DNA from: Escherichia phage KK4
Sequence record: OR327750.1
Reading direction: 5' to 3' (one strand)
DNA length: 64,000 nucleotides
Part shown: in pieces, positions 1 through 64,000 of the stretch
Position numbering within the stretch: position 1 is the stretch's first letter
Layout: the number at the start of each line of letters is the position of its first letter
Notes under the pieces: generated by a model
What the model was told of the DNA's origin: nothing
Databases searched by the model: none
What the model saw: the letters and a program-made list of their open reading frames with translations, nothing else
Position numbers and translations under genes: made by a program

Positions 1-121
1 TATTAGCAAGTTCTGAAAAATCTTTAATAAAACACTCTAGCTTAAACTGTTTACTTTTTAATGCTTTTTCACGTAATTGATTAGCAAAAGATTCATTTTC
101 ATAAAGATCATACTGTTCCAT
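1..121 (-). CDS. Hypothetical protein, 5' part only (ATG at 121..119, runs off the window start); position corresponds to T4 24.2
   Basis: Open minus-strand frame from ATG at 119-121 to window edge; overlaps next ORF stop by 14 nt in another frame. Confidence 0.3.
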   Translation of the reverse strand, partial: MEQYDLYENESFANQLREKALKSKQFKLECFIKDFSELAN

Positions 122-323
122 TTTTCACCTTTTTATTGATATGTCTTTTTCTATAGACAACTTTTTCTCGAGTTTCAAATTTATTCTTAGCAGTCATAGC
201 TCGAGCCCATAATACAGCCACTTCTTTTGCCTGTAAGTTTAATTCACGAGCAATTTCAATGAATGACTTTCCAGACTCATGAAGAGTAAACACCACAACC
301 TCAGTTCTCATAATCAATCTCAT
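108..323 (-). CDS. Small helix-turn-helix protein (position of T4 24.3)
   Basis: 71-aa ORF with an HTH-like segment SFIEIARELNLQAKEVAVLW; sits immediately upstream of hoc region as in T4. Confidence 0.5.
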   Translation of the reverse strand: MRLIMRTEVVVFTLHESGKSFIEIARELNLQAKEVAVLWARAMTAKNKFETREKVVYRKRHINKKVKNGTV

Positions 324-380
324 GTTATCGAGTTGGTGCCATTATATACATCATTTTCTGATTGTGTTTTGCGTGCTTTC

Positions 381-408
381 AAAATGAAGAAAGGGGCCGA
401 AGCCCCTT
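381..408 (-). terminator. Intrinsic terminator downstream of hoc (GGGGC-UUCG-GCCCC hairpin followed by a U-rich tract on the minus strand)
   Basis: Plus-strand aaggggccgaagcccctt at 391-408 preceded by an A-run; 10 nt after the hoc stop. Confidence 0.55.
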
Positions 409-418
409 ATGATTATGA

Positions 419-1837
419 TTATGGATAGGTATAGATGATACCAGTTTCTAAAGCAGTTTTATGAATGATGTATCCATTACGTGATTCTTGGACATCAACT
501 TCTGGATAGTCTTTCATCATCTTCTGAAGAGTGTAACGATGCAGGTAGTATTTACTATCTGGATCTTCAGTTTTCCAATCTTTACCTTCTTCAGTCATTT
601 TTTGGATTTCATCCATAACCCACCAACCGCACCAGATGTAAGCTGAGCTACGGTGTGGAAGAGGATGAACATAAGGTAATTCACCTTCTGGTTCTGGAGC
701 AACTTTATCGGTTACCTGAACTTGACCTTCTGCCGTAATAGTTTTGCTATCATAATCAGCAGCAGTAACAGTTGCAGTAACTTCAATAGTTTGACTTCCA
801 ATAGATGAGGTATCAACGGTGTATACATTAGTTGACCCTTCTACAGGAGAAGAATCTTTCTTCCATGAATACGCAATTTGCGCTTCTTCTGGAGCATCAG
901 TGACATTAGCGGTAAATGTAGCCGAAGCATCTTGCTGGACGTTAATAGAAGGAGGAGTCAATGTAACCTGTGGATTCATTGTCTTCTTATTAACAGTTAA
1001 TGATACTTCATTCGAAGTAACTGTTTTTGCGTCATAATCCGCTGCTGTTACTTGGGCTACGCATTTAATTCTTTTTACTCCACTTGTAGTTGGAGTATAG
1101 TTAAATGTAGAGTTAGTTTCTCCACCAACTTGTGAATCATCTACATACCACTGATACGTAGCAGACGCTCCAACGGGTTGAGAAGCTAAGGCAGCAGTAA
1201 ATTGAACTGGGGTTCCAATTACTCCAGCTGAAGGACTATCGGGAGTTACTGCCAAAGTAGTTGTCTGTGTCTTTTTATTAACAGTCAGTGACACTTCATT
1301 AGAAGTAACGCTTAGTGCATCATAATCTGTCGCAGTTACTTGAGCCACACACTTAATTCTTTTTACCCCGCTTTCGACAGGAGTGTAATTGAATGTAGCA
1401 GAAGTTGCTTCGCCCACAGGAGAATCATCTACATACCATTGATAAGTAGCGTTTGCGCCTGATGGCTGCGAAGCTAAAGCGGCAGTAAATTCAATAGCTG
1501 TTCCGATTACTCCAGCGCCAGGGCTATTAGGAGTTACAGCTAAGGTGGTCGTTTGTGTCTTATTTTGAACTGTGATAGTTGTAGTAGCTTCTGCTGTTTC
1601 AGCATCAGTATCTGGGACTGGGTTTGTTGCAACTACTTTAATAGTCTTTTGACCGGCAGGTCCTTTTAGTACATAACTAAAAGTTGCTTCAGCTCCATCT
1701 TGTGGAACATCATCTACAGTCCAAGCATATGTAATAGGTCCATCTCCAGTTTGACCACTGGGTGTAGCAGTAAACTGCTGAGTCTGATCTATAACTCCAG
1801 TAGGTGTTTTAGGAGTTATATCAACTGTAAAAGCCAT
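419..1837 (-). CDS. hoc: Hoc, highly immunogenic outer capsid protein, 472 aa with one extra tandem Ig-like domain relative to the 376-aa T4 protein
   Basis: N- and C-termini match recalled T4 Hoc (…PYVHPLPHRSSAYIWCGWWVMDEIQKMTEEGKDWK…); internal 95/96-aa Ig-like unit present twice. Confidence 0.92.
   Translation of the reverse strand: MAFTVDITPKTPTGVIDQTQQFTATPSGQTGDGPITYAWTVDDVPQDGAEATFSYVLKGPAGQKTIKVVATNPVPDTDAETAEATTTITVQNKTQTTTLAVTPNSPGAGVIGTAIEFTAALASQPSGANATYQWYVDDSPVGEATSATFNYTPVESGVKRIKCVAQVTATDYDALSVTSNEVSLTVNKKTQTTTLAVTPDSPSAGVIGTPVQFTAALASQPVGASATYQWYVDDSQVGGETNSTFNYTPTTSGVKRIKCVAQVTAADYDAKTVTSNEVSLTVNKKTMNPQVTLTPPSINVQQDASATFTANVTDAPEEAQIAYSWKKDSSPVEGSTNVYTVDTSSIGSQTIEVTATVTAADYDSKTITAEGQVQVTDKVAPEPEGELPYVHPLPHRSSAYIWCGWWVMDEIQKMTEEGKDWKTEDPDSKYYLHRYTLQKMMKDYPEVDVQESRNGYIIHKTALETGIIYTYP
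992..1564 (-). repeat. Tandem duplication of a ~285-bp Ig-like domain coding unit inside hoc (residues 92-186 and 187-282)
   Basis: Two consecutive protein units NK(K)TQTTTLAVTP…SNEVSLTV; DNA copies diverged by many synonymous changes. Confidence 0.8.
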
Positions 1838-1846
1838 AAGTTATCC

Positions 1847-2527
1847 TTATTTTAATGTTACGAAAGAAGAATTGCGTGTTTCACGAATTAAAACTGATCC
1901 ATCACGATTAATGTAATAAATTAAGCTAAATAAAGTTTGGTGTGCTGACGCGTGCTCAAAACTTGTTGGGTGAGATTTCCAATCCGGAGTTTCAGCAATC
2001 CATTGATAAATCCACCAAGGAACAGTGCAGAATCCTGGATTTTTTCCAATCAACTGAAGATTCGGACTAAAATTTTCCGGAAGAGTAAATACAGACGGCC
2101 TTTCAGATTCAATAATTTCAGCTACAGCCTGTTCGAATTTTTCTTCAACAAAAGGAGTATCTTCAATCAAAACATCGGTATTTTCAGGAATTTTATCCGT
2201 TTCTACTACTTCAATTTTAATGTCAGATTTAACCGGAGAATCAATCAGAAGTGCTGCTTCTGGATTGACTTCTTCATCGTCATATTTTAATCCCTCTGCG
2301 GCATCAGCAGCATCAATTAGGTCTTTAATAGATAACCCATCAGTCTCTGGCATAGGTTCACTAGCGAGCTTCTGGAGGGCTTCTTCAATATCAACAACGA
2401 TATTATCAAAAGATTTATTCTTTTTGATCTTTATACCAAACTGTTCAGCATATTCAGCTAATTTAGCTTTAGCTTCTTTATTATCATCAAGAGCCTTCAG
2501 CTCTGCAATATAATCTTTATCTATCAT
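1847..2527 (-). CDS. inh: Inh, inhibitor of prohead protease gp21
   Basis: 226-aa ORF directly upstream of hoc in T4 order; acidic, matches Inh length. Confidence 0.8.
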   Translation of the reverse strand: MIDKDYIAELKALDDNKEAKAKLAEYAEQFGIKIKKNKSFDNIVVDIEEALQKLASEPMPETDGLSIKDLIDAADAAEGLKYDDEEVNPEAALLIDSPVKSDIKIEVVETDKIPENTDVLIEDTPFVEEKFEQAVAEIIESERPSVFTLPENFSPNLQLIGKNPGFCTVPWWIYQWIAETPDWKSHPTSFEHASAHQTLFSLIYYINRDGSVLIRETRNSSFVTLK

Positions 2528-2540
2528 AATATTTCCTCAG

Positions 2541-2548
2541 TATAAATA
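2541..2548 (+). promoter_or_regulatory. T4 late promoter (TATAAATA) for uvsW
   Basis: Exact TATAAATA 30 nt upstream of the uvsW ATG. Confidence 0.6.
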
Positions 2549-2577
2549 TAGATATATTTATTACATGGTATTTAGAC

Positions 2578-4089
2578 ATGACTGACATTAAAGTACATTT
2601 TTATGATTTTAGTCACGTGAGAATTGATTGTGAAGAAAGTACATTTCATGAACTCCGTGATTTCTTTAGCTTTGAAGCTGATGGGTATCGTTTTAATCCG
2701 AAATACAAATATGGTCACTGGGATGGACGAATCCGTCTTTTAGATTATAATCGTCTTCTTCCATTTGGCTTAGTCGGGCAAATTAAAAAGTTCTGTGATA
2801 ACTTTGGCTATAAAGCCTGGATTGACCCGCAAATTAACGAAAAAGAAGAATTATCAAGAAAAGATTTTGATGAATGGCTTTCTAAATTAGAAATCTATTC
2901 AGGAAATAAAAGAATTGAACCGCACTGGTATCAAAAAGATGCAGTGTTCGAAGGATTAGTTAATCGTCGTAGAATTCTTAATCTTCCAACATCTGCAGGT
3001 AAATCTTTAATTCAAGCTTTGCTTGCGCGATATTATTTGGAAAATTATGAAGGTAAAATTCTTATCATTGTTCCAACAACTGCTCTGACAACTCAGATGG
3101 CTGATGACTTCGTTGACTATCGTTTATTCAGTCATGCAATGATAAAGAAAATTGGCGGCGGAGCATCAAAAGATGATAAATATAAAAATGACGCACCAGT
3201 CGTTGTTGGTACATGGCAAACTGTAGTTAAACAACCGAAAGAATGGTTCTCACAGTTTGGAATGATGATGAATGATGAATGTCATCTTGCTACAGGAAAA
3301 AGTATTTCATCTATCATATCAGGTTTAAATAACTGCATGTTTAAATTTGGTTTGTCTGGTTCATTACGTGATGGCAAAGCTAATATCATGCAGTATGTTG
3401 GAATGTTTGGTGAAATATTTAAGCCAGTAACGACTTCTAAATTAATGGAAGATGGACAAGTAACTGAGCTAAAAATTAATAGTATTTTTCTTCGCTATCC
3501 AGATGAGTTCACTACTAAATTAAAGGGAAAAACTTATCAAGAAGAAATAAAAATTATTACTGGGCTCAGTAAAAGAAATAAATGGATCGCTAAATTAGCT
3601 ATTAAGCTTGCGCAAAAAGATGAAAACGCTTTTGTCATGTTTAAACATGTATCACATGGTAAAGCTATTTTCGATTTAATTAAAAACGAATACGATAAAG
3701 TTTATTACGTATCAGGGGAAGTTGATACCGAAACCCGCAATATAATGAAAACCTTAGCTGAAAATGGTAAAGGAATAATTATAGTAGCTAGTTATGGTGT
3801 ATTTTCTACTGGTATTTCAGTTAAAAATCTGCATCACGTTGTTTTAGCGCACGGTGTTAAATCAAAAATCATTGTATTACAAACAATCGGTCGTGTATTA
3901 CGTAAGCATGGTTCTAAGACAATAGCAACCGTCTGGGACCTCATAGATGATTGTGGTGTTAAGCCAAAATCTGCTAATACGAAAAAGAAATATGTTCATT
4001 TGAACTATCTTTTAAAACACGGCATTGATCGTATTCAGCGCTACGCAGATGAAAAATTTAATTACGTAATGAAAACAGTTAATTTATAA
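2578..4089 (+). CDS. uvsW: UvsW, RNA-DNA and DNA helicase (SF2)
   Basis: 503-aa ORF with Walker A (PTSAGKS) and DEAH-like box (MNDECH); length and position match T4 UvsW. Confidence 0.92.
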   Translation: MTDIKVHFYDFSHVRIDCEESTFHELRDFFSFEADGYRFNPKYKYGHWDGRIRLLDYNRLLPFGLVGQIKKFCDNFGYKAWIDPQINEKEELSRKDFDEWLSKLEIYSGNKRIEPHWYQKDAVFEGLVNRRRILNLPTSAGKSLIQALLARYYLENYEGKILIIVPTTALTTQMADDFVDYRLFSHAMIKKIGGGASKDDKYKNDAPVVVGTWQTVVKQPKEWFSQFGMMMNDECHLATGKSISSIISGLNNCMFKFGLSGSLRDGKANIMQYVGMFGEIFKPVTTSKLMEDGQVTELKINSIFLRYPDEFTTKLKGKTYQEEIKIITGLSKRNKWIAKLAIKLAQKDENAFVMFKHVSHGKAIFDLIKNEYDKVYYVSGEVDTETRNIMKTLAENGKGIIIVASYGVFSTGISVKNLHHVVLAHGVKSKIIVLQTIGRVLRKHGSKTIATVWDLIDDCGVKPKSANTKKKYVHLNYLLKHGIDRIQRYADEKFNYVMKTVNL

Positions 4090-4114
4090 GGGCTTCGGCC
4101 CTTTGGAGAAAAAG

Positions 4115-4345
4115 ATGTTACTAGAATTTAAACAATTTCTTTATGAAGCTTCTATTGATGAATTTATGGGTAAAATTGCCTCTTGTCAAACATTAGAAGG
4201 TTTAGAAGAACTTGAAGCTTATTATAAGAAAAGAGTTAAAGAAACTGAATTAAAAGATACTGATGACATCTCTGTGAGAGATGCTTTGGCAGGAAAAAGA
4301 GCTGAATTAGAAGATTCAGACGATGAAGTAGAAGAAAGCTTTTAA
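4115..4345 (+). CDS. uvsW.1: UvsW.1, small acidic accessory protein of UvsW
   Basis: 76 aa from internal Met (MLLEFKQFLYEA…) with GGAG ribosome-binding site; immediately follows uvsW. Confidence 0.75.
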   Translation: MLLEFKQFLYEASIDEFMGKIASCQTLEGLEELEAYYKKRVKETELKDTDDISVRDALAGKRAELEDSDDEVEESF

Positions 4346-4400
4346 ATTAAAAAAGGCCCAACCAAAAAGGAAGGGCCAAAACTATAGACTAAAGGTCACA

Positions 4401-4568
4401 CTATAGCAAAAGTTGTGTTTCATTTAATTGTTCTTCCGAACTTTCTGAAACTGGTAGTTCTTTAATGTAATTATAGCAAGGCCCAGGATGTACAGGACCT
4501 TTGTCTGTTTCAACAACCAATGCAGAATCGATTGGAGTTTTACAGACAACACAAATCTTATCTGACAT
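4401..4568 (-). CDS. Small Cys-rich protein, 55 aa (position of uvsY.-2); not in the supplied ORF track
   Basis: Hand-translated MSDKICVVCKTPIDSALVVETDKGPVHPGPCYNYIKEL…; CxxC…C pattern. Confidence 0.5.
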   Translation of the reverse strand: MSDKICVVCKTPIDSALVVETDKGPVHPGPCYNYIKELPVSESSEEQLNETQLLL

Positions 4569-4745
4569 GATTGTCTCCTCTGAATTATATATCTATTTAT
4601 AACCCCATCTTAAAACGCATTTCTTGTACACGCTTTAAACATGCTTCCATTTCTGCTAAAAGTCTAAATACTTCTTTATAATTTGTCATATTTACCCCAT
4701 ATCTCTCATATGCATATCAATGCCCATATCTTTAGAATAAAAATA

Positions 4746-4919
4746 TTAATCAAGATATCCGGCAAATTTTCCTTTAATATAAAGGACATCTTCACCACAC
4801 GGGTGGTCGGCCAGGATACGAATATCCTGACGCTTAAGATTATACTTTTTCATTAAGAATTGAATTTCCGTTTCAAATTCTTCTTCATAATTAAAAGCGT
4901 CATCAATGCTATATCTCAT
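4746..4919 (-). CDS. Small protein, 57 aa (position of uvsY.-1); not in the supplied ORF track
   Basis: ATG overlaps the uvsY stop by 1 nt (TAATG); hand-translated MRYSIDDAFNYEEEFETEIQFLMKKYNLKRQDIRILADHPCGEDVLYIKGKFAGYLD. Confidence 0.55.
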   Translation of the reverse strand: MRYSIDDAFNYEEEFETEIQFLMKKYNLKRQDIRILADHPCGEDVLYIKGKFAGYLD

Positions 4920-5332
4920 TATTTTCCAGCCTCAAATGCCCGCATGTCTTGAATATGCTTAATAGCAAATCCACGTGATTTAATAGCATCAAGAGCTCCG
5001 CTACAGAAATCTAATAAAATCCCCCAATATTGTAACGAGGTATCAACCTTTAAAACATCCTTATCAGCTGATAGAACTGTCTTCATTTCTGATTTCTCGT
5101 AACGATCCATACTAAATTCATCACCATCTCCTCGTCCCGAGTAGTAGTCTAATTTAGCTTTAAGAGCAACTTTTTTCTGTGCGTCAATTCTAAGCATTTC
5201 CTTTTTAATACTTGAATGCTTATTAAGCCATTTACTATATAACATCACATTATTAGCTGCTTCATACTGTAATTTAGTCGAATCTATAAACACATCTTTC
5301 TTCAATTCTTCCTGAAGATCTTCTAATCTCAT
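4919..5332 (-). CDS. uvsY: UvsY, recombination mediator protein
   Basis: 137-aa ORF, matches T4 UvsY length and position. Confidence 0.9.
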   Translation of the reverse strand: MRLEDLQEELKKDVFIDSTKLQYEAANNVMLYSKWLNKHSSIKKEMLRIDAQKKVALKAKLDYYSGRGDGDEFSMDRYEKSEMKTVLSADKDVLKVDTSLQYWGILLDFCSGALDAIKSRGFAIKHIQDMRAFEAGK

Positions 5333-5372
5333 ATTGTTCTCTATTCAATTGTTATTGGATGGACTTAGATTC

Positions 5373-5400
5373 ATTATACCACGTTTTAACGTGAAGCATT
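5373..5400 (-). promoter_or_regulatory. MotA-dependent middle promoter for uvsY (MotA box aaTGCTTca, ~13 nt spacer, TATAAT)
   Basis: Minus-strand AATGCTTCA at 5400-5392 and TATAAT at 5378-5373, just upstream of uvsY. Confidence 0.6.
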
Positions 5401-5797
5401 ATACCCTATTACTGGAAGCCAGTTGCAGTTTTATCTGTTCAATGTCATCGGGGTTATCAATGACCGAAAAGCGTATTTCTACTATCAGAGTATAATCGTC
5501 ATAAACGGGTATCACATTAACTGATAATTTATCAATACGTGGCTCATAGTTTCTTACTGCGCTTTCGATATTGCGCTCAACTGTGTCAGCAGTAAGAGGA
5601 GTCATATTTTCAAAAAGCTGGTCTGATAAATCACATCCAAATTCAGGGTCAAACGGTCTTGAACCTTTTCTGGTTGTAATAATTCCTAAAAGGCTATTTT
5701 TAATTGACCTTAATCCAAGCGATCTGGAAACGTCTTTGTTCCAATCCATTTTCATTTCCGGGTCAATGTCAGAATAAAGCTTATTAATATTTGCCAT
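5399..5797 (-). CDS. 25: gp25, baseplate wedge protein (lysozyme-fold)
   Basis: 132-aa ORF; sequence and length match T4 gp25. Confidence 0.92.
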   Translation of the reverse strand: MANINKLYSDIDPEMKMDWNKDVSRSLGLRSIKNSLLGIITTRKGSRPFDPEFGCDLSDQLFENMTPLTADTVERNIESAVRNYEPRIDKLSVNVIPVYDDYTLIVEIRFSVIDNPDDIEQIKLQLASSNRV

Positions 5798-6423
5798 TAT
5801 AGTAACTCAAAGAACTCTTTGAGGCCTCTTATTACGTGAGCATGGGTTTTTCCACACTCTGGACACTTAATTGGAACAGCCAAATAAACGGTAGGTTTTA
5901 AAAGCATATCTTTTATAGCTACAATATCTGACTCTGTGATGATAGAATATAAATCTTCCAGTTCTTTTTCATTTAAGTCTTCAACTGGAATGCTTTCCCC
6001 GTTAGCGTGAATCGTTTCTATACATGATACTATCATGTGGGCTATATTTTTATCATCAAAAATTTTAGGGTATCGGAATTTAATTTTAATGTCACCCAGT
6101 GTATACCAGAGGTCTTCTGGTGCATCTATTTGTGTATGTAATAGATTTATATGGGTTGGTATTTCAGTTCCACAGGTGCACTTCCAGGAGTTTTCGTGAT
6201 TAACTTCGCCGAGAGAATGTGCCCATAAATGAATCAACAATAGTTCTGATTCTTGGCGGTTTAAATCTTTTGCATTTGTGCAGTCTTTGATTAGCTTTTT
6301 AACAATTACTTCTACGGAACCATTATTTTTGGCAGTAATAAGTTCTAGATATTCTTTAAGCGTGAATGCGCGACAATTGATTATTTTAGAACCAACTCTC
6401 ACATCAAATTTGTATTCATACAT
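5797..6423 (-). CDS. 26: gp26, baseplate hub protein
   Basis: 208-aa ORF in the T4 25-26-51 arrangement. Confidence 0.88.
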
Positions 6424-6444
6424 ATTTAGCTCCTTTATTTATCA

Positions 6445-6456
6445 TATTTATAAATA
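6445..6456. promoter_or_regulatory. Divergent overlapping late promoters (TATTTATAAATA) for gene 26 (minus) and gene 51 (plus)
   Basis: Plus TATAAATA at 6449-6456 and minus-strand TATAAATA at 6452-6445 between divergent late genes. Confidence 0.6.
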
Positions 6457-6473
6457 GAATAAAAGGAGCATCT

Positions 6474-7223
6474 ATGGCAAACATTATTCGTTGTAAATTA
6501 CCAGATGGTGTTCATCGTTTTAAACCATTTACGGTAGAAGATTATCGAGATTTTTTGTTAGTTCGAAACGATATAGAACATCGGTCACCACAAGAACAAA
6601 AAGAAATAATTACTGATTTAATTGATGATTATTTTGGAGACTATCCGAAGACTTGGCAACCATTTATATTTTTGCAGGTATTTGTAGGGTCAATAGGTAA
6701 AACTAAAGTACCAGTCACATTCGTATGTCCAAAATGTAAAAAAGAAAAGACAGTTCCATTTGAAATATATCAAAAAGAATTAAAGGAACCTGTTTTTGAT
6801 GTAGCTAATGTTAAAATTAAATTAAAGTTTCCTTCTGAGTTTTATGAAAATAAAGCAAAGATGATTACTGAAAATATTCATTCCGTCCAAGTAGATGAAA
6901 TTTGGTATGATTGGAAGGAAATTAGCGAGTCCAGTCAAATAGAACTTGTTGATGCCATTGAGATAGAAACATTAGAAAAAATTCTCGATGCAATGAATCC
7001 TATTAATTTAACTCTACATATGTCATGCTGTAATAAGTACATTAAAAAATACACTGATATAGTAGACGTGTTTAAGCTATTAGTTAACCCAGATGAGATA
7101 TTTACTTTTTATCAAATTAATCACACACTCGTAAAAAGTAATTATAGCTTAAATTCAATAATGAAAATGATTCCTGCCGAGCGCGGATTCGTATTAAAAC
7201 TGATTGAGAAGGATAAACAATAA
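6474..7223 (+). CDS. 51: gp51, baseplate hub assembly catalyst
   Basis: 249-aa ORF, T4 position and length. Confidence 0.88.
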
Positions 7224-8398
7224 TGAGTATGTTGCAACGCCCCGGATATCCAAATCTCAGCGTTAAATTATTTGATAGCTACGACGCTTGGAGTAATAAT
7301 AGATTTGTTGAATTAGCTGCTACTATTACCACATTAACTATGCGGGATTCTCTTTATGGCCGAAATGAAGGAATGCTGCAGTTTTATGATTCTAAAAACA
7401 TCCATACAAAAATGGATGGAAATGAAATAATTCAGATTTCTGTAGCTAATGCAAATGATATTAATAATGTTAAAACACGAATTTATGGATGTAAGCATTT
7501 TTCTGTGTCAGTAGATTCAAAAGGTGATAACATCATTGCTATTGAATTGGGAACTATTCATTCTATAGAAAATCTTAAATTTGGTCGACCATTTTTCCCT
7601 GATGCAGGTGAATCTATAAAAGAAATGCTTGGCGTCATTTATCAAGACCGCACATTATTAACTCCAGCAATAAATGCTATAAATGCTTATGTTCCTGATA
7701 TTCCATGGACTAGTACATTTGAAAATTATTTGTCATATGTAAGAGAAGTTGCTCTAGCTGTAGGAAGTGACAAATTTGTATTTGTATGGCAAGACATCAT
7801 GGGAGTTAACATGATGGACTATGATATGATGATAAATCAAGAACCATATCCTATGATTGTCGGTGAGCCATCTTTAATAGGTCAATTTGTCCAAGAATTA
7901 AAATATCCATTAGCATATGATTTTGTTTGGTTGACTAAATCGAATCCTCACAAACGTGACCCAATGAAAAATGCTACTATCTATGCTCATTCATTTTTAG
8001 ATTCTTCATTGCCAATGATTACTACAGGAAAGGGTGAAAACTCTATTGTGGTGTCAAGGTCAGGTGCTTATTCTGAAATGACTTATAGGAATGGATATGA
8101 AGAAGCTATTCGTCTTCAAACTATGGCACAATATGACGGCTATGCTAAATGTTCTACTGTCGGTAATTTTAACTTGACTCCTGGTGTTAAAATTATTTTT
8201 AATGATAGTAAAAACCAATTTAAAACAGAATTTTACGTTGATGAAGTTATCCATGAATTATCAAATAATAATTCAGTAACTCATCTTTATATGTTCACTA
8301 ATGCAACGAAACTGGAAACAATAGACCCAGTTAAGGTTAAAAATGAATTTAAATCTGATACTACCACTGAAGAAAGTAGTTCTTCCAATAAGCAATAA
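7223..8398 (+). CDS. 27: gp27, baseplate hub protein
   Basis: 391-aa ORF, T4 position and length. Confidence 0.9.
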
Positions 8399-8876
8399 AG
8401 AAGTTTCTATTCCTAAAATGGGTCTTAAACATTATAACATTTTAAAGGATGTTAAAGGTCCTGATGAAAATTTAAAACTTCTTATTGATTCTATTTGTCC
8501 GAATTTATCACCGGCAGAAGTTGATTTCGTTTCTATTCATTTATTGGAATTTAATGGAAAGATTAAATCTCGTAAAGAAATAGATGGTTATACTTATGAC
8601 ATTAATGATGTTTATGTGTGCCAAAGATTAGAATTTCAATACCAAGGAAATACATTTTATTTTAGACCTCCTGGAAAATTTGAACAATTTTTAACGGTGA
8701 GCGATATGTTGTCTAAATGCTTGCTTAGGGTCAACGATGAAGTTAAAGAAATTAATTTTCTTGAGATGCCAGCATTCGTTTTAAAATGGGCAAATGATAT
8801 TTTTACAACTTTAGCAATTCCTGGCCCTAATGGTCCAATAACTGGAATTGGCAATATTATTGGATTATTTGAATGA
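8343..8876 (+). CDS. 28: gp28, baseplate hub distal subunit
   Basis: 177-aa ORF overlapping the gp27 3' end as in T4. Confidence 0.85.
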
Positions 8877-10645
8877 AAAAGCCACAAGAAATGCAAACGA
8901 TGCGTAGAAAAGTTATTTCAGATAATAAACCAACACAGGAAGCGGCTAAATCCGCTTCTAACACTTTATCTGGACTTAATGATATATCTACGAAATTGGA
9001 TGATGCTCAAGCTGCTTCTGAATTAATAGCTCAAACTGTCGAAGAAAAATCGAATGAAATAGTTGGAGCAATTGGTAACGTAGAAAGCGCAGTGAGTGAT
9101 ACTACTGCCGGTTCTGAGTTAATTGCTGAAACTGTCGAAATTGGCAACAATATTAATAAAGAAATCGGTGAATCACTAGGAAGCAAATTAGATAAATTAA
9201 CAAGTTTACTAGAGCAAAAAATTCAGACAGCTGGAATTCAACAGACTGGGACTAGTTTAGCCACAGTTGAAAGCGCTATTCCTGTTAAAGTCGTTGAGGA
9301 TGATACTGCTGAATCTGTGGGTCCTTTATTACCGGCTCCCGAAGCAGTTAATAATGATCCTGACGCTGATTTTTTCCCTACCCCTCAACCAGTTGAGCCA
9401 AAGCAAGAATCGCCAGAAGAAAAACAGAAAAAAGAAGCATTTAACTTAAAATTATCTCAAGCTTTAGATAAATTAACAAAGACTGTTGATTTTGGATTTA
9501 AAAAATCCATTTCAATTAGTGATAAAATATCAAGCATGTTATTTAAGTACACCATCAGTGCTGCTATTGAAGCCGCTAAAATGACTGCAATGATATTGGC
9601 TGTTGTTGTTGGAATAGATTTGCTGATGGTTCACTTTAAATATTGGTCAGATAAATTTTCAAAAGCCTGGGATTTATTTAATACTGACTTTACTAAATTC
9701 TCTAGCGAAACCGGAACTTGGGGTCCTTTATTACAGAGCATCTTTGATTCTATTGATAAAATTAAACAACTTTGGGAAGCGGGAGATTGGGGTGGATTGA
9801 CAGCAGCTATCGTAGAAGGACTCGGAAGTGTTCTTTTTAATTTAGGAGAGCTTATTCAATTAGGTATGGCTAAATTATCTGCTGCAATTCTTCGAGTCAT
9901 TCCTGGTATGAAGGATACCGCTGATGAAGTAGAAGGAAGAGCATTGGAAAATTTCCAAAATTCTACTGGAGCATCTCTCAATAAAGAAGACCAAGAAAAA
10001 GTTGCAAATTATCAAGATAAACGAATGAATGGAGACCTTGGTCCGATAGCAAAAGGATTAGATAAAATTGCTAATTGGAAAACTCGTGCATCTAATTGGA
10101 TTCGTGGGGTTGATAATAAAGAAGCACTAACTACCGACGAAGAACGTGCAGCAGAAGAAGAAAAATTAAAGCAGCTTTCACCTGAAGAAAGAAAAAATGC
10201 TTTAATGAAGGCTAATGAAGCACGTGCCGCGATGATTCGTTTTGAAAAATATGCTGATTCAGCTGATATGAGTAAAGACTCAACGGTTAAATCAGTTGAA
10301 GCTGCCTATGAAGACCTTAAAAAACGGATGGATGACCCGGATTTAAATAATTCACCGGCAGTTAAAAAAGAACTTACTGCTAGATTTTCTAAAATTGATG
10401 CTACTTATCAAGAGCTCAAGAAAAATCAGCCTAATGCCAAACCTGAAACTTCTGCTAAATCGCCAGAAGCAAAACAAGTCCAGGTAATAGAAAAGAACAA
10501 AGCACAGCAAGCTCCTGTTCAACAAGCATCTCCTTCAATCAATAATACTAATAATGTTATTAAGAAAAATACTGTCGTTCATAATATGACACCCGTAACG
10601 AGCACGACTGCTCCTGGTGTATTTGGCGCGACTGGAGTTAATTAA
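8873..10645 (+). CDS. 29: gp29, tail tube length determinant (tape measure) and baseplate hub protein
   Basis: 590-aa ORF, T4 position and length; coiled-coil-rich. Confidence 0.9.
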   Translation: MKKPQEMQTMRRKVISDNKPTQEAAKSASNTLSGLNDISTKLDDAQAASELIAQTVEEKSNEIVGAIGNVESAVSDTTAGSELIAETVEIGNNINKEIGESLGSKLDKLTSLLEQKIQTAGIQQTGTSLATVESAIPVKVVEDDTAESVGPLLPAPEAVNNDPDADFFPTPQPVEPKQESPEEKQKKEAFNLKLSQALDKLTKTVDFGFKKSISISDKISSMLFKYTISAAIEAAKMTAMILAVVVGIDLLMVHFKYWSDKFSKAWDLFNTDFTKFSSETGTWGPLLQSIFDSIDKIKQLWEAGDWGGLTAAIVEGLGSVLFNLGELIQLGMAKLSAAILRVIPGMKDTADEVEGRALENFQNSTGASLNKEDQEKVANYQDKRMNGDLGPIAKGLDKIANWKTRASNWIRGVDNKEALTTDEERAAEEEKLKQLSPEERKNALMKANEARAAMIRFEKYADSADMSKDSTVKSVEAAYEDLKKRMDDPDLNNSPAVKKELTARFSKIDATYQELKKNQPNAKPETSAKSPEAKQVQVIEKNKAQQAPVQQASPSINNTNNVIKKNTVVHNMTPVTSTTAPGVFGATGVN

Positions 10646-10653
10646 GGAATAAT

Positions 10654-11748
10654 ATGGCAATTGTTAAAGAAATAACTGCTGATTTAATTAAAAAGTCTGG
10701 TGAGAAAATTTCAGCCGGGCAGAGTACTAAATCAGAAGTAGGAACTAAAACATACACAGCCCAGTTTCCAACTGGGCGTGCTAGTGGTAATGACACTACA
10801 GGGGACTTCCAGGTAACAGATCTATATAAGAATGGATTATTATTTACTGCATACAATATGTCATCTAGGGATTCTGGAAGTCTTAGATCGATGAGATCTA
10901 ACTACTCTTCTTCATCTTCGAGTATTTTACGTACAGCCAGAAACACTATTAGTAGTACAGTATCAAAACTATCAAATGGATTAATATCAAATAATAATTC
11001 AGGAACAATAAGTAAAGCTCCTATCGCAAACATTCTTTTACCGAGATCTAAATCTGATGTTGATACATCATCACATAGATTTAATGATGTTCAAGAAAGC
11101 CTTATCAGTAGAGGCGGAGGTACTGCTACTGGAGTGCTAAGTAATATTGCTTCAACCGCAGTATTTGGGGCGCTGGAAAGTATAACACAAGGTATAATGG
11201 CTGATAATAATGAACAGATTTATACGACAGCCAGAAGTATGTATGGTGGTGCTGAAAATAGAACTAAAGTGTTTACATGGGATTTGACTCCACGTTCAAC
11301 AGAAGATTTAATGGCTATTATTAATATCTATCAATATTTTAACTATTTTTCTTATGGTGAAACGGGTAAATCTCAATATGCTGCTGAAATAAAGGGGTAT
11401 TTAGATGATTGGTATCGTTCTACGTTAATTGAACCTTTATCTCCAGAAGACGCAGCTAAAAATAAAACACTATTTGAGAAAATGACATCGAGCTTAACTA
11501 ACGTTCTAGTGGTTTCAAACCCGACAATTTGGATGGTGAAAAACTTTGGTGCAACATCTAAGTTTGATGGAAAAACGGAAATATTTGGCCCATGTCAAAT
11601 CCAGAGTATCAGATTTGACAAAACACCTAATGGTAACTTTAACGGATTAGCTATTGCTCCAAACCTCCCTAGTACATTTACTCTCGAGATTACTATGAGA
11701 GAAATTATCACGTTAAACCGTGCTTCTTTATATGCGGGGACTTTTTAA
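10654..11748 (+). CDS. 48: gp48, baseplate tail-tube junction protein
   Basis: 364-aa ORF, T4 position and length. Confidence 0.9.
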   Translation: MAIVKEITADLIKKSGEKISAGQSTKSEVGTKTYTAQFPTGRASGNDTTGDFQVTDLYKNGLLFTAYNMSSRDSGSLRSMRSNYSSSSSSILRTARNTISSTVSKLSNGLISNNNSGTISKAPIANILLPRSKSDVDTSSHRFNDVQESLISRGGGTATGVLSNIASTAVFGALESITQGIMADNNEQIYTTARSMYGGAENRTKVFTWDLTPRSTEDLMAIINIYQYFNYFSYGETGKSQYAAEIKGYLDDWYRSTLIEPLSPEDAAKNKTLFEKMTSSLTNVLVVSNPTIWMVKNFGATSKFDGKTEIFGPCQIQSIRFDKTPNGNFNGLAIAPNLPSTFTLEITMREIITLNRASLYAGTF

Positions 11749-12713
11749 TGTATTCTTTAGAGGAATTTAATAATCAAGCAATAAACGCAGATTTCCAACG
11801 TAATAATATGTTTAGCTGCGTTTTTGCAACAACTCCATCAACTAAAAGCTCTTCGTTGATAAGTTCAATTAGCAACTTTTCTTATAATAACTTGGGCCTA
11901 AATTCAGATTGGCTAGGATTAACTCAAGGTGATATTAATCAGGGAATTACCACGCTAATTACAGCTGGCACACAAAAACTGATAAGAAAATCAGGGGTTA
12001 GTAAATATCTTATTGGTGCCATGAGTCAACGTACAGTTCAAAGTTTATTAGGCTCATTTACAGTTGGTACATATTTAATTGACTTCTTTAACATGGCATA
12101 TAACTCATCTGGATTGATGATATATTCTGTAAAAATGCCAGAGAATAGATTATCCTATGAAACTGACTGGAACTATAATTCTCCTAATATTCGTATAACT
12201 GGAAGAGAATTAGACCCTTTGGTTATTTCATTTAGAATGGATTCAGAAGCTTGTAACTATCGTGCAATGCAAGACTGGGTTAACTCTGTTCAAGACCCAG
12301 TAACTGGATTACGTGCTTTGCCACAAGATGTCGAGGCAGATATTCAGGTTAATCTTCATTCTCGTAATGGATTGCCTCATACTGCGGTGATGTTCACCGG
12401 ATGCATTCCAGTGTCAGTGAGCGCTCCTGAGTTATCATATGATGGAGATAACCAAATAACTACATTTGATGTTACTTTTGCGTATAGAGTCATGCAGGCT
12501 GGAGCAGTTGATAGACAAGCTGCGCTTGAATGGCTTGAATCTGCTGCTATAAATGGTATTCAAAGCGTTCTCGGAAATAGTGGAGGTGTTACTGGACTAT
12601 CTAATTCGCTTTCACGACTTAGTAGATTAGGAGGGACTGCAGGAAGCATTTCAAACATTAATACTATGACAGGGATTGTCAATTCACAGAGTAAAATATT
12701 AGGAGCAATATAA
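11748..12713 (+). CDS. 54: gp54, baseplate tail-tube initiator
   Basis: 321-aa ORF, T4 position and length. Confidence 0.9.
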   Translation: MYSLEEFNNQAINADFQRNNMFSCVFATTPSTKSSSLISSISNFSYNNLGLNSDWLGLTQGDINQGITTLITAGTQKLIRKSGVSKYLIGAMSQRTVQSLLGSFTVGTYLIDFFNMAYNSSGLMIYSVKMPENRLSYETDWNYNSPNIRITGRELDPLVISFRMDSEACNYRAMQDWVNSVQDPVTGLRALPQDVEADIQVNLHSRNGLPHTAVMFTGCIPVSVSAPELSYDGDNQITTFDVTFAYRVMQAGAVDRQAALEWLESAAINGIQSVLGNSGGVTGLSNSLSRLSRLGGTAGSISNINTMTGIVNSQSKILGAI

Positions 12714-12717
12714 CAAT

Positions 12718-12747
12718 GGGGACCTTTCGGTCCCCATATTTTTATTT
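12718..12747 (+). terminator. Intrinsic terminator after gene 54 (GGGGACC-UUUC-GGUCCCC hairpin plus U-tract)
   Basis: Perfect 7-bp stem with tetraloop followed by ATATTTTTATTT, 5 nt after the gene 54 stop. Confidence 0.7.
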
Positions 12748-13032
12748 ACGGAATGAAATGAAAGCAGCAACTGAAGCAACTAAACTGTCTTCAATATAAA
12801 CTTCAATTTTTACCGGAGCTTCTGACTCAAATTTACCTGTTACTACACCTTGGAAAATACTTTCAGTTTGTTCTGGCTTTGAAAAATTTTCAGAAGGAAA
12901 AATTCCGAACTTTTTATCTGTTCCAAAAATTTTAATAAATTCATCGTAAACTGCTTCATTAAAAGCATTATCAGCAGGAATAACGCCTTCAACTACAAGT
13001 TCTTGACCTAAAAAGCGCAAAGAAGATTTCAT
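12742..13032 (-). CDS. Hypothetical early protein (position of T4 alt.-3)
   Basis: 96-aa ORF preceded by a GAGGAA ribosome-binding site and an early promoter. Confidence 0.6.
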   Translation of the reverse strand: MKSSLRFLGQELVVEGVIPADNAFNEAVYDEFIKIFGTDKKFGIFPSENFSKPEQTESIFQGVVTGKFESEAPVKIEVYIEDSLVASVAAFISFRK

Positions 13033-13047
13033 TTTGTGTTCCTCATG

Positions 13048-13093
13048 TTATGTCAGTAAGACTACTATAACACAACATAAGGAACTTGTAAAC
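13048..13093 (-). promoter_or_regulatory. T4 early promoter (GTTTAC -35, ~18 nt spacer, TATAGT -10)
   Basis: Minus-strand GTTTACAAGTTCCTTATGTTGTGTTATAGT directly upstream of the 96-aa ORF. Confidence 0.5.
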
Positions 13094-15150
13094 TACATTT
13101 TGAACTTTTTAGACATTCCGTTGATGTTAACCAAAGAAGCCAAGATTTGAGAAACTTCGTTTTCCTCTTCTTTTGATTCTTCTACAAGGAATTGATTAAA
13201 TCCAGCCATTGGACGAACTTCACCAGTTTCCATTAAATGGTCTCCATCATATACTGATTCTTCTAATTGTTCAGAAGGAGGAACGATTGTACCTTCGATT
13301 AGATACTTGTTATAAGCAGTTTCTTTCATAAAGTACGTACTTACTTTATTAATCTTTAGTAAAATTCCACGCGGTAGAATAACTTCAGCTTCTGATGGAA
13401 ATCCTGATAAATGACCTGGAACGATAACTTTGATTCGCTCAGCTCCTTCAATTACCATACCCACGCTAGTTTCAGCATCTTCATTAGCATATGTAGAATG
13501 ACTACCCATATGCATCAAATCTTCTGCATCAACGGAACCTTCTCCTTCGCCAGAAAATACTGCGCCGGAATCATCTAGAGCCATATAGTTTTTACCGTGC
13601 TCACCGAAGATATTTGGTTTAAGCGATGTAGATACGAAGTTCTTGAAATAGAACATTTTGTTTTCAATGTTATGACGCAAAGTTTTAAAGGTAACTTCTT
13701 GTCCGCGATAAAGCGTAGTTCCTGGAGGAAGAACTGAACCTTTAGCGAATGCAGAATCCAACGTCTCGATGTGCTTAATAGCACGTTCCATATATTCTTC
13801 ACGGGTAGAATCTGGTTTACCCAAAAGGAACGAGTTCATTTCAACATATGAATCTGCGCAATAATCTTCAATTACGTCAGATTCAGCTTGAGTTAATCCT
13901 TTTGGAGTTACTTCAGTACTTGCGTATTCATATGCCTGGGCAGCAGATTCATTAATTAATTTATAAATGCCATTCATTACAAATTGAATAATAGCTGTCT
14001 TTTCATCTGGCGTGGCTTTAGAACCTTTAACTAAATCATTAATAATTTTCTTAATAACATCAAAGCTATTAGAAATATTAATATCAGCAAGATCGCTTAA
14101 AATTTTATCAGTTTTATAATCAAAGAATTCTTTATTCTTTAAATATTCTTGAGAACCTTGATATGTTATATCGCTCTGCAACTTGATAGATGGATCACGT
14201 AAACGTGCATGGGCCAATGCAATATGATTTCGGAAGCTTTCTAGTTCATAATCGTTAGATTTAAAACGAGAAGCACTTCTCATACCACCGATAGCTCCTT
14301 TGCTGAAGTTTGAACCAATCTGGATAACGCCAGAGTTCATCGGACCTTCTGCTTTATATACCGGAACTTTAGATTCAAACTCTTGATATTTCTTGGCAGC
14401 GAAGCTATCACCCTGAAGTGAAGCATCAACAGTAGAATATTGAGCTTGTGCTGCTAATCGACGACTGATTTTAGTTTTCTGAATAACAGCTTGGTCCGTG
14501 CGCTTATCATTTTCTAAAGCAATAGAAGCAGCAACAGCAACAGCTTTAGGAACAGCATTACCTGTTTTAACGTCTACATAAACATCACCGACCTTTGATT
14601 CAACTTTTGTGAATAACTCAGTTGAAATAGGAGGTACACCTGGAATGTCTTCTAAATTGGCATTTTTACGGTAAACCATAATATATGCATATTTCTTATC
14701 ATAGTCCCAGATTTCCTTTAAAAGAACATATCGACCTGCTCCTTTAGTACGTACTAAACGGTCAGCAATAACTTGCATTTGACGAGCTGCACCATTTGTT
14801 TTACTCTTTAGTACACGGAATAAGCACGCGTCAATTTTATACTGCTTCATTGTTTGAAGAGCAGTATCAAAAACAGCATTAATGACGCCAATTGGATTTC
14901 CACCCAAGTTTCTAAGCTTAACCAGCGATAATTTCTCGTTGACACCTATCATTACGATATGCATCATTTTATCGCCTGGCTTAACGTTTTTATTTGTATC
15001 ACCGCCAGAGGTGTATGTACAAAATCTAAATCCAGAAAGCACACTTTCTTCGCCGGCTTGAATAGCAAAAATTTGTGGTATTTTATGCTTAGGATTTAAG
15101 TTAACAACCGGCGCCGAAGCGCCGTCAAATAATTCTGTAATGAGTTCCAT
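13093..15150 (-). CDS. Alt-family ADP-ribosyltransferase paralogue, 685 aa (position of T4 alt.-2/alt.-1), with capsid-targeting N-terminus
   Basis: N-terminus MELITELFDGA… and central region parallel Alt; C-terminal domain has R (LYRGQ), STS and ExE (EAEV) catalytic motifs. Confidence 0.85.
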   Translation of the reverse strand: MELITELFDGASAPVVNLNPKHKIPQIFAIQAGEESVLSGFRFCTYTSGGDTNKNVKPGDKMMHIVMIGVNEKLSLVKLRNLGGNPIGVINAVFDTALQTMKQYKIDACLFRVLKSKTNGAARQMQVIADRLVRTKGAGRYVLLKEIWDYDKKYAYIMVYRKNANLEDIPGVPPISTELFTKVESKVGDVYVDVKTGNAVPKAVAVAASIALENDKRTDQAVIQKTKISRRLAAQAQYSTVDASLQGDSFAAKKYQEFESKVPVYKAEGPMNSGVIQIGSNFSKGAIGGMRSASRFKSNDYELESFRNHIALAHARLRDPSIKLQSDITYQGSQEYLKNKEFFDYKTDKILSDLADINISNSFDVIKKIINDLVKGSKATPDEKTAIIQFVMNGIYKLINESAAQAYEYASTEVTPKGLTQAESDVIEDYCADSYVEMNSFLLGKPDSTREEYMERAIKHIETLDSAFAKGSVLPPGTTLYRGQEVTFKTLRHNIENKMFYFKNFVSTSLKPNIFGEHGKNYMALDDSGAVFSGEGEGSVDAEDLMHMGSHSTYANEDAETSVGMVIEGAERIKVIVPGHLSGFPSEAEVILPRGILLKINKVSTYFMKETAYNKYLIEGTIVPPSEQLEESVYDGDHLMETGEVRPMAGFNQFLVEESKEEENEVSQILASLVNINGMSKKFKM

Positions 15151-15153
15151 GAT

Positions 15154-17205
15154 TTATCCTTGAACGAACTTGTAAGGCATGTTTGCAATATCTATACAAG
15201 ACGCAATAATTCCAAGAGATGATTCTACTTTCTGTTTAACATTTGATGAAACAAATGATGCAAAGTCAACTCTATCTTCTATATCACCTGTCATTGTAAC
15301 TACTTCGCCGGTTTCCATTAAACGGTCACCGTCATAAATTACTGATTCGGTGAGTTCTTCGGTGGTCATAACTTCAGCTTGAATAAGCTTGTTGTTAGTT
15401 TTGACTGTTCCATCATTGTAAGATGCATCAGTTATTTTATTAACTTTGACCATTAATCCACGTGGCAAAATGACTTCCATTTCATTTGAAGGCGCTAAAC
15501 TTCCACCGGGTAAAACAACATTGACTTTATCAGCCCCAGTAATAACCCATCCAATTCCGACTAAATTATCGCTAGAATTAACAAGCCCTTCATCATTTTT
15601 ATCGATAGAAATGTTTAGACGCTTTTCATCTGGTAAAACACCAACAGCTGAATCAGTCATCCAAGTACCAAAAATGTTTGGATATAATGATGTTGATACA
15701 AAATTTCTAAAATAAAAAACTCGATTTTTTACCATTGCTTCGTATATTGAAGGTAACATTCGTTGTGAACGATACAAAGTAATACCTTTTGGTAATCGTT
15801 CACCATTTTTAAAGGCTGAATCTAAATTATCAATAGCTTTTTCTATGTCAGATGCTGTCAAAATACTTGTACGCTCATCTGGATTATATAATCCCAAAAG
15901 AGCATTATTTATGTCTACATATCCTGAACCTACGTATTCACGAATTCCGCGTTTTTGTGCTGGTGTGTATTTAGATGAATCTTTATTTTCGACTATAGGA
16001 TGTAATGACCATCCAGCTGTAAGAGCATATCCACGTAATTCTCTTCGAATAATCTTTGTTTTTATTGCATTCCAAGAATTTTGTACTAACTCATTTGCAG
16101 CATCTTGGTTTAAATGCGAATGTTTGTTAATATTTCTTTCAAACCAAGCACCTTTATATTTTTCTAAAGTATCATCGACGATAGAAGCAATAGTTTCTAA
16201 AGTTTTTATTGAAGTAATAGATTCTTTTCGTAATTTTTCTAAAGCTTTATTTTTTATTTCTGCATTAATAATGGATTCTTTATCTTCAGGAATTATAGAA
16301 GCTTCTCTGAATGCCATCCCAGCTGTAACACTGCTAAGAGCATTCTCTAGTGCAAATCCTGAAGTAGAAATTACCGTTAATTCATTAGAATCAGAAATTA
16401 AAGGCGCATCAGCGGGTTTATTTAATTCTGCTGCTGAAGCCTCAAATTTTTGAAACATCGGTGTTTCAAATCTAGAAGATTCCAATGACTGACTTTGTGC
16501 AATTGCTCTACGGGAAATTTTAACTTTAACGATTACAGCTTGGTCAGAACGTTTATCATTTTCTTGTGCAATAGATGCTGCAATTGCCTCATTTTTGGTT
16601 ACTTGAGCTCCGGTATCTTTATTGATATAAACATCACCGACCTTCGATTCAACTTTAGTAAAGAGCTCGGTACTAATTTCCGGAACTCCTGGAATGTCTT
16701 CTAGTGATACATTTTTGCGATGTATAAGAATATATGCATACTTTTTATCATAATCCCAGAGTTCCTTAAGAAGGACGTATCTGCCACCTGAACGACTACG
16801 GATAAGTCTATCAGCAATAACTTGAATTTGTCGAGCTTGACCAGCGGTTTTAGACTTAAGAATACGAAGCATACAAGCATCAATTTTATACTGACGCATT
16901 GTTTGCATTGCAACAGTAAAAACTGAATTGATATAATTAATTGGGCTTGGACCAAGACCTTTTAATTTAGCAATTGAACCTTTAGCGGTTAATGTAAAAG
17001 GAACAATATGCATCATTTTATCGCCCATTTTTAAATCGCGATTAGTATCACCTCCAGATGTATAAGTACATAAACGAAAGCCTGGTTGTTCAATTGCATC
17101 ATCAACATGAACTGAAAAAATTTGCGGTATTTTCTTCTTTGGATTTAAGTTTGTAATCGGAAGAGTAGTATCTTCGTCAAATAATTCTGTAATAAGTTCC
17201 ATCAT
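15154..17205 (-). CDS. alt: Alt, capsid-packaged ADP-ribosyltransferase that modifies host RNA polymerase
   Basis: 683-aa ORF matching recalled T4 Alt; R-S-E motifs LYRSQ, STS, EMEV. Confidence 0.92.
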   Translation of the reverse strand: MMELITELFDEDTTLPITNLNPKKKIPQIFSVHVDDAIEQPGFRLCTYTSGGDTNRDLKMGDKMMHIVPFTLTAKGSIAKLKGLGPSPINYINSVFTVAMQTMRQYKIDACMLRILKSKTAGQARQIQVIADRLIRSRSGGRYVLLKELWDYDKKYAYILIHRKNVSLEDIPGVPEISTELFTKVESKVGDVYINKDTGAQVTKNEAIAASIAQENDKRSDQAVIVKVKISRRAIAQSQSLESSRFETPMFQKFEASAAELNKPADAPLISDSNELTVISTSGFALENALSSVTAGMAFREASIIPEDKESIINAEIKNKALEKLRKESITSIKTLETIASIVDDTLEKYKGAWFERNINKHSHLNQDAANELVQNSWNAIKTKIIRRELRGYALTAGWSLHPIVENKDSSKYTPAQKRGIREYVGSGYVDINNALLGLYNPDERTSILTASDIEKAIDNLDSAFKNGERLPKGITLYRSQRMLPSIYEAMVKNRVFYFRNFVSTSLYPNIFGTWMTDSAVGVLPDEKRLNISIDKNDEGLVNSSDNLVGIGWVITGADKVNVVLPGGSLAPSNEMEVILPRGLMVKVNKITDASYNDGTVKTNNKLIQAEVMTTEELTESVIYDGDRLMETGEVVTMTGDIEDRVDFASFVSSNVKQKVESSLGIIASCIDIANMPYKFVQG

Positions 17206-17225
17206 AGCCTCTCTAGTGTTTATTC

Positions 17226-17256
17226 TATTTATAAAATTAAAGGCCCGAAGGCCTTT
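17226..17256 (-). promoter_or_regulatory. Late promoter (TATAAATA) for alt preceded by an AGGCC-UUCG-GGCCU hairpin
   Basis: Minus-strand TATAAATA at 17233-17226; hairpin at 17241-17255 between the 62-aa ORF and alt. Confidence 0.55.
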
Positions 17257-17443
17257 AGTAATCTAGTGGTAAGAGAGTACGATATATTTCAAACTTTGGT
17301 CCTTTTTCATAGGCATCAAATGTTTCTGTAAATTTATTATAAGCGTATGCATCTACAAATTCGAGAATGACTTGTGATACAGAAGTAGAAACATCTCCAC
17401 CTTCTTTTTGAGCAATGACAATTGTTTCTAAGTAAGCTTTCAT
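17255..17443 (-). CDS. Hypothetical small protein, 62 aa, translationally coupled to the ligase gene
   Basis: ATGA start/stop overlap with the gene 30 stop. Confidence 0.5.
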   Translation of the reverse strand: MKAYLETIVIAQKEGGDVSTSVSQVILEFVDAYAYNKFTETFDAYEKGPKFEIYRTLLPLDY

Positions 17444-18903
17444 AAACCAGTTACCTCATGAAAATCACCAAATACATCCTCGAATGTATTAGCTTTAGTT
17501 TTATCTTCACGTAAACGAATCGCAATCGGAAGAAATAATTTAACGTAATCAGTGCGGCCATCAGATTTTAACCAACCGTTGCATTCGCACTCTAGAATTT
17601 TTCCAATATAATAATTTTGGTTTTCCATAATGCGAGTACGGTCAAGTTCATGCGATTTTACACCGGCTTTATCTTTTAAGCCTGAACCAGCATTTACCTT
17701 AATTTTTCCACACTCTGATTCAAGAATAAATCCACCCGCTTTAGTAGGGTCTTTACGGTGAGGATAAATTCCTACAATTTTTAAATCAACATCAATTACT
17801 TCTTTAAATTTATAGAGATTTTTTGAACGAGCATTTTCCCACAATCCATCGGTATTTTTGAGAATAATACCTTCAAGACCTTGGTCAATATACTTTTTAT
17901 AAATTACCTTAGCTTCATCTAGGTTATTTACTACCTGGTTTTCAATTAAAATTACTTTATCATAACCTGATGTCATTTGTTCTAGTTTAGAAAAACGTAC
18001 ATCATATTTCAAACGAAATGCAGGAAGACCGTATATTTCTACCAACGGGACATAATCCCAGACCTGAAACTTCATGCATTGAGCTTCTTTTTCAGAAATG
18101 GTTCCCTTTAAAGATTTATTGGCGATGCCATTAGATGCAGTACGTGATTCAGCTACTTCGGCGAATTCTTTAGCTTTACTAATTTCAGGATAAGCATCAA
18201 AAAGAAAATCTAGGCCTTCTGGCTCCTTTTCAACTTGCTCATGGTATACCAATTCGCCATCAATTAACACACCTTCTGGATGAATCTGGCGAGCTTCTGC
18301 AGTCATTTTGATTAACTCTTCCTTAAGAAGATCTAATCCTAGATATTCATTACCAGCTCGTGATAAAAGACGAACATCATCTAATTCATCACCTCTGACT
18401 TCAGCAAAACACCGAGCTCCATCAGCTTTTAACTGGGCAAAGGCTGGAAATTTGATATTCTTATTAATGCCTTTTTCATCATAAGAACTTGCAAGCATTT
18501 GAGGTTGTTCAGGAATTAAACCTGGCCAAACTTTGTTTGCAATAGATACTGAAGCACCGCATTCAAGGTCTCGCATCATCACCCGACGCAAAACTTCAAC
18601 ATCATCTTTTTTACCGTCAGTAATATATCCAGTTAATTCCTCAATTGCCGCATTTCCAGTCAATTTCCGAGTAGCTAACGTGAATTCAATGAAGTCAAGC
18701 ATATCGGTAAGAGTCAACATTCCAAAACTCTGGGTAGCAATACCCGGTTTAGGCCATTTCTTGATATAATACTGTAACCCACGAGAATAAGTCAGACGAT
18801 ATACTCGTTTAAGCAATTCATTATCTTTATTCTTTTCAAGAATTGCTTGCTTCTGCTTAGTTGAACCAATAGATGCTATTTCGTTCAGAATTTTAATAAT
18901 CAT
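17440..18903 (-). CDS. 30: gp30, ATP-dependent DNA ligase
   Basis: 487-aa ORF essentially identical over long stretches to recalled T4 DNA ligase (MI(L/I)KILNEIASIGSTKQKQAILEKNKDNELLKRVYRLTY…). Confidence 0.97.
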   Translation of the reverse strand: MIIKILNEIASIGSTKQKQAILEKNKDNELLKRVYRLTYSRGLQYYIKKWPKPGIATQSFGMLTLTDMLDFIEFTLATRKLTGNAAIEELTGYITDGKKDDVEVLRRVMMRDLECGASVSIANKVWPGLIPEQPQMLASSYDEKGINKNIKFPAFAQLKADGARCFAEVRGDELDDVRLLSRAGNEYLGLDLLKEELIKMTAEARQIHPEGVLIDGELVYHEQVEKEPEGLDFLFDAYPEISKAKEFAEVAESRTASNGIANKSLKGTISEKEAQCMKFQVWDYVPLVEIYGLPAFRLKYDVRFSKLEQMTSGYDKVILIENQVVNNLDEAKVIYKKYIDQGLEGIILKNTDGLWENARSKNLYKFKEVIDVDLKIVGIYPHRKDPTKAGGFILESECGKIKVNAGSGLKDKAGVKSHELDRTRIMENQNYYIGKILECECNGWLKSDGRTDYVKLFLPIAIRLREDKTKANTFEDVFGDFHEVTGL

Positions 18904-19169
18904 TGTTCATCCTTTAGAGTTTGGTTTACAGCTCTATTATAAATCAATTCATCATTAAGCTCAGTCAAAGACCTGCGGTACGTGGTTCTAACTTTATTTC
19001 CTTGCATCCAGTGCTTGACGTAAATGAAACCTTGCTCTACACATTTTTTAAAAATTCGTTCGTCTTTTTGAGCTCGGAATTCTGGATTGCATCTAAAAAA
19101 TTGATTTACGTGACCGTAATCACGTGTAGTATTACCTTCATTTTCATAAATAGTATGAACAACAAACAT
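18900..19169 (-). CDS. Hypothetical protein (30.1 position)
   Basis: 89-aa ORF, ATGA overlap with neighbour. Confidence 0.6.
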   Translation of the reverse strand: MFVVHTIYENEGNTTRDYGHVNQFFRCNPEFRAQKDERIFKKCVEQGFIYVKHWMQGNKVRTTYRRSLTELNDELIYNRAVNQTLKDEQ

Positions 19170-20008
19170 TAGAATGCTCCTTGGAAAATATTATCACCAC
19201 TAGTAGGTCTATTATACAAATACTCTATGCCACCAGGTTTAATATAGTTCCATGTCTGAAACGGATGTGTCTGATATGGATGATATAGATGATTATAAGG
19301 ATTAAATCCAGGAGTTCTCCAGGTAGTGTTCCAAGGAAAAGAATCGTTTTTGATCATCTTCTCAATTACATCTTTTATAGCTTTTTCACTATCAAAACTT
19401 TCTTTATTTTCCTTTGGTGAAAAAAGCTTATTTTCTACATCATTCCATGTATAAACTCGCTGTGCAGTTTTTGGAATATTGTCACGCTCTCCTCGAGCCA
19501 TCCAATAAACAGGAACATTTAATATTTCACTCGCGTGATCGCAGTGGTGAGCGAGATCGTCAATATAACAAATTACGTTATATTTCTCTTTTGCCTTTTT
19601 GAACAACTCTTCTTTTGAAGAATCATGACCACACATCAATACTTCTGAGAAGGCACCAGGAAAAAGAGCATTCAAATTAAATTGACGATTCAGCAGAGCG
19701 TCAATAGAATCACCCAATGCTGTAACAGCTACAAAATTATAATCTTCTTTTAATTTGTTAATTACACACAGGGCATCTTTATATGGAGACAAGTAACGAA
19801 TAAAATCTGAACGATTGTATTTTTCAATTAACTTGACGCCAAGTTCTTCATCACAATTAAAGAGTTTACCAGGAGAAATAAATTTCTCATCTTGGATCAT
19901 TTTTAAAATATGTTCTAACGGAAGATTATATTTCTGAGCAAAATAAGGAAGGCCTGATTGCCAGCTTAAACATACTCCATCAATATCAGTTAAAATAGTA
20001 GGCTTCAT
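19169..20008 (-). CDS. HAD-superfamily phosphatase-like protein (30.2 position)
   Basis: 279-aa ORF with N-terminal DxDGV motif (LTDIDGVCL) typical of HAD hydrolases. Confidence 0.6.
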   Translation of the reverse strand: MKPTILTDIDGVCLSWQSGLPYFAQKYNLPLEHILKMIQDEKFISPGKLFNCDEELGVKLIEKYNRSDFIRYLSPYKDALCVINKLKEDYNFVAVTALGDSIDALLNRQFNLNALFPGAFSEVLMCGHDSSKEELFKKAKEKYNVICYIDDLAHHCDHASEILNVPVYWMARGERDNIPKTAQRVYTWNDVENKLFSPKENKESFDSEKAIKDVIEKMIKNDSFPWNTTWRTPGFNPYNHLYHPYQTHPFQTWNYIKPGGIEYLYNRPTSGDNIFQGAF

Positions 20009-20469
20009 AGAGAGTCTCTTAATAGGTTTAACACATCAATAAATTCAGCTTCGGTTAATATTGTATCATCTTTTGTTAGACCACTAGCCATGCTGTGCTT
20101 CAAAACTTTTCCTTTCGAGGCGTGTAATGCATCACGAAAGCCCTTGTTTTGGATCGCTGCTTCAAAATATGCATTTGTGTATAATTCTTTCCATGCTGGG
20201 GAGTATCTTGAAAACGGAACTCCAAGCCAGAAGAGGGTCCCACGGTCCTGAGCTCTAGCATAAGACCTTCCAGCTTGTTGGGCGGCAAGCCCGGATAACC
20301 CAAATATACGACGTTGTTGTTCAGCATTTTTCACCTTGCATCCTTGGAGGAATCCTTCAAGACCTCCGAATTGAATACCATCCATGACGAAAGGCCATTG
20401 GGCGAAATTACTTAATGCACACGATGGCCATCTAAAATTGCTTCTAATCTCTAACTCAGACATTTTCAA
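20005..20469 (-). CDS. Hypothetical protein (30.3 position)
   Basis: 154-aa ORF, overlapping stop/start with flanking genes. Confidence 0.6.
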   Translation of the reverse strand: MKMSELEIRSNFRWPSCALSNFAQWPFVMDGIQFGGLEGFLQGCKVKNAEQQRRIFGLSGLAAQQAGRSYARAQDRGTLFWLGVPFSRYSPAWKELYTNAYFEAAIQNKGFRDALHASKGKVLKHSMASGLTKDDTILTEAEFIDVLNLLRDSL

Positions 20470-20662
20470 TACTTATAATTTCAACATCAGCCCAATGACC
20501 ATAGCAAGGAAGACGAAATTCAACTGGCCAGTTAGGGTCCTTTTCTAATATAATAGACTTAACTTGTGGTTCTTCATGTTCATCAGTATATGGATTTTTA
20601 TCTGTTACTTTATATGTGACCTTAATGTACTGAATTCCAAAAATCTTATTAATTATATTCAT
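20456..20662 (-). CDS. Hypothetical protein
   Basis: 68-aa ORF in the tightly packed early operon. Confidence 0.5.
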   Translation of the reverse strand: MNIINKIFGIQYIKVTYKVTDKNPYTDEHEEPQVKSIILEKDPNWPVEFRLPCYGHWADVEIISIENV

Positions 20663-20856
20663 ACTAATTCCTTTAATCCGTAGATAGGAGATAATTCATC
20701 GCCCATACGAAGGTCTTCATTTCCATCTACCCAAGAAACAATATAAGCCTCTTTTATTTGAATACCACTCCATTTAAACGGAGGTAGAACCTTAGAAATT
20801 AATCCAGGTATACCAACTCCCTTTAATTCAACAGTTTGACCTAAAAAGAATTTCAT
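20659..20856 (-). CDS. Hypothetical protein
   Basis: 65-aa ORF, ATGA overlap. Confidence 0.5.
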   Translation of the reverse strand: MKFFLGQTVELKGVGIPGLISKVLPPFKWSGIQIKEAYIVSWVDGNEDLRMGDELSPIYGLKELV

Positions 20857-21143
20857 TAAAACCTCATCTGAAAACCGTGCGATTTAACATTACCGCCATT
20901 AATATCAGAACTATTAATTTCACGTGCAATTGAGGGATCAATGTCAATTTCGCGATTGAGTTTAGTGATAGCTAAAGTATCGCGCCCATTTACAGTACGG
21001 AACTCTAAAGGGCAGACTACATTAACGTAGTTTTTAATCGATTCGCTAGTAGGCTGCAAATGTGCAGGAAGGTCTTTAGGCGCCTTTGAGAAAACTACTT
21101 CGCAGAAGTTTTTACGAGTATCAAAATAAGTGGTCATAAACAT
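20856..21143 (-). CDS. Hypothetical protein
   Basis: 95-aa ORF; start preceded by a GAGG ribosome-binding site lying inside a GC hairpin. Confidence 0.5.
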   Translation of the reverse strand: MFMTTYFDTRKNFCEVVFSKAPKDLPAHLQPTSESIKNYVNVVCPLEFRTVNGRDTLAITKLNREIDIDPSIAREINSSDINGGNVKSHGFQMRF

Positions 21144-21184
21144 AATAATTTCCTCAATGAGGGGCTGAAGCCCCTCATTTTATT

Positions 21185-21562
21185 TTAAATATCAAATTCG
21201 TTAAGAACTACATCAAAGATTGCTTCAAGATGCTCAGGTTTAGCTCTGTTACTCAGAATATGACGAATCCAAGTTTTAACTAAGAGTTTACGATTAGCAC
21301 CATTCCAGCAAGGATGAGTCCCTAAATCGCGTTGACGGAAATCATCATCCAGAGCGATTTTAAAGTTGGAACCTTCCATTGTGATTGAAACCGTGATGCC
21401 ATTTTCAAATCGCATATAAACGTAGTTAGGAGTCATATACTGTTCAATTTCGCATACTGATCCATTTTGATGTTTCCAAAGGCAGATGGTATCAATAGAA
21501 CCTGCAATACCACTAGAAACATATTTACGTTCAAAGTTAATGTAGTTCATTTTATTCTCCAA
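21185..21562 (-). CDS. Hypothetical protein (30.7 position)
   Basis: 125-aa ORF behind an early promoter. Confidence 0.55.
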   Translation of the reverse strand: MENKMNYINFERKYVSSGIAGSIDTICLWKHQNGSVCEIEQYMTPNYVYMRFENGITVSITMEGSNFKIALDDDFRQRDLGTHPCWNGANRKLLVKTWIRHILSNRAKPEHLEAIFDVVLNEFDI

Positions 21563-21588
21563 GATGTTTAATTGCGGTACAGGTATAT

Positions 21589-21625
21589 AATATCATGTCC
21601 TGTACCAAAGTAAACAATTATTTTA
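21589..21625 (-). promoter_or_regulatory. T4 early promoter (GTTTAC, 17-nt spacer, TATTAT)
   Basis: Minus-strand GTTTACTTTGGTACAGGACATGATATTATATAC upstream of the 125-aa ORF. Confidence 0.5.
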
Positions 21626-21950
21626 CTACTTTCCAATGCTGCATGTCAAGTTTACCAACTTTTTTCATCTTCTCAATTAAGCGTTCAGCACGTTGGCGAG
21701 CTGTAACATAATGCCATTCGCCTAATTCATTTTGTTCAATTTTTCCAACGATTACTGTATTCAATTCATAAATCCAACCAGTAAAGAAATTATGAACTTG
21801 AATTGTAAAGGTGAAATCTGTTCCCATACCTTCTGTTGTTTCTACTTCAATAATATCACCTTCAACTGCCATTAAGAACCACATAGTTTCATTATATTTA
21901 CCATTGAAGCATTTAGTTTTAACTGTAGCGTTCAGATTAATCGTTTTCAT
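21618..21950 (-). CDS. Hypothetical protein (30.8 position)
   Basis: 110-aa ORF behind an early promoter at 21965-22008. Confidence 0.55.
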   Translation of the reverse strand: MKTINLNATVKTKCFNGKYNETMWFLMAVEGDIIEVETTEGMGTDFTFTIQVHNFFTGWIYELNTVIVGKIEQNELGEWHYVTARQRAERLIEKMKKVGKLDMQHWKVVK

Positions 21951-22025
21951 TTTATTCTCCTTTGTTTGTGTAAGATAATACTATCACAAAGGAACCGTAC
22001 TGTAAACAACTTTGTGCAATCTTTG

Positions 22026-22056
22026 GAAAATAAAAAAGGACTCCCGAAGGAGTCCT
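22026..22056 (-). terminator. Intrinsic terminator (AGGACUCC-UUCG-GGAGUCCU hairpin plus U-tract) downstream of 30.9
   Basis: Perfect 8-bp stem with UUCG loop followed by UUUUUUAUUUU on the minus strand. Confidence 0.65.
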
Positions 22057-22060
22057 CAAC

Positions 22061-22237
22061 TTATGCTTTCTGCTTACCAAAACGAGAAGCATCATCTCGA
22101 AGAACCGCACGTGCTCGACGCATGATCTTCTCAACAGTTTGATTGATACGAGAGTTCGACCCACGCTTGTAGCCAGCGCGTTTAGAATCACCAACTTTCT
22201 TTTCAACTGCTTTCTTTGCTTTAGCTTGTTTTGCCAT
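22061..22237 (-). CDS. Small basic protein (30.9 position), probably starting at the internal Met
   Basis: MAKQAKAKKAVEKK… Lys/Arg-rich; the 72-aa track ORF trimmed to the internal ATG. Confidence 0.45.
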   Translation of the reverse strand: MAKQAKAKKAVEKKVGDSKRAGYKRGSNSRINQTVEKIMRRARAVLRDDASRFGKQKA

Positions 22238-22506
22238 TATAAATTCTCTTTTAAATGAAAATGCAGGACTTATTGGCATTGCCTGCGCAAGCCCTCAAGG
22301 GGAACATAGGTTTTGAATATTTACCGACAGGATAACCATAAACCCGTCATCATACCACCAAGACTTACACAGATAACACTTTTCTGACGCATGATAGTAA
22401 CATTCAAGAGGTACACCGTAAAACTATAATGATTCGCAAATCATTAATCAGACAGTTCGACGGCTCCTCGATTTAGCTCACACTAAGGCAGTGAATCTCC
22501 AATAAA

Positions 22507-22755
22507 TTACTTCAATGTTACCACAAAGTGACGAACTGCTTTTCGTGCAGCAGAAGCCAGAGGCTTAGCATATTTAAGTTCATCTTTTTCCTGAAGCTCA
22601 GCAGCTAATGCAGTTTGAGCAGGATTCAGATGTTTGAAATAACGCAGGATTTCAAGAGCTTCGGCTTCAACATCAATAGATGCGCCATAGTTTTCGTGAC
22701 CATTATTCCATGCGTTTCGTTGCAGTTCAAGAGCGTGTTGTAATTGTTTAATCAT
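22507..22755 (-). CDS. rIII: rIII, lysis-inhibition accessory protein
   Basis: 82-aa ORF matching T4 RIII length and position next to gene 31. Confidence 0.85.
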   Translation of the reverse strand: MIKQLQHALELQRNAWNNGHENYGASIDVEAEALEILRYFKHLNPAQTALAAELQEKDELKYAKPLASAARKAVRHFVVTLK

Positions 22756-22902
22756 TTAAAAATTCTCGTTAGAGATTAAAACTCGGTAGTCACGTTCTTC
22801 TGAATTTCATCTTCTTTCGACAGATCTCTCAGTTGTAGACTACCACGTAGAATTGTTCGGTTAACTTATTATTCCGACACCCAATTCATATTATTATTTA
22901 TA

Positions 22903-23238
22903 TCACTTATAAAGACACGGAATAGCTTTATAGTGACAAGTAACGAATTTTTGTTTAATTTCTTTTGGCTGCTTAAGACCCAAAGCTACAAAAGGATGCG
23001 GAACATTTCGAATTTGACCAACTGGAAGAGAAGTCAAATCACCAACTTCGCAGAAACCTTCAGGAACATCAGGACCGACAGAGTGAACTACACACAGTTC
23101 AGGAACTTCACCTTGGACACGTTTACCAATAATAAGTCCTGATTCTGTAACTTCTTCATCACCAGCTTGTGCAGGTTCAGAAACTAAAATAACATATTCA
23201 CCGACAGCACGAATTGGTAGCTGTTGTACTTCAGACAT
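22903..23238 (-). CDS. 31: gp31, GroES-like co-chaperonin for capsid folding
   Basis: 111-aa ORF identical to recalled T4 gp31 ([30 protein letters not shown]…). Confidence 0.95.
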
Positions 23239-23294
23239 CGTTTTTCCTTTTTGTTAACAGATGAATTAATAATAACAAATAATTCTTAAAGCAT

Positions 23295-23603
23295 TTATTT
23301 ACCAATAAATTGGAGTAAATGCTCAACTTTCATACCATTAACAGAAATCAATTTGTCAATAGAAAAACCTCGCCATGCACCAAGTTCAACATCAAATACT
23401 GGAATCATGCCAGTAGATTCTTTCCGAGTAGATTCAGTCAATTTACCGGTTTGCATGGTTGGCATAAAGTCTGCATCACGAGTACCTTTCATAACACGAA
23501 TAGTACCATCAGACTTTTCAAAAACTACGTTTGAAACACCCATGGACAATTTAGTTTTCAAAATTTCGCGAATTGCTACTTTTTGTTCAGTCGTCAGTTT
23601 CAT
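23295..23603 (-). CDS. Hypothetical protein (31.1 position)
   Basis: 102-aa ORF. Confidence 0.6.
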   Translation of the reverse strand: MKLTTEQKVAIREILKTKLSMGVSNVVFEKSDGTIRVMKGTRDADFMPTMQTGKLTESTRKESTGMIPVFDVELGAWRGFSIDKLISVNGMKVEHLLQFIGK

Positions 23604-23840
23604 TTATTTACCTATTACAGTTTTAATATGAGTTGTTCCACGTTCTTTAAGAGTGGAAAGTAATTTTTGGCATTTTTCTAAATCAGATTTCCAACTATAT
23701 GGTCTATCATTACAAACCCAATTTGTCTTATAATACTGTTTCCATTTAGAGAAAAAATATTTCTTATACTCTACAGCAAATGAGATGTTCTCGTTAGAAT
23801 AAGAACTAATTGCTGTGAGCTTTACCAAACGAAATTTCAT
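23604..23840 (-). CDS. Hypothetical protein (31.2 position)
   Basis: 78-aa ORF abutting cd. Confidence 0.55.
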   Translation of the reverse strand: MKFRLVKLTAISSYSNENISFAVEYKKYFFSKWKQYYKTNWVCNDRPYSWKSDLEKCQKLLSTLKERGTTHIKTVIGK

Positions 23841-24421
23841 TATTCACCACAGAATTCGTTGATATTTTCCCAGTTTAACTTATTCAAGTTTTTCTTAGGA
23901 ACATTAAACACTTCAATACCTGCATTTCGCAGAATATCATCCCAGCCAGGTTTATTTTTATCATATGTTTCGCAATAAACCAGCTTTTTAATTCCAGATT
24001 GAGCTATCGCTTTTGCGCAATCTGGACATGGAGAAAGTGTTACATACATAGTAGCACCTTCAATAGAAGAACCATTTCGCGCAGCAAACAAAATTGCATT
24101 TAGTTCAGCATGAATTTCATTTTTAGATGACCATTCCGAGTGAGCACTACGATGTTCTTTCGCCAAGACAAAACGATCAATTGAACCAAATGATACGCAT
24201 TCAGGCTTATGACCTTGAATGATAGTATGTTTAGGCTTATTCAACAACCAACCTTGCTCAGCAGCATAATCACAACAGTTCACACCCCCTGCCGGAGAAC
24301 CATTATATCCAGTAGAAATAATACGTCCATTCTTTTCAATTACTGCTCCTACCTTCCAGGAGCAACATTTTGATTCCTGCGATACTAAATATGCAATTTG
24401 AAGTACTGTACTCGCTTTCAT
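23840..24421 (-). CDS. cd: dCMP deaminase
   Basis: 193-aa ORF with cytidine/dCMP deaminase zinc motifs (HAELNA…PCPDCAKAI). Confidence 0.93.
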   Translation of the reverse strand: MKASTVLQIAYLVSQESKCCSWKVGAVIEKNGRIISTGYNGSPAGGVNCCDYAAEQGWLLNKPKHTIIQGHKPECVSFGSIDRFVLAKEHRSAHSEWSSKNEIHAELNAILFAARNGSSIEGATMYVTLSPCPDCAKAIAQSGIKKLVYCETYDKNKPGWDDILRNAGIEVFNVPKKNLNKLNWENINEFCGE

Positions 24422-24756
24422 TTCATAATCACCAGATAAGCAGATTTAGCGGTTTCAACGCGATAAATTTCGTGACGAAGTTTAGTTATACTTTTAACAA
24501 CAGAAGTAATTATATTCAGCCCATCTTTAAAGCGGTTTTTCTTATCAATAAAAACTGCGCCAGTCATCTTTTTGTGAAGCTCAACTGGATACTTCGTCAC
24601 AATAATAGCATCATACACAGAAGGATGAATACTATTCACCAGAGTATCATTCATTAAAGTTATTCTAATGAACTTTGCTGTTTCAGAGTCAAGCGCTCTA
24701 TGATCGCCAGTATCATTTTCAAGACAATTATCAATTATATCAGTTAAATTCATCAT
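24418..24756 (-). CDS. Hypothetical protein (cd.1 position)
   Basis: 112-aa ORF, ATGA overlap with cd. Confidence 0.55.
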   Translation of the reverse strand: MMNLTDIIDNCLENDTGDHRALDSETAKFIRITLMNDTLVNSIHPSVYDAIIVTKYPVELHKKMTGAVFIDKKNRFKDGLNIITSVVKSITKLRHEIYRVETAKSAYLVIMK

Positions 24757-24992
24757 AGTACGCCATACACCCTTTGTGCTTCAACTAATCCATCAAAATC
24801 CAGTTTAAGATGCGATATTTGATCGCCATCACCTGGATTCACAATTACTAATACTGAACGAGGAGTTTCGGTAATAACACGAACCGATGTTTCAGGAAAT
24901 CGTTCAGAAACCCTATTTACTAATTCCTGCGCAAATAGTTTAACTTTTTCTTGGAATTCTTTAACAGTAATTGGTTTTTCACTTAGTAGCAT
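24753..24992 (-). CDS. Hypothetical protein
   Basis: 79-aa ORF, overlapping neighbours. Confidence 0.5.
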   Translation of the reverse strand: MLLSEKPITVKEFQEKVKLFAQELVNRVSERFPETSVRVITETPRSVLVIVNPGDGDQISHLKLDFDGLVEAQRVYGVL

Positions 24993-25513
24993 GTTGATCC
25001 CAGCTCCTTACTTTCAACGTTTTTAACTAATTTGACAGAAACTAATTCAGCATCTTGAGTAATCATTACCGGACCTTCTTCATACTCTTCAAGATATTCT
25101 AGAGCTTTCTTTTTAGCTTCTTCCTTCGTATCAGTTTGAGCATAGATATAAAACATACAACCAGTAATACCTACTACTTTCCACTTAATTTCTTTATCAG
25201 TTTTAATTTCAAATTTACTGACGGAATCATCTTTTTGAACTTCTTCGAAAAAAGAATATTCTAACATATAAGCAATTGAAAATAGCGGGCTAACTTTATA
25301 GGATTCTCCCATTACATCAACAGCTTTATACCAACAGTCATCAATTTCGCGTTTAATGCTAATAACATTTTTCGCAGGATCTATTTTTACTTTAAATGAA
25401 TTTTCCCCAATAAACTGGGCAATTCGTTTATTAGCCCCGCAAGTTTCATTAAAAATATCTTTATATCCAGTTTTAAAGCGATAAACCTTATCTTCTTCAA
25501 ACCATTCGCTCAT
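24983..25513 (-). CDS. Hypothetical protein
   Basis: 176-aa ORF preceded by an early promoter at 25540-25573. Confidence 0.6.
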   Translation of the reverse strand: MSEWFEEDKVYRFKTGYKDIFNETCGANKRIAQFIGENSFKVKIDPAKNVISIKREIDDCWYKAVDVMGESYKVSPLFSIAYMLEYSFFEEVQKDDSVSKFEIKTDKEIKWKVVGITGCMFYIYAQTDTKEEAKKKALEYLEEYEEGPVMITQDAELVSVKLVKNVESKELGSTCY

Positions 25514-25575
25514 TTCAATTTCCTCATTTGTTTTGGTAGAGCTATAATATCACAACTCTACTGTAAAGTAAACCA

Positions 25576-25881
25576 TTAAATCGCTTTGAATTCCGCAGTT
25601 TGAGATTCAAAGCGAATGTCGCCTTTGATAACTAGCTCAGCATCAAGACCGAATACAACAATGATATGCGCGGAACCTGGATACAGTGTAATGGCAATAG
25701 AATCCACCTGGTCTGGAAGCAGAGTGTTCAATACATGAGTCACCTGAGCGTGGATTCGAAGCTCAGCTGCGTTATCAAGTTTTTCAAACATATTATTAGC
25801 GATAATTTGGCTAAACACTACTTCTACGATTTTAGAGTAAGTCGGAAACATATTTACCTCACATAATTTTCTTCGAGCCAA
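25576..25881 (-). CDS. Hypothetical protein
   Basis: 101-aa ORF. Confidence 0.5.
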   Translation of the reverse strand: MARRKLCEVNMFPTYSKIVEVVFSQIIANNMFEKLDNAAELRIHAQVTHVLNTLLPDQVDSIAITLYPGSAHIIVVFGLDAELVIKGDIRFESQTAEFKAI

Positions 25882-26046
25882 TCAATAACATCCAAAGCGT
25901 TATCAAAAGTTTCGCCATCTACTTTGTCTTCTGTTTCATAATCAAGAACATCTAGGCCTACTCTTCCGTCAACAATAGGCCATAGACAAAATAGATATTT
26001 CTTTTCTTTTTCAATTTTATCACAAAGACGATAAATCTTTTCTAGG

Positions 26047-26054
<8 letters not shown>
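25854..26054 (-). CDS. Hypothetical acidic protein
   Basis: 66-aa ORF. Confidence 0.5.
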
Positions 26055-27465
<1,411 letters not shown>

Positions 27466-27469
<4 letters not shown>

Positions 27470-27696
27470 TTATTTTTCTCAACCAATGATTGAATATAAT
27501 CATGCAGGTCTTTAGATGCTTTGCCCCACTTATTTTGGTATTCATTTTTAAGATTAGCACGTGATTGAGCTAATAAAACATCATTAGTTGGAGGTAAAGA
27601 TTCTAATCGCTGAATCTGGCGTCCATAAATCATTGCAGCCATCTCGGATTCATAAATCAATCCTTTGAGATGTTCAAATTGATGCCATGAAATCAT
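27466..27696 (-). CDS. Hypothetical protein
   Basis: 76-aa ORF. Confidence 0.5.
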
Positions 27697-27992
27697 TTAC
27701 ATTTATCCTCTTTTAACTCTTGACGATAATAACATATCATAGTTTTCTGGTCGTGTACATATCGTTTTACATCATTAAGCCAAATACGAAATTCCTGAGA
27801 ATCTTCAAATGGCATACCGACCCAAGCTTTACCATCGATAACTTTAACTTGCCAAGATAGTTTAGCTTCATCATATGACTTTATTTGTACAGGCCAATTA
27901 GGATGAACTGTTTCTTTCTTTACTTCTAGAGGCTTTGTAGAACAACCAACTAGAAGACCAATAGATAATATTATTGCTGATAGTTTAATCAT
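27693..27992 (-). CDS. Outer-membrane spanin (o-spanin, lipoprotein)
   Basis: 99-aa ORF with signal peptide and lipobox LLVGC. Confidence 0.7.
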   Translation of the reverse strand: MIKLSAIILSIGLLVGCSTKPLEVKKETVHPNWPVQIKSYDEAKLSWQVKVIDGKAWVGMPFEDSQEFRIWLNDVKRYVHDQKTMICYYRQELKEDKCK

Positions 27993-28342
27993 TTAGAAAG
28001 GTCCTGGATGTCTTCTGCGAACTTGTTGAAGGAGTTGTTGATTTTTTTTTCAACCAATCCTGGCTTATGAGCCACCACATCCGCCTTCTTTGCATCTTTG
28101 CGCAGTTTTTCATTTTCACGCTCAATAGCAGCAATTGCCTCACGATTTTTATTATTCATCGCATCAATATAATTATACTGAATTCGCAAATTATTTAATG
28201 CTAAGGCGTTTTCATTGGCCGTTTTTGTAATTTCTACAACAGACGTTTCTAATCTTTCAATTTTATTTTTTAAAATTAAAGAAGTTCCGCCTAATGCAAT
28301 TACAATTAATAGCAAACCTGCTGTCGTATTACTTAATTGCAT
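27989..28342 (-). CDS. Inner-membrane spanin (i-spanin)
   Basis: 117-aa ORF with N-terminal transmembrane helix followed by a periplasmic coiled coil; adjacent to the o-spanin. Confidence 0.7.
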   Translation of the reverse strand: MQLSNTTAGLLLIVIALGGTSLILKNKIERLETSVVEITKTANENALALNNLRIQYNYIDAMNNKNREAIAAIERENEKLRKDAKKADVVAHKPGLVEKKINNSFNKFAEDIQDLSK

Positions 28343-28836
28343 AAAGTTTTAATAACCTCTATAATATCGTCTTGAGAAAGACCGTTAATTAAAATATGAT
28401 GTTCAGCTGGAGATTTAGAAATTTTAAAGCATGCCTCAACATCTTCTGCCATATCCGATGCACTACGATTTGGATTACTAATACCAAGGCGGTGTTTTCC
28501 TGTCAAAGGATTAACGATGATATAGCATTTGCAGCTATTGATATGAACATTAGGTTGAGTCTGATTAATGAACACTTCACAATCATACTTAGCGAGTTGA
28601 TTTTCTAAAAAGACTTTCATCTCTTCAACCGCATCAGGAAGCATATCACGGGCTTGCTCAAGACGACGATTTCGATATTCTTTAACGGTCGTTTTCCGCT
28701 TGACTTGCTTAGCTAAATCTTTCTTAAGATCAGTGATATATCCAACTCGACGATTTCCTTTGAATACCGAAATCCCATCTGTAGTATCACCGTATGCTTC
28801 AACGACCATTTCAGTAGTAATAAGCTGCAAATCCAT
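28333..28836 (-). CDS. alc: Alc, host transcription terminator on cytosine-containing DNA
   Basis: 167 aa from the second Met; T4 position between spanins and rnlA. Confidence 0.85.
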   Translation of the reverse strand: MDLQLITTEMVVEAYGDTTDGISVFKGNRRVGYITDLKKDLAKQVKRKTTVKEYRNRRLEQARDMLPDAVEEMKVFLENQLAKYDCEVFINQTQPNVHINSCKCYIIVNPLTGKHRLGISNPNRSASDMAEDVEACFKISKSPAEHHILINGLSQDDIIEVIKTLCN

Positions 28837-28849
28837 CATAAAGTCCTCA

Positions 28850-28888
28850 TGTTATGTCAGTAAGACTACTGTAACACAACACGAGGGA
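28850..28888 (-). promoter_or_regulatory. T4 early promoter upstream of alc
   Basis: Near-identical copy of the 13048-13093 promoter (GTTTAC … TACAGT). Confidence 0.5.
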
Positions 28889-28900
28889 CTTGTAAACAGC

Positions 28901-30488
<1,588 letters not shown>

Positions 30489-30515
30489 AATAAAATGGGC
30501 CTTGCGGCCCACTCC

Positions 30516-31694
30516 TTAAAAGTATTTTTTAAAACTCATCATAACTTTATCATCAACATCATTATCAATCTGTGCAACAAGATAAGATGACAGTTCTACT
30601 TCTTGTGGCGCTGATTGAACATTATCAGAATTAAGATATTCACGAATCCAAGGATATGGATGTTTAACCGGAGCATCGGTAATTGGGCATGGAAGACCGC
30701 ACTGTTTCATACGAGATACAGTTAAGTAATCAATAAAGCTCCACATGCTATTTGTATTTAATCCAGGAACATCGCCATCTTTAAATAAATGAACTGCCCA
30801 ATCTTTTTCTTGGCGGTTAACTTCCATGAAAATATCAACTGCTTCTTGTTCACACTCTTGAGCAATTTTAACCCATTGATCGCCATCAGTACCAGATTGA
30901 AGTTGACGAATAATATATTGTGTACCTTTAAGATGAAGCTGCTCATCACGTGCAATGAACTTCATAATCTTGGCATTACCTTCCATGATTTCCATGTTTT
31001 TATGGAAGTTAAAGGTACACGCAAAGGATACATAAAAACGAATAGCTTCTAATGCATTAATAACGTGCAAACAGAGGTAAAGAGATTTCATTAGCTCACG
31101 CTTCCAATATGTCTCATGCTCAATAGCATCTTCAATAACGTCTTCGTCTGCATTAATTTCTTTTTGGTATTCGATATCAGCTTTAGCGTTTTCCCAATAA
31201 CGAGTTTTAATCAGAACATCATCATAATAACGTCCAATGGATTCAGCACGTTTCATAATAGCTTCATCTAATACAATTTCATCAAATACCTTCGATGGAT
31301 CAGTATAAAGATTTCGCATGATATGAGTATATGAACGACTGTGAATAGTTTCACTAAAAGTCCATGTAGCAACCCATGTATCAAGGCTTGGGTCTGAAAT
31401 TAATGACATAAGTACAGCAGATGGCGCGCGACCCTGAATGCTATCTAAAAGTGATTGATACTTCAAGTTGTTAGTAAAAATATTTTGCTGATACTGAGGA
31501 AGCTTATTAAACTGTGCAGCATCCATCATCAAGTTTACTTCTTCAGGACGCCAGAAAAATGATAATTGCTTTTCGGTTAAATCTTCAAAAACTTTATGAC
31601 GTTGAATATCATAACGCGCAATACCAAGACCTGAACCAAAAAACATAGGTTCTTTTAAAACATCAACTGGATTTGTATTAAAAACTGTGCTCAT
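30516..31694 (-). CDS. nrdB: Ribonucleotide reductase small subunit, uninterrupted (no intron)
   Basis: Contiguous 392-aa ORF with class I R2 features; T4 order denA-nrdB-nrdA. Confidence 0.93.
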   Translation of the reverse strand: MSTVFNTNPVDVLKEPMFFGSGLGIARYDIQRHKVFEDLTEKQLSFFWRPEEVNLMMDAAQFNKLPQYQQNIFTNNLKYQSLLDSIQGRAPSAVLMSLISDPSLDTWVATWTFSETIHSRSYTHIMRNLYTDPSKVFDEIVLDEAIMKRAESIGRYYDDVLIKTRYWENAKADIEYQKEINADEDVIEDAIEHETYWKRELMKSLYLCLHVINALEAIRFYVSFACTFNFHKNMEIMEGNAKIMKFIARDEQLHLKGTQYIIRQLQSGTDGDQWVKIAQECEQEAVDIFMEVNRQEKDWAVHLFKDGDVPGLNTNSMWSFIDYLTVSRMKQCGLPCPITDAPVKHPYPWIREYLNSDNVQSAPQEVELSSYLVAQIDNDVDDKVMMSFKKYF

Positions 31695-31745
31695 AAATTT
31701 TCCGCTTAGTTAATAGTTGGTGACTCGTCCGTGAGTCAAATTATA

Positions 31746-34010
31746 TCATAATTTACAGGATGAACAATCTTCAGCTTTTGGAGTTTCTATTTCATAATCA
31801 TCAGTACCAGAACCATCGCGGGTATTATGATAATAGAAATTTTTTCCGCCAAAATACCAAAAATACAAAAGGTCATCAATCATTATTGACATTGGAACCT
31901 TGCCTTTAGGGAAGATTTGGGGGTCATAGTATGTATTCGCCGAAGCTGATTGACAAACCCATTTCAGCATAATAGCTACTTGCGTAAGATAAGGTTTATT
32001 ACCTTTCTTAGCTAATTTCCATGTATAATCATATAGGTCTATGTTATGTTCAATATTGGGCACGACTTGATTAAAGGAACCCTCTTTTGATTCTTTAACA
32101 GAGACTGGTCCACGTGGAGGCTCGATACCGTTTGTACTGTTAGAAACTTGGGAAGATGACTCACATGGCATAAGTGCTGATAGTGTGCTATTACGGATGC
32201 CAAAGAGCTTAAGGTCTTCCCGCAGCGACGACCAGTCACAAACGTATTTTGGAGCTGCGATTTGGTCAATCTTTTTATTGTACCAGTCGATAGGTAATTC
32301 GCCTCGAGACCAACGAGTGTCTGAATAATATTCGCAAGGTCCTTTTTCTTTGGCGAGCTTAATGGATGCTTTAATGAGTCCATACTGTAATCTCTCAAAT
32401 AGTTCATGTGTTAAATCGTTAGCATCTTCATAAGAAGCAAAGTTACTTGCCAGCCAAGCTGCATAGTTGGTAACACCTACACCGAGGTTACGACGCTTTT
32501 TAGCTTTTTCTGCTTCAGGAACTGGATATCCTTGGTAATCCAAAAGATTATCAAGAGCACGAACTTGAACTTCTGCCAATTCATTAATTTTATCTTGGTC
32601 TTGCCAGTCAAAATTATCTAGTACGAATGCAGAGAGAGTACACAATCCAATTTCAGCATCAGGACTATTCACATCATTTGTTGGAATAGCAATTTCACAG
32701 CACAAGTTACTCTGACGAATAGGTGCCTTTTCACGAATAAACGGAGTATAGTTATTCGTATTATCAATGAACTGTACATAAATTCTTGCTGTTCCTGAAC
32801 GTTCAGTCATGAGCAATTCAAATAGTTCACGGGCTTTAATACGCTTTTTACGAATATTAGGGTCTTTTTCTGCTGCTTCGTATAATTCACGGAAACGGTC
32901 TTGGTCTTTAAAATAAGAATAATAAAGCTCTCCACCCATTTCATGCGGACTGAACAAAGTAATGTAATCGTTCTTTCCGAATCGTTCCATCATCAAATCA
33001 TTCAGTTGAACACCATAATCCATATGACGAATGCGGTTTTCTTCTACGCCTTTGTTATTTTTCAAAACGAGAAGATTTTCAACTTCCAAATGCCAAATAG
33101 GATAATAAGCAGTAGCAGCGCCGCCACGAATTCCACCCTGTGAACATGATTTAACTGCAGTCTGAAAATGTTTCCAAAAAGGAATAACACCAGTATGGCG
33201 TACTTCACCCATGCCAATCTTAGAACCTTCGGCACGAATCATACCAACGTTAATACCAATTCCAGCGCGTTTAGAGATATATTCAACAATCGAAGCGGAA
33301 GCCTTATTGATAGACTTCAGCGAATCACCTGCCTCAATAACAACACATGAACTAAACTGTCGAGTCGGAGTACGACAACCAGCCATAATAGGAGTTGGTA
33401 ATGAAATCTGTCGAGTAGATACTGCTTCATAAAAACGAATAACATGTTTTAATCTATCAACAGGTTCATCTTGATGCAATGCCATTCCAATAGTCATAAA
33501 TGCAAACTGCGGAGTTTCATAAATTTGACCAGTGGTTTTATCTTTAACGAGATATTTTTCTTTTAATTGCATCGCCCCGGAATAAGTAAATTCCATATCC
33601 CGTTCGTGCTTAATTTTTGATTCTAAAAATGTAATTTCTTCTGCTGAATATTTTGACAACAATTCAGGGTCATATTTACCTTCATTTACACAGTAAGAAA
33701 TATGGTCAATAAATGAACGCGGTTCATACTGCCCATAAACATGCTTACGAAGAGCGAACATTAGACAACGTGCAGCTACATATTGATAATCAGGCTCTTC
33801 AACCGAAATAGAATTCGCAGCGGCCTTAATGACAATAGTCTGAATATCATCAGTTGTCATTCCATCACGGAGATAAGATTTAATATTTTCATATAATTCA
33901 TAAGGATCTACTGATGTTCCCTCAGCTGCCCAAGATAAAACTTTAATAATTTTTTGTGGGTCAAAGCTCTGAGAAACACCACTACTTTTGATAACATTAA
34001 TTAATTGCAT
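31746..34010 (-). CDS. nrdA: Ribonucleotide reductase large subunit
   Basis: 754-aa ORF with ATP-cone N-terminus and catalytic motifs (NLCCEI, C-terminal redox Cys pair). Confidence 0.95.
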   Translation of the reverse strand: MQLINVIKSSGVSQSFDPQKIIKVLSWAAEGTSVDPYELYENIKSYLRDGMTTDDIQTIVIKAAANSISVEEPDYQYVAARCLMFALRKHVYGQYEPRSFIDHISYCVNEGKYDPELLSKYSAEEITFLESKIKHERDMEFTYSGAMQLKEKYLVKDKTTGQIYETPQFAFMTIGMALHQDEPVDRLKHVIRFYEAVSTRQISLPTPIMAGCRTPTRQFSSCVVIEAGDSLKSINKASASIVEYISKRAGIGINVGMIRAEGSKIGMGEVRHTGVIPFWKHFQTAVKSCSQGGIRGGAATAYYPIWHLEVENLLVLKNNKGVEENRIRHMDYGVQLNDLMMERFGKNDYITLFSPHEMGGELYYSYFKDQDRFRELYEAAEKDPNIRKKRIKARELFELLMTERSGTARIYVQFIDNTNNYTPFIREKAPIRQSNLCCEIAIPTNDVNSPDAEIGLCTLSAFVLDNFDWQDQDKINELAEVQVRALDNLLDYQGYPVPEAEKAKKRRNLGVGVTNYAAWLASNFASYEDANDLTHELFERLQYGLIKASIKLAKEKGPCEYYSDTRWSRGELPIDWYNKKIDQIAAPKYVCDWSSLREDLKLFGIRNSTLSALMPCESSSQVSNSTNGIEPPRGPVSVKESKEGSFNQVVPNIEHNIDLYDYTWKLAKKGNKPYLTQVAIMLKWVCQSASANTYYDPQIFPKGKVPMSIMIDDLLYFWYFGGKNFYYHNTRDGSGTDDYEIETPKAEDCSSCKL

Positions 34011-34327
34011 AAGTCCTCAACTTGAAAATCGTCTTTAAACAATCGGTTAACTATATGAGCTATTATATCACCATGACACGGCTTTGGTTTACATGTGCAT
34101 CCTAGCCTCATTCCACGTAAAGGCTCTAAATGTGCTTTAGTTATTTCTCCGGATTTAATTCGACGTATAAAATCTTTTTTGAATAATTCAATGGCAGCCT
34201 CCCGGCTGCCAGCATCTTTACCGACGTAATTTCCCCAAAATGTACCGCGGTGAATATTAACATCAAAGTCGGATTTATATTTATTCACTACCTGGCATAG
34301 ACGGCCCGCGTGGTGATAATTCGTCAT
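34001..34327 (-). CDS. Hypothetical Cys/His-containing protein (nrdA.1 position)
   Basis: 108-aa ORF with [11 protein letters not shown] motif. Confidence 0.55.
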
Positions 34328-34544
34328 ATTGTTTTTCCGTTAAAACAGTAATATCATAGTAACAATCAGAAGAAGTTTTAACTGTAGAAATTTTATTATC
34401 AAAATACTCACGAGTCATTTTATGAGTATAATATTTTTTGCCATAAATGATAATAGGCTGATTTGGTCCTGGAACTTCTAGCTCACTTGGATTAGGAAGT
34501 GTAAAAAGAACTACACCAGAAGTATCTTTAAATCGTAAAATCAT
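34281..34544 (-). CDS. Hypothetical protein (nrdA.2 position)
   Basis: 87-aa ORF, ATGA overlap with td. Confidence 0.5.
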
Positions 34545-35401
34545 ATTGCCATTTTCCCTTTAATTGCTGGATGCGATTCATAATTTTCAAGGATAAAATC
34601 TTTCGGTTTCATGTATTCAGTTAACCAGTAAAGCTGTGTTTCGGTGTCACAATTTCCAAACTCTATAGGCCAATCAATTTTAAGTTCACATAGTTCTTTA
34701 GGCTCACGACGTAAAATTTCTTTACATTGCTCAGTATGATTCATATAGATGTGAGTATTACCACCAGAAAATATCAAATCTCCTGGGATAAGATTACACA
34801 TCTTAGCCACAATATGCGTCAAGGCAGCGTACGAGGCAATGTTGAATGGCAATCCCAAGAAAACATCTACACTTCTTTGGTACCATTGTAAATCAAGATA
34901 ACCATTACGCACATTAAACTGATAGAACATATGACAGGGCGGTAATGCCATTTGATTGATTTCAGCTGGATTCCATGCTGAAACGATTTGACGTCGATCA
35001 GTTGGTAATTTTTTAATACGATCAATAGTTTCAACTAATTGATCCACACCGCCGAAATCACGCCATTGTTTACCGTATATAGGACCAAGTTCACCACTAT
35101 GATATCCTAGGTCTTTAGCCTGGTTTTCATAGTTATCGTCCCAAATAGTTTTACCTTGAATAAGACTACCATGTGTGCGAAGACGTAAATCATTAACATT
35201 GGTAGAACCGGAAATAAACCATAGAAGCTCAGCAATGCATGCATTCCACGCAAGCTTCTTAGTTGTTACCGCAGGAAAACCTTTAGTTAAATCCCAACGT
35301 AATTTAGTACCGAACAAAGCAATTGTTCCTGTGCCTGTTCGGTCATCGGTTTCATAGCCATTTTCAAAAATGTCTTTAATTAAATCTTGGTATTGTTTCA
35401 T
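34541..35401 (-). CDS. td: Thymidylate synthase, uninterrupted (no intron)
   Basis: Contiguous 286-aa ORF closely matching recalled T4 Td across the T4 exon junction region. Confidence 0.95.
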
Positions 35402-35446
35402 TTAGTACCTTATATAAATTATAATACATTTTATGAAGCTAAATAA

Positions 35447-35794
35447 TCAATACGGTTTAGCATCAAATTTTCTCTCAATTTCAGGCGTGAAATATAATTC
35501 TTTACCGCGTTTGGAAAAGCGACCAATAATATGATAATTATTCTCATCAAATGTGATATTACCAATATCCATAGCTTTCAACCAAATATCGATATTTCTA
35601 TCCAGCTTTATGTCAAAATTCCAATACGGAGAACTATTACCGAAAATACTGCAAGCGGATTCAGTGAAACAACTGCTATAAATCTTGTCTTTAGGAACTA
35701 CTAATTGATAGACACCTTTAATAAACTGAGGACCCTGCCACTTTGGCTGTTTCGTGTCTTTTTCTAATAGAATAGGGTAATAATTAAAATTCAT
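35447..35794 (-). CDS. Hypothetical protein located between frd and td
   Basis: 115-aa ORF with its own short spacers (19 nt after frd, 45 nt before td); no recognisable motif. Confidence 0.55.
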   Translation of the reverse strand: MNFNYYPILLEKDTKQPKWQGPQFIKGVYQLVVPKDKIYSSCFTESACSIFGNSSPYWNFDIKLDRNIDIWLKAMDIGNITFDENNYHIIGRFSKRGKELYFTPEIERKFDAKPY

Positions 35795-35813
35795 ATTTCC
35801 GCCACGCGTTATT

Positions 35814-36640
<827 letters not shown>

Positions 36641-36651
36641 ATTGCCTCCTA

Positions 36652-36984
36652 TTAAAAAGGATCAGTAACATATCCGCTAGCTTTAATCATTTTAATTAAC
36701 GTTAACATTCCTTTGTTAACTGCTCGTGAGATTTCATCAAAAACTTCATCACTAAAAAGTTCTAACACGCCCTTCTGAACTTTTAATTTACAGCCAACAA
36801 TTTCGTCATCTCCTATAGTAAATTCGCTTCCGCCAATTCCGCCGAAAAACTTAATTACGCCAGTTAACTGTCTTCCACGAGAATATGGGTCGTGTGATAA
36901 AGTAATATGAGTCACCCCAGGTACAGTTTTAAATTGGCAGCGGATGTTTACTTGAGCAATTCCAGTTACATGAATGTCAGACAT
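36652..36984 (-). CDS. Hypothetical protein (frd.2 position)
   Basis: 110-aa ORF. Confidence 0.55.
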   Translation of the reverse strand: MSDIHVTGIAQVNIRCQFKTVPGVTHITLSHDPYSRGRQLTGVIKFFGGIGGSEFTIGDDEIVGCKLKVQKGVLELFSDEVFDEISRAVNKGMLTLIKMIKASGYVTDPF

Positions 36985-36994
36985 ATTATTTTCC

Positions 36995-37237
36995 TCAAAC
37001 AGACTTTTTCACAATTTTCCAATCAGCTTTAAACTGATCAACATCAGAATGATAAATCCAGAATCCTGCGCTTTCTCCGTCTTCATAAAGAGGACATCCA
37101 TCACATTCATCTTCCCATCCCATGTCACGTAAAAGATGTTCAGCTTTTTCAACAAGTTCAGAATCTTTACCGATGATATTAAAATACCATTTACCTCTAA
37201 CTTCTGAATCTTTGATGCTCTGGCGTTGTAATCTCAT
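36995..37237 (-). CDS. Hypothetical protein (frd.3 position)
   Basis: 80-aa ORF with AAGGAG ribosome-binding site. Confidence 0.55.
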   Translation of the reverse strand: MRLQRQSIKDSEVRGKWYFNIIGKDSELVEKAEHLLRDMGWEDECDGCPLYEDGESAGFWIYHSDVDQFKADWKIVKKSV

Positions 37238-37339
37238 TTTATTCTCCTTAGCAAGCTTTAATCAAAAGATATAAACAGACCAACATAACTGCTGCCATAA
37301 TATAAGGTGCGAACATTTTCTTTTCTCCATTAGTTTTGA

Positions 37340-37376
37340 TAGGGTAATAGTATCACACTACTACCCTGTTGTAAAC
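37340..37376 (-). promoter_or_regulatory. T4 early promoter
   Basis: Minus-strand GTTTACAACAGGGTAGTAGTGTGATACTATTACCC. Confidence 0.45.
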
Positions 37377-37741
37377 TACTTTTTGAAAGTTTTTCGCAAA
37401 AGTTCAATGATTTCATCTACATTATTTTCGTCAACAATGCAGTGAATTTTTGTTACGCCAGAAACTATGTCTTCGGCTCCATCTTCTTCAGAAGTCGGTT
37501 CTTTATACTCACGAAAACAATGAAATTCGTCTTCACAAACGTTAAAGTAAAAATGCTTTCCATTTGCGCATTCAATGTGTTTTATTACTCTAAATCCATC
37601 AACAAAGAAAGCTTCTTTAACTTCAAACCATCCACCATTTTCTTGAATAATTTTAACTATCGATGAATTAGAACGTGGGCGATAATTAATAAATGTATCA
37701 ATAAGTCTTGGAACAAGCTCATACTTTTTGCCAATATACAT
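37376..37741 (-). CDS. Hypothetical protein between frd.3 and gene 32
   Basis: 121-aa ORF; no recognisable motif. Confidence 0.5.
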   Translation of the reverse strand: MYIGKKYELVPRLIDTFINYRPRSNSSIVKIIQENGGWFEVKEAFFVDGFRVIKHIECANGKHFYFNVCEDEFHCFREYKEPTSEEDGAEDIVSGVTKIHCIVDENNVDEIIELLRKTFKK

Positions 37742-37787
37742 TACGTTTTCCTCATTTTAACGGGGCTTGTAATAGCCCCCTTGATAA

Positions 37788-38018
37788 TTATTGTTCAATC
37801 AATCCCATGTAAAATTCTGCGTCTTCAGAATCCATACCATCACAATATTCATTAGCCATAAAGCGGGTGAGGTCTTCAAGAGGACCTTCAATGACAATAG
37901 AAAAATTGCAATAATTGGGATCATCGTGAATACTTGTGATACTAAGTTCAGGATAACGATTACGAATAATCTCTTCAATATATTCAAAATCAACGATGTC
38001 AATATCAACTTTAGCCAT
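37788..38018 (-). CDS. Small strongly acidic protein, 76 aa from the internal Met ([16 protein letters not shown]…)
   Basis: Internal ATG has a GAGGAAAATAAT ribosome-binding site and lies downstream of the early promoter; about 20 Asp/Glu versus about 5 basic residues. Confidence 0.5.
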
Positions 38019-38053
38019 ATTATTTTCCTCTTCAATTATTAGCAGTATTGCTG

Positions 38054-38091
38054 ATAGTTGTATAGTACCATGGAAGGACAAGGATGTAAAC
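38054..38091 (-). promoter_or_regulatory. T4 early promoter (GTTTAC, 18-nt spacer, TACTAT)
   Basis: Minus-strand GTTTACATCCTTGTCCTTCCATGGTACTATACAAC; near-identical blocks recur at 54884-54920 and 58534-58572. Confidence 0.5.
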
Positions 38092-38112
38092 CGTTTTGTG
38101 AAAAAATTTTTG

Positions 38113-38141
38113 AAATAAAAAAGGGGACCTCTAGGGTCCCC
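38113..38141 (-). terminator. Intrinsic terminator of gene 32 (GGGGACC-CUAGA-GGUCCCC hairpin plus U-tract)
   Basis: Perfect 7-bp stem followed by UUUUUUAUUUC on the minus strand, 23 nt after the gene 32 stop. Confidence 0.75.
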
Positions 38142-38163
38142 AATTAATTAGTAATATAATCTA

Positions 38164-39072
38164 TTAAAGGTCATTCAAAAGGTCATCCAGATCCGTGTCA
38201 TCAGCACTAGATGAACTGCCAGAGCTTGAGCTCATAAAATCATCTTCAGTTTTTGTATTGAAGTCATCAACATTGAATGCATCCAAATCATCAGCAACTT
38301 TATCAGCTTTCTTAGCAGCAGTTGCAGCGGCACCACCCATAGCAGCAGTTCCCATAACTTGACTGAACTTAGTGCTCAGTTCTTCAAACGATTTGAATTT
38401 ATCTTTAGAAGTCATTTCAGAAAGGTCAACCATTTGTTCGAACAGTTCTTTCTGGAAAGATTCATCGTCAATGTTTGGAATCGCAGATTGATTCAGGAAT
38501 TTAGATTCATCGTAGTTACTAAATCCAGAAACTTGTTTAACTTTCAGTACAAAGTTAGCACCTTCCCACGGACAAGTTACATCAACCGGAGTTTCACCCA
38601 TTTCGACATCAACCGCAATCATTGCATTGATTTTATCCCAGATTTTCTTACCGAAACGGTATTTAAATACTTTACCTTCGTTTTCTGGAGCAGCTGGGTC
38701 TTTTACAACAAGAATGTTAGCCCAGTAAGAAGTTTTACGTTTAACAAGACTGTACTCTTTATTGTCAGTGTTGTACAGATCATTTTTACTGATGTATTGA
38801 CATACTGGGCAAGAATCGTAATCACCGTGAGTAGATGAACAGTTTTCAATATACCATTTACCATTTTTCTTGAAACCATGATTTACAAGAATTGCAAATG
38901 GTGCTTGTTCATCATTTTTAGACGGAAGAAAACGAATTACTGCTTGACCGTTACCCGCATTGTCGAGTTTCAGTTTCCACTCGCCTTTATCTTCAGAAGA
39001 AAAACCACCTTTATTTCCAGCTAGTTTAGCCATTTGTGCAGCGAGTTCAGCAGTAGATTTACGTTTAAACAT
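38164..39072 (-). CDS. 32: gp32, single-stranded DNA-binding protein
   Basis: 302-aa ORF matching recalled T4 gp32, including the acidic Ser-rich C-terminus. Confidence 0.97.
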
Positions 39073-39171
39073 TTTTATTTCCTTTTTAATTTAATTAACA
39101 GTTGGTGCTATGACGATGTATGACCTCATAGCTGGTCAGTGAGATAATTATAATCTATTTATAATAAGCAA

Positions 39172-39825
39172 TTAATACTTGCATGATTTCACAGTTTCAA
39201 TGAAAACACATTTAGCTTTCTGCGAATCAATATTTAAAATTTTTCTATAAGCCTTTAACTTTATAGAATAATTATTCCAAACTAAATTATCAGTCTGTTC
39301 ATCATGTTTATCAATTATATTTAAAAACGAATCAAGCAAGATAAACGTCTCAAACGAAATTATATTCGATTGAAGTAGTTTAAAAATATAACTTGATTGA
39401 ACTTTTGGATTATACTCAAAGATTTCTTTAAAAGCAGAAACTTCAACTTTTTTACTAAAATAATAAATGTTGCGAATATCTTCTTCAAACTTAAATTTAA
39501 TTTGCTTTAAGCGTCCGATATATTCACGATAAAACACAAGTGCATCAGCGTCAGAGATGTCACCAATCCAAGCATCTTGGTTAGCAACCAAATTACTTAT
39601 AAAAATTAAAGTAAGTTCCTTTAATTTATATTTTTCTGATAACTTCTGGAAAAAATACTTATCCCTTCGCTTTTGATAAGCGGCATCAGACACCCGCATG
39701 CACCAATTATACTTAATAACATCATACTTTCCATTCATATGTTGTTTTATCATTAAGTATAATTTATAAACTGATTTACCATCAATGTATCTTTCACCAC
39801 CAGCAGGCATGCGGAGTTTAATCAT
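39172..39825 (-). CDS. 59: gp59, helicase loader
   Basis: 217-aa ORF matching T4 gp59 length and position. Confidence 0.9.
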   Translation of the reverse strand: MIKLRMPAGGERYIDGKSVYKLYLMIKQHMNGKYDVIKYNWCMRVSDAAYQKRRDKYFFQKLSEKYKLKELTLIFISNLVANQDAWIGDISDADALVFYREYIGRLKQIKFKFEEDIRNIYYFSKKVEVSAFKEIFEYNPKVQSSYIFKLLQSNIISFETFILLDSFLNIIDKHDEQTDNLVWNNYSIKLKAYRKILNIDSQKAKCVFIETVKSCKY

Positions 39826-40160
39826 AGCAGAAAATCTAATGTATTAGTTTTTTCACAACGAACAACAGAAGGACGTAAAAGATTTTCGTCAATAGCTTCT
39901 GACTGAATTTTTTCAATTATACCCGAAGGAATAAATTTAGCAAATTGAGTTTCAGGAATAGAGTTTTCTTCCAAGAATGCTGTCGTAGCTTCAAGATAAC
40001 TCATTCCAAACTCTTCTACCATTTTTTCAATAATAAATCCATTTTCTTGACGATCAAGAAGCTTTGCTATTTCATCCTTTTCTTTCTTGATTGAAAGTTC
40101 TTTTTCTGAAAGACCGGTCTCATCGACCGGACGAATGTCATTTAGAGAAAACTGTGTCAT
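39822..40160 (-). CDS. 33: gp33, late transcription co-activator
   Basis: 112 aa from internal Met MTQFSLNDIR…; ATGA overlap with gene 59. Confidence 0.85.
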   Translation of the reverse strand: MTQFSLNDIRPVDETGLSEKELSIKKEKDEIAKLLDRQENGFIIEKMVEEFGMSYLEATTAFLEENSIPETQFAKFIPSGIIEKIQSEAIDENLLRPSVVRCEKTNTLDFLL

Positions 40161-40407
40161 AAAGTTCAACTACCTCTTCAGTTTCAGCTTCAAACACATC
40201 ACGGTTATCTTTATGATACAAAGCTAATAGACGATTAAACATCTTACCATCAACGCCAAGTTCATCTTTAGCACGAATTCGAATATCTTTAATCAGTTCA
40301 TTATAACCGGAAATTTTCAGTTTATGATCAGATGCTTCTTTAATAAATTTAGCCAAGTCTTCGCCATGGATAGCTTCATCAAATTCAACCATTTCTTTTT
40401 TAGCCAT
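40138..40407 (-). CDS. dsbA: DsbA, double-stranded DNA-binding protein
   Basis: 89-aa ORF in T4 position. Confidence 0.85.
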   Translation of the reverse strand: MAKKEMVEFDEAIHGEDLAKFIKEASDHKLKISGYNELIKDIRIRAKDELGVDGKMFNRLLALYHKDNRDVFEAETEEVVELYDTVFSK

Positions 40408-40415
40408 TATTCACC

Positions 40416-41333
40416 TCAAAATTCATTAATGCTATTAGTTAATTTAGAAAGACCCGCTTTTACAAAATATGAATAAATTTTGCCACGCGGTGGTAATTTA
40501 TATGAATTATAGTAATTCACAATGTTTGAAGCAATATTATCAGGAATATAATCAAAATCAATTAGAACTAAATTTTCTTTATAACGATTATATTCAGATT
40601 CTGTGAGAAGCACCTTAGCTTGCTCACGATCATTAGCAATAGCTTCAACGATTGAAGTTTTCATTGAAGGAGTCCGTTCACCTTCAACTTTGGTAAACCA
40701 AAAGTCAGATCGTACTTTAACTGAAGCAACGTTATCCTTTTTGTCGCCTTTAAGGATTTTAGTCATACAGTCAATTTCAGCAGAACCGCTTTTAATTTTA
40801 ACCCATTTCTTATGCATCGGTGACCATTGCTTAACATTTGGATATTTGTGAAGCTGTGTAAAGTCACCATCCGATGAAATGATTAAAATCTTGTGTCCTT
40901 CTAAAGAGAACTTTTTAACAAGAACAGCAATGTGGTCATCTGCTTCATACTTATCAATATCCATAACAATATATGGCATATAAGCTTTCAATTCATCTAT
41001 AACTTTATGGCTGGATTCAAAATAACCTTCCCAGTCCCAAGTAGATTCTTCTCGTGCTTTTCCACGGTTTTTCTTATAATAATAAGCGAAATCACGACGC
41101 CAGTATCCAGATTTCGCGTTATCAATACACAGTACAATTTTAGTGTATCCAAGCGTTTTTGCTTTTTTGACATTAAACTTAATTGAGTTCAATATCAAAT
41201 GACGAACCATTGATAAATTAATTTTTTCTTTATCTGGGAAGTTTACCAGAGCAGTTGAAAGAGCAATTTGACTAAAGTCGATAAAGCAAATTCCTTCTTT
41301 GTAATCTTCATCCAGCATCATTTCTAAATCCAT
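40416..41333 (-). CDS. rnh: RNase H (5'-3' exonuclease, FEN-1 family)
   Basis: 305 aa from internal Met MDLEMMLDEDYKEGICFIDFSQIA…. Confidence 0.9.
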   Translation of the reverse strand: MDLEMMLDEDYKEGICFIDFSQIALSTALVNFPDKEKINLSMVRHLILNSIKFNVKKAKTLGYTKIVLCIDNAKSGYWRRDFAYYYKKNRGKAREESTWDWEGYFESSHKVIDELKAYMPYIVMDIDKYEADDHIAVLVKKFSLEGHKILIISSDGDFTQLHKYPNVKQWSPMHKKWVKIKSGSAEIDCMTKILKGDKKDNVASVKVRSDFWFTKVEGERTPSMKTSIVEAIANDREQAKVLLTESEYNRYKENLVLIDFDYIPDNIASNIVNYYNSYKLPPRGKIYSYFVKAGLSKLTNSINEF

Positions 41334-41395
41334 ATGAACCTCGTTCAATTAGTGAGATTTCTATTATATACTATCTAAATCTTAAAGTAAACAGG

Positions 41396-41403
41396 TATAA
41401 ATA
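41396..41403 (+). promoter_or_regulatory. T4 late promoter (TATAAATA) for gene 34
   Basis: Exact TATAAATA 35 nt upstream of the gene 34 ATG. Confidence 0.65.
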
Positions 41404-41437
41404 CTTATTATTGAAAACACAATAGGAGCCCGGGAGA

Positions 41438-44400
41438 ATGGCCGAGATTAAAAGAAAGTTCAGAGCAGAAGATGGTCTGGACGCAGGTGGCGATAAAATA
41501 ATCAACGTAGCTTTAGCTGATCGTACCGTAGGAACTGACGGTGTTAACGTTGATTACTTAATTCAAGAAAACACAGTTCAGCAATATGATCCAACTCGTG
41601 GATATTTAAAAGATTTTGTAATCATTTATAATAATCGTTTTTGGGCAGCAACGGATAATATTCCAAAACCTGCTGGAAATTTTAATAGAATTCGTTGGAA
41701 AGCATTACGTACTGATGCTGTATATACAACCGTATCATCTGGACCATATCAATTAAAATCCGGAGAAGCAATTTCAGTAGATACATCAGTTGGCAATGAC
41801 ATTGAATTTACTTTACCACCTTCTCCGCTTGATGGAGAAACCGTAATAATTCAAGATATCGGTGGAAAACCTGGCATAAATCAGGTTAAAATAAATTCTT
41901 CAAATCAGAGTATTGTCAATTTTAGAGGTGAACAGGTACGTTCAGTTTTAATGACTCATCCAAAGTCACAGATGGTATTCATTTTTAATAACCGTTTGTG
42001 GCAAATGTATATTGCTGATTATAGCAGAGAAGCTGCAATTGTTACTCCATCGACTGCATATCAAGCACAATCTAATGATTTTATCGTACGTAGATTTACT
42101 TCTGCCGCACCGATTAATGTTAAACTTCCAAGATTTGCCAATCATGGAGATATCATTAATTTCGTTGATTTAGATAAATTAAATCCACTTTATCATACAA
42201 TTGTTACGACATATGATGAAACGACGTCAGTGCAAGAAGTTGGAACTCATTCCATTGAAGGCCGTACATCGATTGACGGTTTCTTGATGTTTGACGATAA
42301 TGAGAAATTGTGGAGATTGTTTGACGGGGATAGTAAAGCACGTTTACGCATTATAACAACTAATTCTAATATTCGTCCAAATGAAGAAGTCATGGTATTT
42401 GGCGCGAATAATGGAACAACCCAAACAATTGAACTTCAGCTTCCGACTGATATTTCTGTTGGTGATACTGTCAAAATTTCCATGAATTACATGAGAAAAG
42501 GACAAACAGTTAAAATCAAAGCTGCAGGTGAAGATAAAATTGCTTCTTCAGTTCAATTGCTGCAATTCCCAAAACGCTCAGAATATCCGCCTGAAGCTGA
42601 ATGGGTAACAGTTCAAGAATTAGTTTTTAACGGTGAAACTAATTATGTTCCAGTTTTACAACTTGCTTATATAGAAGATTCTGATGGAAAATACTGGGTT
42701 GTACAGCAAAACGTTCCAACTGTAGAAAGAGTAGACTCTTTAAATGCTTCTACTAGAGCAAGATTAGGCGTAATTGCTTTAGCTACACAAGCTCAAGCAA
42801 ATGCTGATTTAGAAAATTCTCCACAAAAAGAATTGGCAATTACTCCAGAAACGTTAGCTAATCGTACTGCTACAGAAACTCGCAGAGGTATTGCAAGAAT
42901 AGCAACTACTGCTCAAGTGAATCAGAACACCACATTCTCTTTTGCAGATGACCTTATCATCACTCCTAAAAAGCTGAATGAAAGAACTGCTACAGAAACT
43001 CGTAGAGGTGTCGCTGAAATTGCTACGCAGCAGGAAACTAATACAGGTACTGATGATACTACAATCATTACTCCTAAAAAGCTTCAAGCTCGCCAAGGTT
43101 CTGAATCATTATCTGGTATTGTAACTTTTGTATCTACTGCAGGAGCTACTCCAGCTTCTAGCCGTGAATTAAATGGTACGAATGTTTATAATAAAAACAC
43201 TAATAATTTAGTTGTTTCACCTAAAGCTTTGGATCAGTATAAAGCTACTCCAACGCAACAAGGCGCAGTAATTTTAGCAGTTGAAAGTGAAGTAATTGCT
43301 GGACAAAGCCAAGAAGGATGGGCAAATGCGGTTGTAACGCCAGAAACGTTACATAAAAAGACATCAACTGATGCAAGAATTGGTTTAATTGAAATTGCTA
43401 CACAAAGTGAAGTTAATACAGGAACTGATTATACTCGTGCAGTCACTCCTAAAACTTTAAATGACCGTAGAGCAACTGAAAGTTTAAGTGGTATAGCTGA
43501 AATTGCTACACAGGTTGAATTCGACGCAGGCGTCGACGATACTCGTATCTCTACACCATTAAAAATTAAAACCAGATTTAATAGTACTGATCGTACTTCT
43601 GTTGTTGCTCTATCTGGATTAGTTGAATCAGGAACTCTCTGGGACCATTATACCCTTAATATTCTTGAAGCAAACGAGACACAACGTGGTACACTTCGTG
43701 TAGCTACACAGGTCGAAGCTGCCGCAGGAACATTAGATAATGTTTTAATAACTCCTAAAAAGCTTTTAGGTACTAAATCTACTGAAGCACAGGAAGGTGT
43801 TATTAAAGTTGCAACTCAGTCTGAAACTGTGACTGGAACATCAGCAAATACTGCTGTATCTCCAAAAAATTTAAAGTGGATTGTGCAGAGTGAACCAACT
43901 TGGGCAGCAACTACTCTGATAAGAGGGTTTGTTAAAACTTCATCTGGTTCAATTACATTCGTTGGTAATGATACGGTAGGTTCAACACAACCATTAGAAT
44001 CATATGAGAAAAATGGTTATGCAGTATCACCATATGAATTAAATCGCGTATTAGCAAATTATTTGCCATTAAAAGCAAAAGCTGTAGATAGTAATTTATT
44101 AGATGGTCTAGATTCGCTCCAGTTCATTCGTAGGGACATTGCACAAACAGTTAATGGTTCACTAACCTTAACCCAACAAACGAATCTGAGTGCCCCTCTT
44201 GTATCATCTAGTACTGCTACATTCGGTGGATCAGTTTCAGCAAATAGTACATTAACTATTTCTAATACTGGAACGGCAACTCGTCTGATTTTTGAGAAAG
44301 GACCTCAAACTGGAACAAACCCGGCTCAAACGATGACTGTCAGAGTGTGGGGAAATCAATTTAGTGGGGAATCAGACACAACACGTTCTACCGTATTTGA

Positions 44401-45307
44401 AGTTAGTGATGAAACGTCTAGTCATTTTTATTCTCAGCGTAATAAAGCTGGAAATATAACATTTAATATCAACGGTACAGTAACACCGATAAATGTTAAT
44501 GCTTCAGGAACATTGAATGCAAATGGTGTAGCAACATTTGGTAATTCAGTCACTGCAACTGGTGAAATTATTTCTCGAAGCGCAAATGCTTTCCGTGCTA
44601 TTAACGGAAATTATGGTTTCATTGTTCGCAATGATGGATCAGTAACGAATTTTATGCTTACTGCATCGGGTGATCAAACCGGCGGATTTAATGGATTGCG
44701 TCCTTTAGCTATTAATAATGCATCTGGCCAAGTAACGATTGGTGAAAGCTTAATCATTGCAAAAGGTGCTACTATAAGTTCAGGCGGTTTAACTGTTAAC
44801 TCGAGAATTCGTTCTCAAGGTGTTAAAACATCTGATTTATATACTCGTGCGCCAACATCTGATACAGTAGGATTCTGGTCAATTGATATTAACGATTCAG
44901 CCACTTATAATCAATTCCCTGGTTATTTTAAAATGGTTGAAAAAACTAATGAAGTGACTGGACTTCCATATTTAGAACGCGGTGAAGAAGTTAAATCTCC
45001 TGGTACATTGACTCAGTTTGGTAACACACTTGATTCGCTTTATCAAGATTGGATTACTTATCCAACGACCCCAGAAGCACGTACCACTCGCTGGACGCGT
45101 ACATGGCAGAAAACTAAAAATTCTTGGTCAAGTTTTGTTCAGGTATTCGATGGAGGTAACCCTCCTCAACCTTCTGATATAGGAGCAATCCCATCTGATA
45201 ATGGAATAATAGGTAATCTTACTATTCGTGATTTCTTACGAATTGGTAATGTTCGCATTATTCCTGACCCAGTGAATAAAACTGTTAAATTTGAATGGGT
45301 TGAATAA
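41438..45307 (+). CDS. 34: gp34, long tail fibre proximal subunit
   Basis: 1289-aa ORF, same length as T4 gp34; repetitive beta-rich fibre sequence. Confidence 0.95.
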   Translation: MAEIKRKFRAEDGLDAGGDKIINVALADRTVGTDGVNVDYLIQENTVQQYDPTRGYLKDFVIIYNNRFWAATDNIPKPAGNFNRIRWKALRTDAVYTTVSSGPYQLKSGEAISVDTSVGNDIEFTLPPSPLDGETVIIQDIGGKPGINQVKINSSNQSIVNFRGEQVRSVLMTHPKSQMVFIFNNRLWQMYIADYSREAAIVTPSTAYQAQSNDFIVRRFTSAAPINVKLPRFANHGDIINFVDLDKLNPLYHTIVTTYDETTSVQEVGTHSIEGRTSIDGFLMFDDNEKLWRLFDGDSKARLRIITTNSNIRPNEEVMVFGANNGTTQTIELQLPTDISVGDTVKISMNYMRKGQTVKIKAAGEDKIASSVQLLQFPKRSEYPPEAEWVTVQELVFNGETNYVPVLQLAYIEDSDGKYWVVQQNVPTVERVDSLNASTRARLGVIALATQAQANADLENSPQKELAITPETLANRTATETRRGIARIATTAQVNQNTTFSFADDLIITPKKLNERTATETRRGVAEIATQQETNTGTDDTTIITPKKLQARQGSESLSGIVTFVSTAGATPASSRELNGTNVYNKNTNNLVVSPKALDQYKATPTQQGAVILAVESEVIAGQSQEGWANAVVTPETLHKKTSTDARIGLIEIATQSEVNTGTDYTRAVTPKTLNDRRATESLSGIAEIATQVEFDAGVDDTRISTPLKIKTRFNSTDRTSVVALSGLVESGTLWDHYTLNILEANETQRGTLRVATQVEAAAGTLDNVLITPKKLLGTKSTEAQEGVIKVATQSETVTGTSANTAVSPKNLKWIVQSEPTWAATTLIRGFVKTSSGSITFVGNDTVGSTQPLESYEKNGYAVSPYELNRVLANYLPLKAKAVDSNLLDGLDSLQFIRRDIAQTVNGSLTLTQQTNLSAPLVSSSTATFGGSVSANSTLTISNTGTATRLIFEKGPQTGTNPAQTMTVRVWGNQFSGESDTTRSTVFEVSDETSSHFYSQRNKAGNITFNINGTVTPINVNASGTLNANGVATFGNSVTATGEIISRSANAFRAINGNYGFIVRNDGSVTNFMLTASGDQTGGFNGLRPLAINNASGQVTIGESLIIAKGATISSGGLTVNSRIRSQGVKTSDLYTRAPTSDTVGFWSIDINDSATYNQFPGYFKMVEKTNEVTGLPYLERGEEVKSPGTLTQFGNTLDSLYQDWITYPTTPEARTTRWTRTWQKTKNSWSSFVQVFDGGNPPQPSDIGAIPSDNGIIGNLTIRDFLRIGNVRIIPDPVNKTVKFEWVE

Positions 45308-45315
45308 GAGGTATT

Positions 45316-46431
45316 ATGGAAAAATTTATGGCAGAGTTTGGACAAGGATATGTCCAAACGCCATTTTTATCGGAAAGCAATTCAGTAAGATATAAAATAA
45401 GCATAGCGGGTTCTTGCCCGCTTTCTACTGCGGGGCCATATGTTAAATTTCAGGATAATCCCGTTGGAAATCAAACATTTAGTGCAGGTCTTCATTTAAG
45501 AGTTTTTGACCCTTCTACGGGAGCATTAGTTGATAGTAAGTCATATGCTTTTTCTGCTTCAAACAATACAACATCTGCCGCTTTTGTCAGTTTCATGAAT
45601 TCTTTGTCAAACAATAAACTTGTTGCTATATTAACTAGCGGAAAGGTTAATTTTCCTCCTGAAGTGGTATCTTGGTTAAGGGGAGCAGGAACTTCAGTTT
45701 TTCCATCAGATTCAGTATTGTCAAGATTTGACGTGTCATATGCTGCTTTTTACACTTCTTCTAAAAGAGCTATCGCATTAGAGCATGTTAAACTAAGTAA
45801 TAGAAAAAGCACAGATGACTATCAAACTATGTTAGATGTTGTATTTGATAGTTTAGAAGACGTTGGAGCGACAGGATTTCCAAAAAGAACTTATGAAAGC
45901 GTTGAACAATTTATGTCTGCGGTTGGAGGAACTAATAATGAAATTGCGCGATTGCCAACTTCAGCTGCTATAAGTAAACTTTCTGACTACAATTTAATTC
46001 CTGGTGATGTTCTTTATCTTAAAGCACAGTTATATGCTGATGCTGATTTACTTGATCTTGGAACTTCAAATATATCTATTCGTTTTTATGATGCATCAAA
46101 TGGATATATTTCCTCGACCCAAGCTGAGTTTACTGGGCAAGCTGGGTCTTGGGAATTAAAAGAAGATTATGTAGTTGTTCCTGAAAATGCAGTAGGATTT
46201 ACGATATATGCACAGAGAACTGCACAAGCTGGTCAAGGCGGAATGAGGAATTTAAGCTTTTCTGAAGTATCAAGAAATGGCGGCATTTCAAAACCTGCCG
46301 AATTTGGCGTCAACGGTATTCGCGTTAATTATGTCTGTGAATCGGCTTCACCTCCAGATATAATGGTACTTCCTACACAGGCATCGTCTAAAACTGGTAA
46401 AGTGTTTGGACAGGAATTTAGAGAAGTTTAA
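45316..46431 (+). CDS. 35: gp35, long tail fibre hinge protein
   Basis: 371-aa ORF in T4 order. Confidence 0.9.
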   Translation: MEKFMAEFGQGYVQTPFLSESNSVRYKISIAGSCPLSTAGPYVKFQDNPVGNQTFSAGLHLRVFDPSTGALVDSKSYAFSASNNTTSAAFVSFMNSLSNNKLVAILTSGKVNFPPEVVSWLRGAGTSVFPSDSVLSRFDVSYAAFYTSSKRAIALEHVKLSNRKSTDDYQTMLDVVFDSLEDVGATGFPKRTYESVEQFMSAVGGTNNEIARLPTSAAISKLSDYNLIPGDVLYLKAQLYADADLLDLGTSNISIRFYDASNGYISSTQAEFTGQAGSWELKEDYVVVPENAVGFTIYAQRTAQAGQGGMRNLSFSEVSRNGGISKPAEFGVNGIRVNYVCESASPPDIMVLPTQASSKTGKVFGQEFREV

Positions 46432-46436
46432 ACTGA

Positions 46437-46460
46437 GGGAGCCTTCGGGTTCCTTTTTTC
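46437..46460 (+). terminator. Intrinsic terminator after gene 35 (GGGAGCC-UUCG-GGUUCC hairpin plus U7)
   Basis: Stem with one G-U wobble, UUCG loop, followed by TTTTTTC. Confidence 0.65.
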
Positions 46461-46462
46461 TT

Positions 46463-46470
46463 TATAAATA
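46463..46470 (+). promoter_or_regulatory. T4 late promoter (TATAAATA) for genes 36-37-38
   Basis: Exact TATAAATA 24 nt upstream of the gene 36 ATG. Confidence 0.65.
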
Positions 46471-46493
46471 ATATTAAAATAAAGGGGCATACA

Positions 46494-47144
46494 ATGGCTG
46501 ATTTAAAAGTAGGTTCAACTGTAGGTGGATCTGTCATTTGGCATCAAGGAAATTTTCCGTTGAATTCAGCCGGTGACGATGTACTCTACAAATCATTTAA
46601 AATATATTCAGAATATAATAAACCACAGGCAGCTGATAATGATTTCGTTTCTAAATCTACTGGTGGTACTTACACAGGCCCAGTTACTATTAATTATGGT
46701 GTAAATAGTTATCTTCAATTAAGTAATAATGAAACCCCCATCCGAATTCGTTCTGGTGGCGGCACTGGTAATACTCTTGTAGTTGGTGGCTCTTCTGGCG
46801 GTATTAGTTTTAGACCAGCAGGTAGTGAAATCACTACTGGACAAATTACTATTACGCCAGAAGGTTTGACAACATTTACCAAAGCTGTAACGGCTCCATC
46901 TGTAACTGTTACATCTACTCCTTCCGCAGCATCAGATGCTACTCGTAAAGATTATGTTGATGGAGCAATAAATACTGTTACTGCAAATGCAAACTCTAGG
47001 GTATTACGCTCTGGAGACACTATGACAGGAAATTTAACTGCGCCAAACCTTTTTTCGCAGAATCCTGCATCTCAACCTTCACACGTTCCACGATTTGACC
47101 AAATCGTAATTAAGGATTCTGTTCAAGATTTCGGCTATTATTAA
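46494..47144 (+). CDS. 36: gp36, long tail fibre distal connector
   Basis: 216-aa ORF in T4 order. Confidence 0.9.
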
Positions 47145-47152
47145 GAGGACTT

Positions 47153-50119
47153 ATGGCTACTTTAAAACAAATACAATTTAAAAGAAGCAAAACTGCAGGT
47201 CAACTTCCTGCTGCTTCAGTATTAGCCGAAGGTGAATTGGCTATTAATTTAAAAGATAAAACAATTTTCACAAAAGATGACTCAGGCAATGTTATAGAAT
47301 TAGGTTTAAAATATGGAGGAACAATTGATGGTTCTTTAACTGTTAATGGAAATATAATTGGAAATTTAACAGGTAACGCTGCAACTGCAACGAAATTAAA
47401 AACAGCACGAAAAATTAATGGTATATCCTTTGATGGGTCAAAGGATATCACGCTAACTCCATCTGACATAAATGTCAATAGCACAACATTTATAAAAAAT
47501 AATGGCGAATTACCTGTTGATGCTAATTTAGATGAGTATGGGCCTGTTGAAGAATATCTTGGAGTTTGGTCGAAAGCAACTTCAACCAACGCTCAACCAG
47601 CAAATAAATTTCCAGAACAAAATGCTGTAGGTGTGCTAGAAGTATTTGTGGCCGGTCAATTTGCTGGTACTCAGAGATATACAACTAGATACGGAAATGT
47701 TTATATTCGTTCCTTGACTGCTACATGGAACGGAGTAAACGGTCCGTGGAGTGCGTGGCGAAATATTCAATCTGGTACTCGTTCACTGTCAACAACAATT
47801 GATCTTAATGATCTAGGAGGCGCTGAACACCTTGGTTTGTGGCGAAATAGTTCAAATTCCATTGCTACCTTTGACAGAAATTTCCCAGAAGAGGGGTCGT
47901 CAGCTCAAGGTCTTTTGGAAGTATATGAAGGTGGAAACTATTCTCGCACACAGAGATATACAACCAGATTTGGTGTTGTTTATACTCGTTGTCTTACTGC
48001 TGCGTGGGATGCTTCTGCGCCTAAATGGGGACCGTGGCAACAAGTCGGTAATGTCACACCAGCGACTTTCTATGACGGAGATCTGAATGATTTTAAAACT
48101 CCTGGGTTATATAATATTTTAGGCACTGATGCCGTTATTAACTGTCCTACAGGTGAAGGTTTGCCGACTGTTATTGTTGGTTTGCTGGAAGTTAAACAGC
48201 GTGCTTCTGGCGGTGCTATTTTCCAAAAATTTACTACTGCCGGAACAGGTGCAACTACACGCGATCGTATTTTTGAGCGTGCATATACTGGTGGTGTGTG
48301 GGGTACATGGAACGAAGTATATACATCTTACTCTCTTCCAATTACTTTGGGTATGGGTGGTATTAAATCTAACTTAGCAGAGTTAGACTGGCAAGCATTT
48401 GATTTTGTTCCTGGTAGTATGTTTAGCGTTCCTTTGAACAAAATAAAGAACATGCCATCAAATATGGATTGGGGTACGATTGACGGAAACCTGGTTATGT
48501 TTTCTGTTGGTCCTAGCGAGCACACCAGCACAGGACGTACTGTTCAGGTTTGGCGTGGAACTGTATCCCAGACAAACTATCGTTATTTTGTCGTTCGTGT
48601 ATTCGGTAATCCAGGGAGTAGAACATGTACAGTTCGACGCGTTGTTCTTGAAGACGGATCACATACTTGGACTGCTAAACAAGATTTTAATGGCGCAGTT
48701 AACTTTAACTCTACTGTTAACCTTAATAACACTACCACATTTAAAACAGAAGTTAAATTCCGCTCGTTGAATGCATTCCGTATGTATGGCGGAAAATTTG
48801 GTACATTTTTACGTAATGATGGAGAGAGTCTTTATATTCTTTCCACCGACGAAGATGATCAAAATGGAAACTTTAATACAAATAGACCTTTCCGTTATGA
48901 ATTAAGAACTGGTGATGTTACTTTGGGTGGTGTTAGTGGTGCTAACGTTTTAAAATTAAAACGTGATTCTCTCACCGCATTTTTTGGCGGTGATATTAAC
49001 ATTAAAGGCACGATGACTTTTGACGCCGGACGTTTAGGATCACGAGATTATTTTAAATTTAACCATTGGGGTGATAGCAATAACGCTCGTGATAACATCA
49101 TCCAGTTAGAAGATAGTCAAGGCGCCCATTTTTCCACTGAACGTACTTTAGCGACAGGTGCAATTAAGACTAAATTTTTTGGTGAAATTGAATCCGATGG
49201 TAAATTGGTTATTAAACGTCCGGGTGATTCTATTGTATTATCAACAACTGCTAGTAATTCTTTGCATATTCGCGGTGATATAGACGGGACTGGTAACTGG
49301 TATATTGGTAAAGGTGGTGCTGATAATGGATTAGCGTTCTATAGTTATGCTACTAATGCTGGTGTATACATTACAAACGCAGGAGATATCTCGCTAAGTC
49401 CAAAGGGTGCCGAAATGGCTCAGGTCAATAACGTTCGATTATATGTTCATGGTGAACGTTGGACCGCTAGTCAACCAGGTGATTGGGGCAGTCAGTGGCA
49501 AGTGGAAGCGCCAATATTCGTCGATCATGGTTATGTTTCACAGGATTGTTATTATCCAATTATTAAAGGAAGAAGTGTAATCACCAATCAAGGGTTTGTA
49601 ACTGCCGTCGATCTTGGTATTCGTCGTGTCCCTAACAATTGGGGGCAAGCAATTATTCGTGTTGGATCTGCAGAGGCATCGCCAGCGGCTGGACACCCTA
49701 ACGCGGTATTTGAATTTCATTACGACGGTACTTTCTATTCTCCTGGTAATGGTAACTTTAACGATGTGTATATTCGTTCCGATGGTCGTCTTAAGATTAA
49801 TAAAAAAGAGCTAGAAAACGGAGCACTTGAAAAAGTATGCCGACTGAAAGTTTATACATACGATAAGGTTAAGTCTATTAAAGATCGTAGTGTTATTAAA
49901 CGTGAAGTTGGTATTATTGCTCAGGATCTTGAAAAAGAATTACCGGAAGCTGTGTCTAAAGTTGAAGTTGATGGATCTGATGTTCTGACAATTTCTAACT
50001 CCGCTGTGAATGCTCTTTTAATTAAGGCTATCCAAGAAATGAGCGAAGAAATTAAAGAATTAAAAACGCCTTTCTTCACTAAAATTGCTCGCAAAATTAG
50101 TAAATATTTTAAATTCTAA
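47153..50119 (+). CDS. 37: gp37, long tail fibre distal subunit with a C-terminal intramolecular chaperone (self-cleaving) domain
   Basis: 988-aa ORF; conserved N-terminus; C-terminal motif [18 protein letters not shown] with Ser codon at 49778-49780. Confidence 0.9.
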
Positions 50120-50153
50120 CAACAAGGGGCAACGCCCCCTTTGGAGATAAATT

Positions 50154-50936
50154 ATGGCAGTAGTTGGTGTTCCTGGTTGGATTGGTAGTTCATCCGTAAA
50201 TGAAACAGGACAACGATGGATGAGTCAAGCGGCTGGTCAATTAAGATTGGGTGTTCCTTGCTGGATGAGTCAATTTGCAGGTCGCTCACGAGAAATTATT
50301 CATACACTTGGAGCAGACCATAACTTCAATGGTCAATGGTTCCGAGATAGATGTTTTGAGGCCGGTAGTGCACCTATAGTGTTTAATATTACAGGTGATT
50401 TAGTATCATATTCTAAAGATGTTCCTTTATTCTTCATGTACGGGGATACACCAAATGAATATGTTCAGTTAAATATACATGGCGTAACGATGTATGGACG
50501 TGGCGGTAATGGTGGTAGCAATAGTCCTGGCTCAGCTGGAGGTCATTGTATTCAAAACGATATTGGTGGGAGACTAAGAATTAATAATGGTGGAGCTATT
50601 GCTGGCGGCGGTGGCGGCGGTGGCGGCGGATATTATTCTCCTTTTTCACAAATGAGATTAACCTTTGGCGGTGGTGGTGGGCGTCCGTTTGGTGCACCTG
50701 GCGGATCTATTGATATGCAATCAGGCGCAACTGCTGGTACTATTTCTGCACCTGGCTCAGGATCCGTGAATGGTATCTATAATGGTGGAAACGGTGGTGA
50801 AGTAGGTTCCGCGGGAGGTAGATGCAATATTCGCGGTCAAGGATCTGAATATAATGGCGGCGCTGCTGGTTATGCTGTCATAGGGTCTGCTCCAACGTGG
50901 CAAAATGTTGGAGCAATATATGGTCCAAGAGTATAA
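50154..50936 (+). CDS. 38: gp38, T2-type receptor-recognising tail fibre adhesin with glycine-rich motifs
   Basis: 260-aa ORF with poly-Gly islands ([23 protein letters not shown]) separated by variable segments; unlike the 183-aa T4 gp38. Confidence 0.85.
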
Positions 50937-50966
50937 TGTGAATAAATACCCTTAAAAGGAGGGTCT

Positions 50967-51623
50967 ATGGCAGCACCTAGAATATCATTTTCGCCCTCTG
51001 ATATTCTGTTTGGTGTTCTAGATCGCTTGTTCAAAGATAACGCTACCGGGAAGGTTCTTGCTTCCCGAGTAGCTGTCGTAATTCTTTTATTTATGATGGC
51101 GATTGTTTGGTATAGGGGAGATAGTTTCTTTGAGTACTATAAGCAATCAAAGTATGAAACATACAGTGAAATTATTGAAAAGGAAAGAAATGCACGCTTT
51201 GAATCTGTCGCCCTGGAACAACTCCAGATAGTTCATATATCATCTGAGGCAGACTTTAGTGCGGTGTATTCTTTCCGCCCTAAAAACTTAAACTATTTTG
51301 TTGATATTATAGCATATGAAGGAAAATTACCTTCAACAATAAGTGAAAAATCACTTGGAGGATATCCTGTTGATAAAACTATGGATGAATATACAGTTCA
51401 TTTAAATGGACGTCATTATTATTCCGACTCAAAATTTGCTTTTTTACCAACTAAAAAGCCTACTCCCGAAATAAACTACATGTACAGTTGTCCATATTTT
51501 AATTTGGATAATATCTATGCTGGAACGATAACCATGTACTGGTATAGAAATGATCATATAAGTAATGACCGCCTTGAATCAATATGTGCTCAGGCGGCCA
51601 GAATATTAGGAAGGGCTAAATAA
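50967..51623 (+). CDS. t: Holin T
   Basis: 218-aa ORF matching recalled T4 holin, with one N-terminal transmembrane segment. Confidence 0.93.
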   Translation: MAAPRISFSPSDILFGVLDRLFKDNATGKVLASRVAVVILLFMMAIVWYRGDSFFEYYKQSKYETYSEIIEKERNARFESVALEQLQIVHISSEADFSAVYSFRPKNLNYFVDIIAYEGKLPSTISEKSLGGYPVDKTMDEYTVHLNGRHYYSDSKFAFLPTKKPTPEINYMYSCPYFNLDNIYAGTITMYWYRNDHISNDRLESICAQAARILGRAK

Positions 51624-51896
51624 TTATTTGTTCGTATACATTTCTAGATATCGATATACACCCTCAAAACCCTCGTTGAATTCATCGATGAGGGTTTTCT
51701 TATCTTCTTGGGTTAATTCAGAAACAATTTTACGGAATAAATTCTGATTTAATTTTCTACCTTCATGCGTTACTCCAATCTCATTCAGAAATGCAATAAA
51801 ATTAGCACGATTTTCAACAATATCTTCTCTGGAAAATTTAATCAAAATAGATGCAACAGTAATAATTTCACGAACTGTATCAATGTTTTTATTCAT
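51624..51896 (-). CDS. asiA: AsiA, anti-sigma-70 factor
   Basis: 90-aa ORF matching recalled T4 AsiA (MNKNIDTVREIITVASILIKFSREDIVENRANFIAFLNEIGV…). Confidence 0.95.
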   Translation of the reverse strand: MNKNIDTVREIITVASILIKFSREDIVENRANFIAFLNEIGVTHEGRKLNQNLFRKIVSELTQEDKKTLIDEFNEGFEGVYRYLEMYTNK

Positions 51897-51908
51897 TAAC
51901 TATACCAC

Positions 51909-52061
51909 TCAATTAGTTGACTTTGTTATAATATCATCAGACACTTGATTTGTAAACTGGTCTGTGTTATTTTCTTCAAAAATTTTTTCTACGAATTCCT
52001 TGAACGACTCACGTTCCTGAGCTGCATTATGCTCGATTACCATTTCAAGATTATGACTCAT
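51909..52061 (-). CDS. Small hypothetical protein, 50 aa; not in the supplied ORF track
   Basis: ATGA start/stop overlap with arn; hand-translated MSHNLEMVIEHNAAQERESFKEFVEKIFEENNTDQFTNQVSDDIITKSTN. Confidence 0.45.
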   Translation of the reverse strand: MSHNLEMVIEHNAAQERESFKEFVEKIFEENNTDQFTNQVSDDIITKSTN

Positions 52062-52336
52062 TCGAAATAATCTTCAATTTCGTAATCATGGACATAAATC
52101 ATTATAGTTTCTAATACATCATCAATACTTTTTCCTGGAACTGGAATTACGTAAAAATATCCTGCTTTTGAGAGGTCTTTATAAGTTCCAATCAAGAAAT
52201 CGTTATTCTCAAGATGTAGTTCTTCAACTAATTCATTAACAATTGAATGGTATAAATTTGGTAGAAACTTATATAGCTTTTCTAGAATATCAATTTTGAT
52301 TGTATATTGAACCACAGATTGAGAATCAATAATCAT
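52058..52336 (-). CDS. arn: Arn, anti-restriction protein (inhibitor of McrBC)
   Basis: 92-aa acidic ORF in the T4 position after asiA. Confidence 0.85.
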   Translation of the reverse strand: MIIDSQSVVQYTIKIDILEKLYKFLPNLYHSIVNELVEELHLENNDFLIGTYKDLSKAGYFYVIPVPGKSIDDVLETIMIYVHDYEIEDYFE

Positions 52337-52419
52337 AGACCTTCCCCTTATGTTTCTGTTTGCGATTAGATTCTTTAAACGCTTTCTTCTTATCCTTATG
52401 AACAGAAGCTTTATTAAAA

Positions 52420-52638
52420 TTATGTTTTGCGACTAAATTGTTCATAGTGCTGAATTACCTCTCTCAAACATTTGCATGTGAATGAAAACTTTTTAGCTAC
52501 ACCACATTCAAATATATGTTCTCTTAAATCACGTGTGTCAGTATATCCCATCTCAACAATAAAATGTCGTATTAGATTTTTATCTTTATCATTGAGAGAA
52601 TTAAAATAATCGGATTTTGAATTAATTTCCCTGGCCAA
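52420..52638 (-). CDS. Hypothetical protein
   Basis: 72-aa ORF. Confidence 0.5.
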   Translation of the reverse strand: MAREINSKSDYFNSLNDKDKNLIRHFIVEMGYTDTRDLREHIFECGVAKKFSFTCKCLREVIQHYEQFSRKT

Positions 52639-52918
52639 ATTGAATCACCTTCAGTTGACGTTTTAGTTCTTTTATCATTTCTTCATTCATCGCAATATAA
52701 AGATCGCGTAAAGCGGGTTTTAACATTCCATTTACTGGAGAACTAAATGGACATACATAATCTTTTCCTACGAGCTTTTTAGTGAATTCCATATTACAGA
52801 ACTGAAATGCCGGTTCATTAGCATAAATTCCCCAATTGGTTGACATCATTTTATTGGCATATTCCAATGCTTGGATTTGATTAGTAATTCCATCAATTTG
52901 AAACTTTTTAATATTCAT
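52622..52918 (-). CDS. Hypothetical protein
   Basis: 98-aa ORF. Confidence 0.5.
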   Translation of the reverse strand: MNIKKFQIDGITNQIQALEYANKMMSTNWGIYANEPAFQFCNMEFTKKLVGKDYVCPFSSPVNGMLKPALRDLYIAMNEEMIKELKRQLKVIQFGQGN

Positions 52919-53385
52919 TAGTAAAGGTCCTCGGAGTAAAGTTCTTTTTCACTACCACCACGTTCAATACGCACTTGTCCAGCGTAAGTTGCAATAATCA
53001 TTGCTTCTTCACGTGTCCAGTAATTGCTATACTGGTCAATAAATCCTTGGTCTTCACCACAAACATGGTCTGATACAAGTTTATCACTTACCTGGTCAAG
53101 AACTTCAGCCATATCTTTAGAATAATGACGAGCACCAGGAATAACCAGAGTCCCACCATCTTTTAACTTAAAGCGGTTGGCTGCACACACAATTCGACGT
53201 TGATATTTTTCATTATTGTTCCAATGAGCTACTTGCCAACAGATTTCAGGAACCTCTTCTAAAACATCCTCTTCCGTATATTCGGTGTAGTCGCCATAGG
53301 CCTGTAATTTAGCTGCTAGACTTTCTGGAGTTTCACGTAATAAAGCCAGGTCTAATAATTCAAGACGCTCTTTGAAGGTTTTCAT
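52918..53385 (-). CDS. Hypothetical protein
   Basis: 155-aa ORF, ATGA overlaps on both sides. Confidence 0.6.
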
Positions 53386-53537
53386 TTGGTTTCCTCAACA
53401 CTTTTAATTTTTATAGCTTGTTTAGAACTTTCAAAGCATTGACAATATACTCTTACCGCATCAAACTGGTTGGCCGCTTTAAGATGGACTACACCTTCGT
53501 CGTTATAAAATTCTACGACAATTTTAAATGTTTTCAT
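53382..53537 (-). CDS. Small hypothetical protein, 51 aa; not in the supplied ORF track
   Basis: ATGA overlaps at both start and stop; hand-translated [51 protein letters not shown]. Confidence 0.5.
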
Positions 53538-53863
53538 TTAAACCATCCTTTAATACGTTGCCATAAAGTTTTCTGTTGAGCTTTGTTAACACCAATTGAA
53601 CGAATAACTGGTTGAGATTCCTGAAATTCTTTATAATCAGCAAGGTAAATTTCGTAAGCTGCATCCGTAAATGAACTTATCGCTGCCATAAAATTATTGC
53701 GAATACCTACTGGAGCATCTTTACTTTCACGAATAATCATGTATTTACCAGTCTTAATCTTTACGATAGTTCCAAGATAAGCTCCATGGTACCAGATGTC
53801 CCAACCCTCTTGAGTAGGTTCTACACAACGACGAAGTTCATTGACAATTTCTAACTTGTTCAT
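53534..53863 (-). CDS. Hypothetical protein
   Basis: 109-aa ORF. Confidence 0.55.
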   Translation of the reverse strand: MNKLEIVNELRRCVEPTQEGWDIWYHGAYLGTIVKIKTGKYMIIRESKDAPVGIRNNFMAAISSFTDAAYEIYLADYKEFQESQPVIRSIGVNKAQQKTLWQRIKGWFK

Positions 53864-53873
53864 TATTTATTCC

Positions 53874-54509
53874 TCACAGTTCAGATGCTACAGTGATTAC
53901 AGCTTCAATGTTTTCTGCCGAGCGTTTAATGTCAAGATACACATTACCGTTTTTAGCGATTTTACATGACATTCCGATATCAGTAAATTTCTGAATATGA
54001 TGTTCCATCATTTTGTATCCAAAAATTCGCATATTTCCATTATTGTTAATTTCAAAATTACGAATTCCGTGAGTGCGTTTTTCTAAAATGGCAAGATAAT
54101 TACTACGATAAGTTTCAACCTTTTTAAGAACAAATCCATTTTCATCTAAAAGTTTTAACATGAGGTCTTTATCTTCTTCCATATCAGAAGTAATCTCACG
54201 AGCTTTACGAGTTGCTCGTTTTTTCAGTAGTTCCGGAGCATTTTCTTGCGCGTATAAAGTTGCTGCATTTGAAATAATATCCTGAGCTTCACCAGTAATG
54301 ATTAATCCATCACCAGATTTCTCCACCAGGCCTTTTTTAATCAATACCCCAATATTACTATTAACTACTGCGTTACCTAAATCTGGATGCACCTCACGAA
54401 CTTCTGCAGCTGTAATGAAATCTTTCTTAGCAATAGTAATTAAAATCGCAGCAGTTTTTTCATTCAGAACATCGTTAGAAGCTTTGATGATGTAAGTTAC
54501 TTTAGACAT
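53874..54509 (-). CDS. motA: MotA, middle-promoter transcription activator
   Basis: 211-aa ORF matching recalled T4 MotA. Confidence 0.93.
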   Translation of the reverse strand: MSKVTYIIKASNDVLNEKTAAILITIAKKDFITAAEVREVHPDLGNAVVNSNIGVLIKKGLVEKSGDGLIITGEAQDIISNAATLYAQENAPELLKKRATRKAREITSDMEEDKDLMLKLLDENGFVLKKVETYRSNYLAILEKRTHGIRNFEINNNGNMRIFGYKMMEHHIQKFTDIGMSCKIAKNGNVYLDIKRSAENIEAVITVASEL

Positions 54510-54539
54510 TTTAATCTCCGTTTCAGTTCATTTATTTGA

Positions 54540-54575
54540 TAGGTCTATAGTATCATGTTTAAAGCAGAAGTAAAC
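54540..54575 (-). promoter_or_regulatory. T4 early promoter for motA
   Basis: Minus-strand GTTTACTTCTGCTTTAAACATGATACTATAGACC, 30 nt upstream of the motA ATG. Confidence 0.55.
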
Positions 54576-54614
54576 ACTTTTTTGCACTCTTTTTCAAGAG
54601 CTCTAATAAAGTAC

Positions 54615-54842
54615 TTACTTAATGTTCAGATTACGAACTTCGATTTCGTCTTCATGGGCAAAATCAAACTGTTTGAATTCTGTGCCACCTTTAAATTTAA
54701 AAATCATTGTGAAGAAAGTCAGAACACCAGGTTTTTCTTCACGAACTCCACAGATATCATATTCAATACCATCTACAACCAGTTTGTTAGCAGTCAGAGC
54801 ATTTTTAGCTTTAACGATTTCGTTTTCGATTTTAAATTTCAT
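54615..54842 (-). CDS. Hypothetical protein
   Basis: 75-aa ORF preceded by the early promoter at 54884-54920. Confidence 0.55.
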   Translation of the reverse strand: MKFKIENEIVKAKNALTANKLVVDGIEYDICGVREEKPGVLTFFTMIFKFKGGTEFKQFDFAHEDEIEVRNLNIK

Positions 54843-54940
54843 TTTTGTATCTCCGGGTTGTTTGTTTCAGTTCATTTATTTGATAGTTGTATAGTACCAT
54901 AAAGCTTTATGCTTGTAAACCGTTTTGTGAAAAAAATTTT

Positions 54941-54971
54941 AAAATAAAAAAGGGAGAGCCGAGGCTCTCCC
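54941..54971 (-). terminator. Intrinsic terminator (GGGAGAGCC-UCG-GCUCUCCC hairpin plus U-tract)
   Basis: Perfect GC-rich stem followed by UUUUUUAUUUU on the minus strand. Confidence 0.65.
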
Positions 54972-54976
54972 TAAAA

Positions 54977-55126
54977 TTACTGCATGACTGTGATAACTGT
55001 CATGATAACACGTTGAATTCCGAACGCAAGAAGACCTCCTGCTACGGCTGGAACAACGCCTAAACCCGTCAGTAAAATGCTACCAGATACTAATGCAGCG
55101 CTTGTAATACCAATGAATGGACTCAT
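54977..55126 (-). CDS. Small hydrophobic membrane protein, 49 aa; not in the supplied ORF track
   Basis: ATGA overlap with the gene 52 stop; hand-translated MSPFIGITSAALVSGSILLTGLGVVPAVAGGLLAFGIQRVIMTVITVMQ. Confidence 0.5.
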   Translation of the reverse strand: MSPFIGITSAALVSGSILLTGLGVVPAVAGGLLAFGIQRVIMTVITVMQ

Positions 55127-56451
55127 TTGATTTCCTCTAAATCTTTGGTGTATTCGGTAACTACATCAGTAGTTTTCCAATATTCGTTTTCTTCTTTTTT
55201 AGCTTTAGCTTCTTCAGCAAGTTTCTTTGCTTCGTCGGAAGTCATATGAAAAATATTCATTCCGACTAGTTTATCAACATAAGAAGAATACATATCAATT
55301 TTAGAAAGTTCTTCGGTCAGTTCTTTGCGAGTTTTACCCTGCACAACAATTTCACCTGAAATTACTTTCTTAATGAAATGTGCCTTGGCAAAGGCTAAAC
55401 GAAATGCTGATTCAGTTTCTTTGATTTTGTTATCAATTCGTTTTTGGACATAAGTTTTACGAACTTCAACAAAGTCTTTAATTAAATCAACTACGTTATC
55501 GTAAACTTGCAGCTTTCCTTTCTCATTAATGACTGTAATATTCTGAGAACGACGCTCAATCAGTCCGAAGTCTTTCATAATTTTTGCATGGCGTTCTTCT
55601 TCATTATCGCTCAAAGAGTATTCTTTTCGGAATTTAACTTTGAATCCAAAACCATGCTCACCACAAGCATCATCCCATGTAATGAAGCCTTTATCTTCAA
55701 GTGGGTCTAAGATTTTACTCACATAAGTTTCACGATCATACTTATACGGAATCTCAGTGATATGCATTTGAGTTCGTGAAGTAAACTTATATGTTCCACG
55801 AATTTCATATTGCCCATCAATTTCAACGACTTCACCACGAAATTCTGGGAATTCTACCTTCGGTTTAGTTACTTTCTTTCCTTGAAGAGCTTGCAGTACA
55901 GCTTTCTTAACAGAAGAAACACTATGAGGAAGAATGTAAGTTGCATAACCAGTTGCAATACCGGAAACGCCATTAAGAAGAACAGTAGGAATAACAGGCA
56001 AATAGAAAGCAGGCGGAATGTGTTCTTTATCTTGATGTACCGGAGCATATTCAGTATCTTTATATACGTTATAGAAATTTTTACTTACACGAGCAAAAAT
56101 ATAACGACTTGCTGCTGCCTTTTGGACAGTACGAGAACCAAAGTTTCCTTGACCGTCTAACAGAGGAAAGTTATTATTCCAAGTGTTAGCCATCAAAGCA
56201 CCTGCGTCTTGCGCAGAGTTTTCACCATGATGATATCCAAGGTCCGCTACACCACCTGCGATAGAAGCGAGCTTATGAAACTTATCTTTATTTCCTCGTG
56301 CCAAATCAAGAGCTCGAGCAATAACAAATCGTTGAACTGGCTTAAATCCGTCAATCATATTTGGAATGGCACGATTTTCAACCGTGTACATAGCATAAGC
56401 CAATGCTTCATTATCAATGATACTTTTTAAATCACGATTATTCAGTTGCAT
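55123..56451 (-). CDS. 52: gp52, DNA topoisomerase II medium subunit (GyrA-like catalytic Tyr domain)
   Basis: 442-aa ORF matching T4 gp52 length and position. Confidence 0.93.
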   Translation of the reverse strand: MQLNNRDLKSIIDNEALAYAMYTVENRAIPNMIDGFKPVQRFVIARALDLARGNKDKFHKLASIAGGVADLGYHHGENSAQDAGALMANTWNNNFPLLDGQGNFGSRTVQKAAASRYIFARVSKNFYNVYKDTEYAPVHQDKEHIPPAFYLPVIPTVLLNGVSGIATGYATYILPHSVSSVKKAVLQALQGKKVTKPKVEFPEFRGEVVEIDGQYEIRGTYKFTSRTQMHITEIPYKYDRETYVSKILDPLEDKGFITWDDACGEHGFGFKVKFRKEYSLSDNEEERHAKIMKDFGLIERRSQNITVINEKGKLQVYDNVVDLIKDFVEVRKTYVQKRIDNKIKETESAFRLAFAKAHFIKKVISGEIVVQGKTRKELTEELSKIDMYSSYVDKLVGMNIFHMTSDEAKKLAEEAKAKKEENEYWKTTDVVTEYTKDLEEIK

Positions 56452-56455
56452 AAAT

Positions 56456-56596
56456 TTACCATACTAGTGAATGTAGTGCCATAATAACATCAGAAATGAA
56501 AAGCACGACTTGAATTAATCCGAACATTATTCCGTAATATAATGCTATCAATAAAATAGCAAGGGCTAATGAATAGCCCAAGATTTTCTTAATCAT
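56456..56596 (-). CDS. Small membrane protein, 46 aa (52.1 position); not in the supplied ORF track
   Basis: Hand-translated MIKKILGYSLALAILLIALYYGIMFGLIQVVLFISDVIMALHSLVW. Confidence 0.45.
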   Translation of the reverse strand: MIKKILGYSLALAILLIALYYGIMFGLIQVVLFISDVIMALHSLVW

Positions 56597-56747
56597 TAGT
56601 AGATAACAACACAAATGTTAAATATGCACACATACCCTGAGCTAAAGCTTGCGAAAACACACTGCTGGCATCAATACAGATAGTTAAAACACATGCTACT
56701 ATCCAACAAATAAATGAAATAACTCCTAATAATTTTGCGATATTCAT
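56589..56747 (-). CDS. ac: Ac-like small membrane protein (acriflavine sensitivity), 52 aa; not in the supplied ORF track
   Basis: Hand-translated MNIAKLLGVISFICWIVACVLTICIDASSVFSQALAQGMCAYLTFVLLSTND; T4 position between 52 and stp. Confidence 0.5.
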   Translation of the reverse strand: MNIAKLLGVISFICWIVACVLTICIDASSVFSQALAQGMCAYLTFVLLSTND

Positions 56748-56754
56748 ATTTTCC

Positions 56755-56835
56755 TCACTGGCGTCCGAAGACGCCTTTAGTTTTAAGATTATTACGATAG
56801 AACTGCATCACATGTTCGTTATGGAAATTACTCAT
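56755..56835 (-). CDS. stp: Stp, 26-residue peptide that activates the host PrrC anticodon nuclease by acting on EcoprrI; not in the supplied ORF track
   Basis: Hand-translated [26 protein letters not shown], matching recalled T4 Stp; start overlaps the ndd stop (TAATG). Confidence 0.8.
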
Positions 56836-57293
56836 TAATATGCCTGCAAAACAAATTTAAAGTTATCAGCCAACATACGGTTCATTTCTTCAAGTGTTTG
56901 ATACTCAGAATGATGATTACGAGTAAACGCTAAAGCTAACTGTCCTTTTCCAAATCCCGTCGTCAGAGGTTTCATCTTAGAAGCAGGCAGATAAAATACT
57001 GTGTATACCATATTGTTATTTGCAATAGTACGTGCAAGCTGAGACCGACGTTGACGAATATGACTTAGAACTGCACTGAATCCTTGCTTAGAACGCTGAT
57101 TACCTACATAAAATCGTGCAGACACACATGGATTACTAAATGGACGACCATCTAATTTACTTACTAAAAAATAAAATCCAGGTTTAGATAAAATATCTTT
57201 ATGCGGAGTTCCCAAAAACCACTCACCACCCTTGATTGTACCAATAACAGTAGCGCCTGCATTATTCAGATCAGTAACAGTCATGTATTTCAT
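56835..57293 (-). CDS. ndd: Ndd, host nucleoid disruption protein
   Basis: 152 aa from internal Met [25 protein letters not shown]…. Confidence 0.85.
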
Positions 57294-57351
57294 ATTAATT
57301 TCCTCTAAATTATTTTCTACTCCAAGGCCACATGAATACGCGGCCATTAAA

Positions 57352-57567
57352 TTAATCGTCGCAGTCGACGCTCAATTCCCAAAACTCTTCTACTGTATAA
57401 GTTTCAGTATCATTTTCAATACAGAAACGTTCATTACTATTATTTGCTAAAGTAGCATTAACTGTCGGTTTCTCGCTAGTGCTCTTAAGAGGTGAAATAC
57501 GAATTAACTGATCACCGTTATCTAAACAGAAAATTTCACCAACTTTTACATCTTTAAAACTTTTCAT
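57352..57567 (-). CDS. Hypothetical protein
   Basis: 71-aa ORF. Confidence 0.5.
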
Positions 57568-57682
57568 AATTCACCTCAAGGAGTATAAAATCCAAATGCA
57601 GTTGTTGACCATCCCATCCAATATGGGAAATTTGCACCAATGTAAAACATGAGAATATAAAACCAACCACTCAGCAAATTCA

Positions 57683-57901
57683 TCATTTTACACCATTCCA
57701 AATTGTTTCAACCACAGATTTTAAACCATTTTGATGAATATCCATTCCGACTACCGCCATCAAATAGATTCCAACTACAACTGAACCTAAGGCAAAAATC
57801 AGCATGAAAATGAATAAAGCCGGAAAAATATTATCGAAAAACCATTCAATAAATGTAAAAGCACTGCGTTTACGCTTCATATTTTCCTCACATAAATCCA
57901 A
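57683..57901 (-). CDS. Small membrane protein
   Basis: 72-aa ORF with a hydrophobic transmembrane segment. Confidence 0.45.
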   Translation of the reverse strand: MDLCEENMKRKRSAFTFIEWFFDNIFPALFIFMLIFALGSVVVGIYLMAVVGMDIHQNGLKSVVETIWNGVK

Positions 57902-58001
57902 AGTAAACGTTTAATACATCAATCATTAAAACGATTGGGAATATGCTCAAAACTATTAGTATTATAACTACATTCCATATAGCTTTAATAATCTTTTTCA
58001 T
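57888..58001 (-). CDS. Small membrane protein, 37 aa from the internal Met
   Basis: GGAGG ribosome-binding site before MKKIIKAIWNVVIILIVLSIFPIVLMIDVLNVYFGFM; the early promoter at 58024-58059 lies inside the longer 82-aa track ORF. Confidence 0.45.
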   Translation of the reverse strand: MKKIIKAIWNVVIILIVLSIFPIVLMIDVLNVYFGFM

Positions 58002-58244
58002 TTTCTGTTCCTCCGTAGTTGATAGGGTAATAGTACCACGGAAGAACAGTCTTGTAAACAACTTTTTTAAAAATATTCGTAATAAATGTGAATACCAACT
58101 ACTACCGCTGAAACCTGTGCAACCCACCACGCACAAGCAATAAGTACAGAATTTAAAATTTTCATAATAACCTCATTACAAAAGTAAATGTTAAACAAAT
58201 TACTGGAATACTAATTAACCAAACAAAACACCACCATAGTGAAC

Positions 58245-58520
58245 TCATAGTTCAATCTCAGCGATTTTCATTTCATTACTATTAATAGCCTCTTTAAGAC
58301 TATCTGAAAGAATTACATTCCAGTGGTCATTCATATGACCATTAACTAAGCGTGTAATTTCTTCAGGAGTTGAAAAATAAGGCTGATCGGACTCCCAATG
58401 CGATAATCCTAAGCGAGTATAAATCATGCCTTCATCATCGCTAGAATATTCAACTGACACAAACTCATCAGTTATTTTATGCTTAGCATAATAAAATTTA
58501 AATTTCATTTTACTCTCCAA
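58245..58520 (-). CDS. Hypothetical protein
   Basis: 91-aa ORF preceded by the early promoter at 58534-58572. Confidence 0.55.
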   Translation of the reverse strand: MESKMKFKFYYAKHKITDEFVSVEYSSDDEGMIYTRLGLSHWESDQPYFSTPEEITRLVNGHMNDHWNVILSDSLKEAINSNEMKIAEIEL

Positions 58521-58593
58521 ATCCGTATCAGTTGATAGTTGTATAGTACCACGGTCCTTGTGGTATGTAAACCGTTTTGTGAAAAAATTTTTT

Positions 58594-59151
58594 TTAAATG
58601 GAAAGATACCATCCGTTGTAGTTGCTTTTTCTTACAACCTTACGAAGGTCTTCTCTGTCACCGATGAACTTCGGAGTGTACTGGATGACACCTGGATGAA
58701 TTTCTTTAGTGTTGAATATAATTATACAGTCAGCGACTTGATGATTTAGAATGGGCCCTAGATTTATTCCAGAACCATATGGATACTCTCCGCTGCATCC
58801 TGTTGTCACCGAAATCCAACGTGAGTCAGTTTGATGTGTCTTAACTTCTACACGAAGCCCGCAGTATCTTGGATGCGCCAATACATCCCATGCATATGTG
58901 TACGGATCATCGACATCTTCTTGACCTTTATTAACATACCCGCTTAGCCAATCTGCTACAAAAAACTCTGCGTATACAGCAATACGACATCTTTCAATAA
59001 CTTCTGCTTTATCCTGGTTCGGGTTTTGTTTTAAAGAGTATCTTGCAGTATCAGCAATTTTGACCTTCATTTCACTAGTCAAGTCACTGTTCGATAGGGT
59101 AAATGTCGGAATCTGAAATAGTCTCTGTAAACCCGGATTCGTTTTCTGCAT
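58594..59151 (-). CDS. denB: Endonuclease IV (cleaves cytosine-containing ssDNA)
   Basis: 185-aa ORF matching T4 EndoIV length and position before rIIB. Confidence 0.85.
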   Translation of the reverse strand: MQKTNPGLQRLFQIPTFTLSNSDLTSEMKVKIADTARYSLKQNPNQDKAEVIERCRIAVYAEFFVADWLSGYVNKGQEDVDDPYTYAWDVLAHPRYCGLRVEVKTHQTDSRWISVTTGCSGEYPYGSGINLGPILNHQVADCIIIFNTKEIHPGVIQYTPKFIGDREDLRKVVRKSNYNGWYLSI

Positions 59152-59208
59152 TTAGACTTTCCTTTTATGTCTGAATCACTGGTATTCATATAATAAATCA
59201 TAATTTCT

Positions 59209-59232
59209 CTTAAAACAAAAGGGCCGAAGCCC
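59209..59232 (-). terminator. Hairpin GGGC-UUCG-GCCC flanked by U-rich tracts on both strands (bidirectional terminator-like)
   Basis: Plus aaaagggccgaagcccttattttattt. Confidence 0.5.
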
Positions 59233-59237
59233 TTATT

Positions 59238-59432
59238 TTATTTGAATTGTGCAATTCTTTTCTCTAGACATTCAGCATAAGATTTCATTGAGATAAACTG
59301 CGAAAGTAACAGTTCTTGCTCAACTGCATTAACTGTTAGAAACTTTGCGCTTTCTAAAAATTTGCTCAGTGCATTAATTTTGAGCATTAATTGATCGTAT
59401 TCTTCTTTTACTCGTGCTTGATAACCTAACAT
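59238..59432 (-). CDS. Hypothetical protein (denB.1 position)
   Basis: 64-aa ORF, coiled-coil-like. Confidence 0.5.
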   Translation of the reverse strand: MLGYQARVKEEYDQLMLKINALSKFLESAKFLTVNAVEQELLLSQFISMKSYAECLEKRIAQFK

Positions 59433-59460
59433 AATTTTCCTCAGTTAAGGGCCGAAGCCC

Positions 59461-60399
59461 TTATTTAAATTGTTCAGTAACGTCTTCAACTACTTCGTAT
59501 TGGCAGGTACGCATTTTAGCGTCGTTGTAATCAATCGGAATTGATACCACATCGCGAGGATGCACTTTAACTTTTACAACTCGACTAGTTGAACTGCCAA
59601 AGTGACGAATATAAGATTTAGAACACACATGCAGACCACGAGAACAAGTTTGTGTATCATCGTCATTCACACGAGTACGTGGCATTTTAACTACTTTACC
59701 CGGACTGTTATCAAAGGTGTTTGAGTGACAGTCAAAGTAGTTGTCACGAACTACTTTCCAAGCATAGAAGTAACCATCTTCTGTAATTTCAATATCATTT
59801 GCTACCAAGAAATCAAAGAGTCGAGATACCGCTTTTTGGCTTGGGTTTTCCAGCAGATTTTCCAAGAACGGAAAATAAAATTCAAAGTTTTCACCTTTTT
59901 CCATCGAATCGAGAATACGATCAACCAGACCAGACCGTAATTCGATATTTTGATAGAACAAGCTTCCACCTTCAATTCGAACATCGCCGGAAATATATTT
60001 TTCAACAGCGCGACGAACATTAATTTTTTGTGCCGCTTCTTCCAACTTATCCGCTACAAGCAGATTAAGAATTTCCTGGAAGTTTGAATGAGTATTAGGA
60101 GTTGCGTTATAAGTTACACCGTCAACAGTAATTGAAATGAATTTTTTAGATGCATTCCAAATAATGTCAGATTTAGCAACTGGAGCAATAACTGCATCGC
60201 TATTAACTTTAACTGTAATATCACCACTAATAGTAACTTTAGGGCGTTTAGCTTCTTCAGCATTTTTCAAAACACGACGGATTGTGTCAACCGATACACC
60301 TTGCCAATCAGCCAATTCCTGTTGGGTGTAATTACCACTTGAATACAGCTTAACAATTTCAGCTTGTTCGTTTTTGGTCAGGCATTTAATATTGTACAT
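59461..60399 (-). CDS. rIIB: rIIB, membrane-associated rapid-lysis protein
   Basis: 312-aa ORF, T4 length and position. Confidence 0.92.
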   Translation of the reverse strand: MYNIKCLTKNEQAEIVKLYSSGNYTQQELADWQGVSVDTIRRVLKNAEEAKRPKVTISGDITVKVNSDAVIAPVAKSDIIWNASKKFISITVDGVTYNATPNTHSNFQEILNLLVADKLEEAAQKINVRRAVEKYISGDVRIEGGSLFYQNIELRSGLVDRILDSMEKGENFEFYFPFLENLLENPSQKAVSRLFDFLVANDIEITEDGYFYAWKVVRDNYFDCHSNTFDNSPGKVVKMPRTRVNDDDTQTCSRGLHVCSKSYIRHFGSSTSRVVKVKVHPRDVVSIPIDYNDAKMRTCQYEVVEDVTEQFK

Positions 60400-60410
60400 A
60401 ATTTTCCTTA

Positions 60411-62588
60411 TTAGGCCGCAAGGGCCTTCATAGTTTTAGCGATTTGGGAAACTTCATCATCACTCAAAGAGTTACGATAACCGATGAAGTCGGAAACAAT
60501 ACGGAATTTCTTGGTAAACTCAGCAACCATTTTATCACTATTTTTTGAAGCATTACGTGATAATTCATCAAAGAGATTAGTTACTGTCCAGATGTCATGA
60601 CCGATGGTATCTTTTCCACCATTAAAATATACACCGCGCAATGAACTAACTATATTAGCGAGTCGTGTATATTCTTCAGAAACTTCATCTGTACTGAAGT
60701 ACTTCATCATAAAATCTAGTTCAGGATACTTGATAATTTTATCAATATATCGTTGAGCTGAACTTGAATAACCTACGTACTTATCATAATCTACATCATC
60801 AAAAGCATCTACATATAAATCACGCAGAGTTTCAAAAATACATTGGCACTGACCGAGTTCTTTTACCTTTTTCTGCAAAAGCGGACGAATAACATAAAAC
60901 TCATTAATGCCAATAAGATTAGCCATACGAATCAAAATATTCATAGATGGATGACAAAGAGATGTAGTACCATCCATAGAGAAAATATCAGAACGATGCA
61001 TATACGCTACATACCCAGTAATTTCATCTGCTTCTGATGTGAGCGTAAATAATTCCTCTTTTTCCCAGCGCCCGTCTTTAATTTCAAACTTAAATGCTGT
61101 AGCAGCTTTAGGACGAGGAGCTTTACTTTTAACTACCTTTGGAATATAGCTTTTAACTAAAGCTTCGATTTCTGACAAATAATGAATGTTAACTTCATCA
61201 CTTTCAAACATCGCCATAATATCAGGAAGCAAATCAATCTGCGATTCTACTTCTGGATTAATAAACAGAAGGCGTTCGTTGTGATGAATATTCAAAGTGT
61301 TATTAAATTCACTATCATCTAACGCATGTGCTAATCCACGGACAATATTAACACGATTTTTAATATTATCAATAACGATATTAATTTTTGTTGCATTAAT
61401 ACCAAACAGACGATAACTTGATGCAACGGCTGAAGTTTCATGACTTTGCTTAATGCGCTTCAGTCGAGGGTCAAGATTTACTTCATACACAACTCCTGCA
61501 TTACATAACTTATTGTCAGGTTCAAACATGCTCTGCATCTTTTTATATGACAGATTTTTAGTCGTGAATTTGACTGAATTACTAATCATATAATCTCGAG
61601 CAGAATATCCCATCTTCATCAATTCACGATATGTGTGACGAGGAGATGTAGATTCTTTAAATCGTTTTACATCTTCATTAAATGCTTTCTCACTGAGTTC
61701 TTTAACACGCTCAATAATATTTTTACGAGTACGATCATCTAGTGAAAGAGCTTCGCGTGATGGAGCAATATCAAGCGAACCCATTGGAAACTTAATGTAA
61801 TTCACTTCATTACGAATGCTTAGCCAGTTACGGTCTTTAATAACACCATCGATAGGATAAACAATACCGCCATAGATAGCATATAATCCACCACGATCAG
61901 GCCAGTATCTTTCTGGATTTATGCCGTAATAATCATCAAAATCCGGAAAATAATCAATTTCGCGGTCAAGACCATTAATGATAGCCAAATCTTTGAATGG
62001 TCGCATGATATAAGAAACTTCATAAGCAAAGTTTCTAAAGTCTTTTTCTTCAACTGGAACTACGATTTCAATACCAGTTTTATCATCTGGACCCATTTCT
62101 TTTACGAATGTAGGTTTAATCTGTGGACCATCACCATCCATGTAAGCTACATAACCACGAATTTCACCTTTATGATACGAAGTAATACTAAATGTATCAG
62201 TATAACTAAACGGAGATTTAGAACCTAAACCAAACCCGCCAATAAAGTCATTAGATTCAGCCTTAGATGAACTGAAGTATGAATTATATAACCCAGGAGA
62301 ATTATCATCACCCTGAATATCAAAATCACTCATACCCGGACCAAAATCTCGACAAACAAATCGCGGATCTAATCGTCCTGGAACTTGTATGATAAATTTT
62401 TCAGGATTTCCATTAAGTGCATGGGCATCAATCATATTAGTAATTAATTCACGGACTACTGCACGAATCTTGTTTGTATACAAATCAGATGACAGAATTT
62501 TAAATACTTTAGGAGATGCTGTGATGCTAAATGCTTTTGATTTAGAACCATTGCCAAGAATTGTTTCTTTTTCAGTGGTGATAATCAT
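60411..62588 (-). CDS. rIIA: rIIA, rapid-lysis protein with GHKL-type ATPase fold
   Basis: 725-aa ORF, T4 length and position. Confidence 0.93.
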
Positions 62589-62598
62589 AATTTCCTCA

Positions 62599-62802
62599 TT
62601 AATTCATATTACGCTTAATAACTTCAGCAACTTCTAGTAGTTCATCTTTAGTTGCAGTGTCGGATTGAATTTTATCTCTAATATCTTTAAAGCGGTTTTT
62701 AAATTCTTCGGCTTCTCCCATATCGAAAAAGCGTTGAATGATTCTATATTCTCGATGAACTGCTTTATCAAAAAGTTCTAAATTTACTTTATATGATTTC
62801 AT
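62599..62802 (-). CDS. Hypothetical protein (rIIA.1 position)
   Basis: 67-aa ORF just upstream of rIIA. Confidence 0.6.
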
Positions 62803-62827
62803 TTCAATATCCTCATTTGCCCAATTA

Positions 62828-62857
62828 ATTATACCACATCCTTGTGGTAAAGTAAAC
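62828..62857 (-). promoter_or_regulatory. T4 early promoter for rIIA.1-rIIA-rIIB (GTTTAC, 18-nt spacer, TATAAT)
   Basis: Minus-strand GTTTACTTTACCACAAGGATGTGGTATAAT; the -35 overlaps the gene 39 stop. Confidence 0.55.
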
Positions 62858-64000
62858 TACTGGCTCATCCATTCTTTACGAAGGTCAGCATTATCTCCCA
62901 TGAGCATTTCAAAAAGCTCTTTCCAGTTCTCAGGAAGTTTAACAACATCATATACTGGATTTTGAATCATCTCACGATATTCAGATTTTTCCAAAGAGCC
63001 AAGTCCTTTAATATAACGGATGCTATGTTTAGGTAGAGCATCTTTGGCACTCTCATATTCAGCGACTGTATAAAACCATTCTTGTTTTTTACCGACCTGA
63101 GCGATGATTACAGGAGTTTTGACAAAGCGAATTCTTCCTTGCTCAAACAATTCTGGCCAATTACTAAAAAATCCGAGCAGAGAAGGATAAATGCTTCCTA
63201 GACCATCATGGTCAGCATCAGTCATAATAGCGATATTATGATAATTCAAGTTTTCGGCTTTTTCACCAAGAACTAATCCAGTGATTGCGCAAATATCAAA
63301 CAGTTCTTTGTTTTTAAGCATATCAGCATATGACATACCCCAGCTGTTAAGAACTTTACCGCGTAATGGATAACCACCATGAAGTTCTTTATCACGAACA
63401 TCAATAAGATATCCGATAGCCGAATCACCCTCAGTTAAGAATAATGTAGTATCAGCATCTTTACCGCAAAGATTCGCTTTGATATGTTTATGAACCTTAG
63501 CTTTAGAAGCCTTTTTAGCTGCTTTAGTTTCTGCTGCTTTTTCTGCCGCCAATTTACGAGCCAAAGCAGCTTCAATAATCGGCATTAGAATTGCTTCATT
63601 ATTTAGAATAGCACGTGAAATCTTTTTAGCATCAAGCTGAATATGACTACGGATTTCACCAAATGGAGAAGTCAAACGCTCTTTAGTTTGAGAATCAAAT
63701 CGCATGTTTTTCATATCACGGACAAACATAACGATAGTCAAACATTCTTTAACGCGTGCTTTAGTCACATCAATTTTGAACTTACGTTTGATTTGTGGAA
63801 TAAGGTCTTCACAAATATCATCCATAACACAGTCAATGTGATGGCCACCATTCTTAGTGTGAATGTTATTAACATAAGTTAATTGACGAAAACCATCCGG
63901 TGAACGACCAACCGCAATAGAACAATTTTCTTGTTCTTGAACAATAGCATGTTCATCATACTGTCGTGCATATTTCTTAAAATTGCCCTGAACCTTTTTA
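62857..64000 (-). CDS. 39: DNA topoisomerase II large subunit, 3' part only (frame open to the window edge); gene 39 and gene-60-equivalent sequence are contiguous
   Basis: Toprim motif LFLTEGDSA, and the segment corresponding to recalled T4 gp60 (…NVAIMTDADHDGLGSIYPSLLGFFSNWPELFEQGRIRFVKTPVII…EWMSQ) in the same ORF; hand translation upstream of 63825 shows no stop. Confidence 0.88.
   Translation of the reverse strand, partial: KKVQGNFKKYARQYDEHAIVQEQENCSIAVGRSPDGFRQLTYVNNIHTKNGGHHIDCVMDDICEDLIPQIKRKFKIDVTKARVKECLTIVMFVRDMKNMRFDSQTKERLTSPFGEIRSHIQLDAKKISRAILNNEAILMPIIEAALARKLAAEKAAETKAAKKASKAKVHKHIKANLCGKDADTTLFLTEGDSAIGYLIDVRDKELHGGYPLRGKVLNSWGMSYADMLKNKELFDICAITGLVLGEKAENLNYHNIAIMTDADHDGLGSIYPSLLGFFSNWPELFEQGRIRFVKTPVIIAQVGKKQEWFYTVAEYESAKDALPKHSIRYIKGLGSLEKSEYREMIQNPVYDVVKLPENWKELFEMLMGDNADLRKEWMSQ

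Follow-up and report, generated by a model that had tools for sequence, protein, structure and literature searches.

A common two-module form of the capsid fibre protein Hoc in Tequatrovirus phages

Introduction

The hoc gene of Escherichia phage KK4 (sequence record OR327750.1) encodes 472 amino acids and thus differs in length from the gene of phage T4, which raises the question of what this additional sequence is, how old it is, and whether it sets the phage apart from its relatives. T4 Hoc (highly immunogenic outer capsid protein) decorates the phage head and is dispensable for growth. The stretch of DNA analysed here, referred to as the window, comprises 64,000 nucleotides of the above record. 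An earlier note on this stretch, made from the letters alone, had proposed that this gene exceeds T4 hoc by one Ig-like domain, owing to an old and maintained tandem duplication of the second domain. Here, we examine the identity of the gene, the repeat within it, its distribution among related phages and the relations among the repeated modules.

The window gene is hoc and is predicted to carry four Ig-like domains

The product of the open reading frame under study was matched by phmmer to T4 Hoc (PDB 5vf3_Z, 376 aa) with an E-value of 3.6e-222 in two stretches, that is, residues 1-113 of the window protein against residues 1-113 of T4 Hoc and residues 189-472 against residues 93-376 (575.7 bits). 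The hoc gene of the T4 record KJ477684 is 1131 nt long. Furthermore, the window gene is 100% identical to the coding sequence WIL00192.1 of phage GADU22 (OQ944321), a Tequatrovirus obtained in Turkey from urine. The genomic position is that of hoc as well: the gene belongs to the head-gene region, with inh immediately upstream and 24.3/24.2 and gene 24 on its downstream side, and the order inh-hoc-24.3 is the same as in the annotated regions of GADU22, T4, RB18 and ime09 (Table 1). The homology and the synteny bear out the earlier note's identification of the gene, and the T4 length that it gave was correct.

The inh stop codon and the hoc start codon are separated by 9 nt, and this gap contains the Shine-Dalgarno sequence AAGGA. 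A consensus scan found a terminator-like hairpin past the hoc stop codon, and the record of phage D5505 has an annotated terminator at the corresponding site. On the hoc strand, no copy of the T4 late-promoter sequence TATAAATA was present within 3 kb, and sigma-70-like promoter matches near hoc in the consensus scan occurred at chance level only. The annotation of GADU22 also lists an additional, separate small helicase ORF after the UvsW-type helicase.

Table 1. Coordinates of hoc, its neighbours and the predicted domains of its product in the window.
Feature	Window position	Strand	Size or residues	Remarks and basis
hoc CDS	419-1837	-	472 codons + stop	Stop 419-421, ATG 1835-1837; ORF list; uninterrupted
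inh, inhibitor of prohead protease	1847-2527	-	226 aa	Upstream of hoc; ORF list; synteny with annotated inh in RB18, Sf22, ime09 and T2
24.3-like protein	108-323	-	71 aa	Downstream of hoc; DUF2774/winged-helix family in other records
UvsW-type helicase	2578-4089	+	503 aa	Beyond inh
Terminator-like GC-rich hairpin (AAGGGGCTTCGGCCCCTT) followed by a T run	391-408	-		About 10 nt past the hoc stop; consensus scan
Ig-like domain 1 (D1)	1565-1837	-	aa 1-91	phmmer alignment to T4 Hoc 1-113; AF2 beta-sandwich, pLDDT ~85-93
D2-type module, copy a	1277-1564	-	aa 92-187	Less T4-D2-like copy; NEVSLT at 180-185
D2-type module, copy b	989-1276	-	aa 188-283	Copy nearest to T4 D2; NEVSLT at 276-281; aligns to T4 Hoc from residue 93
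Ig-like domain 3 in T4 numbering (D3), fourth Ig-like domain here	704-988	-	aa 284-378	Aligns to T4 Hoc 188-282; AF2 beta-sandwich, pLDDT ~84-93
Linker and C-terminal capsid-binding domain	422-703	-	aa 379-472	Differs from T4 Hoc 283-376 at one residue of the printed alignment

We then considered the domain content of the protein. The Pfam family PKD was found at 37.7 bits for the whole protein against a cut-off of 23.5, in two stretches, with the best at residues 195-254, while Ig_3 and I-set gave stretches over residues 289-373 that were below their cut-offs. An AlphaFold2 (AF2) model, built on 31 homologues with a mean pLDDT of 82.8, contained four all-beta blocks at residues 1-91, 92-187, 188-283 and 284-376 (pLDDT ~85-95). 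The linker (residues 379-404) had a pLDDT below 50 and the alpha/beta C-terminal domain was poorly modelled, so the model does not fix the geometry of the fibre. In a Foldseek search, the best PDB matches of the model were four-Ig fragments (Dscam1 Ig1-4, Sidekick-2 Ig1-4 and ICAM-5 D1-D4), and the crystal structure of RB49 Hoc (3SHS) was also found, with an E-value of 1e-9. The protein therefore has both parts expected of a Hoc, namely, an N-terminal string of PKD/I-set-like Ig domains and a C-terminal domain homologous to residues ~281-376 of T4 Hoc. Taken together, the alignments and the model show a Hoc with four predicted Ig-like domains, a linker and the conserved capsid-binding C-terminus; structure prediction, which the earlier note had named as a means of counting the domains, gave the number that it expected.

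The D2-type module is present in two diverged tandem copies

Two repeat finders, one of which was TRF (score 663), identified one 288-nt tandem repeat in the window gene, at positions 980-1267 and 1268-1555, with 75-76% identity between copies that are equal in length, in frame and essentially free of indels. The protein showed 81-82% self-identity at an offset of 96 residues but at most 24% at offsets of 94, 95 and 97. In a codon-shuffle control, the best 288-nt self-match was no higher than 43% in 20 shuffled genes, versus 74.7% observed. In the register of the domains, the repeat corresponds to two 96-aa modules, copy a and copy b (Table 1). The earlier note had placed the copies at residues 92-186 and 187-282 with about 80% identity; the tandem arrangement and the identity hold, whereas the limits were one residue off.

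Copies a and b differ at 73 of 288 nucleotide positions, and the differing codons comprise 38 with synonymous changes only and 18 with non-synonymous ones. According to the Nei-Gojobori method, pS between the copies is 0.64, dS is 1.47 and dN is 0.13, which gives a dN/dS of 0.09 and supports the view that both modules are kept under purifying selection. The adjacent, in-frame, equal-length units with purifying selection on both are what is expected of a tandem intragenic domain duplication. For comparison, the dS between window and T4 hoc is 0.28 in D1 and 0.25 in D3 plus the C-terminal domain; in the C-terminal domain by itself, dS is 0.099 and dN is 0.004. T4 D2 has a dS of 0.25 to copy b and 0.95 to copy a. 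The synonymous divergence between the two modules is thus near saturation, at roughly six times the divergence between window and T4 hoc elsewhere, and a dS of 1.47 against about 0.25 indicates that the paralogues are several-fold older than the split between the window phage and T4. Both the abundance of synonymous differences and the description of the duplication as old and maintained, as put forward in the earlier note, are thus supported.

The two-module form is a common allele within a series of one to four modules

How common is this form? The hoc genes of phages teqskov, KarlGJung and others are 97% identical to that of the window. To estimate prevalence, a sample of 60 evenly spaced rows was drawn from 656 matching phage records. 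In 18 of the 60 (~30%), hoc was a single piece of 1419 or 1425 nt, and in 33, including T4, RB18, RB7 and RB68, it was about 1131 nt long; the other sampled records had longer forms, were cut or broken, or belonged to distant genera. These lengths were called from the pieces and span columns of the even sample. Counts at ≥80% query coverage were discarded for this use, because a 1131-nt gene matches the query as two joined pieces and coverage cannot separate the gene lengths. At the protein level, the best 120 clusters consisted of 82 with proteins of 376-377 aa, 30 with proteins of 468-472 aa (about 440 members) and eight with proteins of 568-570 aa.

Longer forms were also found. A Hoc of 568-570 aa occurs in about 20 phage records, and the hoc of slur03 (LN881728; positions 10-2004 of the stretch read) encodes 664 aa, consisting of D1, four 96-aa modules, D3 and the C-terminal domain. 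With six Ig-like domains, this is the longest form found in the genus. The tblastn match pattern of slur08 and slur14 is the same as that of slur03, which is the only one of the three that was read. As judged from the sequences, the Tequatrovirus Hoc lengths of 376, 472, 568 and 664 aa correspond to one, two, three and four modules, respectively. The four-Ig Hoc is a frequent allele class that has already been deposited and annotated, and it is an ordinary natural variant. The claim of one Ig-like domain more than T4 is therefore correct as a count (four versus three), but the form is one state of the series and not a peculiarity of this phage.

Our search of the literature, the coverage of which was incomplete, found no description of the 472-aa Tequatrovirus form or of its module series, only general statements on variable Ig numbers. 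The allele itself carries little weight as a discovery, being common, deposited and annotated; the sole, mildly new angle is the series of one to four modules, with mosaic modules, within a single genus.

Several irregular records were encountered in this survey. In the record of phage moskry (MN850651), a repeat_region is annotated over most of the duplicated stretch. Its taxonomy line reads Mosigvirus mar005p1, yet its hoc is 95.6% identical to the Tequatrovirus hoc of the window, which could be an oddity of classification or a result of gene exchange. In vB_EcoM_G29, NHEP10 and FriedrichMiescher, hoc is annotated as two coding sequences ('Hoc part 1'/'Hoc part 2' or 'PKD domain protein x2'); such split annotations may stem from a frameshift or an interruption in a long-form gene, or from sequencing errors in the repeat. 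In T2 (MH751506), which has no intact hoc, the matching stretch is 1117 nt long (positions 301-1417 of the stretch read) and resembles a pseudogene, with no ORF longer than 141 aa and no annotated coding sequence.

Modules are mosaic across phages, and the direction of change is debatable

The relations among the modules were examined in 30 two-module and seven three-module proteins. First modules showed a mean identity of 89-92% to copy a and 81-82% to copy b, and second modules showed the reverse. The diagnostic residues P140, E143 and A144 were found at the first position in 29 of the 30 two-module proteins and in all seven three-module proteins. This constancy indicates that the arrays have largely been inherited rather than repeatedly re-made. 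In a clustering of core nucleotide sequences, copy a fell into one cluster (mean 96% within it) with the single D2 of RB18 and the first modules of both teqskov and moskry, while the single D2s of T4, RB7, PhiZZ6 and HY03 grouped with copy b. Module assignment was based only on these diagnostic residues and core clusters. A typing of the modules into four protein types on slur03 references was abandoned, as it gave small margins and inconsistent labels ('GB', 'BB'), and no fixed alpha-beta-gamma-delta order was used.

The 73 nucleotide sites at which copies a and b differ were then used to paint individual modules as a-type or b-type. The D2 of HY03 was a-type over approximately the first 30 sites and b-type afterwards; that of RB18 was a-type with a b-type tail; that of T4 was b-type with a nine-site a-type patch inside; and that of Sf22 showed more than one switch. 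Among 81 single-module Hocs, the head and tail states were b,b in 30, a,b in 22, a,a in 10 and b,a in eight. Simple deletion from an a-b array does not by itself explain these counts. Accordingly, we dropped the idea that every 376-aa Hoc arose by a deletion that left an a-type head and a b-type tail: HY03 and RB18 agree with it, but b-head/a-tail and multi-switch mosaics are frequent among the 81.

Such mosaicism across phages implies frequent recombination. These patterns are most simply explained if modules and alleles often undergo homologous exchange, in which unequal crossing-over would change the copy number and gene conversion or allelic recombination would change the content. T-even phages are known to recombine at a high rate in mixed infection at high multiplicity of infection (PMC9271167).

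A question raised by these findings is which state came first. To call one domain "extra" presupposes that T4 represents the ancestral state, which the data do not establish. It is conceivable, although we incline slightly against it, that a multi-module array is ancestral and that the three-Ig Hoc of T4 is a derived product of deletion by unequal crossing-over, so that T4 lacks a domain. A first duplication requires illegitimate recombination, whereas a deletion requires only homology; the divergence of a and b (dS 1.47) long predates that of the phages (dS ~0.25); and single-module Hocs have kept different modules, of a-type in RB18 and of b-type in T4, RB7 and PhiZZ6. The a-head/b-tail chimeras in the D2s of HY03 and RB18 also have different breakpoints, as expected of independent deletions. 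On the contrary, b-head/a-tail and multiply switching mosaics are common in single-module Hocs too, the internal a-type patch in the T4 D2 points to gene conversion or allelic exchange, and the outgroup genera have separate duplications of their own and hence do not polarise the change.

We regard it as unlikely that the second module was instead built by unequal recombination between two diverged single-module hoc alleles in a co-infected cell, in which case dS would measure the age of the alleles. Such an origin agrees with the fact that a-type as well as b-type cores circulate in single-module Hocs of 376 aa and with the free recombination of T-even phages at high multiplicity of infection (PMC9271167). 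However, the end and the start of D2 are different and offer no homology for a misaligned exchange between single-copy alleles, and the a-like first position shared by nearly all two-module and all three-module proteins points to inheritance of an existing array.

Finally, although assemblies often go wrong at tandem repeats, the spurious doubling of a single D2 during genome assembly is effectively refuted, as the earlier note had anticipated, since assemblers do not make diverged copies and since many phages that were sequenced independently, in different years and in several countries, carry the 1419-nt gene in a single piece (ime09 under accession JN202312, slur13, teqskov, moskry and PYps5T among them), with the 472-aa protein clusters holding about 440 member sequences.

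Proposed explanation and its implications for the capsid fibre

We consider it highly probable that the window gene is the Tequatrovirus hoc in its common two-module allele, with modules that stem from an old in-frame duplication and have been reshuffled by recombination, and with an expected effect on fibre length. As a monomeric capsid fibre, the protein would string together D1, the two paralogous D2-type modules (96 aa each, Ig/PKD-like) and D3, followed by the flexible linker and the conserved C-terminal domain. Both modules go back to an old tandem duplication that kept the reading frame, and both are under purifying selection. Their number and content have most likely been reshuffled in co-infected cells, where homologous recombination between modules and alleles would act together with unequal crossing-over and gene conversion. 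The resulting fibre would be longer than that of T4 by about one Ig domain, or roughly 4 nm.

A broader proposal, on which our judgement is evenly divided, is that hoc behaves as a recombination-driven accordion. A mucin-binding Ig module of 96 aa would be present in one to four copies (three to six Ig domains in total), paralogues held distinct by a nearly saturated synonymous divergence would be continually shuffled between positions and phages, and T4 would be one state, possibly derived by deletion. If this is true, the length and valency of the fibre would be tunable at the level of the population, and the three-Ig Hoc of T4 would be only one value.

In T4, there is one Hoc fibre per gp23 hexamer and 155 per prolate head, and the fibre is about 180 Å long (PMC10385173). 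Given that the C-terminal domain, which in T4 seats Hoc at the hexamer centre, is nearly identical to that of T4, the window phage presumably also carries one Hoc at each gp23* hexamer centre. With regard to mucin adhesion of the BAM type, the D2 of PhiPNJ-9 Hoc spans N92-N187, and the binding of this Hoc to fucosylated MUC2 required S183, L184 and T185 (PMC11853027); these boundaries are the same as those of module copy a. The motif NEVSLT occurs once per module in the window protein, at residues 180-185 (window 1277-1294) and 276-281 (window 989-1006), and the second copy is invariant in 31 aligned homologues. Since the motif is present twice, a two-module Hoc may present two MUC2-type sites per fibre, that is, two displayed copies of a module whose relative binds fucosylated MUC2 through these three residues. 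Other studies on other phages have located the critical adhesion residues in D1 or D3. Because the MUC2 result comes from a Hoc lacking D3 and because D1 or D3 are implicated in other phages, a doubled D2 need not double adhesion. Overall, it is plausible that the longer Hoc alters adhesion and matters for phage display.

These findings bear on the use of Hoc for display and on comparisons of mucus adherence among therapeutic T4-like phages. The length of T4 Hoc is not representative of the genus; about a third of isolates have a four-Ig Hoc and some have five or six Ig domains, and these longer forms hold duplicated copies of the module implicated in MUC2 binding. The natural series of one to four modules thereby provides a ready set of alleles for asking whether fibre length or valency changes adhesion.

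Comparison with other Hoc proteins

T4 Hoc (PDB 5VF3, 8T1X and others) shares D1, D3, the linker and the C-terminal domain with the window protein end to end, its gene has the same position after inh, and its D2 is the orthologue-like match of copy b. What sets the window protein apart from it is copy a, a further 96-aa module located between D1 and the T4-like D2. The 472-aa Hocs of GADU22, teqskov, KarlGJung, moskry, ime09, slur13 and PYps5T have the same a-b architecture at 90-100% nucleotide identity and show no substantial difference from that of the window. The forms of 568-570 aa (UGKSEcP2, EC101 and T4_ev151) and of 664 aa (slur03, slur08 and slur14) have the same D1, D3 and C-terminal domain and are built from the same type of 96-aa module, with the conserved edges KTQTTTLAVTP and VTSNEVSLTVN. 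They contain three or four modules, however, and the additional ones include a separate type (ANPAAGVIG...VDGSLVDGETTTTF...GAKTVKC) not found in the window.

Outside this group, Hocs that are 48-50% identical to the window protein occur in forms of 279-282, 367-377 and 471-472 aa. A scan of IMG/VR returned only 21 loci with few from Tequatrovirus, which made it unsuited to a census, but it provided a parallel from Klebsiella phages: T4-like phages of this host have a Hoc length polymorphism of their own, with forms of 282, 377 and 471-472 aa. The Hoc of Klebsiella phage Marfa (MN044033; positions 1501-2913 of the stretch read) has 471 aa, and its gene matches mainly Klebsiella phage records. 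This protein contains its own tandem Ig duplication (residues ~185-374), the copies of which are 80% identical when offset by 94 aa, and the hoc of some of its relatives is about 280 nt shorter. Because the duplicated domain occupies a different position, the event in Marfa was independent of that in the window.

More distant Hocs extend this range further. RB49 Hoc (3SHS) has three Ig domains and shows ~22% identity according to the published figure, while PhiPNJ-9 Hoc has two and is the form without D3 described by Fu et al. in 2024 (PMC11853027). Among the 650 Hoc homologues of Fokine et al. (2023), the strings of Ig-like domains range from one to ten, the ten being those of Serratia phage Muldoon (PMC10385173). 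In view of this published range and of a Hoc without D3, a variable number of Ig domains in Hoc is established knowledge, to which the Tequatrovirus series of one to four D2-type modules belongs.

Follow-up and report, generated by a model that had tools for sequence, protein, structure and literature searches.

An intact second Alt-family ADP-ribosyltransferase gene lies beside alt in Escherichia phage KK4 and is predicted to encode a head-packaged enzyme

In a 64,000-nucleotide stretch of DNA from Escherichia phage KK4 (OR327750.1; hereafter the window), we identified two full-length genes of the Alt ADP-ribosyltransferase family that adjoin on the minus strand, ORF-A (15154..17202) and ORF-B (13093..15150). 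ORF-A is the classical T4-type Alt. ORF-B encodes 685 aa plus a stop and represents, in intact form, what T4 carries as alt.-1/alt.-2. We consider it fairly probable that the pair is a late two-gene operon encoding two paralogous head-packaged mono-ADP-ribosyltransferases, and that the targets of ORF-B differ in part from those of Alt. The gene is already known and annotated and its duplication is published; the remaining gap is experimental, as its function is uncharacterised in the searchable literature, where we found genomic mentions of the duplication and no functional, experimental or virion-proteomic study of ORF-B or its orthologues.

The two proteins are 41% identical over their full length (685 aa; BLASTP, E 1e-155), which excludes a chance match. 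Both contain PF03496 (ADPrib_exo_Tox), with scores of 125 bits for ORF-A (3.1e-36) and 71.6 bits for ORF-B, above the curated Pfam gathering cut-off of 23.4 bits, and phrog_802 covers each protein along its whole length (ORF-A, 5.8e-262; ORF-B, 3.2e-255, residues 1–685). NCBIfam held no model for either protein. The proposal of the initial annotation that two tandem full-length Alt-family ORFs lie here is therefore confirmed, and the motifs that it quoted were found (TLYRSQ, FVSTS and NEMEV in ORF-A; TLYRGQ, FVSTS and SEAEV in ORF-B). Its length of 685 aa for ORF-B also holds, but the 683 aa given for ORF-A corresponds to an alternative in-frame ATG at 17205; the start is most likely the second ATG at 17202 (682 aa plus stop), as annotated in T4 and GADU22. 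ORF-A is the same protein as T4 Alt (gpAlt, NP_049811), a head-packaged NAD+:arginine mono-ADP-ribosyltransferase, with 97–100% identity by region. On the minus strand, its catalytic residues are R478 (15769-15771), S503-T-S505 (15688-15696) and E574-x-E576 (15475-15483), and its gp21 cleavage motifs are ITE-6 (17185-17193) and LTE-619 (15346-15354), sites taken from PMC5694885. A weak ThsB/TIR-like match on the ORF-A middle domain (PADLOC, E 0.003) was taken as chance.

Escherichia phage GADU22, a finished genome in which both genes are annotated as "Alt-like RNA polymerase ADP-ribosyltransferase", matches the window at 100% identity. The T4 genome aligned to the window at 12700-13112 (95.6%) and 14803-17494 (96.2%) and skipped 13113-14802 (blastn). 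The skipped part of ORF-B (13113..14802, minus strand; 1.69 kb) has its breakpoints in a short imperfect direct repeat, CT(T/C)TTTAG. Translation showed that T4 alt.-1 (NP_049810) corresponds to ORF-B residues 1–54 and alt.-2 (NP_049809) to residues 62–115, and phrog_23015 and phrog_15247 give stronger matches to ORF-B than to ORF-A. T4 retains ∼390 bp of the gene, i.e. the first ∼115 codons, ∼96% identical to the window and carrying a frameshift and the internal deletion; the T4 record describes this locus as duplicating the initial part of alt. The comparison shows alt.-1/alt.-2 to be the decayed remnant of a full-length ORF-B-type paralogue, a lineage that T4 has lost through these two events. 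The initial statement that T4 carries the paralogue as separate alt.-1/alt.-2 ORFs was right about position, since the flanks are collinear, but T4 does not contain a split full-length gene.

The segment deleted in T4 is present in 401 phage records, T2, T6 and RB32 among them, with 94–100% nucleotide identity across the records that hold it, whereas the T4-type deletion junction occurs in 90. The intact paralogue is thus the majority state in Tequatrovirus, and T4 is atypical at the alt locus. Accordingly, the novelty attributed to an intact second enzyme was overstated: orthologues are annotated in RB32 and T6 ('alt.-2'), T2 ('alt.-1'), AR1 (a second 'alt') and GADU22 (WIK99922), and publications of 2006 and 2014 had already mentioned the alt duplication. 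In these phages the orthologue is a 685-aa gene at the same position, with no substantive difference from ORF-B; its Alt partner in most of them is a different, 697-aa allele. Given its presence in 401 records, a dN/dS of 0.045 and the 100% identity to a finished genome, we rejected the possibilities that ORF-B is a pseudogene of the T4 type or arose in assembly.

Two lineages, A and B, were resolved in a tree of the ART domain, and ORF-B belongs to the second, an old lineage of the Alt family that also occurs in Dhakavirus-type phages. Escherichia phage JS10 'Alt' (P0012) and the proteins of Salmonella phage KM16 (P0014), QL01 and dhabil cluster with ORF-B and not with T4 Alt; the ART domains of B-lineage proteins share 49–60% identity with ORF-B compared with 36–44% with T4 Alt. 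These relatives come from other genera, and their acidic inserts are longer than, or different from, that of ORF-B. Some phages carry a chimeric A/B gene as their sole copy. An origin of these single genes as Logan assembly artefacts was partly rejected, because the complete genome of vB_EcoM_SCS4 shows the same state.

The catalytic residues of ORF-B are R482 (13705-13707), S507-T-S509 (13624-13632) and E587-x-E589 (13384-13392), all on the minus strand, with F584 as the ARTT residue. The three motifs are invariant in our family alignment (A1), and in the family profile they align with the catalytic Arg and Q/ExE of solved C3/iota-like toxins, in agreement with the initial claim that both proteins keep an R-S-E triad. 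A PDB sequence search with ORF-B alone returned no match, and with ORF-A alone only a marginal match to CdtA. The predicted ART domain is structurally similar to solved C3/VIP2/iota-like members, with the arginine-specific Vis as best match. Like the C3/VIP2/iota/CDTa/Vis toxins (PF03496), ORF-B shows the catalytic fold together with STS, the catalytic Arg and, in its ARTT loop, ExE and an aromatic at −3. However, identity between these toxins and the Alt family is only 14–24%, and Alt-family proteins also carry a packaging domain at the N-terminus that is specific to the phages, as well as a helical domain and propeptides. The Alt-family segment between STS and ExE is presumably ∼30–40 residues longer than in the toxins, an estimate based on C3/iota numbering. 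Together, the ExE motif and the Vis match suggest that ORF-B has NAD+:arginine mono-ADP-ribosyltransferase activity, with ExE suggesting the arginine specificity by analogy. Among seven orthologues, the overall dN/dS of ORF-B was 0.045 and the catalytic motifs were invariant; by this measure the gene is intact and under strong purifying selection. Together with the gp21 motifs and the late promoter described below, these data point to an active, packaged enzyme.

AF2 models of moderate confidence (pLDDT 74–75) gave the same domain order for both proteins. In ORF-B (all minus strand), residues 1–6 (MELITE; 15133..15150) are identical to T4 Alt 1–6 and form a predicted N-terminal propeptide that ends at the gp21 motif I-T-E. 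Residues 7–240 (14431..15132) form a conserved alpha/beta domain, which we propose is a module for packaging into the prohead core; PF26846 (Tevenvirinae_ADPRT), listed for homologues without coordinates, was placed here by elimination. Identity between ORF-A and ORF-B is highest in the N-terminal ∼240 residues (66–67%). The middle domain (residues 241–415; 13906..14430), all-helical in both models and a candidate substrate-selection module, is the least conserved part, with 10–18% identity to Alt. A "conserved central region" had been described initially, but the conservation is N-terminal. The ART domain (residues 416–631; 13258..13905), which ends at the predicted gp21 site L629-E630-E631, is 30–42% identical between the paralogues, depending on the alignment. 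Residues 632–685 (13096..13257; SVYDGDHLMETGEV...KKFKM) have low pLDDT and form a predicted C-terminal propeptide, the counterpart of a 63-residue segment that T4 Alt loses.

ORF-B and T4 Alt have the same full-length architecture, R-S-ExE, ITE-6/LxE motifs, C-terminal tail, late operon and position, but differ in the middle domain and in the ARTT loop. The ARTT turn-1 residue is the canonical aromatic F584 in ORF-B and P571 in T4-type Alt. The STS-to-ExE segment has 71 residues and a net charge of −4 in ORF-A compared with 80 residues and −9 in ORF-B, i.e. it is nine residues longer and more acidic. A Gly/Ser/Glu-rich insertion here had been called unique to ORF-B. Instead, a long segment is present in both paralogues, and its length and sequence are hypervariable across the whole family; in P0012 it is far longer. 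Since ORF-B departs from Alt in both the middle domain and the ARTT loop used for substrate recognition, its host targets are probably different in part, a plausible reading of the sequence divergence. The initial reading of two active, injected enzymes with different host targets is partly supported by the sequence.

Alternatively, ORF-B might be an active, packaged back-up with key targets that are essentially those of Alt, kept for dosage or robustness, e.g. against a host that neutralises one enzyme. The packaging modules and catalytic core are common to both proteins, and T4 Alt is itself promiscuous, with at least 27 targets (PMC8120803). Either gene can also be lost in nature: since T4 and 89 other records lack ORF-B and some phages, such as SCS4, have the chimera as their only gene, neither enzyme is essential and overlapping function is possible. 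Nevertheless, the two lineages stay distinct across genera, their middle domains and ARTT turn-1 residues differ as above, and plain redundancy seldom persists at a dN/dS of 0.04 over such divergence. We therefore regard simple redundancy as unlikely and favour partly different targets.

Packaging of ORF-B is predicted from its termini. In T4 Alt, gp21 cleaves at ITE-6 and LTE-619, and the C-terminal part is processed off (PMC5694885). ORF-B keeps both motifs, as I4-T5-E6 and L629-E630-E631; the latter, followed by S, aligns with LTE619|S of T4 Alt, and E6 and E631 are invariant. Alignment A1 also showed an invariant C-terminal YDGD..ETGE..KF tail, in which E631, Y634, D635, G636, D637, E641, G643, E644, K682 and F683 do not vary. 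Packaging and gp21 cleavage of ORF-B are predicted from these motifs, and LxE tripeptides are common.

Both genes are predicted to be co-transcribed from one late promoter. A match to the T4 late-promoter consensus (TATAAATA; 17226..17233, minus strand) lies ∼20 nt upstream of alt and is the only match between 6457 and 22894, i.e. the sole site serving both genes. At the junction (15151..15165, minus strand), the TAA stop of alt is followed by a 3-nt spacer and the ATG of ORF-B, for which no promoter of its own was seen; an AAGGA Shine-Dalgarno sequence lies within the final codons of alt. A terminator-like hairpin (TAAAGGCCTTCGGGCCTTTA plus a T-run; 17238..17257, minus strand) separates alt.1 from the late promoter and would insulate the pair from upstream transcription.

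Late co-transcription would also suit an active but unpackaged ORF-B with a late role inside the producing cell, as ModA/ModB act after infection, its termini being historical leftovers. In contrast to this expectation, the regional dN/dS of ORF-B (seven orthologues) was lowest in the N-terminal domain (0.013), with 0.081 in the middle, 0.038 in the ART domain and 0.050 in the C-terminal tail, where residues are invariant. Constrained termini together with both retained gp21 motifs are hard to explain unless a packaging and processing function is in use, and we consider an unpackaged role improbable. Finally, a dead or decaying ORF-B (a pseudoenzyme, a core protein with a purely structural role, or an incipient pseudogene, as in T4) could be argued from the loss of the gene in T4 and relatives and from a Pfam score below that of Alt (71.6 versus 125 bits), but is very improbable given its invariant catalytic motifs and low dN/dS.

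In the mechanism that we favour, both enzymes would be made late from the TATAAATA promoter with the same four-part build: a 6-residue propeptide ending in ITE, an alpha/beta domain, a helical middle and a C3/VIP2/iota-like ART followed, after LxE, by a C-terminal propeptide. The shared N- and C-terminal modules would bring both proteins into the prohead scaffolding core, where the gp21 protease would trim both ends, by analogy leaving residues 7–631 of ORF-B. Once mature, the enzymes would leave the head along with the DNA and, drawing on host NAD+, mono-ADP-ribosylate arginines of host proteins at the onset of infection. Known substrates of T4 Alt include RNA polymerase (alpha R265), EF-Tu and MazF.

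More tentatively, the alt locus may be a modular 'injected effector cassette', in which swappable helical-plus-ART modules are mounted on a conserved packaging chassis of the N-terminal domain and the two gp21-cleaved propeptides, and the B-type has its own host target. A-type (682 aa), A-type (697 aa) and B-type modules would be shuffled by recombination in the shared N-terminal region, and the B-type might act on a protein of host defence, much as Alt acts on MazF. The B-type is missing from the T4 model and therefore is not known to have been studied.

Phage ADP-ribosyltransferases are a current focus in host take-over and counter-defence, and nearly all knowledge of them comes from T4. ModB also attaches RNA chains to host proteins. 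ModA and ModB are small, early-expressed and unpackaged. They are likewise R-S-E clade enzymes of T-even phages and modify host transcription and translation proteins (PMC8120803). A review counts "three known viral ARTs" (PMC8120803), and ∼401 sequenced relatives, T2 and T6 included, carry a fourth, apparently active and predicted to be head-packaged, which is deleted in T4. If the B-type has its own host target, most natural T-even phages would be four-ART rather than three-ART viruses. Targets that differ from those of Alt would add an unstudied immediate-early host modification to T-even phages, and might help to explain how T4 differs from T2/T6-like phages in host range or in sensitivity to defences. 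The downstream neighbour of the enzyme pair and outside it, an alt.-3 homologue (DUF5498; 12742..13032, minus strand), has its own early-type promoter (13064..13092).

The KK4 window carries two Alt-family genes in tandem on the minus strand: alt itself (ORF-A, 15154..17202), encoding a T4-type Alt, and a paralogue (ORF-B, 13093..15150, 685 aa). ORF-A was first read as 15154..17205 (683 aa); its start is most likely the second ATG, at 17202, giving 682 aa, and the same start is annotated in T4 and GADU22. Escherichia phage GADU22 (OQ944321), a member of the genus Tequatrovirus, matches window 12700-17500 at 100% identity, and its record annotates both genes as "Alt-like RNA polymerase ADP-ribosyltransferase". 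The tandem full-length pair proposed in the initial annotation was borne out by the coordinates, by 41% identity over a full-length alignment (E 1e-155), by both proteins exceeding the Pfam PF03496 (ADPrib_exo_Tox) threshold and by a phrog_802 match spanning each end to end. The motifs quoted for the two ADP-ribosyltransferase (ART) domains (LYRSQ, STS and EMEV in ORF-A; LYRGQ, STS and EAEV in ORF-B) are present. The shared N-terminus also stood, since the first ∼240 residues form a conserved block (66-67% identity), but the supposedly conserved central region did not: in alignment-dependent values, residues 241-415 are the least conserved part (10-18%), compared with 30-42% for the ART domain and 37-49% for the C-terminal tail. 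Nor is the Gly/Ser/Glu-rich insertion unique to ORF-B. In both paralogues a long stretch separates STS from ExE (71 residues in ORF-A vs 80 in ORF-B; net charge −4 vs −9); its length and sequence vary family-wide, and the 'insertion' is its local version.

At the position of ORF-B, T4 has two small ORFs, and the initial annotation named them correctly as alt.-1 and alt.-2: the T4 reference runs alt, alt.-1, alt.-2, alt.-3. According to the T4 record, alt.-1 and alt.-2 look like a duplicate of the beginning of alt. T4 DNA aligns collinearly with the window on either side of 13113..14802 (∼96% identity) but lacks that stretch. The alt.-1 translation corresponds to ORF-B residues 1-54 followed by a frame shift, alt.-2 is ORF-B residues 62-115 joined across the deletion to the final ∼20 nt of ORF-B, and ORF-B is a far better match than ORF-A for the PHROG families derived from alt.-1 and alt.-2. 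Therefore, rather than a partial duplication, T4 carries what decay has left of a full-length paralogue. Both deletion breakpoints fall within a short, imperfect direct repeat, CT(T/C)TTTAG (window 13104..13112 and 14803..14811; 5105..5113 in the compared locus L001).

The segment deleted from T4 was found in 401 phage records at 94-100% nucleotide identity (at least 80% coverage required), and the T4-type junction is spanned in 90. These 90 records suggest either one ancestral deletion that spread or T4-derived stocks that were repeatedly sequenced. The classical phages T2, T6 and RB32 carry the 685-aa gene, annotated for example as "alt.-1", and paralogous alt copies were already in print in 2006 (PMC1524935) and 2014 (PMC4177764). 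Thus, intact ORF-B is the majority state and a known gene; the initial annotation was accurate, but both genes already carried annotations in this and many other genomes, and the duplication was published. A review counts three T4 ARTs (PMC8120803), since the fourth is missing from the model phage. No functional work on the B-lineage enzyme, i.e. the ART-family group holding ORF-B, was found in the literature searched. In Shigella phage sb1 (L003), the paralogue (2981..5038) and gp48 (542..1636) are each split into two ORFs, probably through sequencing error rather than gene decay.

Among seven ORF-B orthologues from different phages, dN/dS was 0.045 overall (N-terminal domain 0.013, middle 0.081, ART 0.038, C-terminal tail 0.050), and TLYRGQ, FVSTS and SEAEV were invariant. 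In an 18-member family alignment, R482, S507, S509, E587 and E589 (ORF-B numbering) were invariant, as were Y430, N439 and F500-Y-F502. A profile built from this alignment placed the conserved Arg on the catalytic Arg of the toxins C3cer and CPILE-a, and the ExE on their QxE/ExE ARTT motif. Hence the intact catalytic triad proposed for ORF-B holds in alignment with solved toxins, and its catalytic Glu is retained on structural alignment. The ORF-A model (pLDDT 74.9) has the same structural neighbours as that of ORF-B.

Each T4 head holds about 40 copies of Alt (PMC9958956). The prohead protease gp21 trims the protein at ITE-6 and LTE-619, the latter cut removing 63 C-terminal residues (PMC5694885). 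The ORF-B N-terminus, MELITE, is identical to the T4 Alt start, and ORF-B L629-E630-E631|S632 aligns exactly with Alt L617-T618-E619|S620; across the family E631 never varies and S632 hardly does. Beyond this LxE site, both tails are low-confidence or disordered in the models, as expected of a propeptide, and the family alignment retains an invariant YDGD..ETGE...KF signature past E631. By dN/dS, constraint on ORF-B is strongest in the N-terminal domain. Packaging of ORF-B can only be inferred, by analogy with Alt and from such sequence likenesses. The sole late-promoter consensus near the two genes (TATAAATA) lies at 17226-17233, about 20 nt before alt, and directly upstream of it is a strong terminator-like hairpin (17238..17257, minus strand) overlapping the alt.1 3′ end. 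A 3-nt spacer separates the stop codon of alt from the ORF-B ATG, and an AAGGA ribosome-binding site for ORF-B lies within the end of alt. With a single late promoter, this short gap and the AAGGA site, Alt and ORF-B should be made together, late, during head assembly.

The ART-domain tree places T4 Alt, the 697-aa Alt of T2/T6/RB32, P0016 and P0018 in an A lineage, and ORF-B, P0009, P0017 and the JS10- and KM16-type proteins in a B lineage, a split that is old and kept across genera. Ahead of the ART core, ORF-A and ORF-B have domains with essentially no sequence relationship, yet both are helical in the models. In the ORF-B ARTT loop, an aromatic residue (F584) stands three positions before the first Glu and aligns with a Tyr of C3cer and CPILE-a, whereas T4-type Alt has Pro there. 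This ARTT aromatic contributes to protein-substrate recognition in C3- and iota-type toxins. From the lineage split, the helical-domain divergence and F584, we lean towards ORF-B having targets different from those of Alt. T4 Alt has at least 27 known host targets, among them RNA polymerase alpha (R265), EF-Tu and MazF (PMC8120803); therefore, some overlap is likely. Overall, we somewhat favour ORF-B being a second arginine-directed mono-ADP-ribosyltransferase that is made late, packaged in the head and processed by gp21, and that has a partly distinct range of substrates; confidence is higher in an active enzyme than in distinct targets. The B-lineage enzyme poses an experimental question of moderate value. 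A weak PADLOC match to a ThsB TIR-like model (E 0.003, 14.7 bits) at 16135..16371 (minus strand), in the helical middle domain of Alt (ORF-A residues 278-356), was judged to be chance.

Comparing window 15154..17202 with other phage loci (L004-L006, L008-L010 (5042..7135), L013 and L014) revealed at least two cassette alleles of alt in Tequatrovirus: a 682-aa type (this window, T4) and a 697-aa type (T2, T6, RB32 and many others). They share 100% identity in the N-terminal domain, ∼91% in the C-terminal tail, ∼32% in the middle and 62% in the ART domain. Four chimeras join an A-type N-terminus to a B-type remainder, with crossovers that all differ and fall inside the shared N-terminal domain (first ∼225 residues); chimera loci include L015 (3271..5331, vB_EcoM_SCS4), L012 (4001..6055) and L011 (4001..6061), with proteins P0003, P0005 and P0006. 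In the complete genome of vB_EcoM_SCS4 and a 65-kb metagenomic contig (L012), the chimera is the sole Alt-family gene between alt.1 and alt.-3, the product expected of unequal crossing-over between tandem copies. Assembly error could conceivably account for the chimeric Logan contigs, but the SCS4 record is a finished genome. From the T4-type deletions and lone chimeras, natural Tequatroviruses therefore have three locus states: A+B (the majority), A plus remnant (T4 type) and a single A/B chimera. Neither Alt nor ORF-B is individually indispensable.

On the far side of alt, the alt.1 homologue (17255..17443, minus strand, 62 aa) matches Pfam PF24647 'Phage_blade'. Downstream of ORF-B, the alt.-3 homologue (DUF5498, 96 aa; 12742..13032, minus strand) is preceded by an early-type promoter match of its own (TTTACA-17-TATAGT with TG; 13064..13092, minus strand), which overlaps the ORF-B stop codon; therefore, alt.-3 seems to form a separate unit, transcribed early. 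T4 can escape the CmdTAC defence system through mutations that lengthen the C-terminus of Alt.-3 (PMC11618068). A hairpin with a perfect 9-bp GC-rich stem (12716..12737), lying between the convergent genes 54 and alt.-3, reads as a terminator on both strands.

Follow-up and report, generated by a model that had tools for sequence, protein, structure and literature searches.

td.1, a small gene between frd and td of T-even phages that was probably lost from phage T4

We analyzed a window of 64,000 nt from Escherichia phage KK4 (sequence record OR327750.1), in which ORF calling revealed three genes transcribed from the minus strand in the order frd, a 115-amino-acid (aa) ORF, here referred to as td.1, and td (Table 1). 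The initial annotation of this region had described the ORF as separated from its neighbours by spacers of 19 nt and 45 nt, which the ORF call and the sequence showed to be exact to the base. Its statement that frd and td overlap directly in T4 was also borne out, since the overlap of 4 nt (ATGA) was found both in RB59, a phage of species T4, and in the T4 records themselves. In the window, the stop codon of frd and the start codon of td are 412 nt apart, and the T4-type ATGA-sharing arrangement is thus absent.

Table 1. Features of the frd-td region; coordinates are those of the window unless another locus is named
Feature	Coordinates	Strand	Basis and remarks
frd, dihydrofolate reductase, 193 aa, upstream neighbour	35814..36395	-	ORF call; annotation of identical or near-identical records
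Flanking direct repeat, left copy, TAAATGAAATAA	35809..35820	-	Repeat search and alignment with the T4 junction; contains the frd stop codon TGA
frd/td.1 spacer, 19 nt	35795..35813	-	Read from the sequence
td.1 coding sequence, 115 aa	35447..35794	-	ORF call; ATG start, stop codon included; member of PHROG 1928
td.1/td spacer, 45 nt	35402..35446	-	Sequence and consensus scan
Flanking direct repeat, right copy, TAAATGAAACAA	35393..35404	-	Repeat search; contains the td start codon ATG
td, thymidylate synthase, 286 aa, uninterrupted, downstream neighbour	34541..35401	-	ORF call; annotated records
68-aa ORF	1652-1858 of locus L004 (Shigella phage SHFML-26)	-	Same junction as window 35402-35813

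A Shine-Dalgarno-like GGCGGA of moderate strength is located at 35803-35798, a few bases 5' of the td.1 ATG, and the pre-start sequence GGCGGAAA(A)T-ATG is likewise present in phage JQD51. The 45-nt spacer on the other side of td.1 harbors the ribosome-binding site of td (AAGG) as well as sigma-70-like promoter hexamers, TTGATT-18-TATTAT, which agreed at 9/12 positions in the consensus scan. We further observed, on the minus strand of window 35402-35450, a GCTTCA about 10-12 nt upstream of TATAAT/TAATTT, a combination which we take to resemble a T4 MotA-dependent middle promoter. Alignment with the window showed that JQD51 lacks 32 nt of this spacer. The spacer may carry a putative td-specific promoter that arrived with or after td.1. 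JQD51 shows two additional peculiarities. The frame of frd is shifted by two additional A residues ahead of its stop, so that frd is 12 codons longer and overlaps the td.1 start (locus L005, 1997-2614, minus strand), and the product names in the record are displaced by one gene, with td.1 being labelled dihydrofolate reductase and td being labelled hypothetical protein.

The 115-aa ORF is almost certainly the td.1 gene of phages T2H and T6, and a real gene. Its product is 99% identical to those of the ORFs named td.1 in T2H (AY262132.2) and T6 (AY262134.2), two entries of which a 2009 paper on mobE made use (PMC2790892), and RB32ORF229c is td.1, too. The protein, its position between frd and td and the spacers are the same in T2H, T6 and the window, with essentially no difference between them; td.1 stands beside an intronless td in T2, as it does in the window, and the neighbouring td of T6 carries an intron. 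The protein also matched phrog_1928 over its full length (E = 1e-35; residues 4-111 against profile positions 2-125 of 126). The entire frd-td segment is 100% identical to those of Escherichia phage GADU22 and Shigella phage JK23, from which we conclude that the window belongs to Tequatrovirus, and it is 97-99% identical to those of dozens of further Tequatrovirus genomes.

A translated search with the 115-aa protein matched 580 phage records, 362 of them at ≥90% identity, and the carriers of td.1 include T2, T2H, T6, RB32, RB33, RB3, RB6, RB18, RB51 and RB68. Within Tequatrovirus, the Td.1 proteins share 97-100% identity. The ORF is thus not a novelty of KK4 but the majority allele of its genus, already bearing a name in T2H and T6; present in hundreds of public genomes and named in T2 and T6 about twenty years ago, td.1 carries little weight as a discovery. 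Its labels in public records vary among "hypothetical protein," "putative homing endonuclease," "putative glucose-1-phosphate adenylyltransferase" and "putative dihydrofolate reductase," and our sequence analysis yielded no support for the functional ones. A literature search on td.1, the frd-td interval, the locus tags and the PHROG/VOG numbers returned nothing on the function of td.1.

Several observations indicate that td.1 is not a chance frame. When the window was compared with JQD51, whose DNA is 85% identical here, td.1 showed 31 synonymous and only 11 nonsynonymous differences (dN/dS of 0.05). The PHROG 1928 match and a confident AlphaFold2 model built from the family alignment (mean pLDDT of 92, pTM of 0.84) point in the same direction, as does the retention of the frame across genera at 26-47% protein identity. 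What might speak for an untranslated chance frame is the moderate strength of the Shine-Dalgarno-like sequence; given the substitution pattern, which effectively refutes this reading, we assign it next to no probability.

When 1.84 billion representative proteins were searched exhaustively by HMM, only 22 matched, of which 20 were genuine, about 95-120 aa long and aligned end to end. The other two (P0021, 321 aa, and P0023, 380 aa) were rejected as spurious repeat matches, one of them being a reverse-transcriptase fragment. In the 23-sequence family alignment, Q16, W19, G27, G91, K95 and G97 are invariant, and the C terminus carries the conserved signature IIGRFxKxGxxxxFxP. Td.1 itself conforms to the general description of the family, whose members consist of a single domain, measure about 95-145 aa and have their genes between frd and td in a T4-like phage. 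As far as can be judged from these searches, the PHROG 1928 family appears to be confined to T4-like phages and, wherever examined, to the frd-td slot. A profile search of 515 segments of the window found no significant second family member. The 75-aa ORF at 54615-54842 on the minus strand, between motA and gene 52, matched the C-terminal half of the Td.1 profile with E = 0.03, probably by chance.

The label of homing endonuclease deserves separate consideration, as it is attached to td.1 in the BASEL-collection records of phages FriedrichMiescher, AndreasVesalius and FriedrichZschokke. Like the free-standing seg and mob genes, td.1 is small, sits between conserved genes and is present in some close relatives but not in others, and the homing endonuclease I-TevI acts ∼0.55 kb away in related phages. 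However, no GIY-YIG, HNH, LAGLIDADG or other Pfam or NCBIfam domain was detected in any of the 23 family members. Td.1 and its 22 relatives gave no match to a nuclease catalytic domain, with the His-Cys box, PD-(D/E)xK and EDxHD types also considered, in Pfam or NCBIfam even at permissive thresholds (for Td.1, no Pfam match at E ≤ 10), and no nuclease appeared among the structural neighbours, in agreement with the absence of endonuclease motifs reported initially. Moreover, 115 aa is too small for a nuclease plus a DNA-binding domain. In contrast to seg and mob genes, td.1 also occupies a fixed location across genera, is under strong purifying selection and occurs as tandem paralogues, whereas a sporadic and decaying distribution is typical of such elements. 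We thus consider it very unlikely that td.1 encodes a homing endonuclease, whether intact or as a remnant.

The junction into which td.1 falls had been called well conserved, a description that did not hold within Tequatrovirus, where the frd-td slot is variable and exists as three alleles: td.1, an empty slot and an unrelated 68-aa ORF. The td.1 allele is in the majority with ∼360 records, and the 68-aa allele was found in ∼135 records at ≥90% identity. The T4-type empty allele, which is present in T4, RB55, RB59 and vB_EcoM_112, accounts for a few tens of records, a figure obtained by subtraction. Mosigvirus, for which p000v was checked, has a compact ATGA junction identical to that of T4. 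The 68-aa ORF belongs to PHROG 9550 and overlaps both the frd stop and the td start. Since it has homologues in Klebsiella T4-like phages (∼79% identity) and in the unrelated Phapecoctavirus, i.e., the phAPEC8 group (∼43% identity), it looks like the slot's truly mobile passenger.

Outside Tequatrovirus, homologues of td.1 with 26-47% identity to Td.1 were found between frd and td in Kanagawavirus PEi26, Jiaodavirus Mineola, Roskildevirus Cronus and Marfavirus Potts1, that is, in 4/4 annotated genomes. In all 14 IMG/VR loci that were found with the family pattern, among them those of Citrobacter phage Moon, Salmonella phage STML-198, Serratia phage CHI14 and Escherichia phage EcS1, frd lies immediately upstream and td downstream. 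Outside Tequatrovirus, the genes in the slot often overlap each other and frd or td, and such compactness is typical of genes that have long resided at one place. Two tandem PHROG 1928 paralogues are present between frd and td in Kanagawavirus, Roskildevirus, Marfavirus, CHI14 and EcS1 (hhalign probability of 90-98%). The second paralogue of PEi26, Cronus and Potts1 contains an insertion of ∼19 residues after the conserved KW motif.

The initial annotation had stated that the ORF is missing from the T4 junction, and indeed nothing resembling it is located there. Nor does T4 encode a member of the td.1 family elsewhere, as the best hit among 1,438 six-frame segments of the whole T4 genome had an E value of 0.18, compared to 3e-40 for the window used as a control. 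The description of td.1 as an accessory gene stands accordingly, since T4, as well as Mosigvirus, does without it and the gene is thus dispensable. The junctions of T4 and Mosigvirus have the same flanking genes as the window and nearly identical flanks up to TAAATGAAA. In the junction alignment, T4 has flanks of the Tequatrovirus type, which barely differ from those of the window as far as the repeat. The repeat search identified a direct repeat around td.1, with 11/12 nt matching and a spacing of 416. T4 and RB59 hold exactly one repeat copy, GTATATAAATGAAACAATACC; T4 has a single copy of TAAATGAAA and no ORF, whereas in the window two copies lie 416 bp apart and enclose td.1. The T4 junction thus corresponds to a 416-bp deletion between the two TAAATGAAA copies that flank td.1 in the window.

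Short direct repeats are the endpoints of a classic type of deletion in T4. Because homologues hold the same frd-td slot in other genera, the compact T4 junction is best read as such a deletion, and we conclude that td.1 was probably ancestral to the slot and lost in T4. Deletion between the TAAATGAAA copies would have removed 416 bp and left the frd stop and the start of td sharing ATGA. td.1 would then be an old resident of the slot, with separate losses in T4 and Mosigvirus. A congruence test compared the pairwise identities of Td.1, Frd and Td over six phages, among which Frd and Td themselves were uncorrelated, and it favoured neither loss nor insertion.

The direction assumed initially was the opposite one, with the compact T4 junction being ancestral and td.1 being an inserted accessory cassette. 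This would fit with td.1 having spacers of its own, with the identity of the compact junctions in T4 and Mosigvirus and with the proven ability of the slot to accept foreign DNA, as exemplified by the 68-aa ORF in ∼135 Tequatrovirus records and its occurrence in Phapecoctavirus. The left repeat copy also resembles a duplicated td start (ATGAAATAA versus ATGAAACAA, within the repeat of 11/12 nt). However, TAAATGAAA is a common stop/start word of gene junctions, observed 12 times in this genome compared to 3.6 expected, so that the flanking repeat needs no special origin and is explicable without a duplication event. td.1 does not differ from its surroundings in base composition, with no compositional anomaly that would hint at a foreign origin, and no mobility gene lies beside it. 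The family occupies the same slot in at least 8 further genera, including the IMG/VR loci and annotated genomes listed above, where its members have diverged to 26-47% identity and often tightly overlap frd or td, and it was found nowhere outside this slot. Given the homologues in the same slot of Kanagawavirus, Jiaodavirus, Roskildevirus, Marfavirus and others, the term "inserted" most likely has the direction wrong, and we regard an insertion as rather improbable.

Intron homing provides a possible means of exchanging the alleles of the slot. The td gene of the window contains neither a group I intron nor I-TevI, and in intron-bearing relatives td is split after codon 183. The frd-td junction lies ∼0.55 kb from the intron site, and co-conversion following I-TevI cutting has been reported to reach up to 2 kb (PMC2790892). 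Since the junction falls well within this range, intron homing can in principle shuffle the alleles of the slot. A strict linkage between td.1 loss and the td intron or I-TevI was rejected, because every pairing of junction allele and intron state occurs. td.1 is accompanied by the intron in T6, Pu-Krd-SF4, EC128 and SHFML-11 and by an uninterrupted td in T2 and the window, T4 lacks td.1 and has the intron, and the 68-aa allele is found in both intron states.

The td gene of the window showed several further features. The position corresponding to the intron insertion point of its relatives, between td codons 183 and 184, is 34852/34853. An IMG/VR locus (L014) carries td.1 together with td exons that are 99.5-100% identical to td of the window and a 1016-nt insert at codon 183/184, so that the two form a near-isogenic intron-minus/intron-plus pair. 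Compared to T2H, the body of the window td is strongly mosaic, with a DNA identity of 54-88% from ∼110 nt past the start codon to the stop (especially 34544-35290), in contrast to an identity of 93-100% for td.1, the initial 100 nt of td, nrdA.2 and nrdA.1. This pattern suggests an allelic replacement in td with sharp borders. The td gene of T4 is a third allele, with ∼87% identity.

We next consider what Td.1 might do. The protein has a mass of 13.7 kDa and is mildly basic, and its sequence and AlphaFold2 model describe a single domain composed mostly of beta strands and one helix, with no catalytic motif. Searches of Pfam, NCBIfam, PADLOC and PDB yielded no sequence match for Td.1 or its relatives. 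In the model, strands are followed by a helix at 68-76 and a long hairpin, and the weak tails of two structure searches of the PDB consisted mostly of OB folds (HIN, Teb1, Cdc13, S1, SSB, RPA and RuvA domain I). Like the OB-fold domains of SSB/RPA, S1, cold-shock, HIN and telomere-end-binding proteins, Td.1 is predicted to be a small, barrel-type beta domain with the helix placed between the third and fourth main strands. The likeness extends to the aromatic and basic character of the conserved residues, including W19, Y29, F93 and K95, which lie in the first loop and in the last hairpin, and to the mildly basic pI (mostly 7.7-9.4 within the family), with all structural matches being weak. The order of strands and helix, together with the weak structural neighbours, suggests that Td.1 is an OB-like barrel.

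Based on this model, we tentatively propose that Td.1 could be a nonenzymatic, OB-like binding protein, a reading that we hold to be possible but short of probable. Td.1 would be produced from the same early/middle transcripts as Frd and Td, would bind nucleic acid or a protein partner early or midway through infection and would be dispensable for the basic lytic cycle. A more specific version is that Td.1 and its paralogues form a structurally new, OB-like family of T4-like phages which would have remained in the slot throughout the history of the subfamily because it works with Frd and Td, for example, as a subunit or regulator of the thymidylate/folate part of the dNTP complex or as a binder of frd/td mRNA. 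We regard this version as speculative and improbable.

A serious alternative, albeit one that we consider unlikely, is that Td.1 is an anti-defence or host-takeover factor whose place beside frd and td is incidental. Its presence or absence among close relatives, its replacement by an unrelated small ORF in another allele, the tandem paralogues in several genera and the ability of T4 to manage without it would all suit such a role, as would the small size of Td.1 and its lack of an enzymatic motif. Divergence between genera is also fast, with Td.1 retaining 26-47% identity, compared to 70-82% for Td. On the other hand, the very strong conservation of Td.1 within Tequatrovirus, seen in both protein identity and dN/dS, is unlike that of a typical arms-race gene, and td.1 was never found outside the frd-td slot. 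No PADLOC match was obtained, though the PADLOC library comprises defence rather than anti-defence proteins, and our literature search found no link of td.1 to any defence system. Conservation and fixed location thus speak somewhat against an anti-defence role.

Taken together, we favour, with some reservation, the combined explanation that td.1 is a genuine T-even gene and a resident of the frd-td slot that was lost in T4 and Mosigvirus and whose product would act by binding. Td.1 is strongly conserved, confidently folded, apparently restricted to T4-like phages and has no relative among solved structures, and it sits in a slot that T4 has probably emptied. Should Td.1 indeed be a partner of Frd and Td, T4 and Mosigvirus would have found a way to dispense with it. 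At frd-td, T4 is the odd one out, and its textbook gene overlap probably arose secondarily, by deletion between 9-bp repeats. Taking the T4 layout as ancestral will therefore lead to accessory genes being misread as insertions.

Follow-up and report, generated by a model that had tools for sequence, protein, structure and literature searches.

Which receptor does this phage recognise with the tip of its long tail fibre, and does the fibre carry a separate adhesin there? We are highly confident that the locus is a Tequatrovirus module for the distal long tail fibre and its adhesin and belongs to the T6 subtype; its mechanism can be read across from homologues. In the 64,000-nucleotide stretch of DNA analysed (the window), two ORFs on the plus strand, gp37 (47153-50119, 988 aa) and gp38 (50154-50936, 260 aa), lie between gp36 and the holin t (50967-51623, the neighbour 3′ of gp38), giving the gene order g36-g37-g38-t. 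The gp36 distal hinge connector (46494-47144, plus strand) was assigned, like its neighbours, from the ORF list, and also by protein and nucleotide comparison. The sequence of the window matches that of Escherichia phage GADU22 (OQ944321.1) exactly; in that record both ORFs are already annotated, gp37 as 'tail fiber protein' and gp38 as 'receptor recognizing protein', and a database search found 656 phage records matching the module. The tail-fibre tip is thus an ordinary, already annotated one, with an architecture that was already known. ORFs of 60-129 aa that lie within g37 on the minus strand or out of frame were set aside as chance ORFs, the 988-aa g37 being strongly conserved across relatives. 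No tRNA genes or Rfam families were found within the window.

Both flanks of the module run collinear with T4 (92-97% nucleotide identity), and homology to T4 is lost from the middle of g36 to the end of g38. The gp36 protein is 99.5% identical to T6 gp36 vs. 66.5% to that of T4, and nucleotide identity of g36 to T4 drops to 46-54% across 46674-46943, so that the non-T4 cassette already includes the central part of gp36 (about 46674-46943). A preliminary description of this DNA had proposed that a near-T4 backbone is paired here with a non-T4 host-range module. The flanks bear this out, but the pairing is nothing special: within this phage group, a T4-like backbone most commonly carries an adhesin-type gp38 module (PMC3157838).

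The gp37 protein is 90% identical to T6 gp37, and is alignable with T4 gp37 only at aa 1-66, where 79% of residues are identical. Pfam places a Gp34_trimer domain at aa 519-581 and, at the extreme C-terminus, a Peptidase_S74 domain (PF13884) on aa 876-934 of 988, well above the curated threshold (E 1.1e-11, 45.3 bits vs. a cut-off of 22). The same C-terminus matches that of Salmonella phage S16 gp37 (E 2e-5 with a single sequence, 1.8e-7 with a profile). The site motif spans aa 872-881 and contains Ser876 (TCC codon, 49778-49780) and Lys881 (codon 49793-49795), which lie five residues apart within SDGRLK; the same S-x4-K spacing is found in the endosialidase dyad and in MYRF (S578/K583). Together, the domain match and the Ser876/Lys881 pair confirm the C-terminal chaperone motif, with its serine at 49778-49780, that had been noted previously. 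A 13-residue stretch around the site is nearly invariant among homologues with only 57-65% overall identity; the search with the chaperone region returned 19 short fragments, which were used for the conservation check alone.

The scissile bond of gp37 is predicted to be Arg875/Ser876. Cleavage there would divide the 108.2-kDa protein into a mature distal half-fibre of 95.4 kDa per chain (aa 1-875, 47153-49777, plus strand) and an intramolecular chaperone of 12.85 kDa (aa 876-988, 49778-50119, plus strand), with 113 residues from Ser876 to the C-terminal end. The motif DVYIR^SDGRLKI has been described for the fPS phages, with cleavage predicted at R^S, and S16 gp37 likewise sheds its last 113 residues (PMC7917993); gp37 of T6 and T2 is cleaved and then capped by gp38 (PMC3157838). 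By analogy with these homologues, gp37 would cleave itself, and DVYIR, at the end of the mature protein, is predicted to be the strand that forms the docking surface for gp38. An AlphaFold2 monomer model of aa 854-988 reached a mean pLDDT of only 47.5, too low for comparing folds, from a shallow alignment of 13 sequences and for a domain that is an intertwined trimer.

The gp38 protein (26.3 kDa), which lies directly 3′ of g37 and 5′ of holin t, belongs with both of its domains to the adhesin family of the T2/T6/S16 type. The attachment domain Gp38_N (PF21721; E 1.3e-19, 70.3 bits vs. a cut-off of 25) covers aa 1-42 (50154-50279, plus strand) and carries the conserved tryptophans Trp9, Trp22 and Trp37, the first two invariant and the third nearly so in the homologue alignment; all three align with tryptophans of S16, and such N-terminal tryptophans serve in docking on gp37 (PMC7917993). 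The GP38 domain (PF05268; E 3e-72, 243.5 bits vs. a cut-off of 25) covers aa 47-260 (50292-50936, plus strand) and consists of a β-helix part and, after it, glycine-rich motifs that alternate with hypervariable loops. Glycine makes up 24% of gp38 overall and 33% of aa 116-260, with runs of nine and five. In the C-terminal half the glycine columns are invariant, with substitutions and indels clustering between them, in keeping with the 260-aa protein with poly-Gly islands between variable segments of the preliminary description. Two solved structures match gp38, the receptor-binding domain of PP01 gp38 (9V85, E 5e-79) and S16 gp38 (6F45_D, E 3e-50). The C-terminal part of gp38 is thus predicted to form a receptor-binding polyglycine-II sandwich, and its presence at the fibre tip in virions would be expected from S16, T6, the BASEL phages and the FL phages.

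As judged from its sequence, the most likely receptor of gp38 is Tsx, an outer-membrane protein of E. coli. Over its full length, gp38 is 99% identical to that of KarlGJung and fPS-65, 97% to WilhelmHis, 94% to T6 and 91% to FL23. Its receptor-binding half is identical in KarlGJung (Bas37), Paracelsus (Bas36) and fPS-65, and differs at one position from WilhelmHis (99.2% identical) and at two from FL23. The T6-like hypervariable segments are therefore shared with Tsx-dependent phages: experiments have identified Tsx as the primary receptor of Bas35, Bas36 and Bas37, with the deep core of LPS as terminal receptor; FL23 and FL44 are Tsx-dependent; and T6-like adhesins use Tsx (PMC3157838). The previous assignment to the T2/K3/Ox2-type adhesins stands as far as the adhesin type is concerned (PF05268/PF21721), but the subtype is that of T6 and Tsx rather than T2 (FadL/OmpF) or K3/Ox2 (OmpA). 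Comparison of the variable segments with adhesins of known receptor specificity, the check suggested at that stage, led to the Tsx-dependent phages KarlGJung and Paracelsus, with which the whole receptor-binding half is shared.

The main competing explanation is that a module of the same architecture has a primary receptor other than Tsx, or not Tsx alone, with OmpA, the LPS inner core or another β-barrel as candidates. fPS-65, with an identical receptor-binding half, infects Yersinia pseudotuberculosis, where the sole requirement found is the LPS inner core and resistant mutants map to heptose synthesis. Since this host reportedly has no Tsx homologue, the specificity of gp38 for Tsx may be less than strict. 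A few substitutions in the gp38 variable loops between PST and T6 alter receptor use, PST also using OmpA, and gp38 of the OmpA phage M1 is 81-84% identical overall to gp38 of the window. However, every variable loop differs in M1, and KarlGJung and Paracelsus (identical half) and WilhelmHis (one position apart) all depend on Tsx in E. coli K-12. The Tsx-using BASEL phages also depend on the LPS deep core, and in them this dependence is attributed to the terminal rather than the primary receptor. We consequently regard a primary receptor other than Tsx, or additional to it, as improbable. That one T6-type adhesin serves two unrelated receptors, Tsx in E. coli and another target in Yersinia, is unlikely; if true, GADU22 could infect Yersinia too, via a second target of its T6-type loops.

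With Tsx as the predicted receptor, loss of tsx is predicted to be the main route to resistance, a forecast that would be useful for cocktail design. The practical value of the analysis lies in predicting with confidence, for a phage from a urinary-tract-infection patient, that Tsx is its receptor and the LPS deep core its terminal receptor. The discovery value of the module is small: the T2/T6 architecture has been known for decades, the S16 and PP01 structures and the cleavage motif are in print, and the genome is published.

The module is of mosaic origin. In 90-nt identity windows, Escherichia phage vB_EcoM_DalCa shows 98-100% nucleotide identity to g37 and to roughly the first 300 nt of g38, while the receptor-binding segment of g38 (50454-50936, plus strand) is 100% identical to KarlGJung (Bas37) and fPS-65, but only 49-67% to DalCa. 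The module is a natural recombinant: g37 and g38 up to the junction resemble DalCa, and the 3′ part of g38 is KarlGJung/fPS-65-like, with the recombination junction near 50454, just ahead of the first glycine motif. It illustrates cleanly how adhesins are exchanged in nature at the boundary of a glycine motif.

The longest glycine-rich motif consists of nine codons, Gly151-159 (50604-50630, plus strand), arranged as (GGC GGC GGT) twice, followed by GGC GGC GGA. The codon repeat is present as the preliminary description had it, but starts at 50604 and not 50601, since 50601-50603 is an alanine codon (GCT). It had been suggested that this GGC/GGT tract could mutate by slippage, and it would then be a contingency repeat that changes the length of the adhesin, and hence host range. 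Tandem Repeats Finder indeed reports three perfect copies of the 9-nt unit TGGCGGCGG at 50603-50629, and exactly three tract residues are absent in one of 119 aligned homologues. On the other hand, all six close relatives have nine glycine codons here and differ only synonymously, at third positions, indicating that tract length is kept while the DNA drifts. The 119 homologues show no insertion column in the tract and gaps in only four; gp38 indels concentrate instead in the variable loops, and shorter glycine runs arise mostly from substitutions at the edges. Moreover, the fixed polyglycine-II core is built from the glycine motifs. In genetic terms, these motifs are documented as places where homologous exchange occurs, and a junction of this kind is seen beside them here. 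In the absence of repeat-number polymorphism among close relatives, slippage was rejected as very improbable. The four gapped homologues comprise two with large deletions, one with a three-residue gap and one that is not listed.

That gp38 is a mere assembly chaperone as in T4, with the receptor-binding site on gp37, was rejected as having a negligible probability: some database records still name the T6 homologue 'distal long tail fiber assembly catalyst', but gp38 has no BLASTP match to T4 gp38 at E 1e-3, as the preliminary description would lead one to expect, the alignment with T4 gp37 is limited to gp37 aa 1-66, the crystal structures matched by gp38 are of adhesins bound at the fibre tip, and receptor specificity follows gp38 sequence in published experiments.

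A T4-type late promoter consensus, TATAAATA, occurs at 46463-46470 on the plus strand, 24 nt 5′ of g36, and is the probable start of a g36-g37-g38(-t) late transcript; in the fPS-65 record, the corresponding position carries the annotation 'predicted late promoter'. Taken over the full window, TATAAATA shows no enrichment (10 copies vs. 9.1 expected), so the promoter call was made by position only, and the only meaningful copies are the two just 5′ of g34 and g36, again by position. Between g37 and g38, a GGGGC...GCCCC hairpin (about 50126-50139) was dropped, as it folds no better than shuffled sequence (z -0.08); a terminator scan made no call at this hairpin.

The homologues suggest the following scheme. 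Late transcription of g36, g37 and g38 would be followed by trimerisation of gp37, aided by the intramolecular chaperone at its C-terminus (aa 876-988). After the trimer has folded, the Ser876/Lys881 dyad would cleave Arg875/Ser876 and the 12.9-kDa chaperone would depart, uncovering a flat gp37 tip made of three DVYIR strands. A single gp38 monomer would dock on this tip via the tryptophans of its N-terminal domain, and its polyglycine-II sandwich would display the hypervariable loops that bind Tsx, the outer-membrane nucleoside channel of E. coli. After Tsx binding, the short fibres would attach irreversibly to the LPS core. Our analysis shows which domains are present, that the catalytic pair is conserved, that the receptor-binding half is identical to that of Tsx-dependent phages, and that the module is mosaic in origin.

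The module can be set beside several known systems. T4 genes 37 and 38 share the genomic position, flanking genes and late expression; however, T4 gp38 is an unrelated assembly chaperone of 183 aa, a size that was given correctly in the preliminary description (in NC_000866, gene 38 has 552 nt, or about 183 codons), and T4 gp37 has no S74-domain match to gp37 of the window and binds the receptor itself. [quoted passage not shown] DalCa has a gp38 receptor-binding half of another type (IAYRPHSGANWQD loops). In KarlGJung, Paracelsus, WilhelmHis and fPS-65, the last isolated on Yersinia, g37 differs blockwise, with 56-80% nucleotide identity in several windows. Compared to T6 (NC_054907), gp38 shows S165P, D187N, A194G, A199S and N234D in or near the loops, plus N206I in the NC_054907 record, and several substitutions in the β-helix part, while central g37 has only 67-78% nucleotide identity. 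The Tsx-specific genes 37 and 38 of T6 nevertheless share with this locus the gene order g36-g37-g38-t, the intramolecular-chaperone motif and the set of variable loops.

The gp37 and gp38 genes lie on the plus strand at 47153-50119 (988 aa) and 50154-50936 (260 aa), just as the preliminary description had placed them. They are preceded on the same strand by the genes for gp34 (41438-45307, 1289 aa), gp35 (45316-46431, 371 aa) and gp36 (46494-47144, 216 aa) and followed by holin t (50967-51623, 218 aa). The query, made up of g37 and g38, was 100% identical to Escherichia phage GADU22 (OQ944321.1), a Tequatrovirus isolated in Turkey from the urine of a patient with a urinary-tract infection, with zero mismatches over 40153-57936. 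That record annotates the two genes as 'tail fiber protein' (gp37) and 'receptor recognizing protein' (gp38); the feature is thus already known and annotated, which makes its interest low. The T4 late-promoter consensus TATAAATA occurs directly 5′ of g34 (41396-41403) and of g36 (46463-46470), so placed that the fibre genes seem to form two late transcription units (compare the annotation of Yersinia phage fPS-65).

On either side of the module, the window is collinear with T4 and shares 92-97% nucleotide identity with it. Identity to T4 falls to about 50% in mid-g36 (46674-46943) and returns over the g36/g37 junction, so that gp37 residues 1-66 are 79% identical to T4, before homology is lost from about 47304 to 50942, just past the gp38 stop codon. 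The proposal of a T4-like backbone carrying a non-T4 distal-fibre module is therefore correct, and PMC3157838 describes this as the predominant state of the phage group. In our searches, 656 phage records matched the module and 233 the gp38 C-terminal domain. Elsewhere in the window, the blastn chain against T4 jumps four regions (31018-31019, 31694-31750, 34849-34854 and 39135-39171), where T4 has the nrdB intron with I-TevIII, the nrdB.1/mobE region, the td intron with I-TevI, and segG. Judging from HSP coordinates set against the T4 annotation, the phage appears to be without these introns and homing-endonuclease genes. Four stretches of 300-560 nt (24996-25511, 27149-27463, 35404-35809 and 36415-36973), located near cd.2/cd.3, near pseT, between td and frd, and near frd.1, were unmatched in the part of T4 used for comparison.

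The claim that gp37 ends in a chaperone motif with a serine at 49778-49780 held up well. The predicted cleavage-site motif occupies aa 872-881, with Ser876 encoded by TCC (49778-49780) and Lys881 at 49793-49795, and a Peptidase_S74 domain ('chaperone of endosialidase') covers aa 876-934 (E 1.1e-11; 45.3 bits vs. a Pfam cut-off of 22). The catalytic dyads described for endosialidases and for MYRF (S578/K583) have this same Ser-x4-Lys spacing. A search with the last 189 residues hit the C-terminal end of gp37 from Salmonella phage S16 (PDB 6F45; E 2e-5), a match improved to 1.8e-7 with a homologue profile, which also made weak contact with the MYRF ICA domain (E 0.068). The 13-residue stretch around the predicted site, including the DVYIR strand predicted to form the gp38 docking surface, is nearly invariant among homologues only 57-65% identical overall, while the sequence upstream varies freely; the same DVYIR^SDGRLKI site has been reported for related phages (PMC7917993). 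With 113 residues from Ser876 to the C-terminus, a cut at Arg875|Ser876 is computed to yield fragments of 95.4 and 12.85 kDa. An AlphaFold2 monomer model of the region was of too low quality for use (pLDDT 47.5).

The gp38 protein has the T2/K3/Ox2-type adhesin architecture attributed to it, with no detectable similarity to the T4 gp38 chaperone. An alignment with the T4 chaperone type, which the preliminary description had named as a refuting outcome, was therefore not obtained. It matches the Pfam families GP38 (E 3e-72) and Gp38_N (E 1.3e-19), S16 gp38 (6F45_D; E 3e-50) and the PP01 gp38 receptor-binding domain (9V85, crystallized as an sfGFP fusion, PMC12892980; E 5e-79). All three N-terminal tryptophans (W9, W22 and W37) are conserved, and the C-terminal half is 33% glycine, with variable segments interleaved with invariant glycine columns. 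The suggestion that the longest glycine tract might vary by slippage found no support. Its nine codons lie at 50604-50630, where Tandem Repeats Finder reports a 9-nt unit repeated three times without error (50603-50629), and all nine are kept in 6/6 close relatives, differing only at synonymous third positions. Among 119 aligned homologues, the tract had gaps in only 4 sequences and no insertion columns; shorter runs came mainly from edge substitutions, and indels were located in the variable segments. The tract is thus constrained in length, which fits the role of glycine motifs as the polyglycine-II core of gp38, and it shows no trace of slippage-driven variation.

Nucleotide identity in 90-nt windows revealed a recombinant structure. 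The module is 98-100% identical to Escherichia phage vB_EcoM_DalCa up to about 50453, and then 49-67% identical to DalCa and 100% to KarlGJung (Bas37) and fPS-65 over 50454-50936. This junction lies immediately ahead of the first glycine-rich motif, GRGGNGG (gp38 aa 115-121). With megablast, homology ended at query position 3363 (aa ~121) in one group of records and at 3475-3481 (aa ~158-160, where the nine-Gly run ends) in a second. The junction and breakpoints correspond to exchange at conserved glycine motifs, as proposed by Tetart, Krisch and colleagues. Separately, contig ABMKHH010000064.1 of an E. coli assembly (GCA_031535085.1) encodes at 6001-6912 a 303-aa hybrid. Its gp38-type N-terminal region (aa 1-156), comprising the attachment and beta-helix portions with the poly-Gly tract at the end, continues in frame into a fibre-tip segment that carries a Peptidase_S74 chaperone of its own. 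The contig is also present in a Logan assembly made independently from the underlying run. The gene follows a 1140-aa gp37-like fibre, and its phage surroundings do not resemble T4: protease and capsid are fused in one gene, and the distal tail protein is like T5 pb9.

The receptor is predicted, with high though not full confidence, to be Tsx, because of identity to Tsx-dependent adhesins, the T6 segment set and the gp38 phylogeny. Our gp38 is 99% identical to those of KarlGJung and fPS-65, with S14A and V15A the sole differences, and 97% to that of WilhelmHis (Bas35); KarlGJung, Paracelsus (Bas36), fPS-65, IP008 and about twenty further records have exactly the same receptor-binding half. The BASEL supplementary table gives Tsx as primary and LPS deep core as terminal receptor of Bas35, Bas36 and Bas37, tsx dependence of Bas35 being confirmed by complementation. 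FL23 and FL44, also Tsx-dependent, have a 98.5% identical gp38 C-terminal domain. The T6 variable-segment set is common to nearly all Tsx-recognising adhesins (Trojet et al.), and the receptor is predictable from gp38 phylogeny, Tsx being the most frequent prediction (Lutz et al.). However, fPS-65 infects Y. pseudotuberculosis, reported to be without a Tsx homologue, and LPS-heptose is the only requirement identified for that phage. It should be noted that the T6 records NC_054907 and MH550421 are not identical in one variable loop of gp38 (GSGSVIGIY in one, GSGSVNGIY in the other), at the position corresponding to the N/I change considered in connection with the host range of phage PST. Some close matches had odd host labels: 'Pseudomonas phage PsgM02F' (96.6% nucleotide identity across g37), a 97%-identical gp38 cluster representative listed as Bacillus cereus, and 'Proteus phage Isf-Pm2' (gp38 C-terminal domain 99.2% identical). 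Contamination or wrong host labels probably account for these, rather than real host jumps.

Slippage aside, the preliminary description of a T2-type module is confirmed in its observations and supported in its interpretation, refined to a T6/Tsx subtype and a recombinant module. By analogy with S16, T2 and T6, the gp37 chaperone domain would drive trimer folding and then cut the folded protein at Arg875|Ser876; its departure would expose the DVYIR tip, on which one gp38 monomer would dock, with its loops binding Tsx. Identities to T6 are 99.5% for gp36, 90% for gp37 and 94% for gp38.
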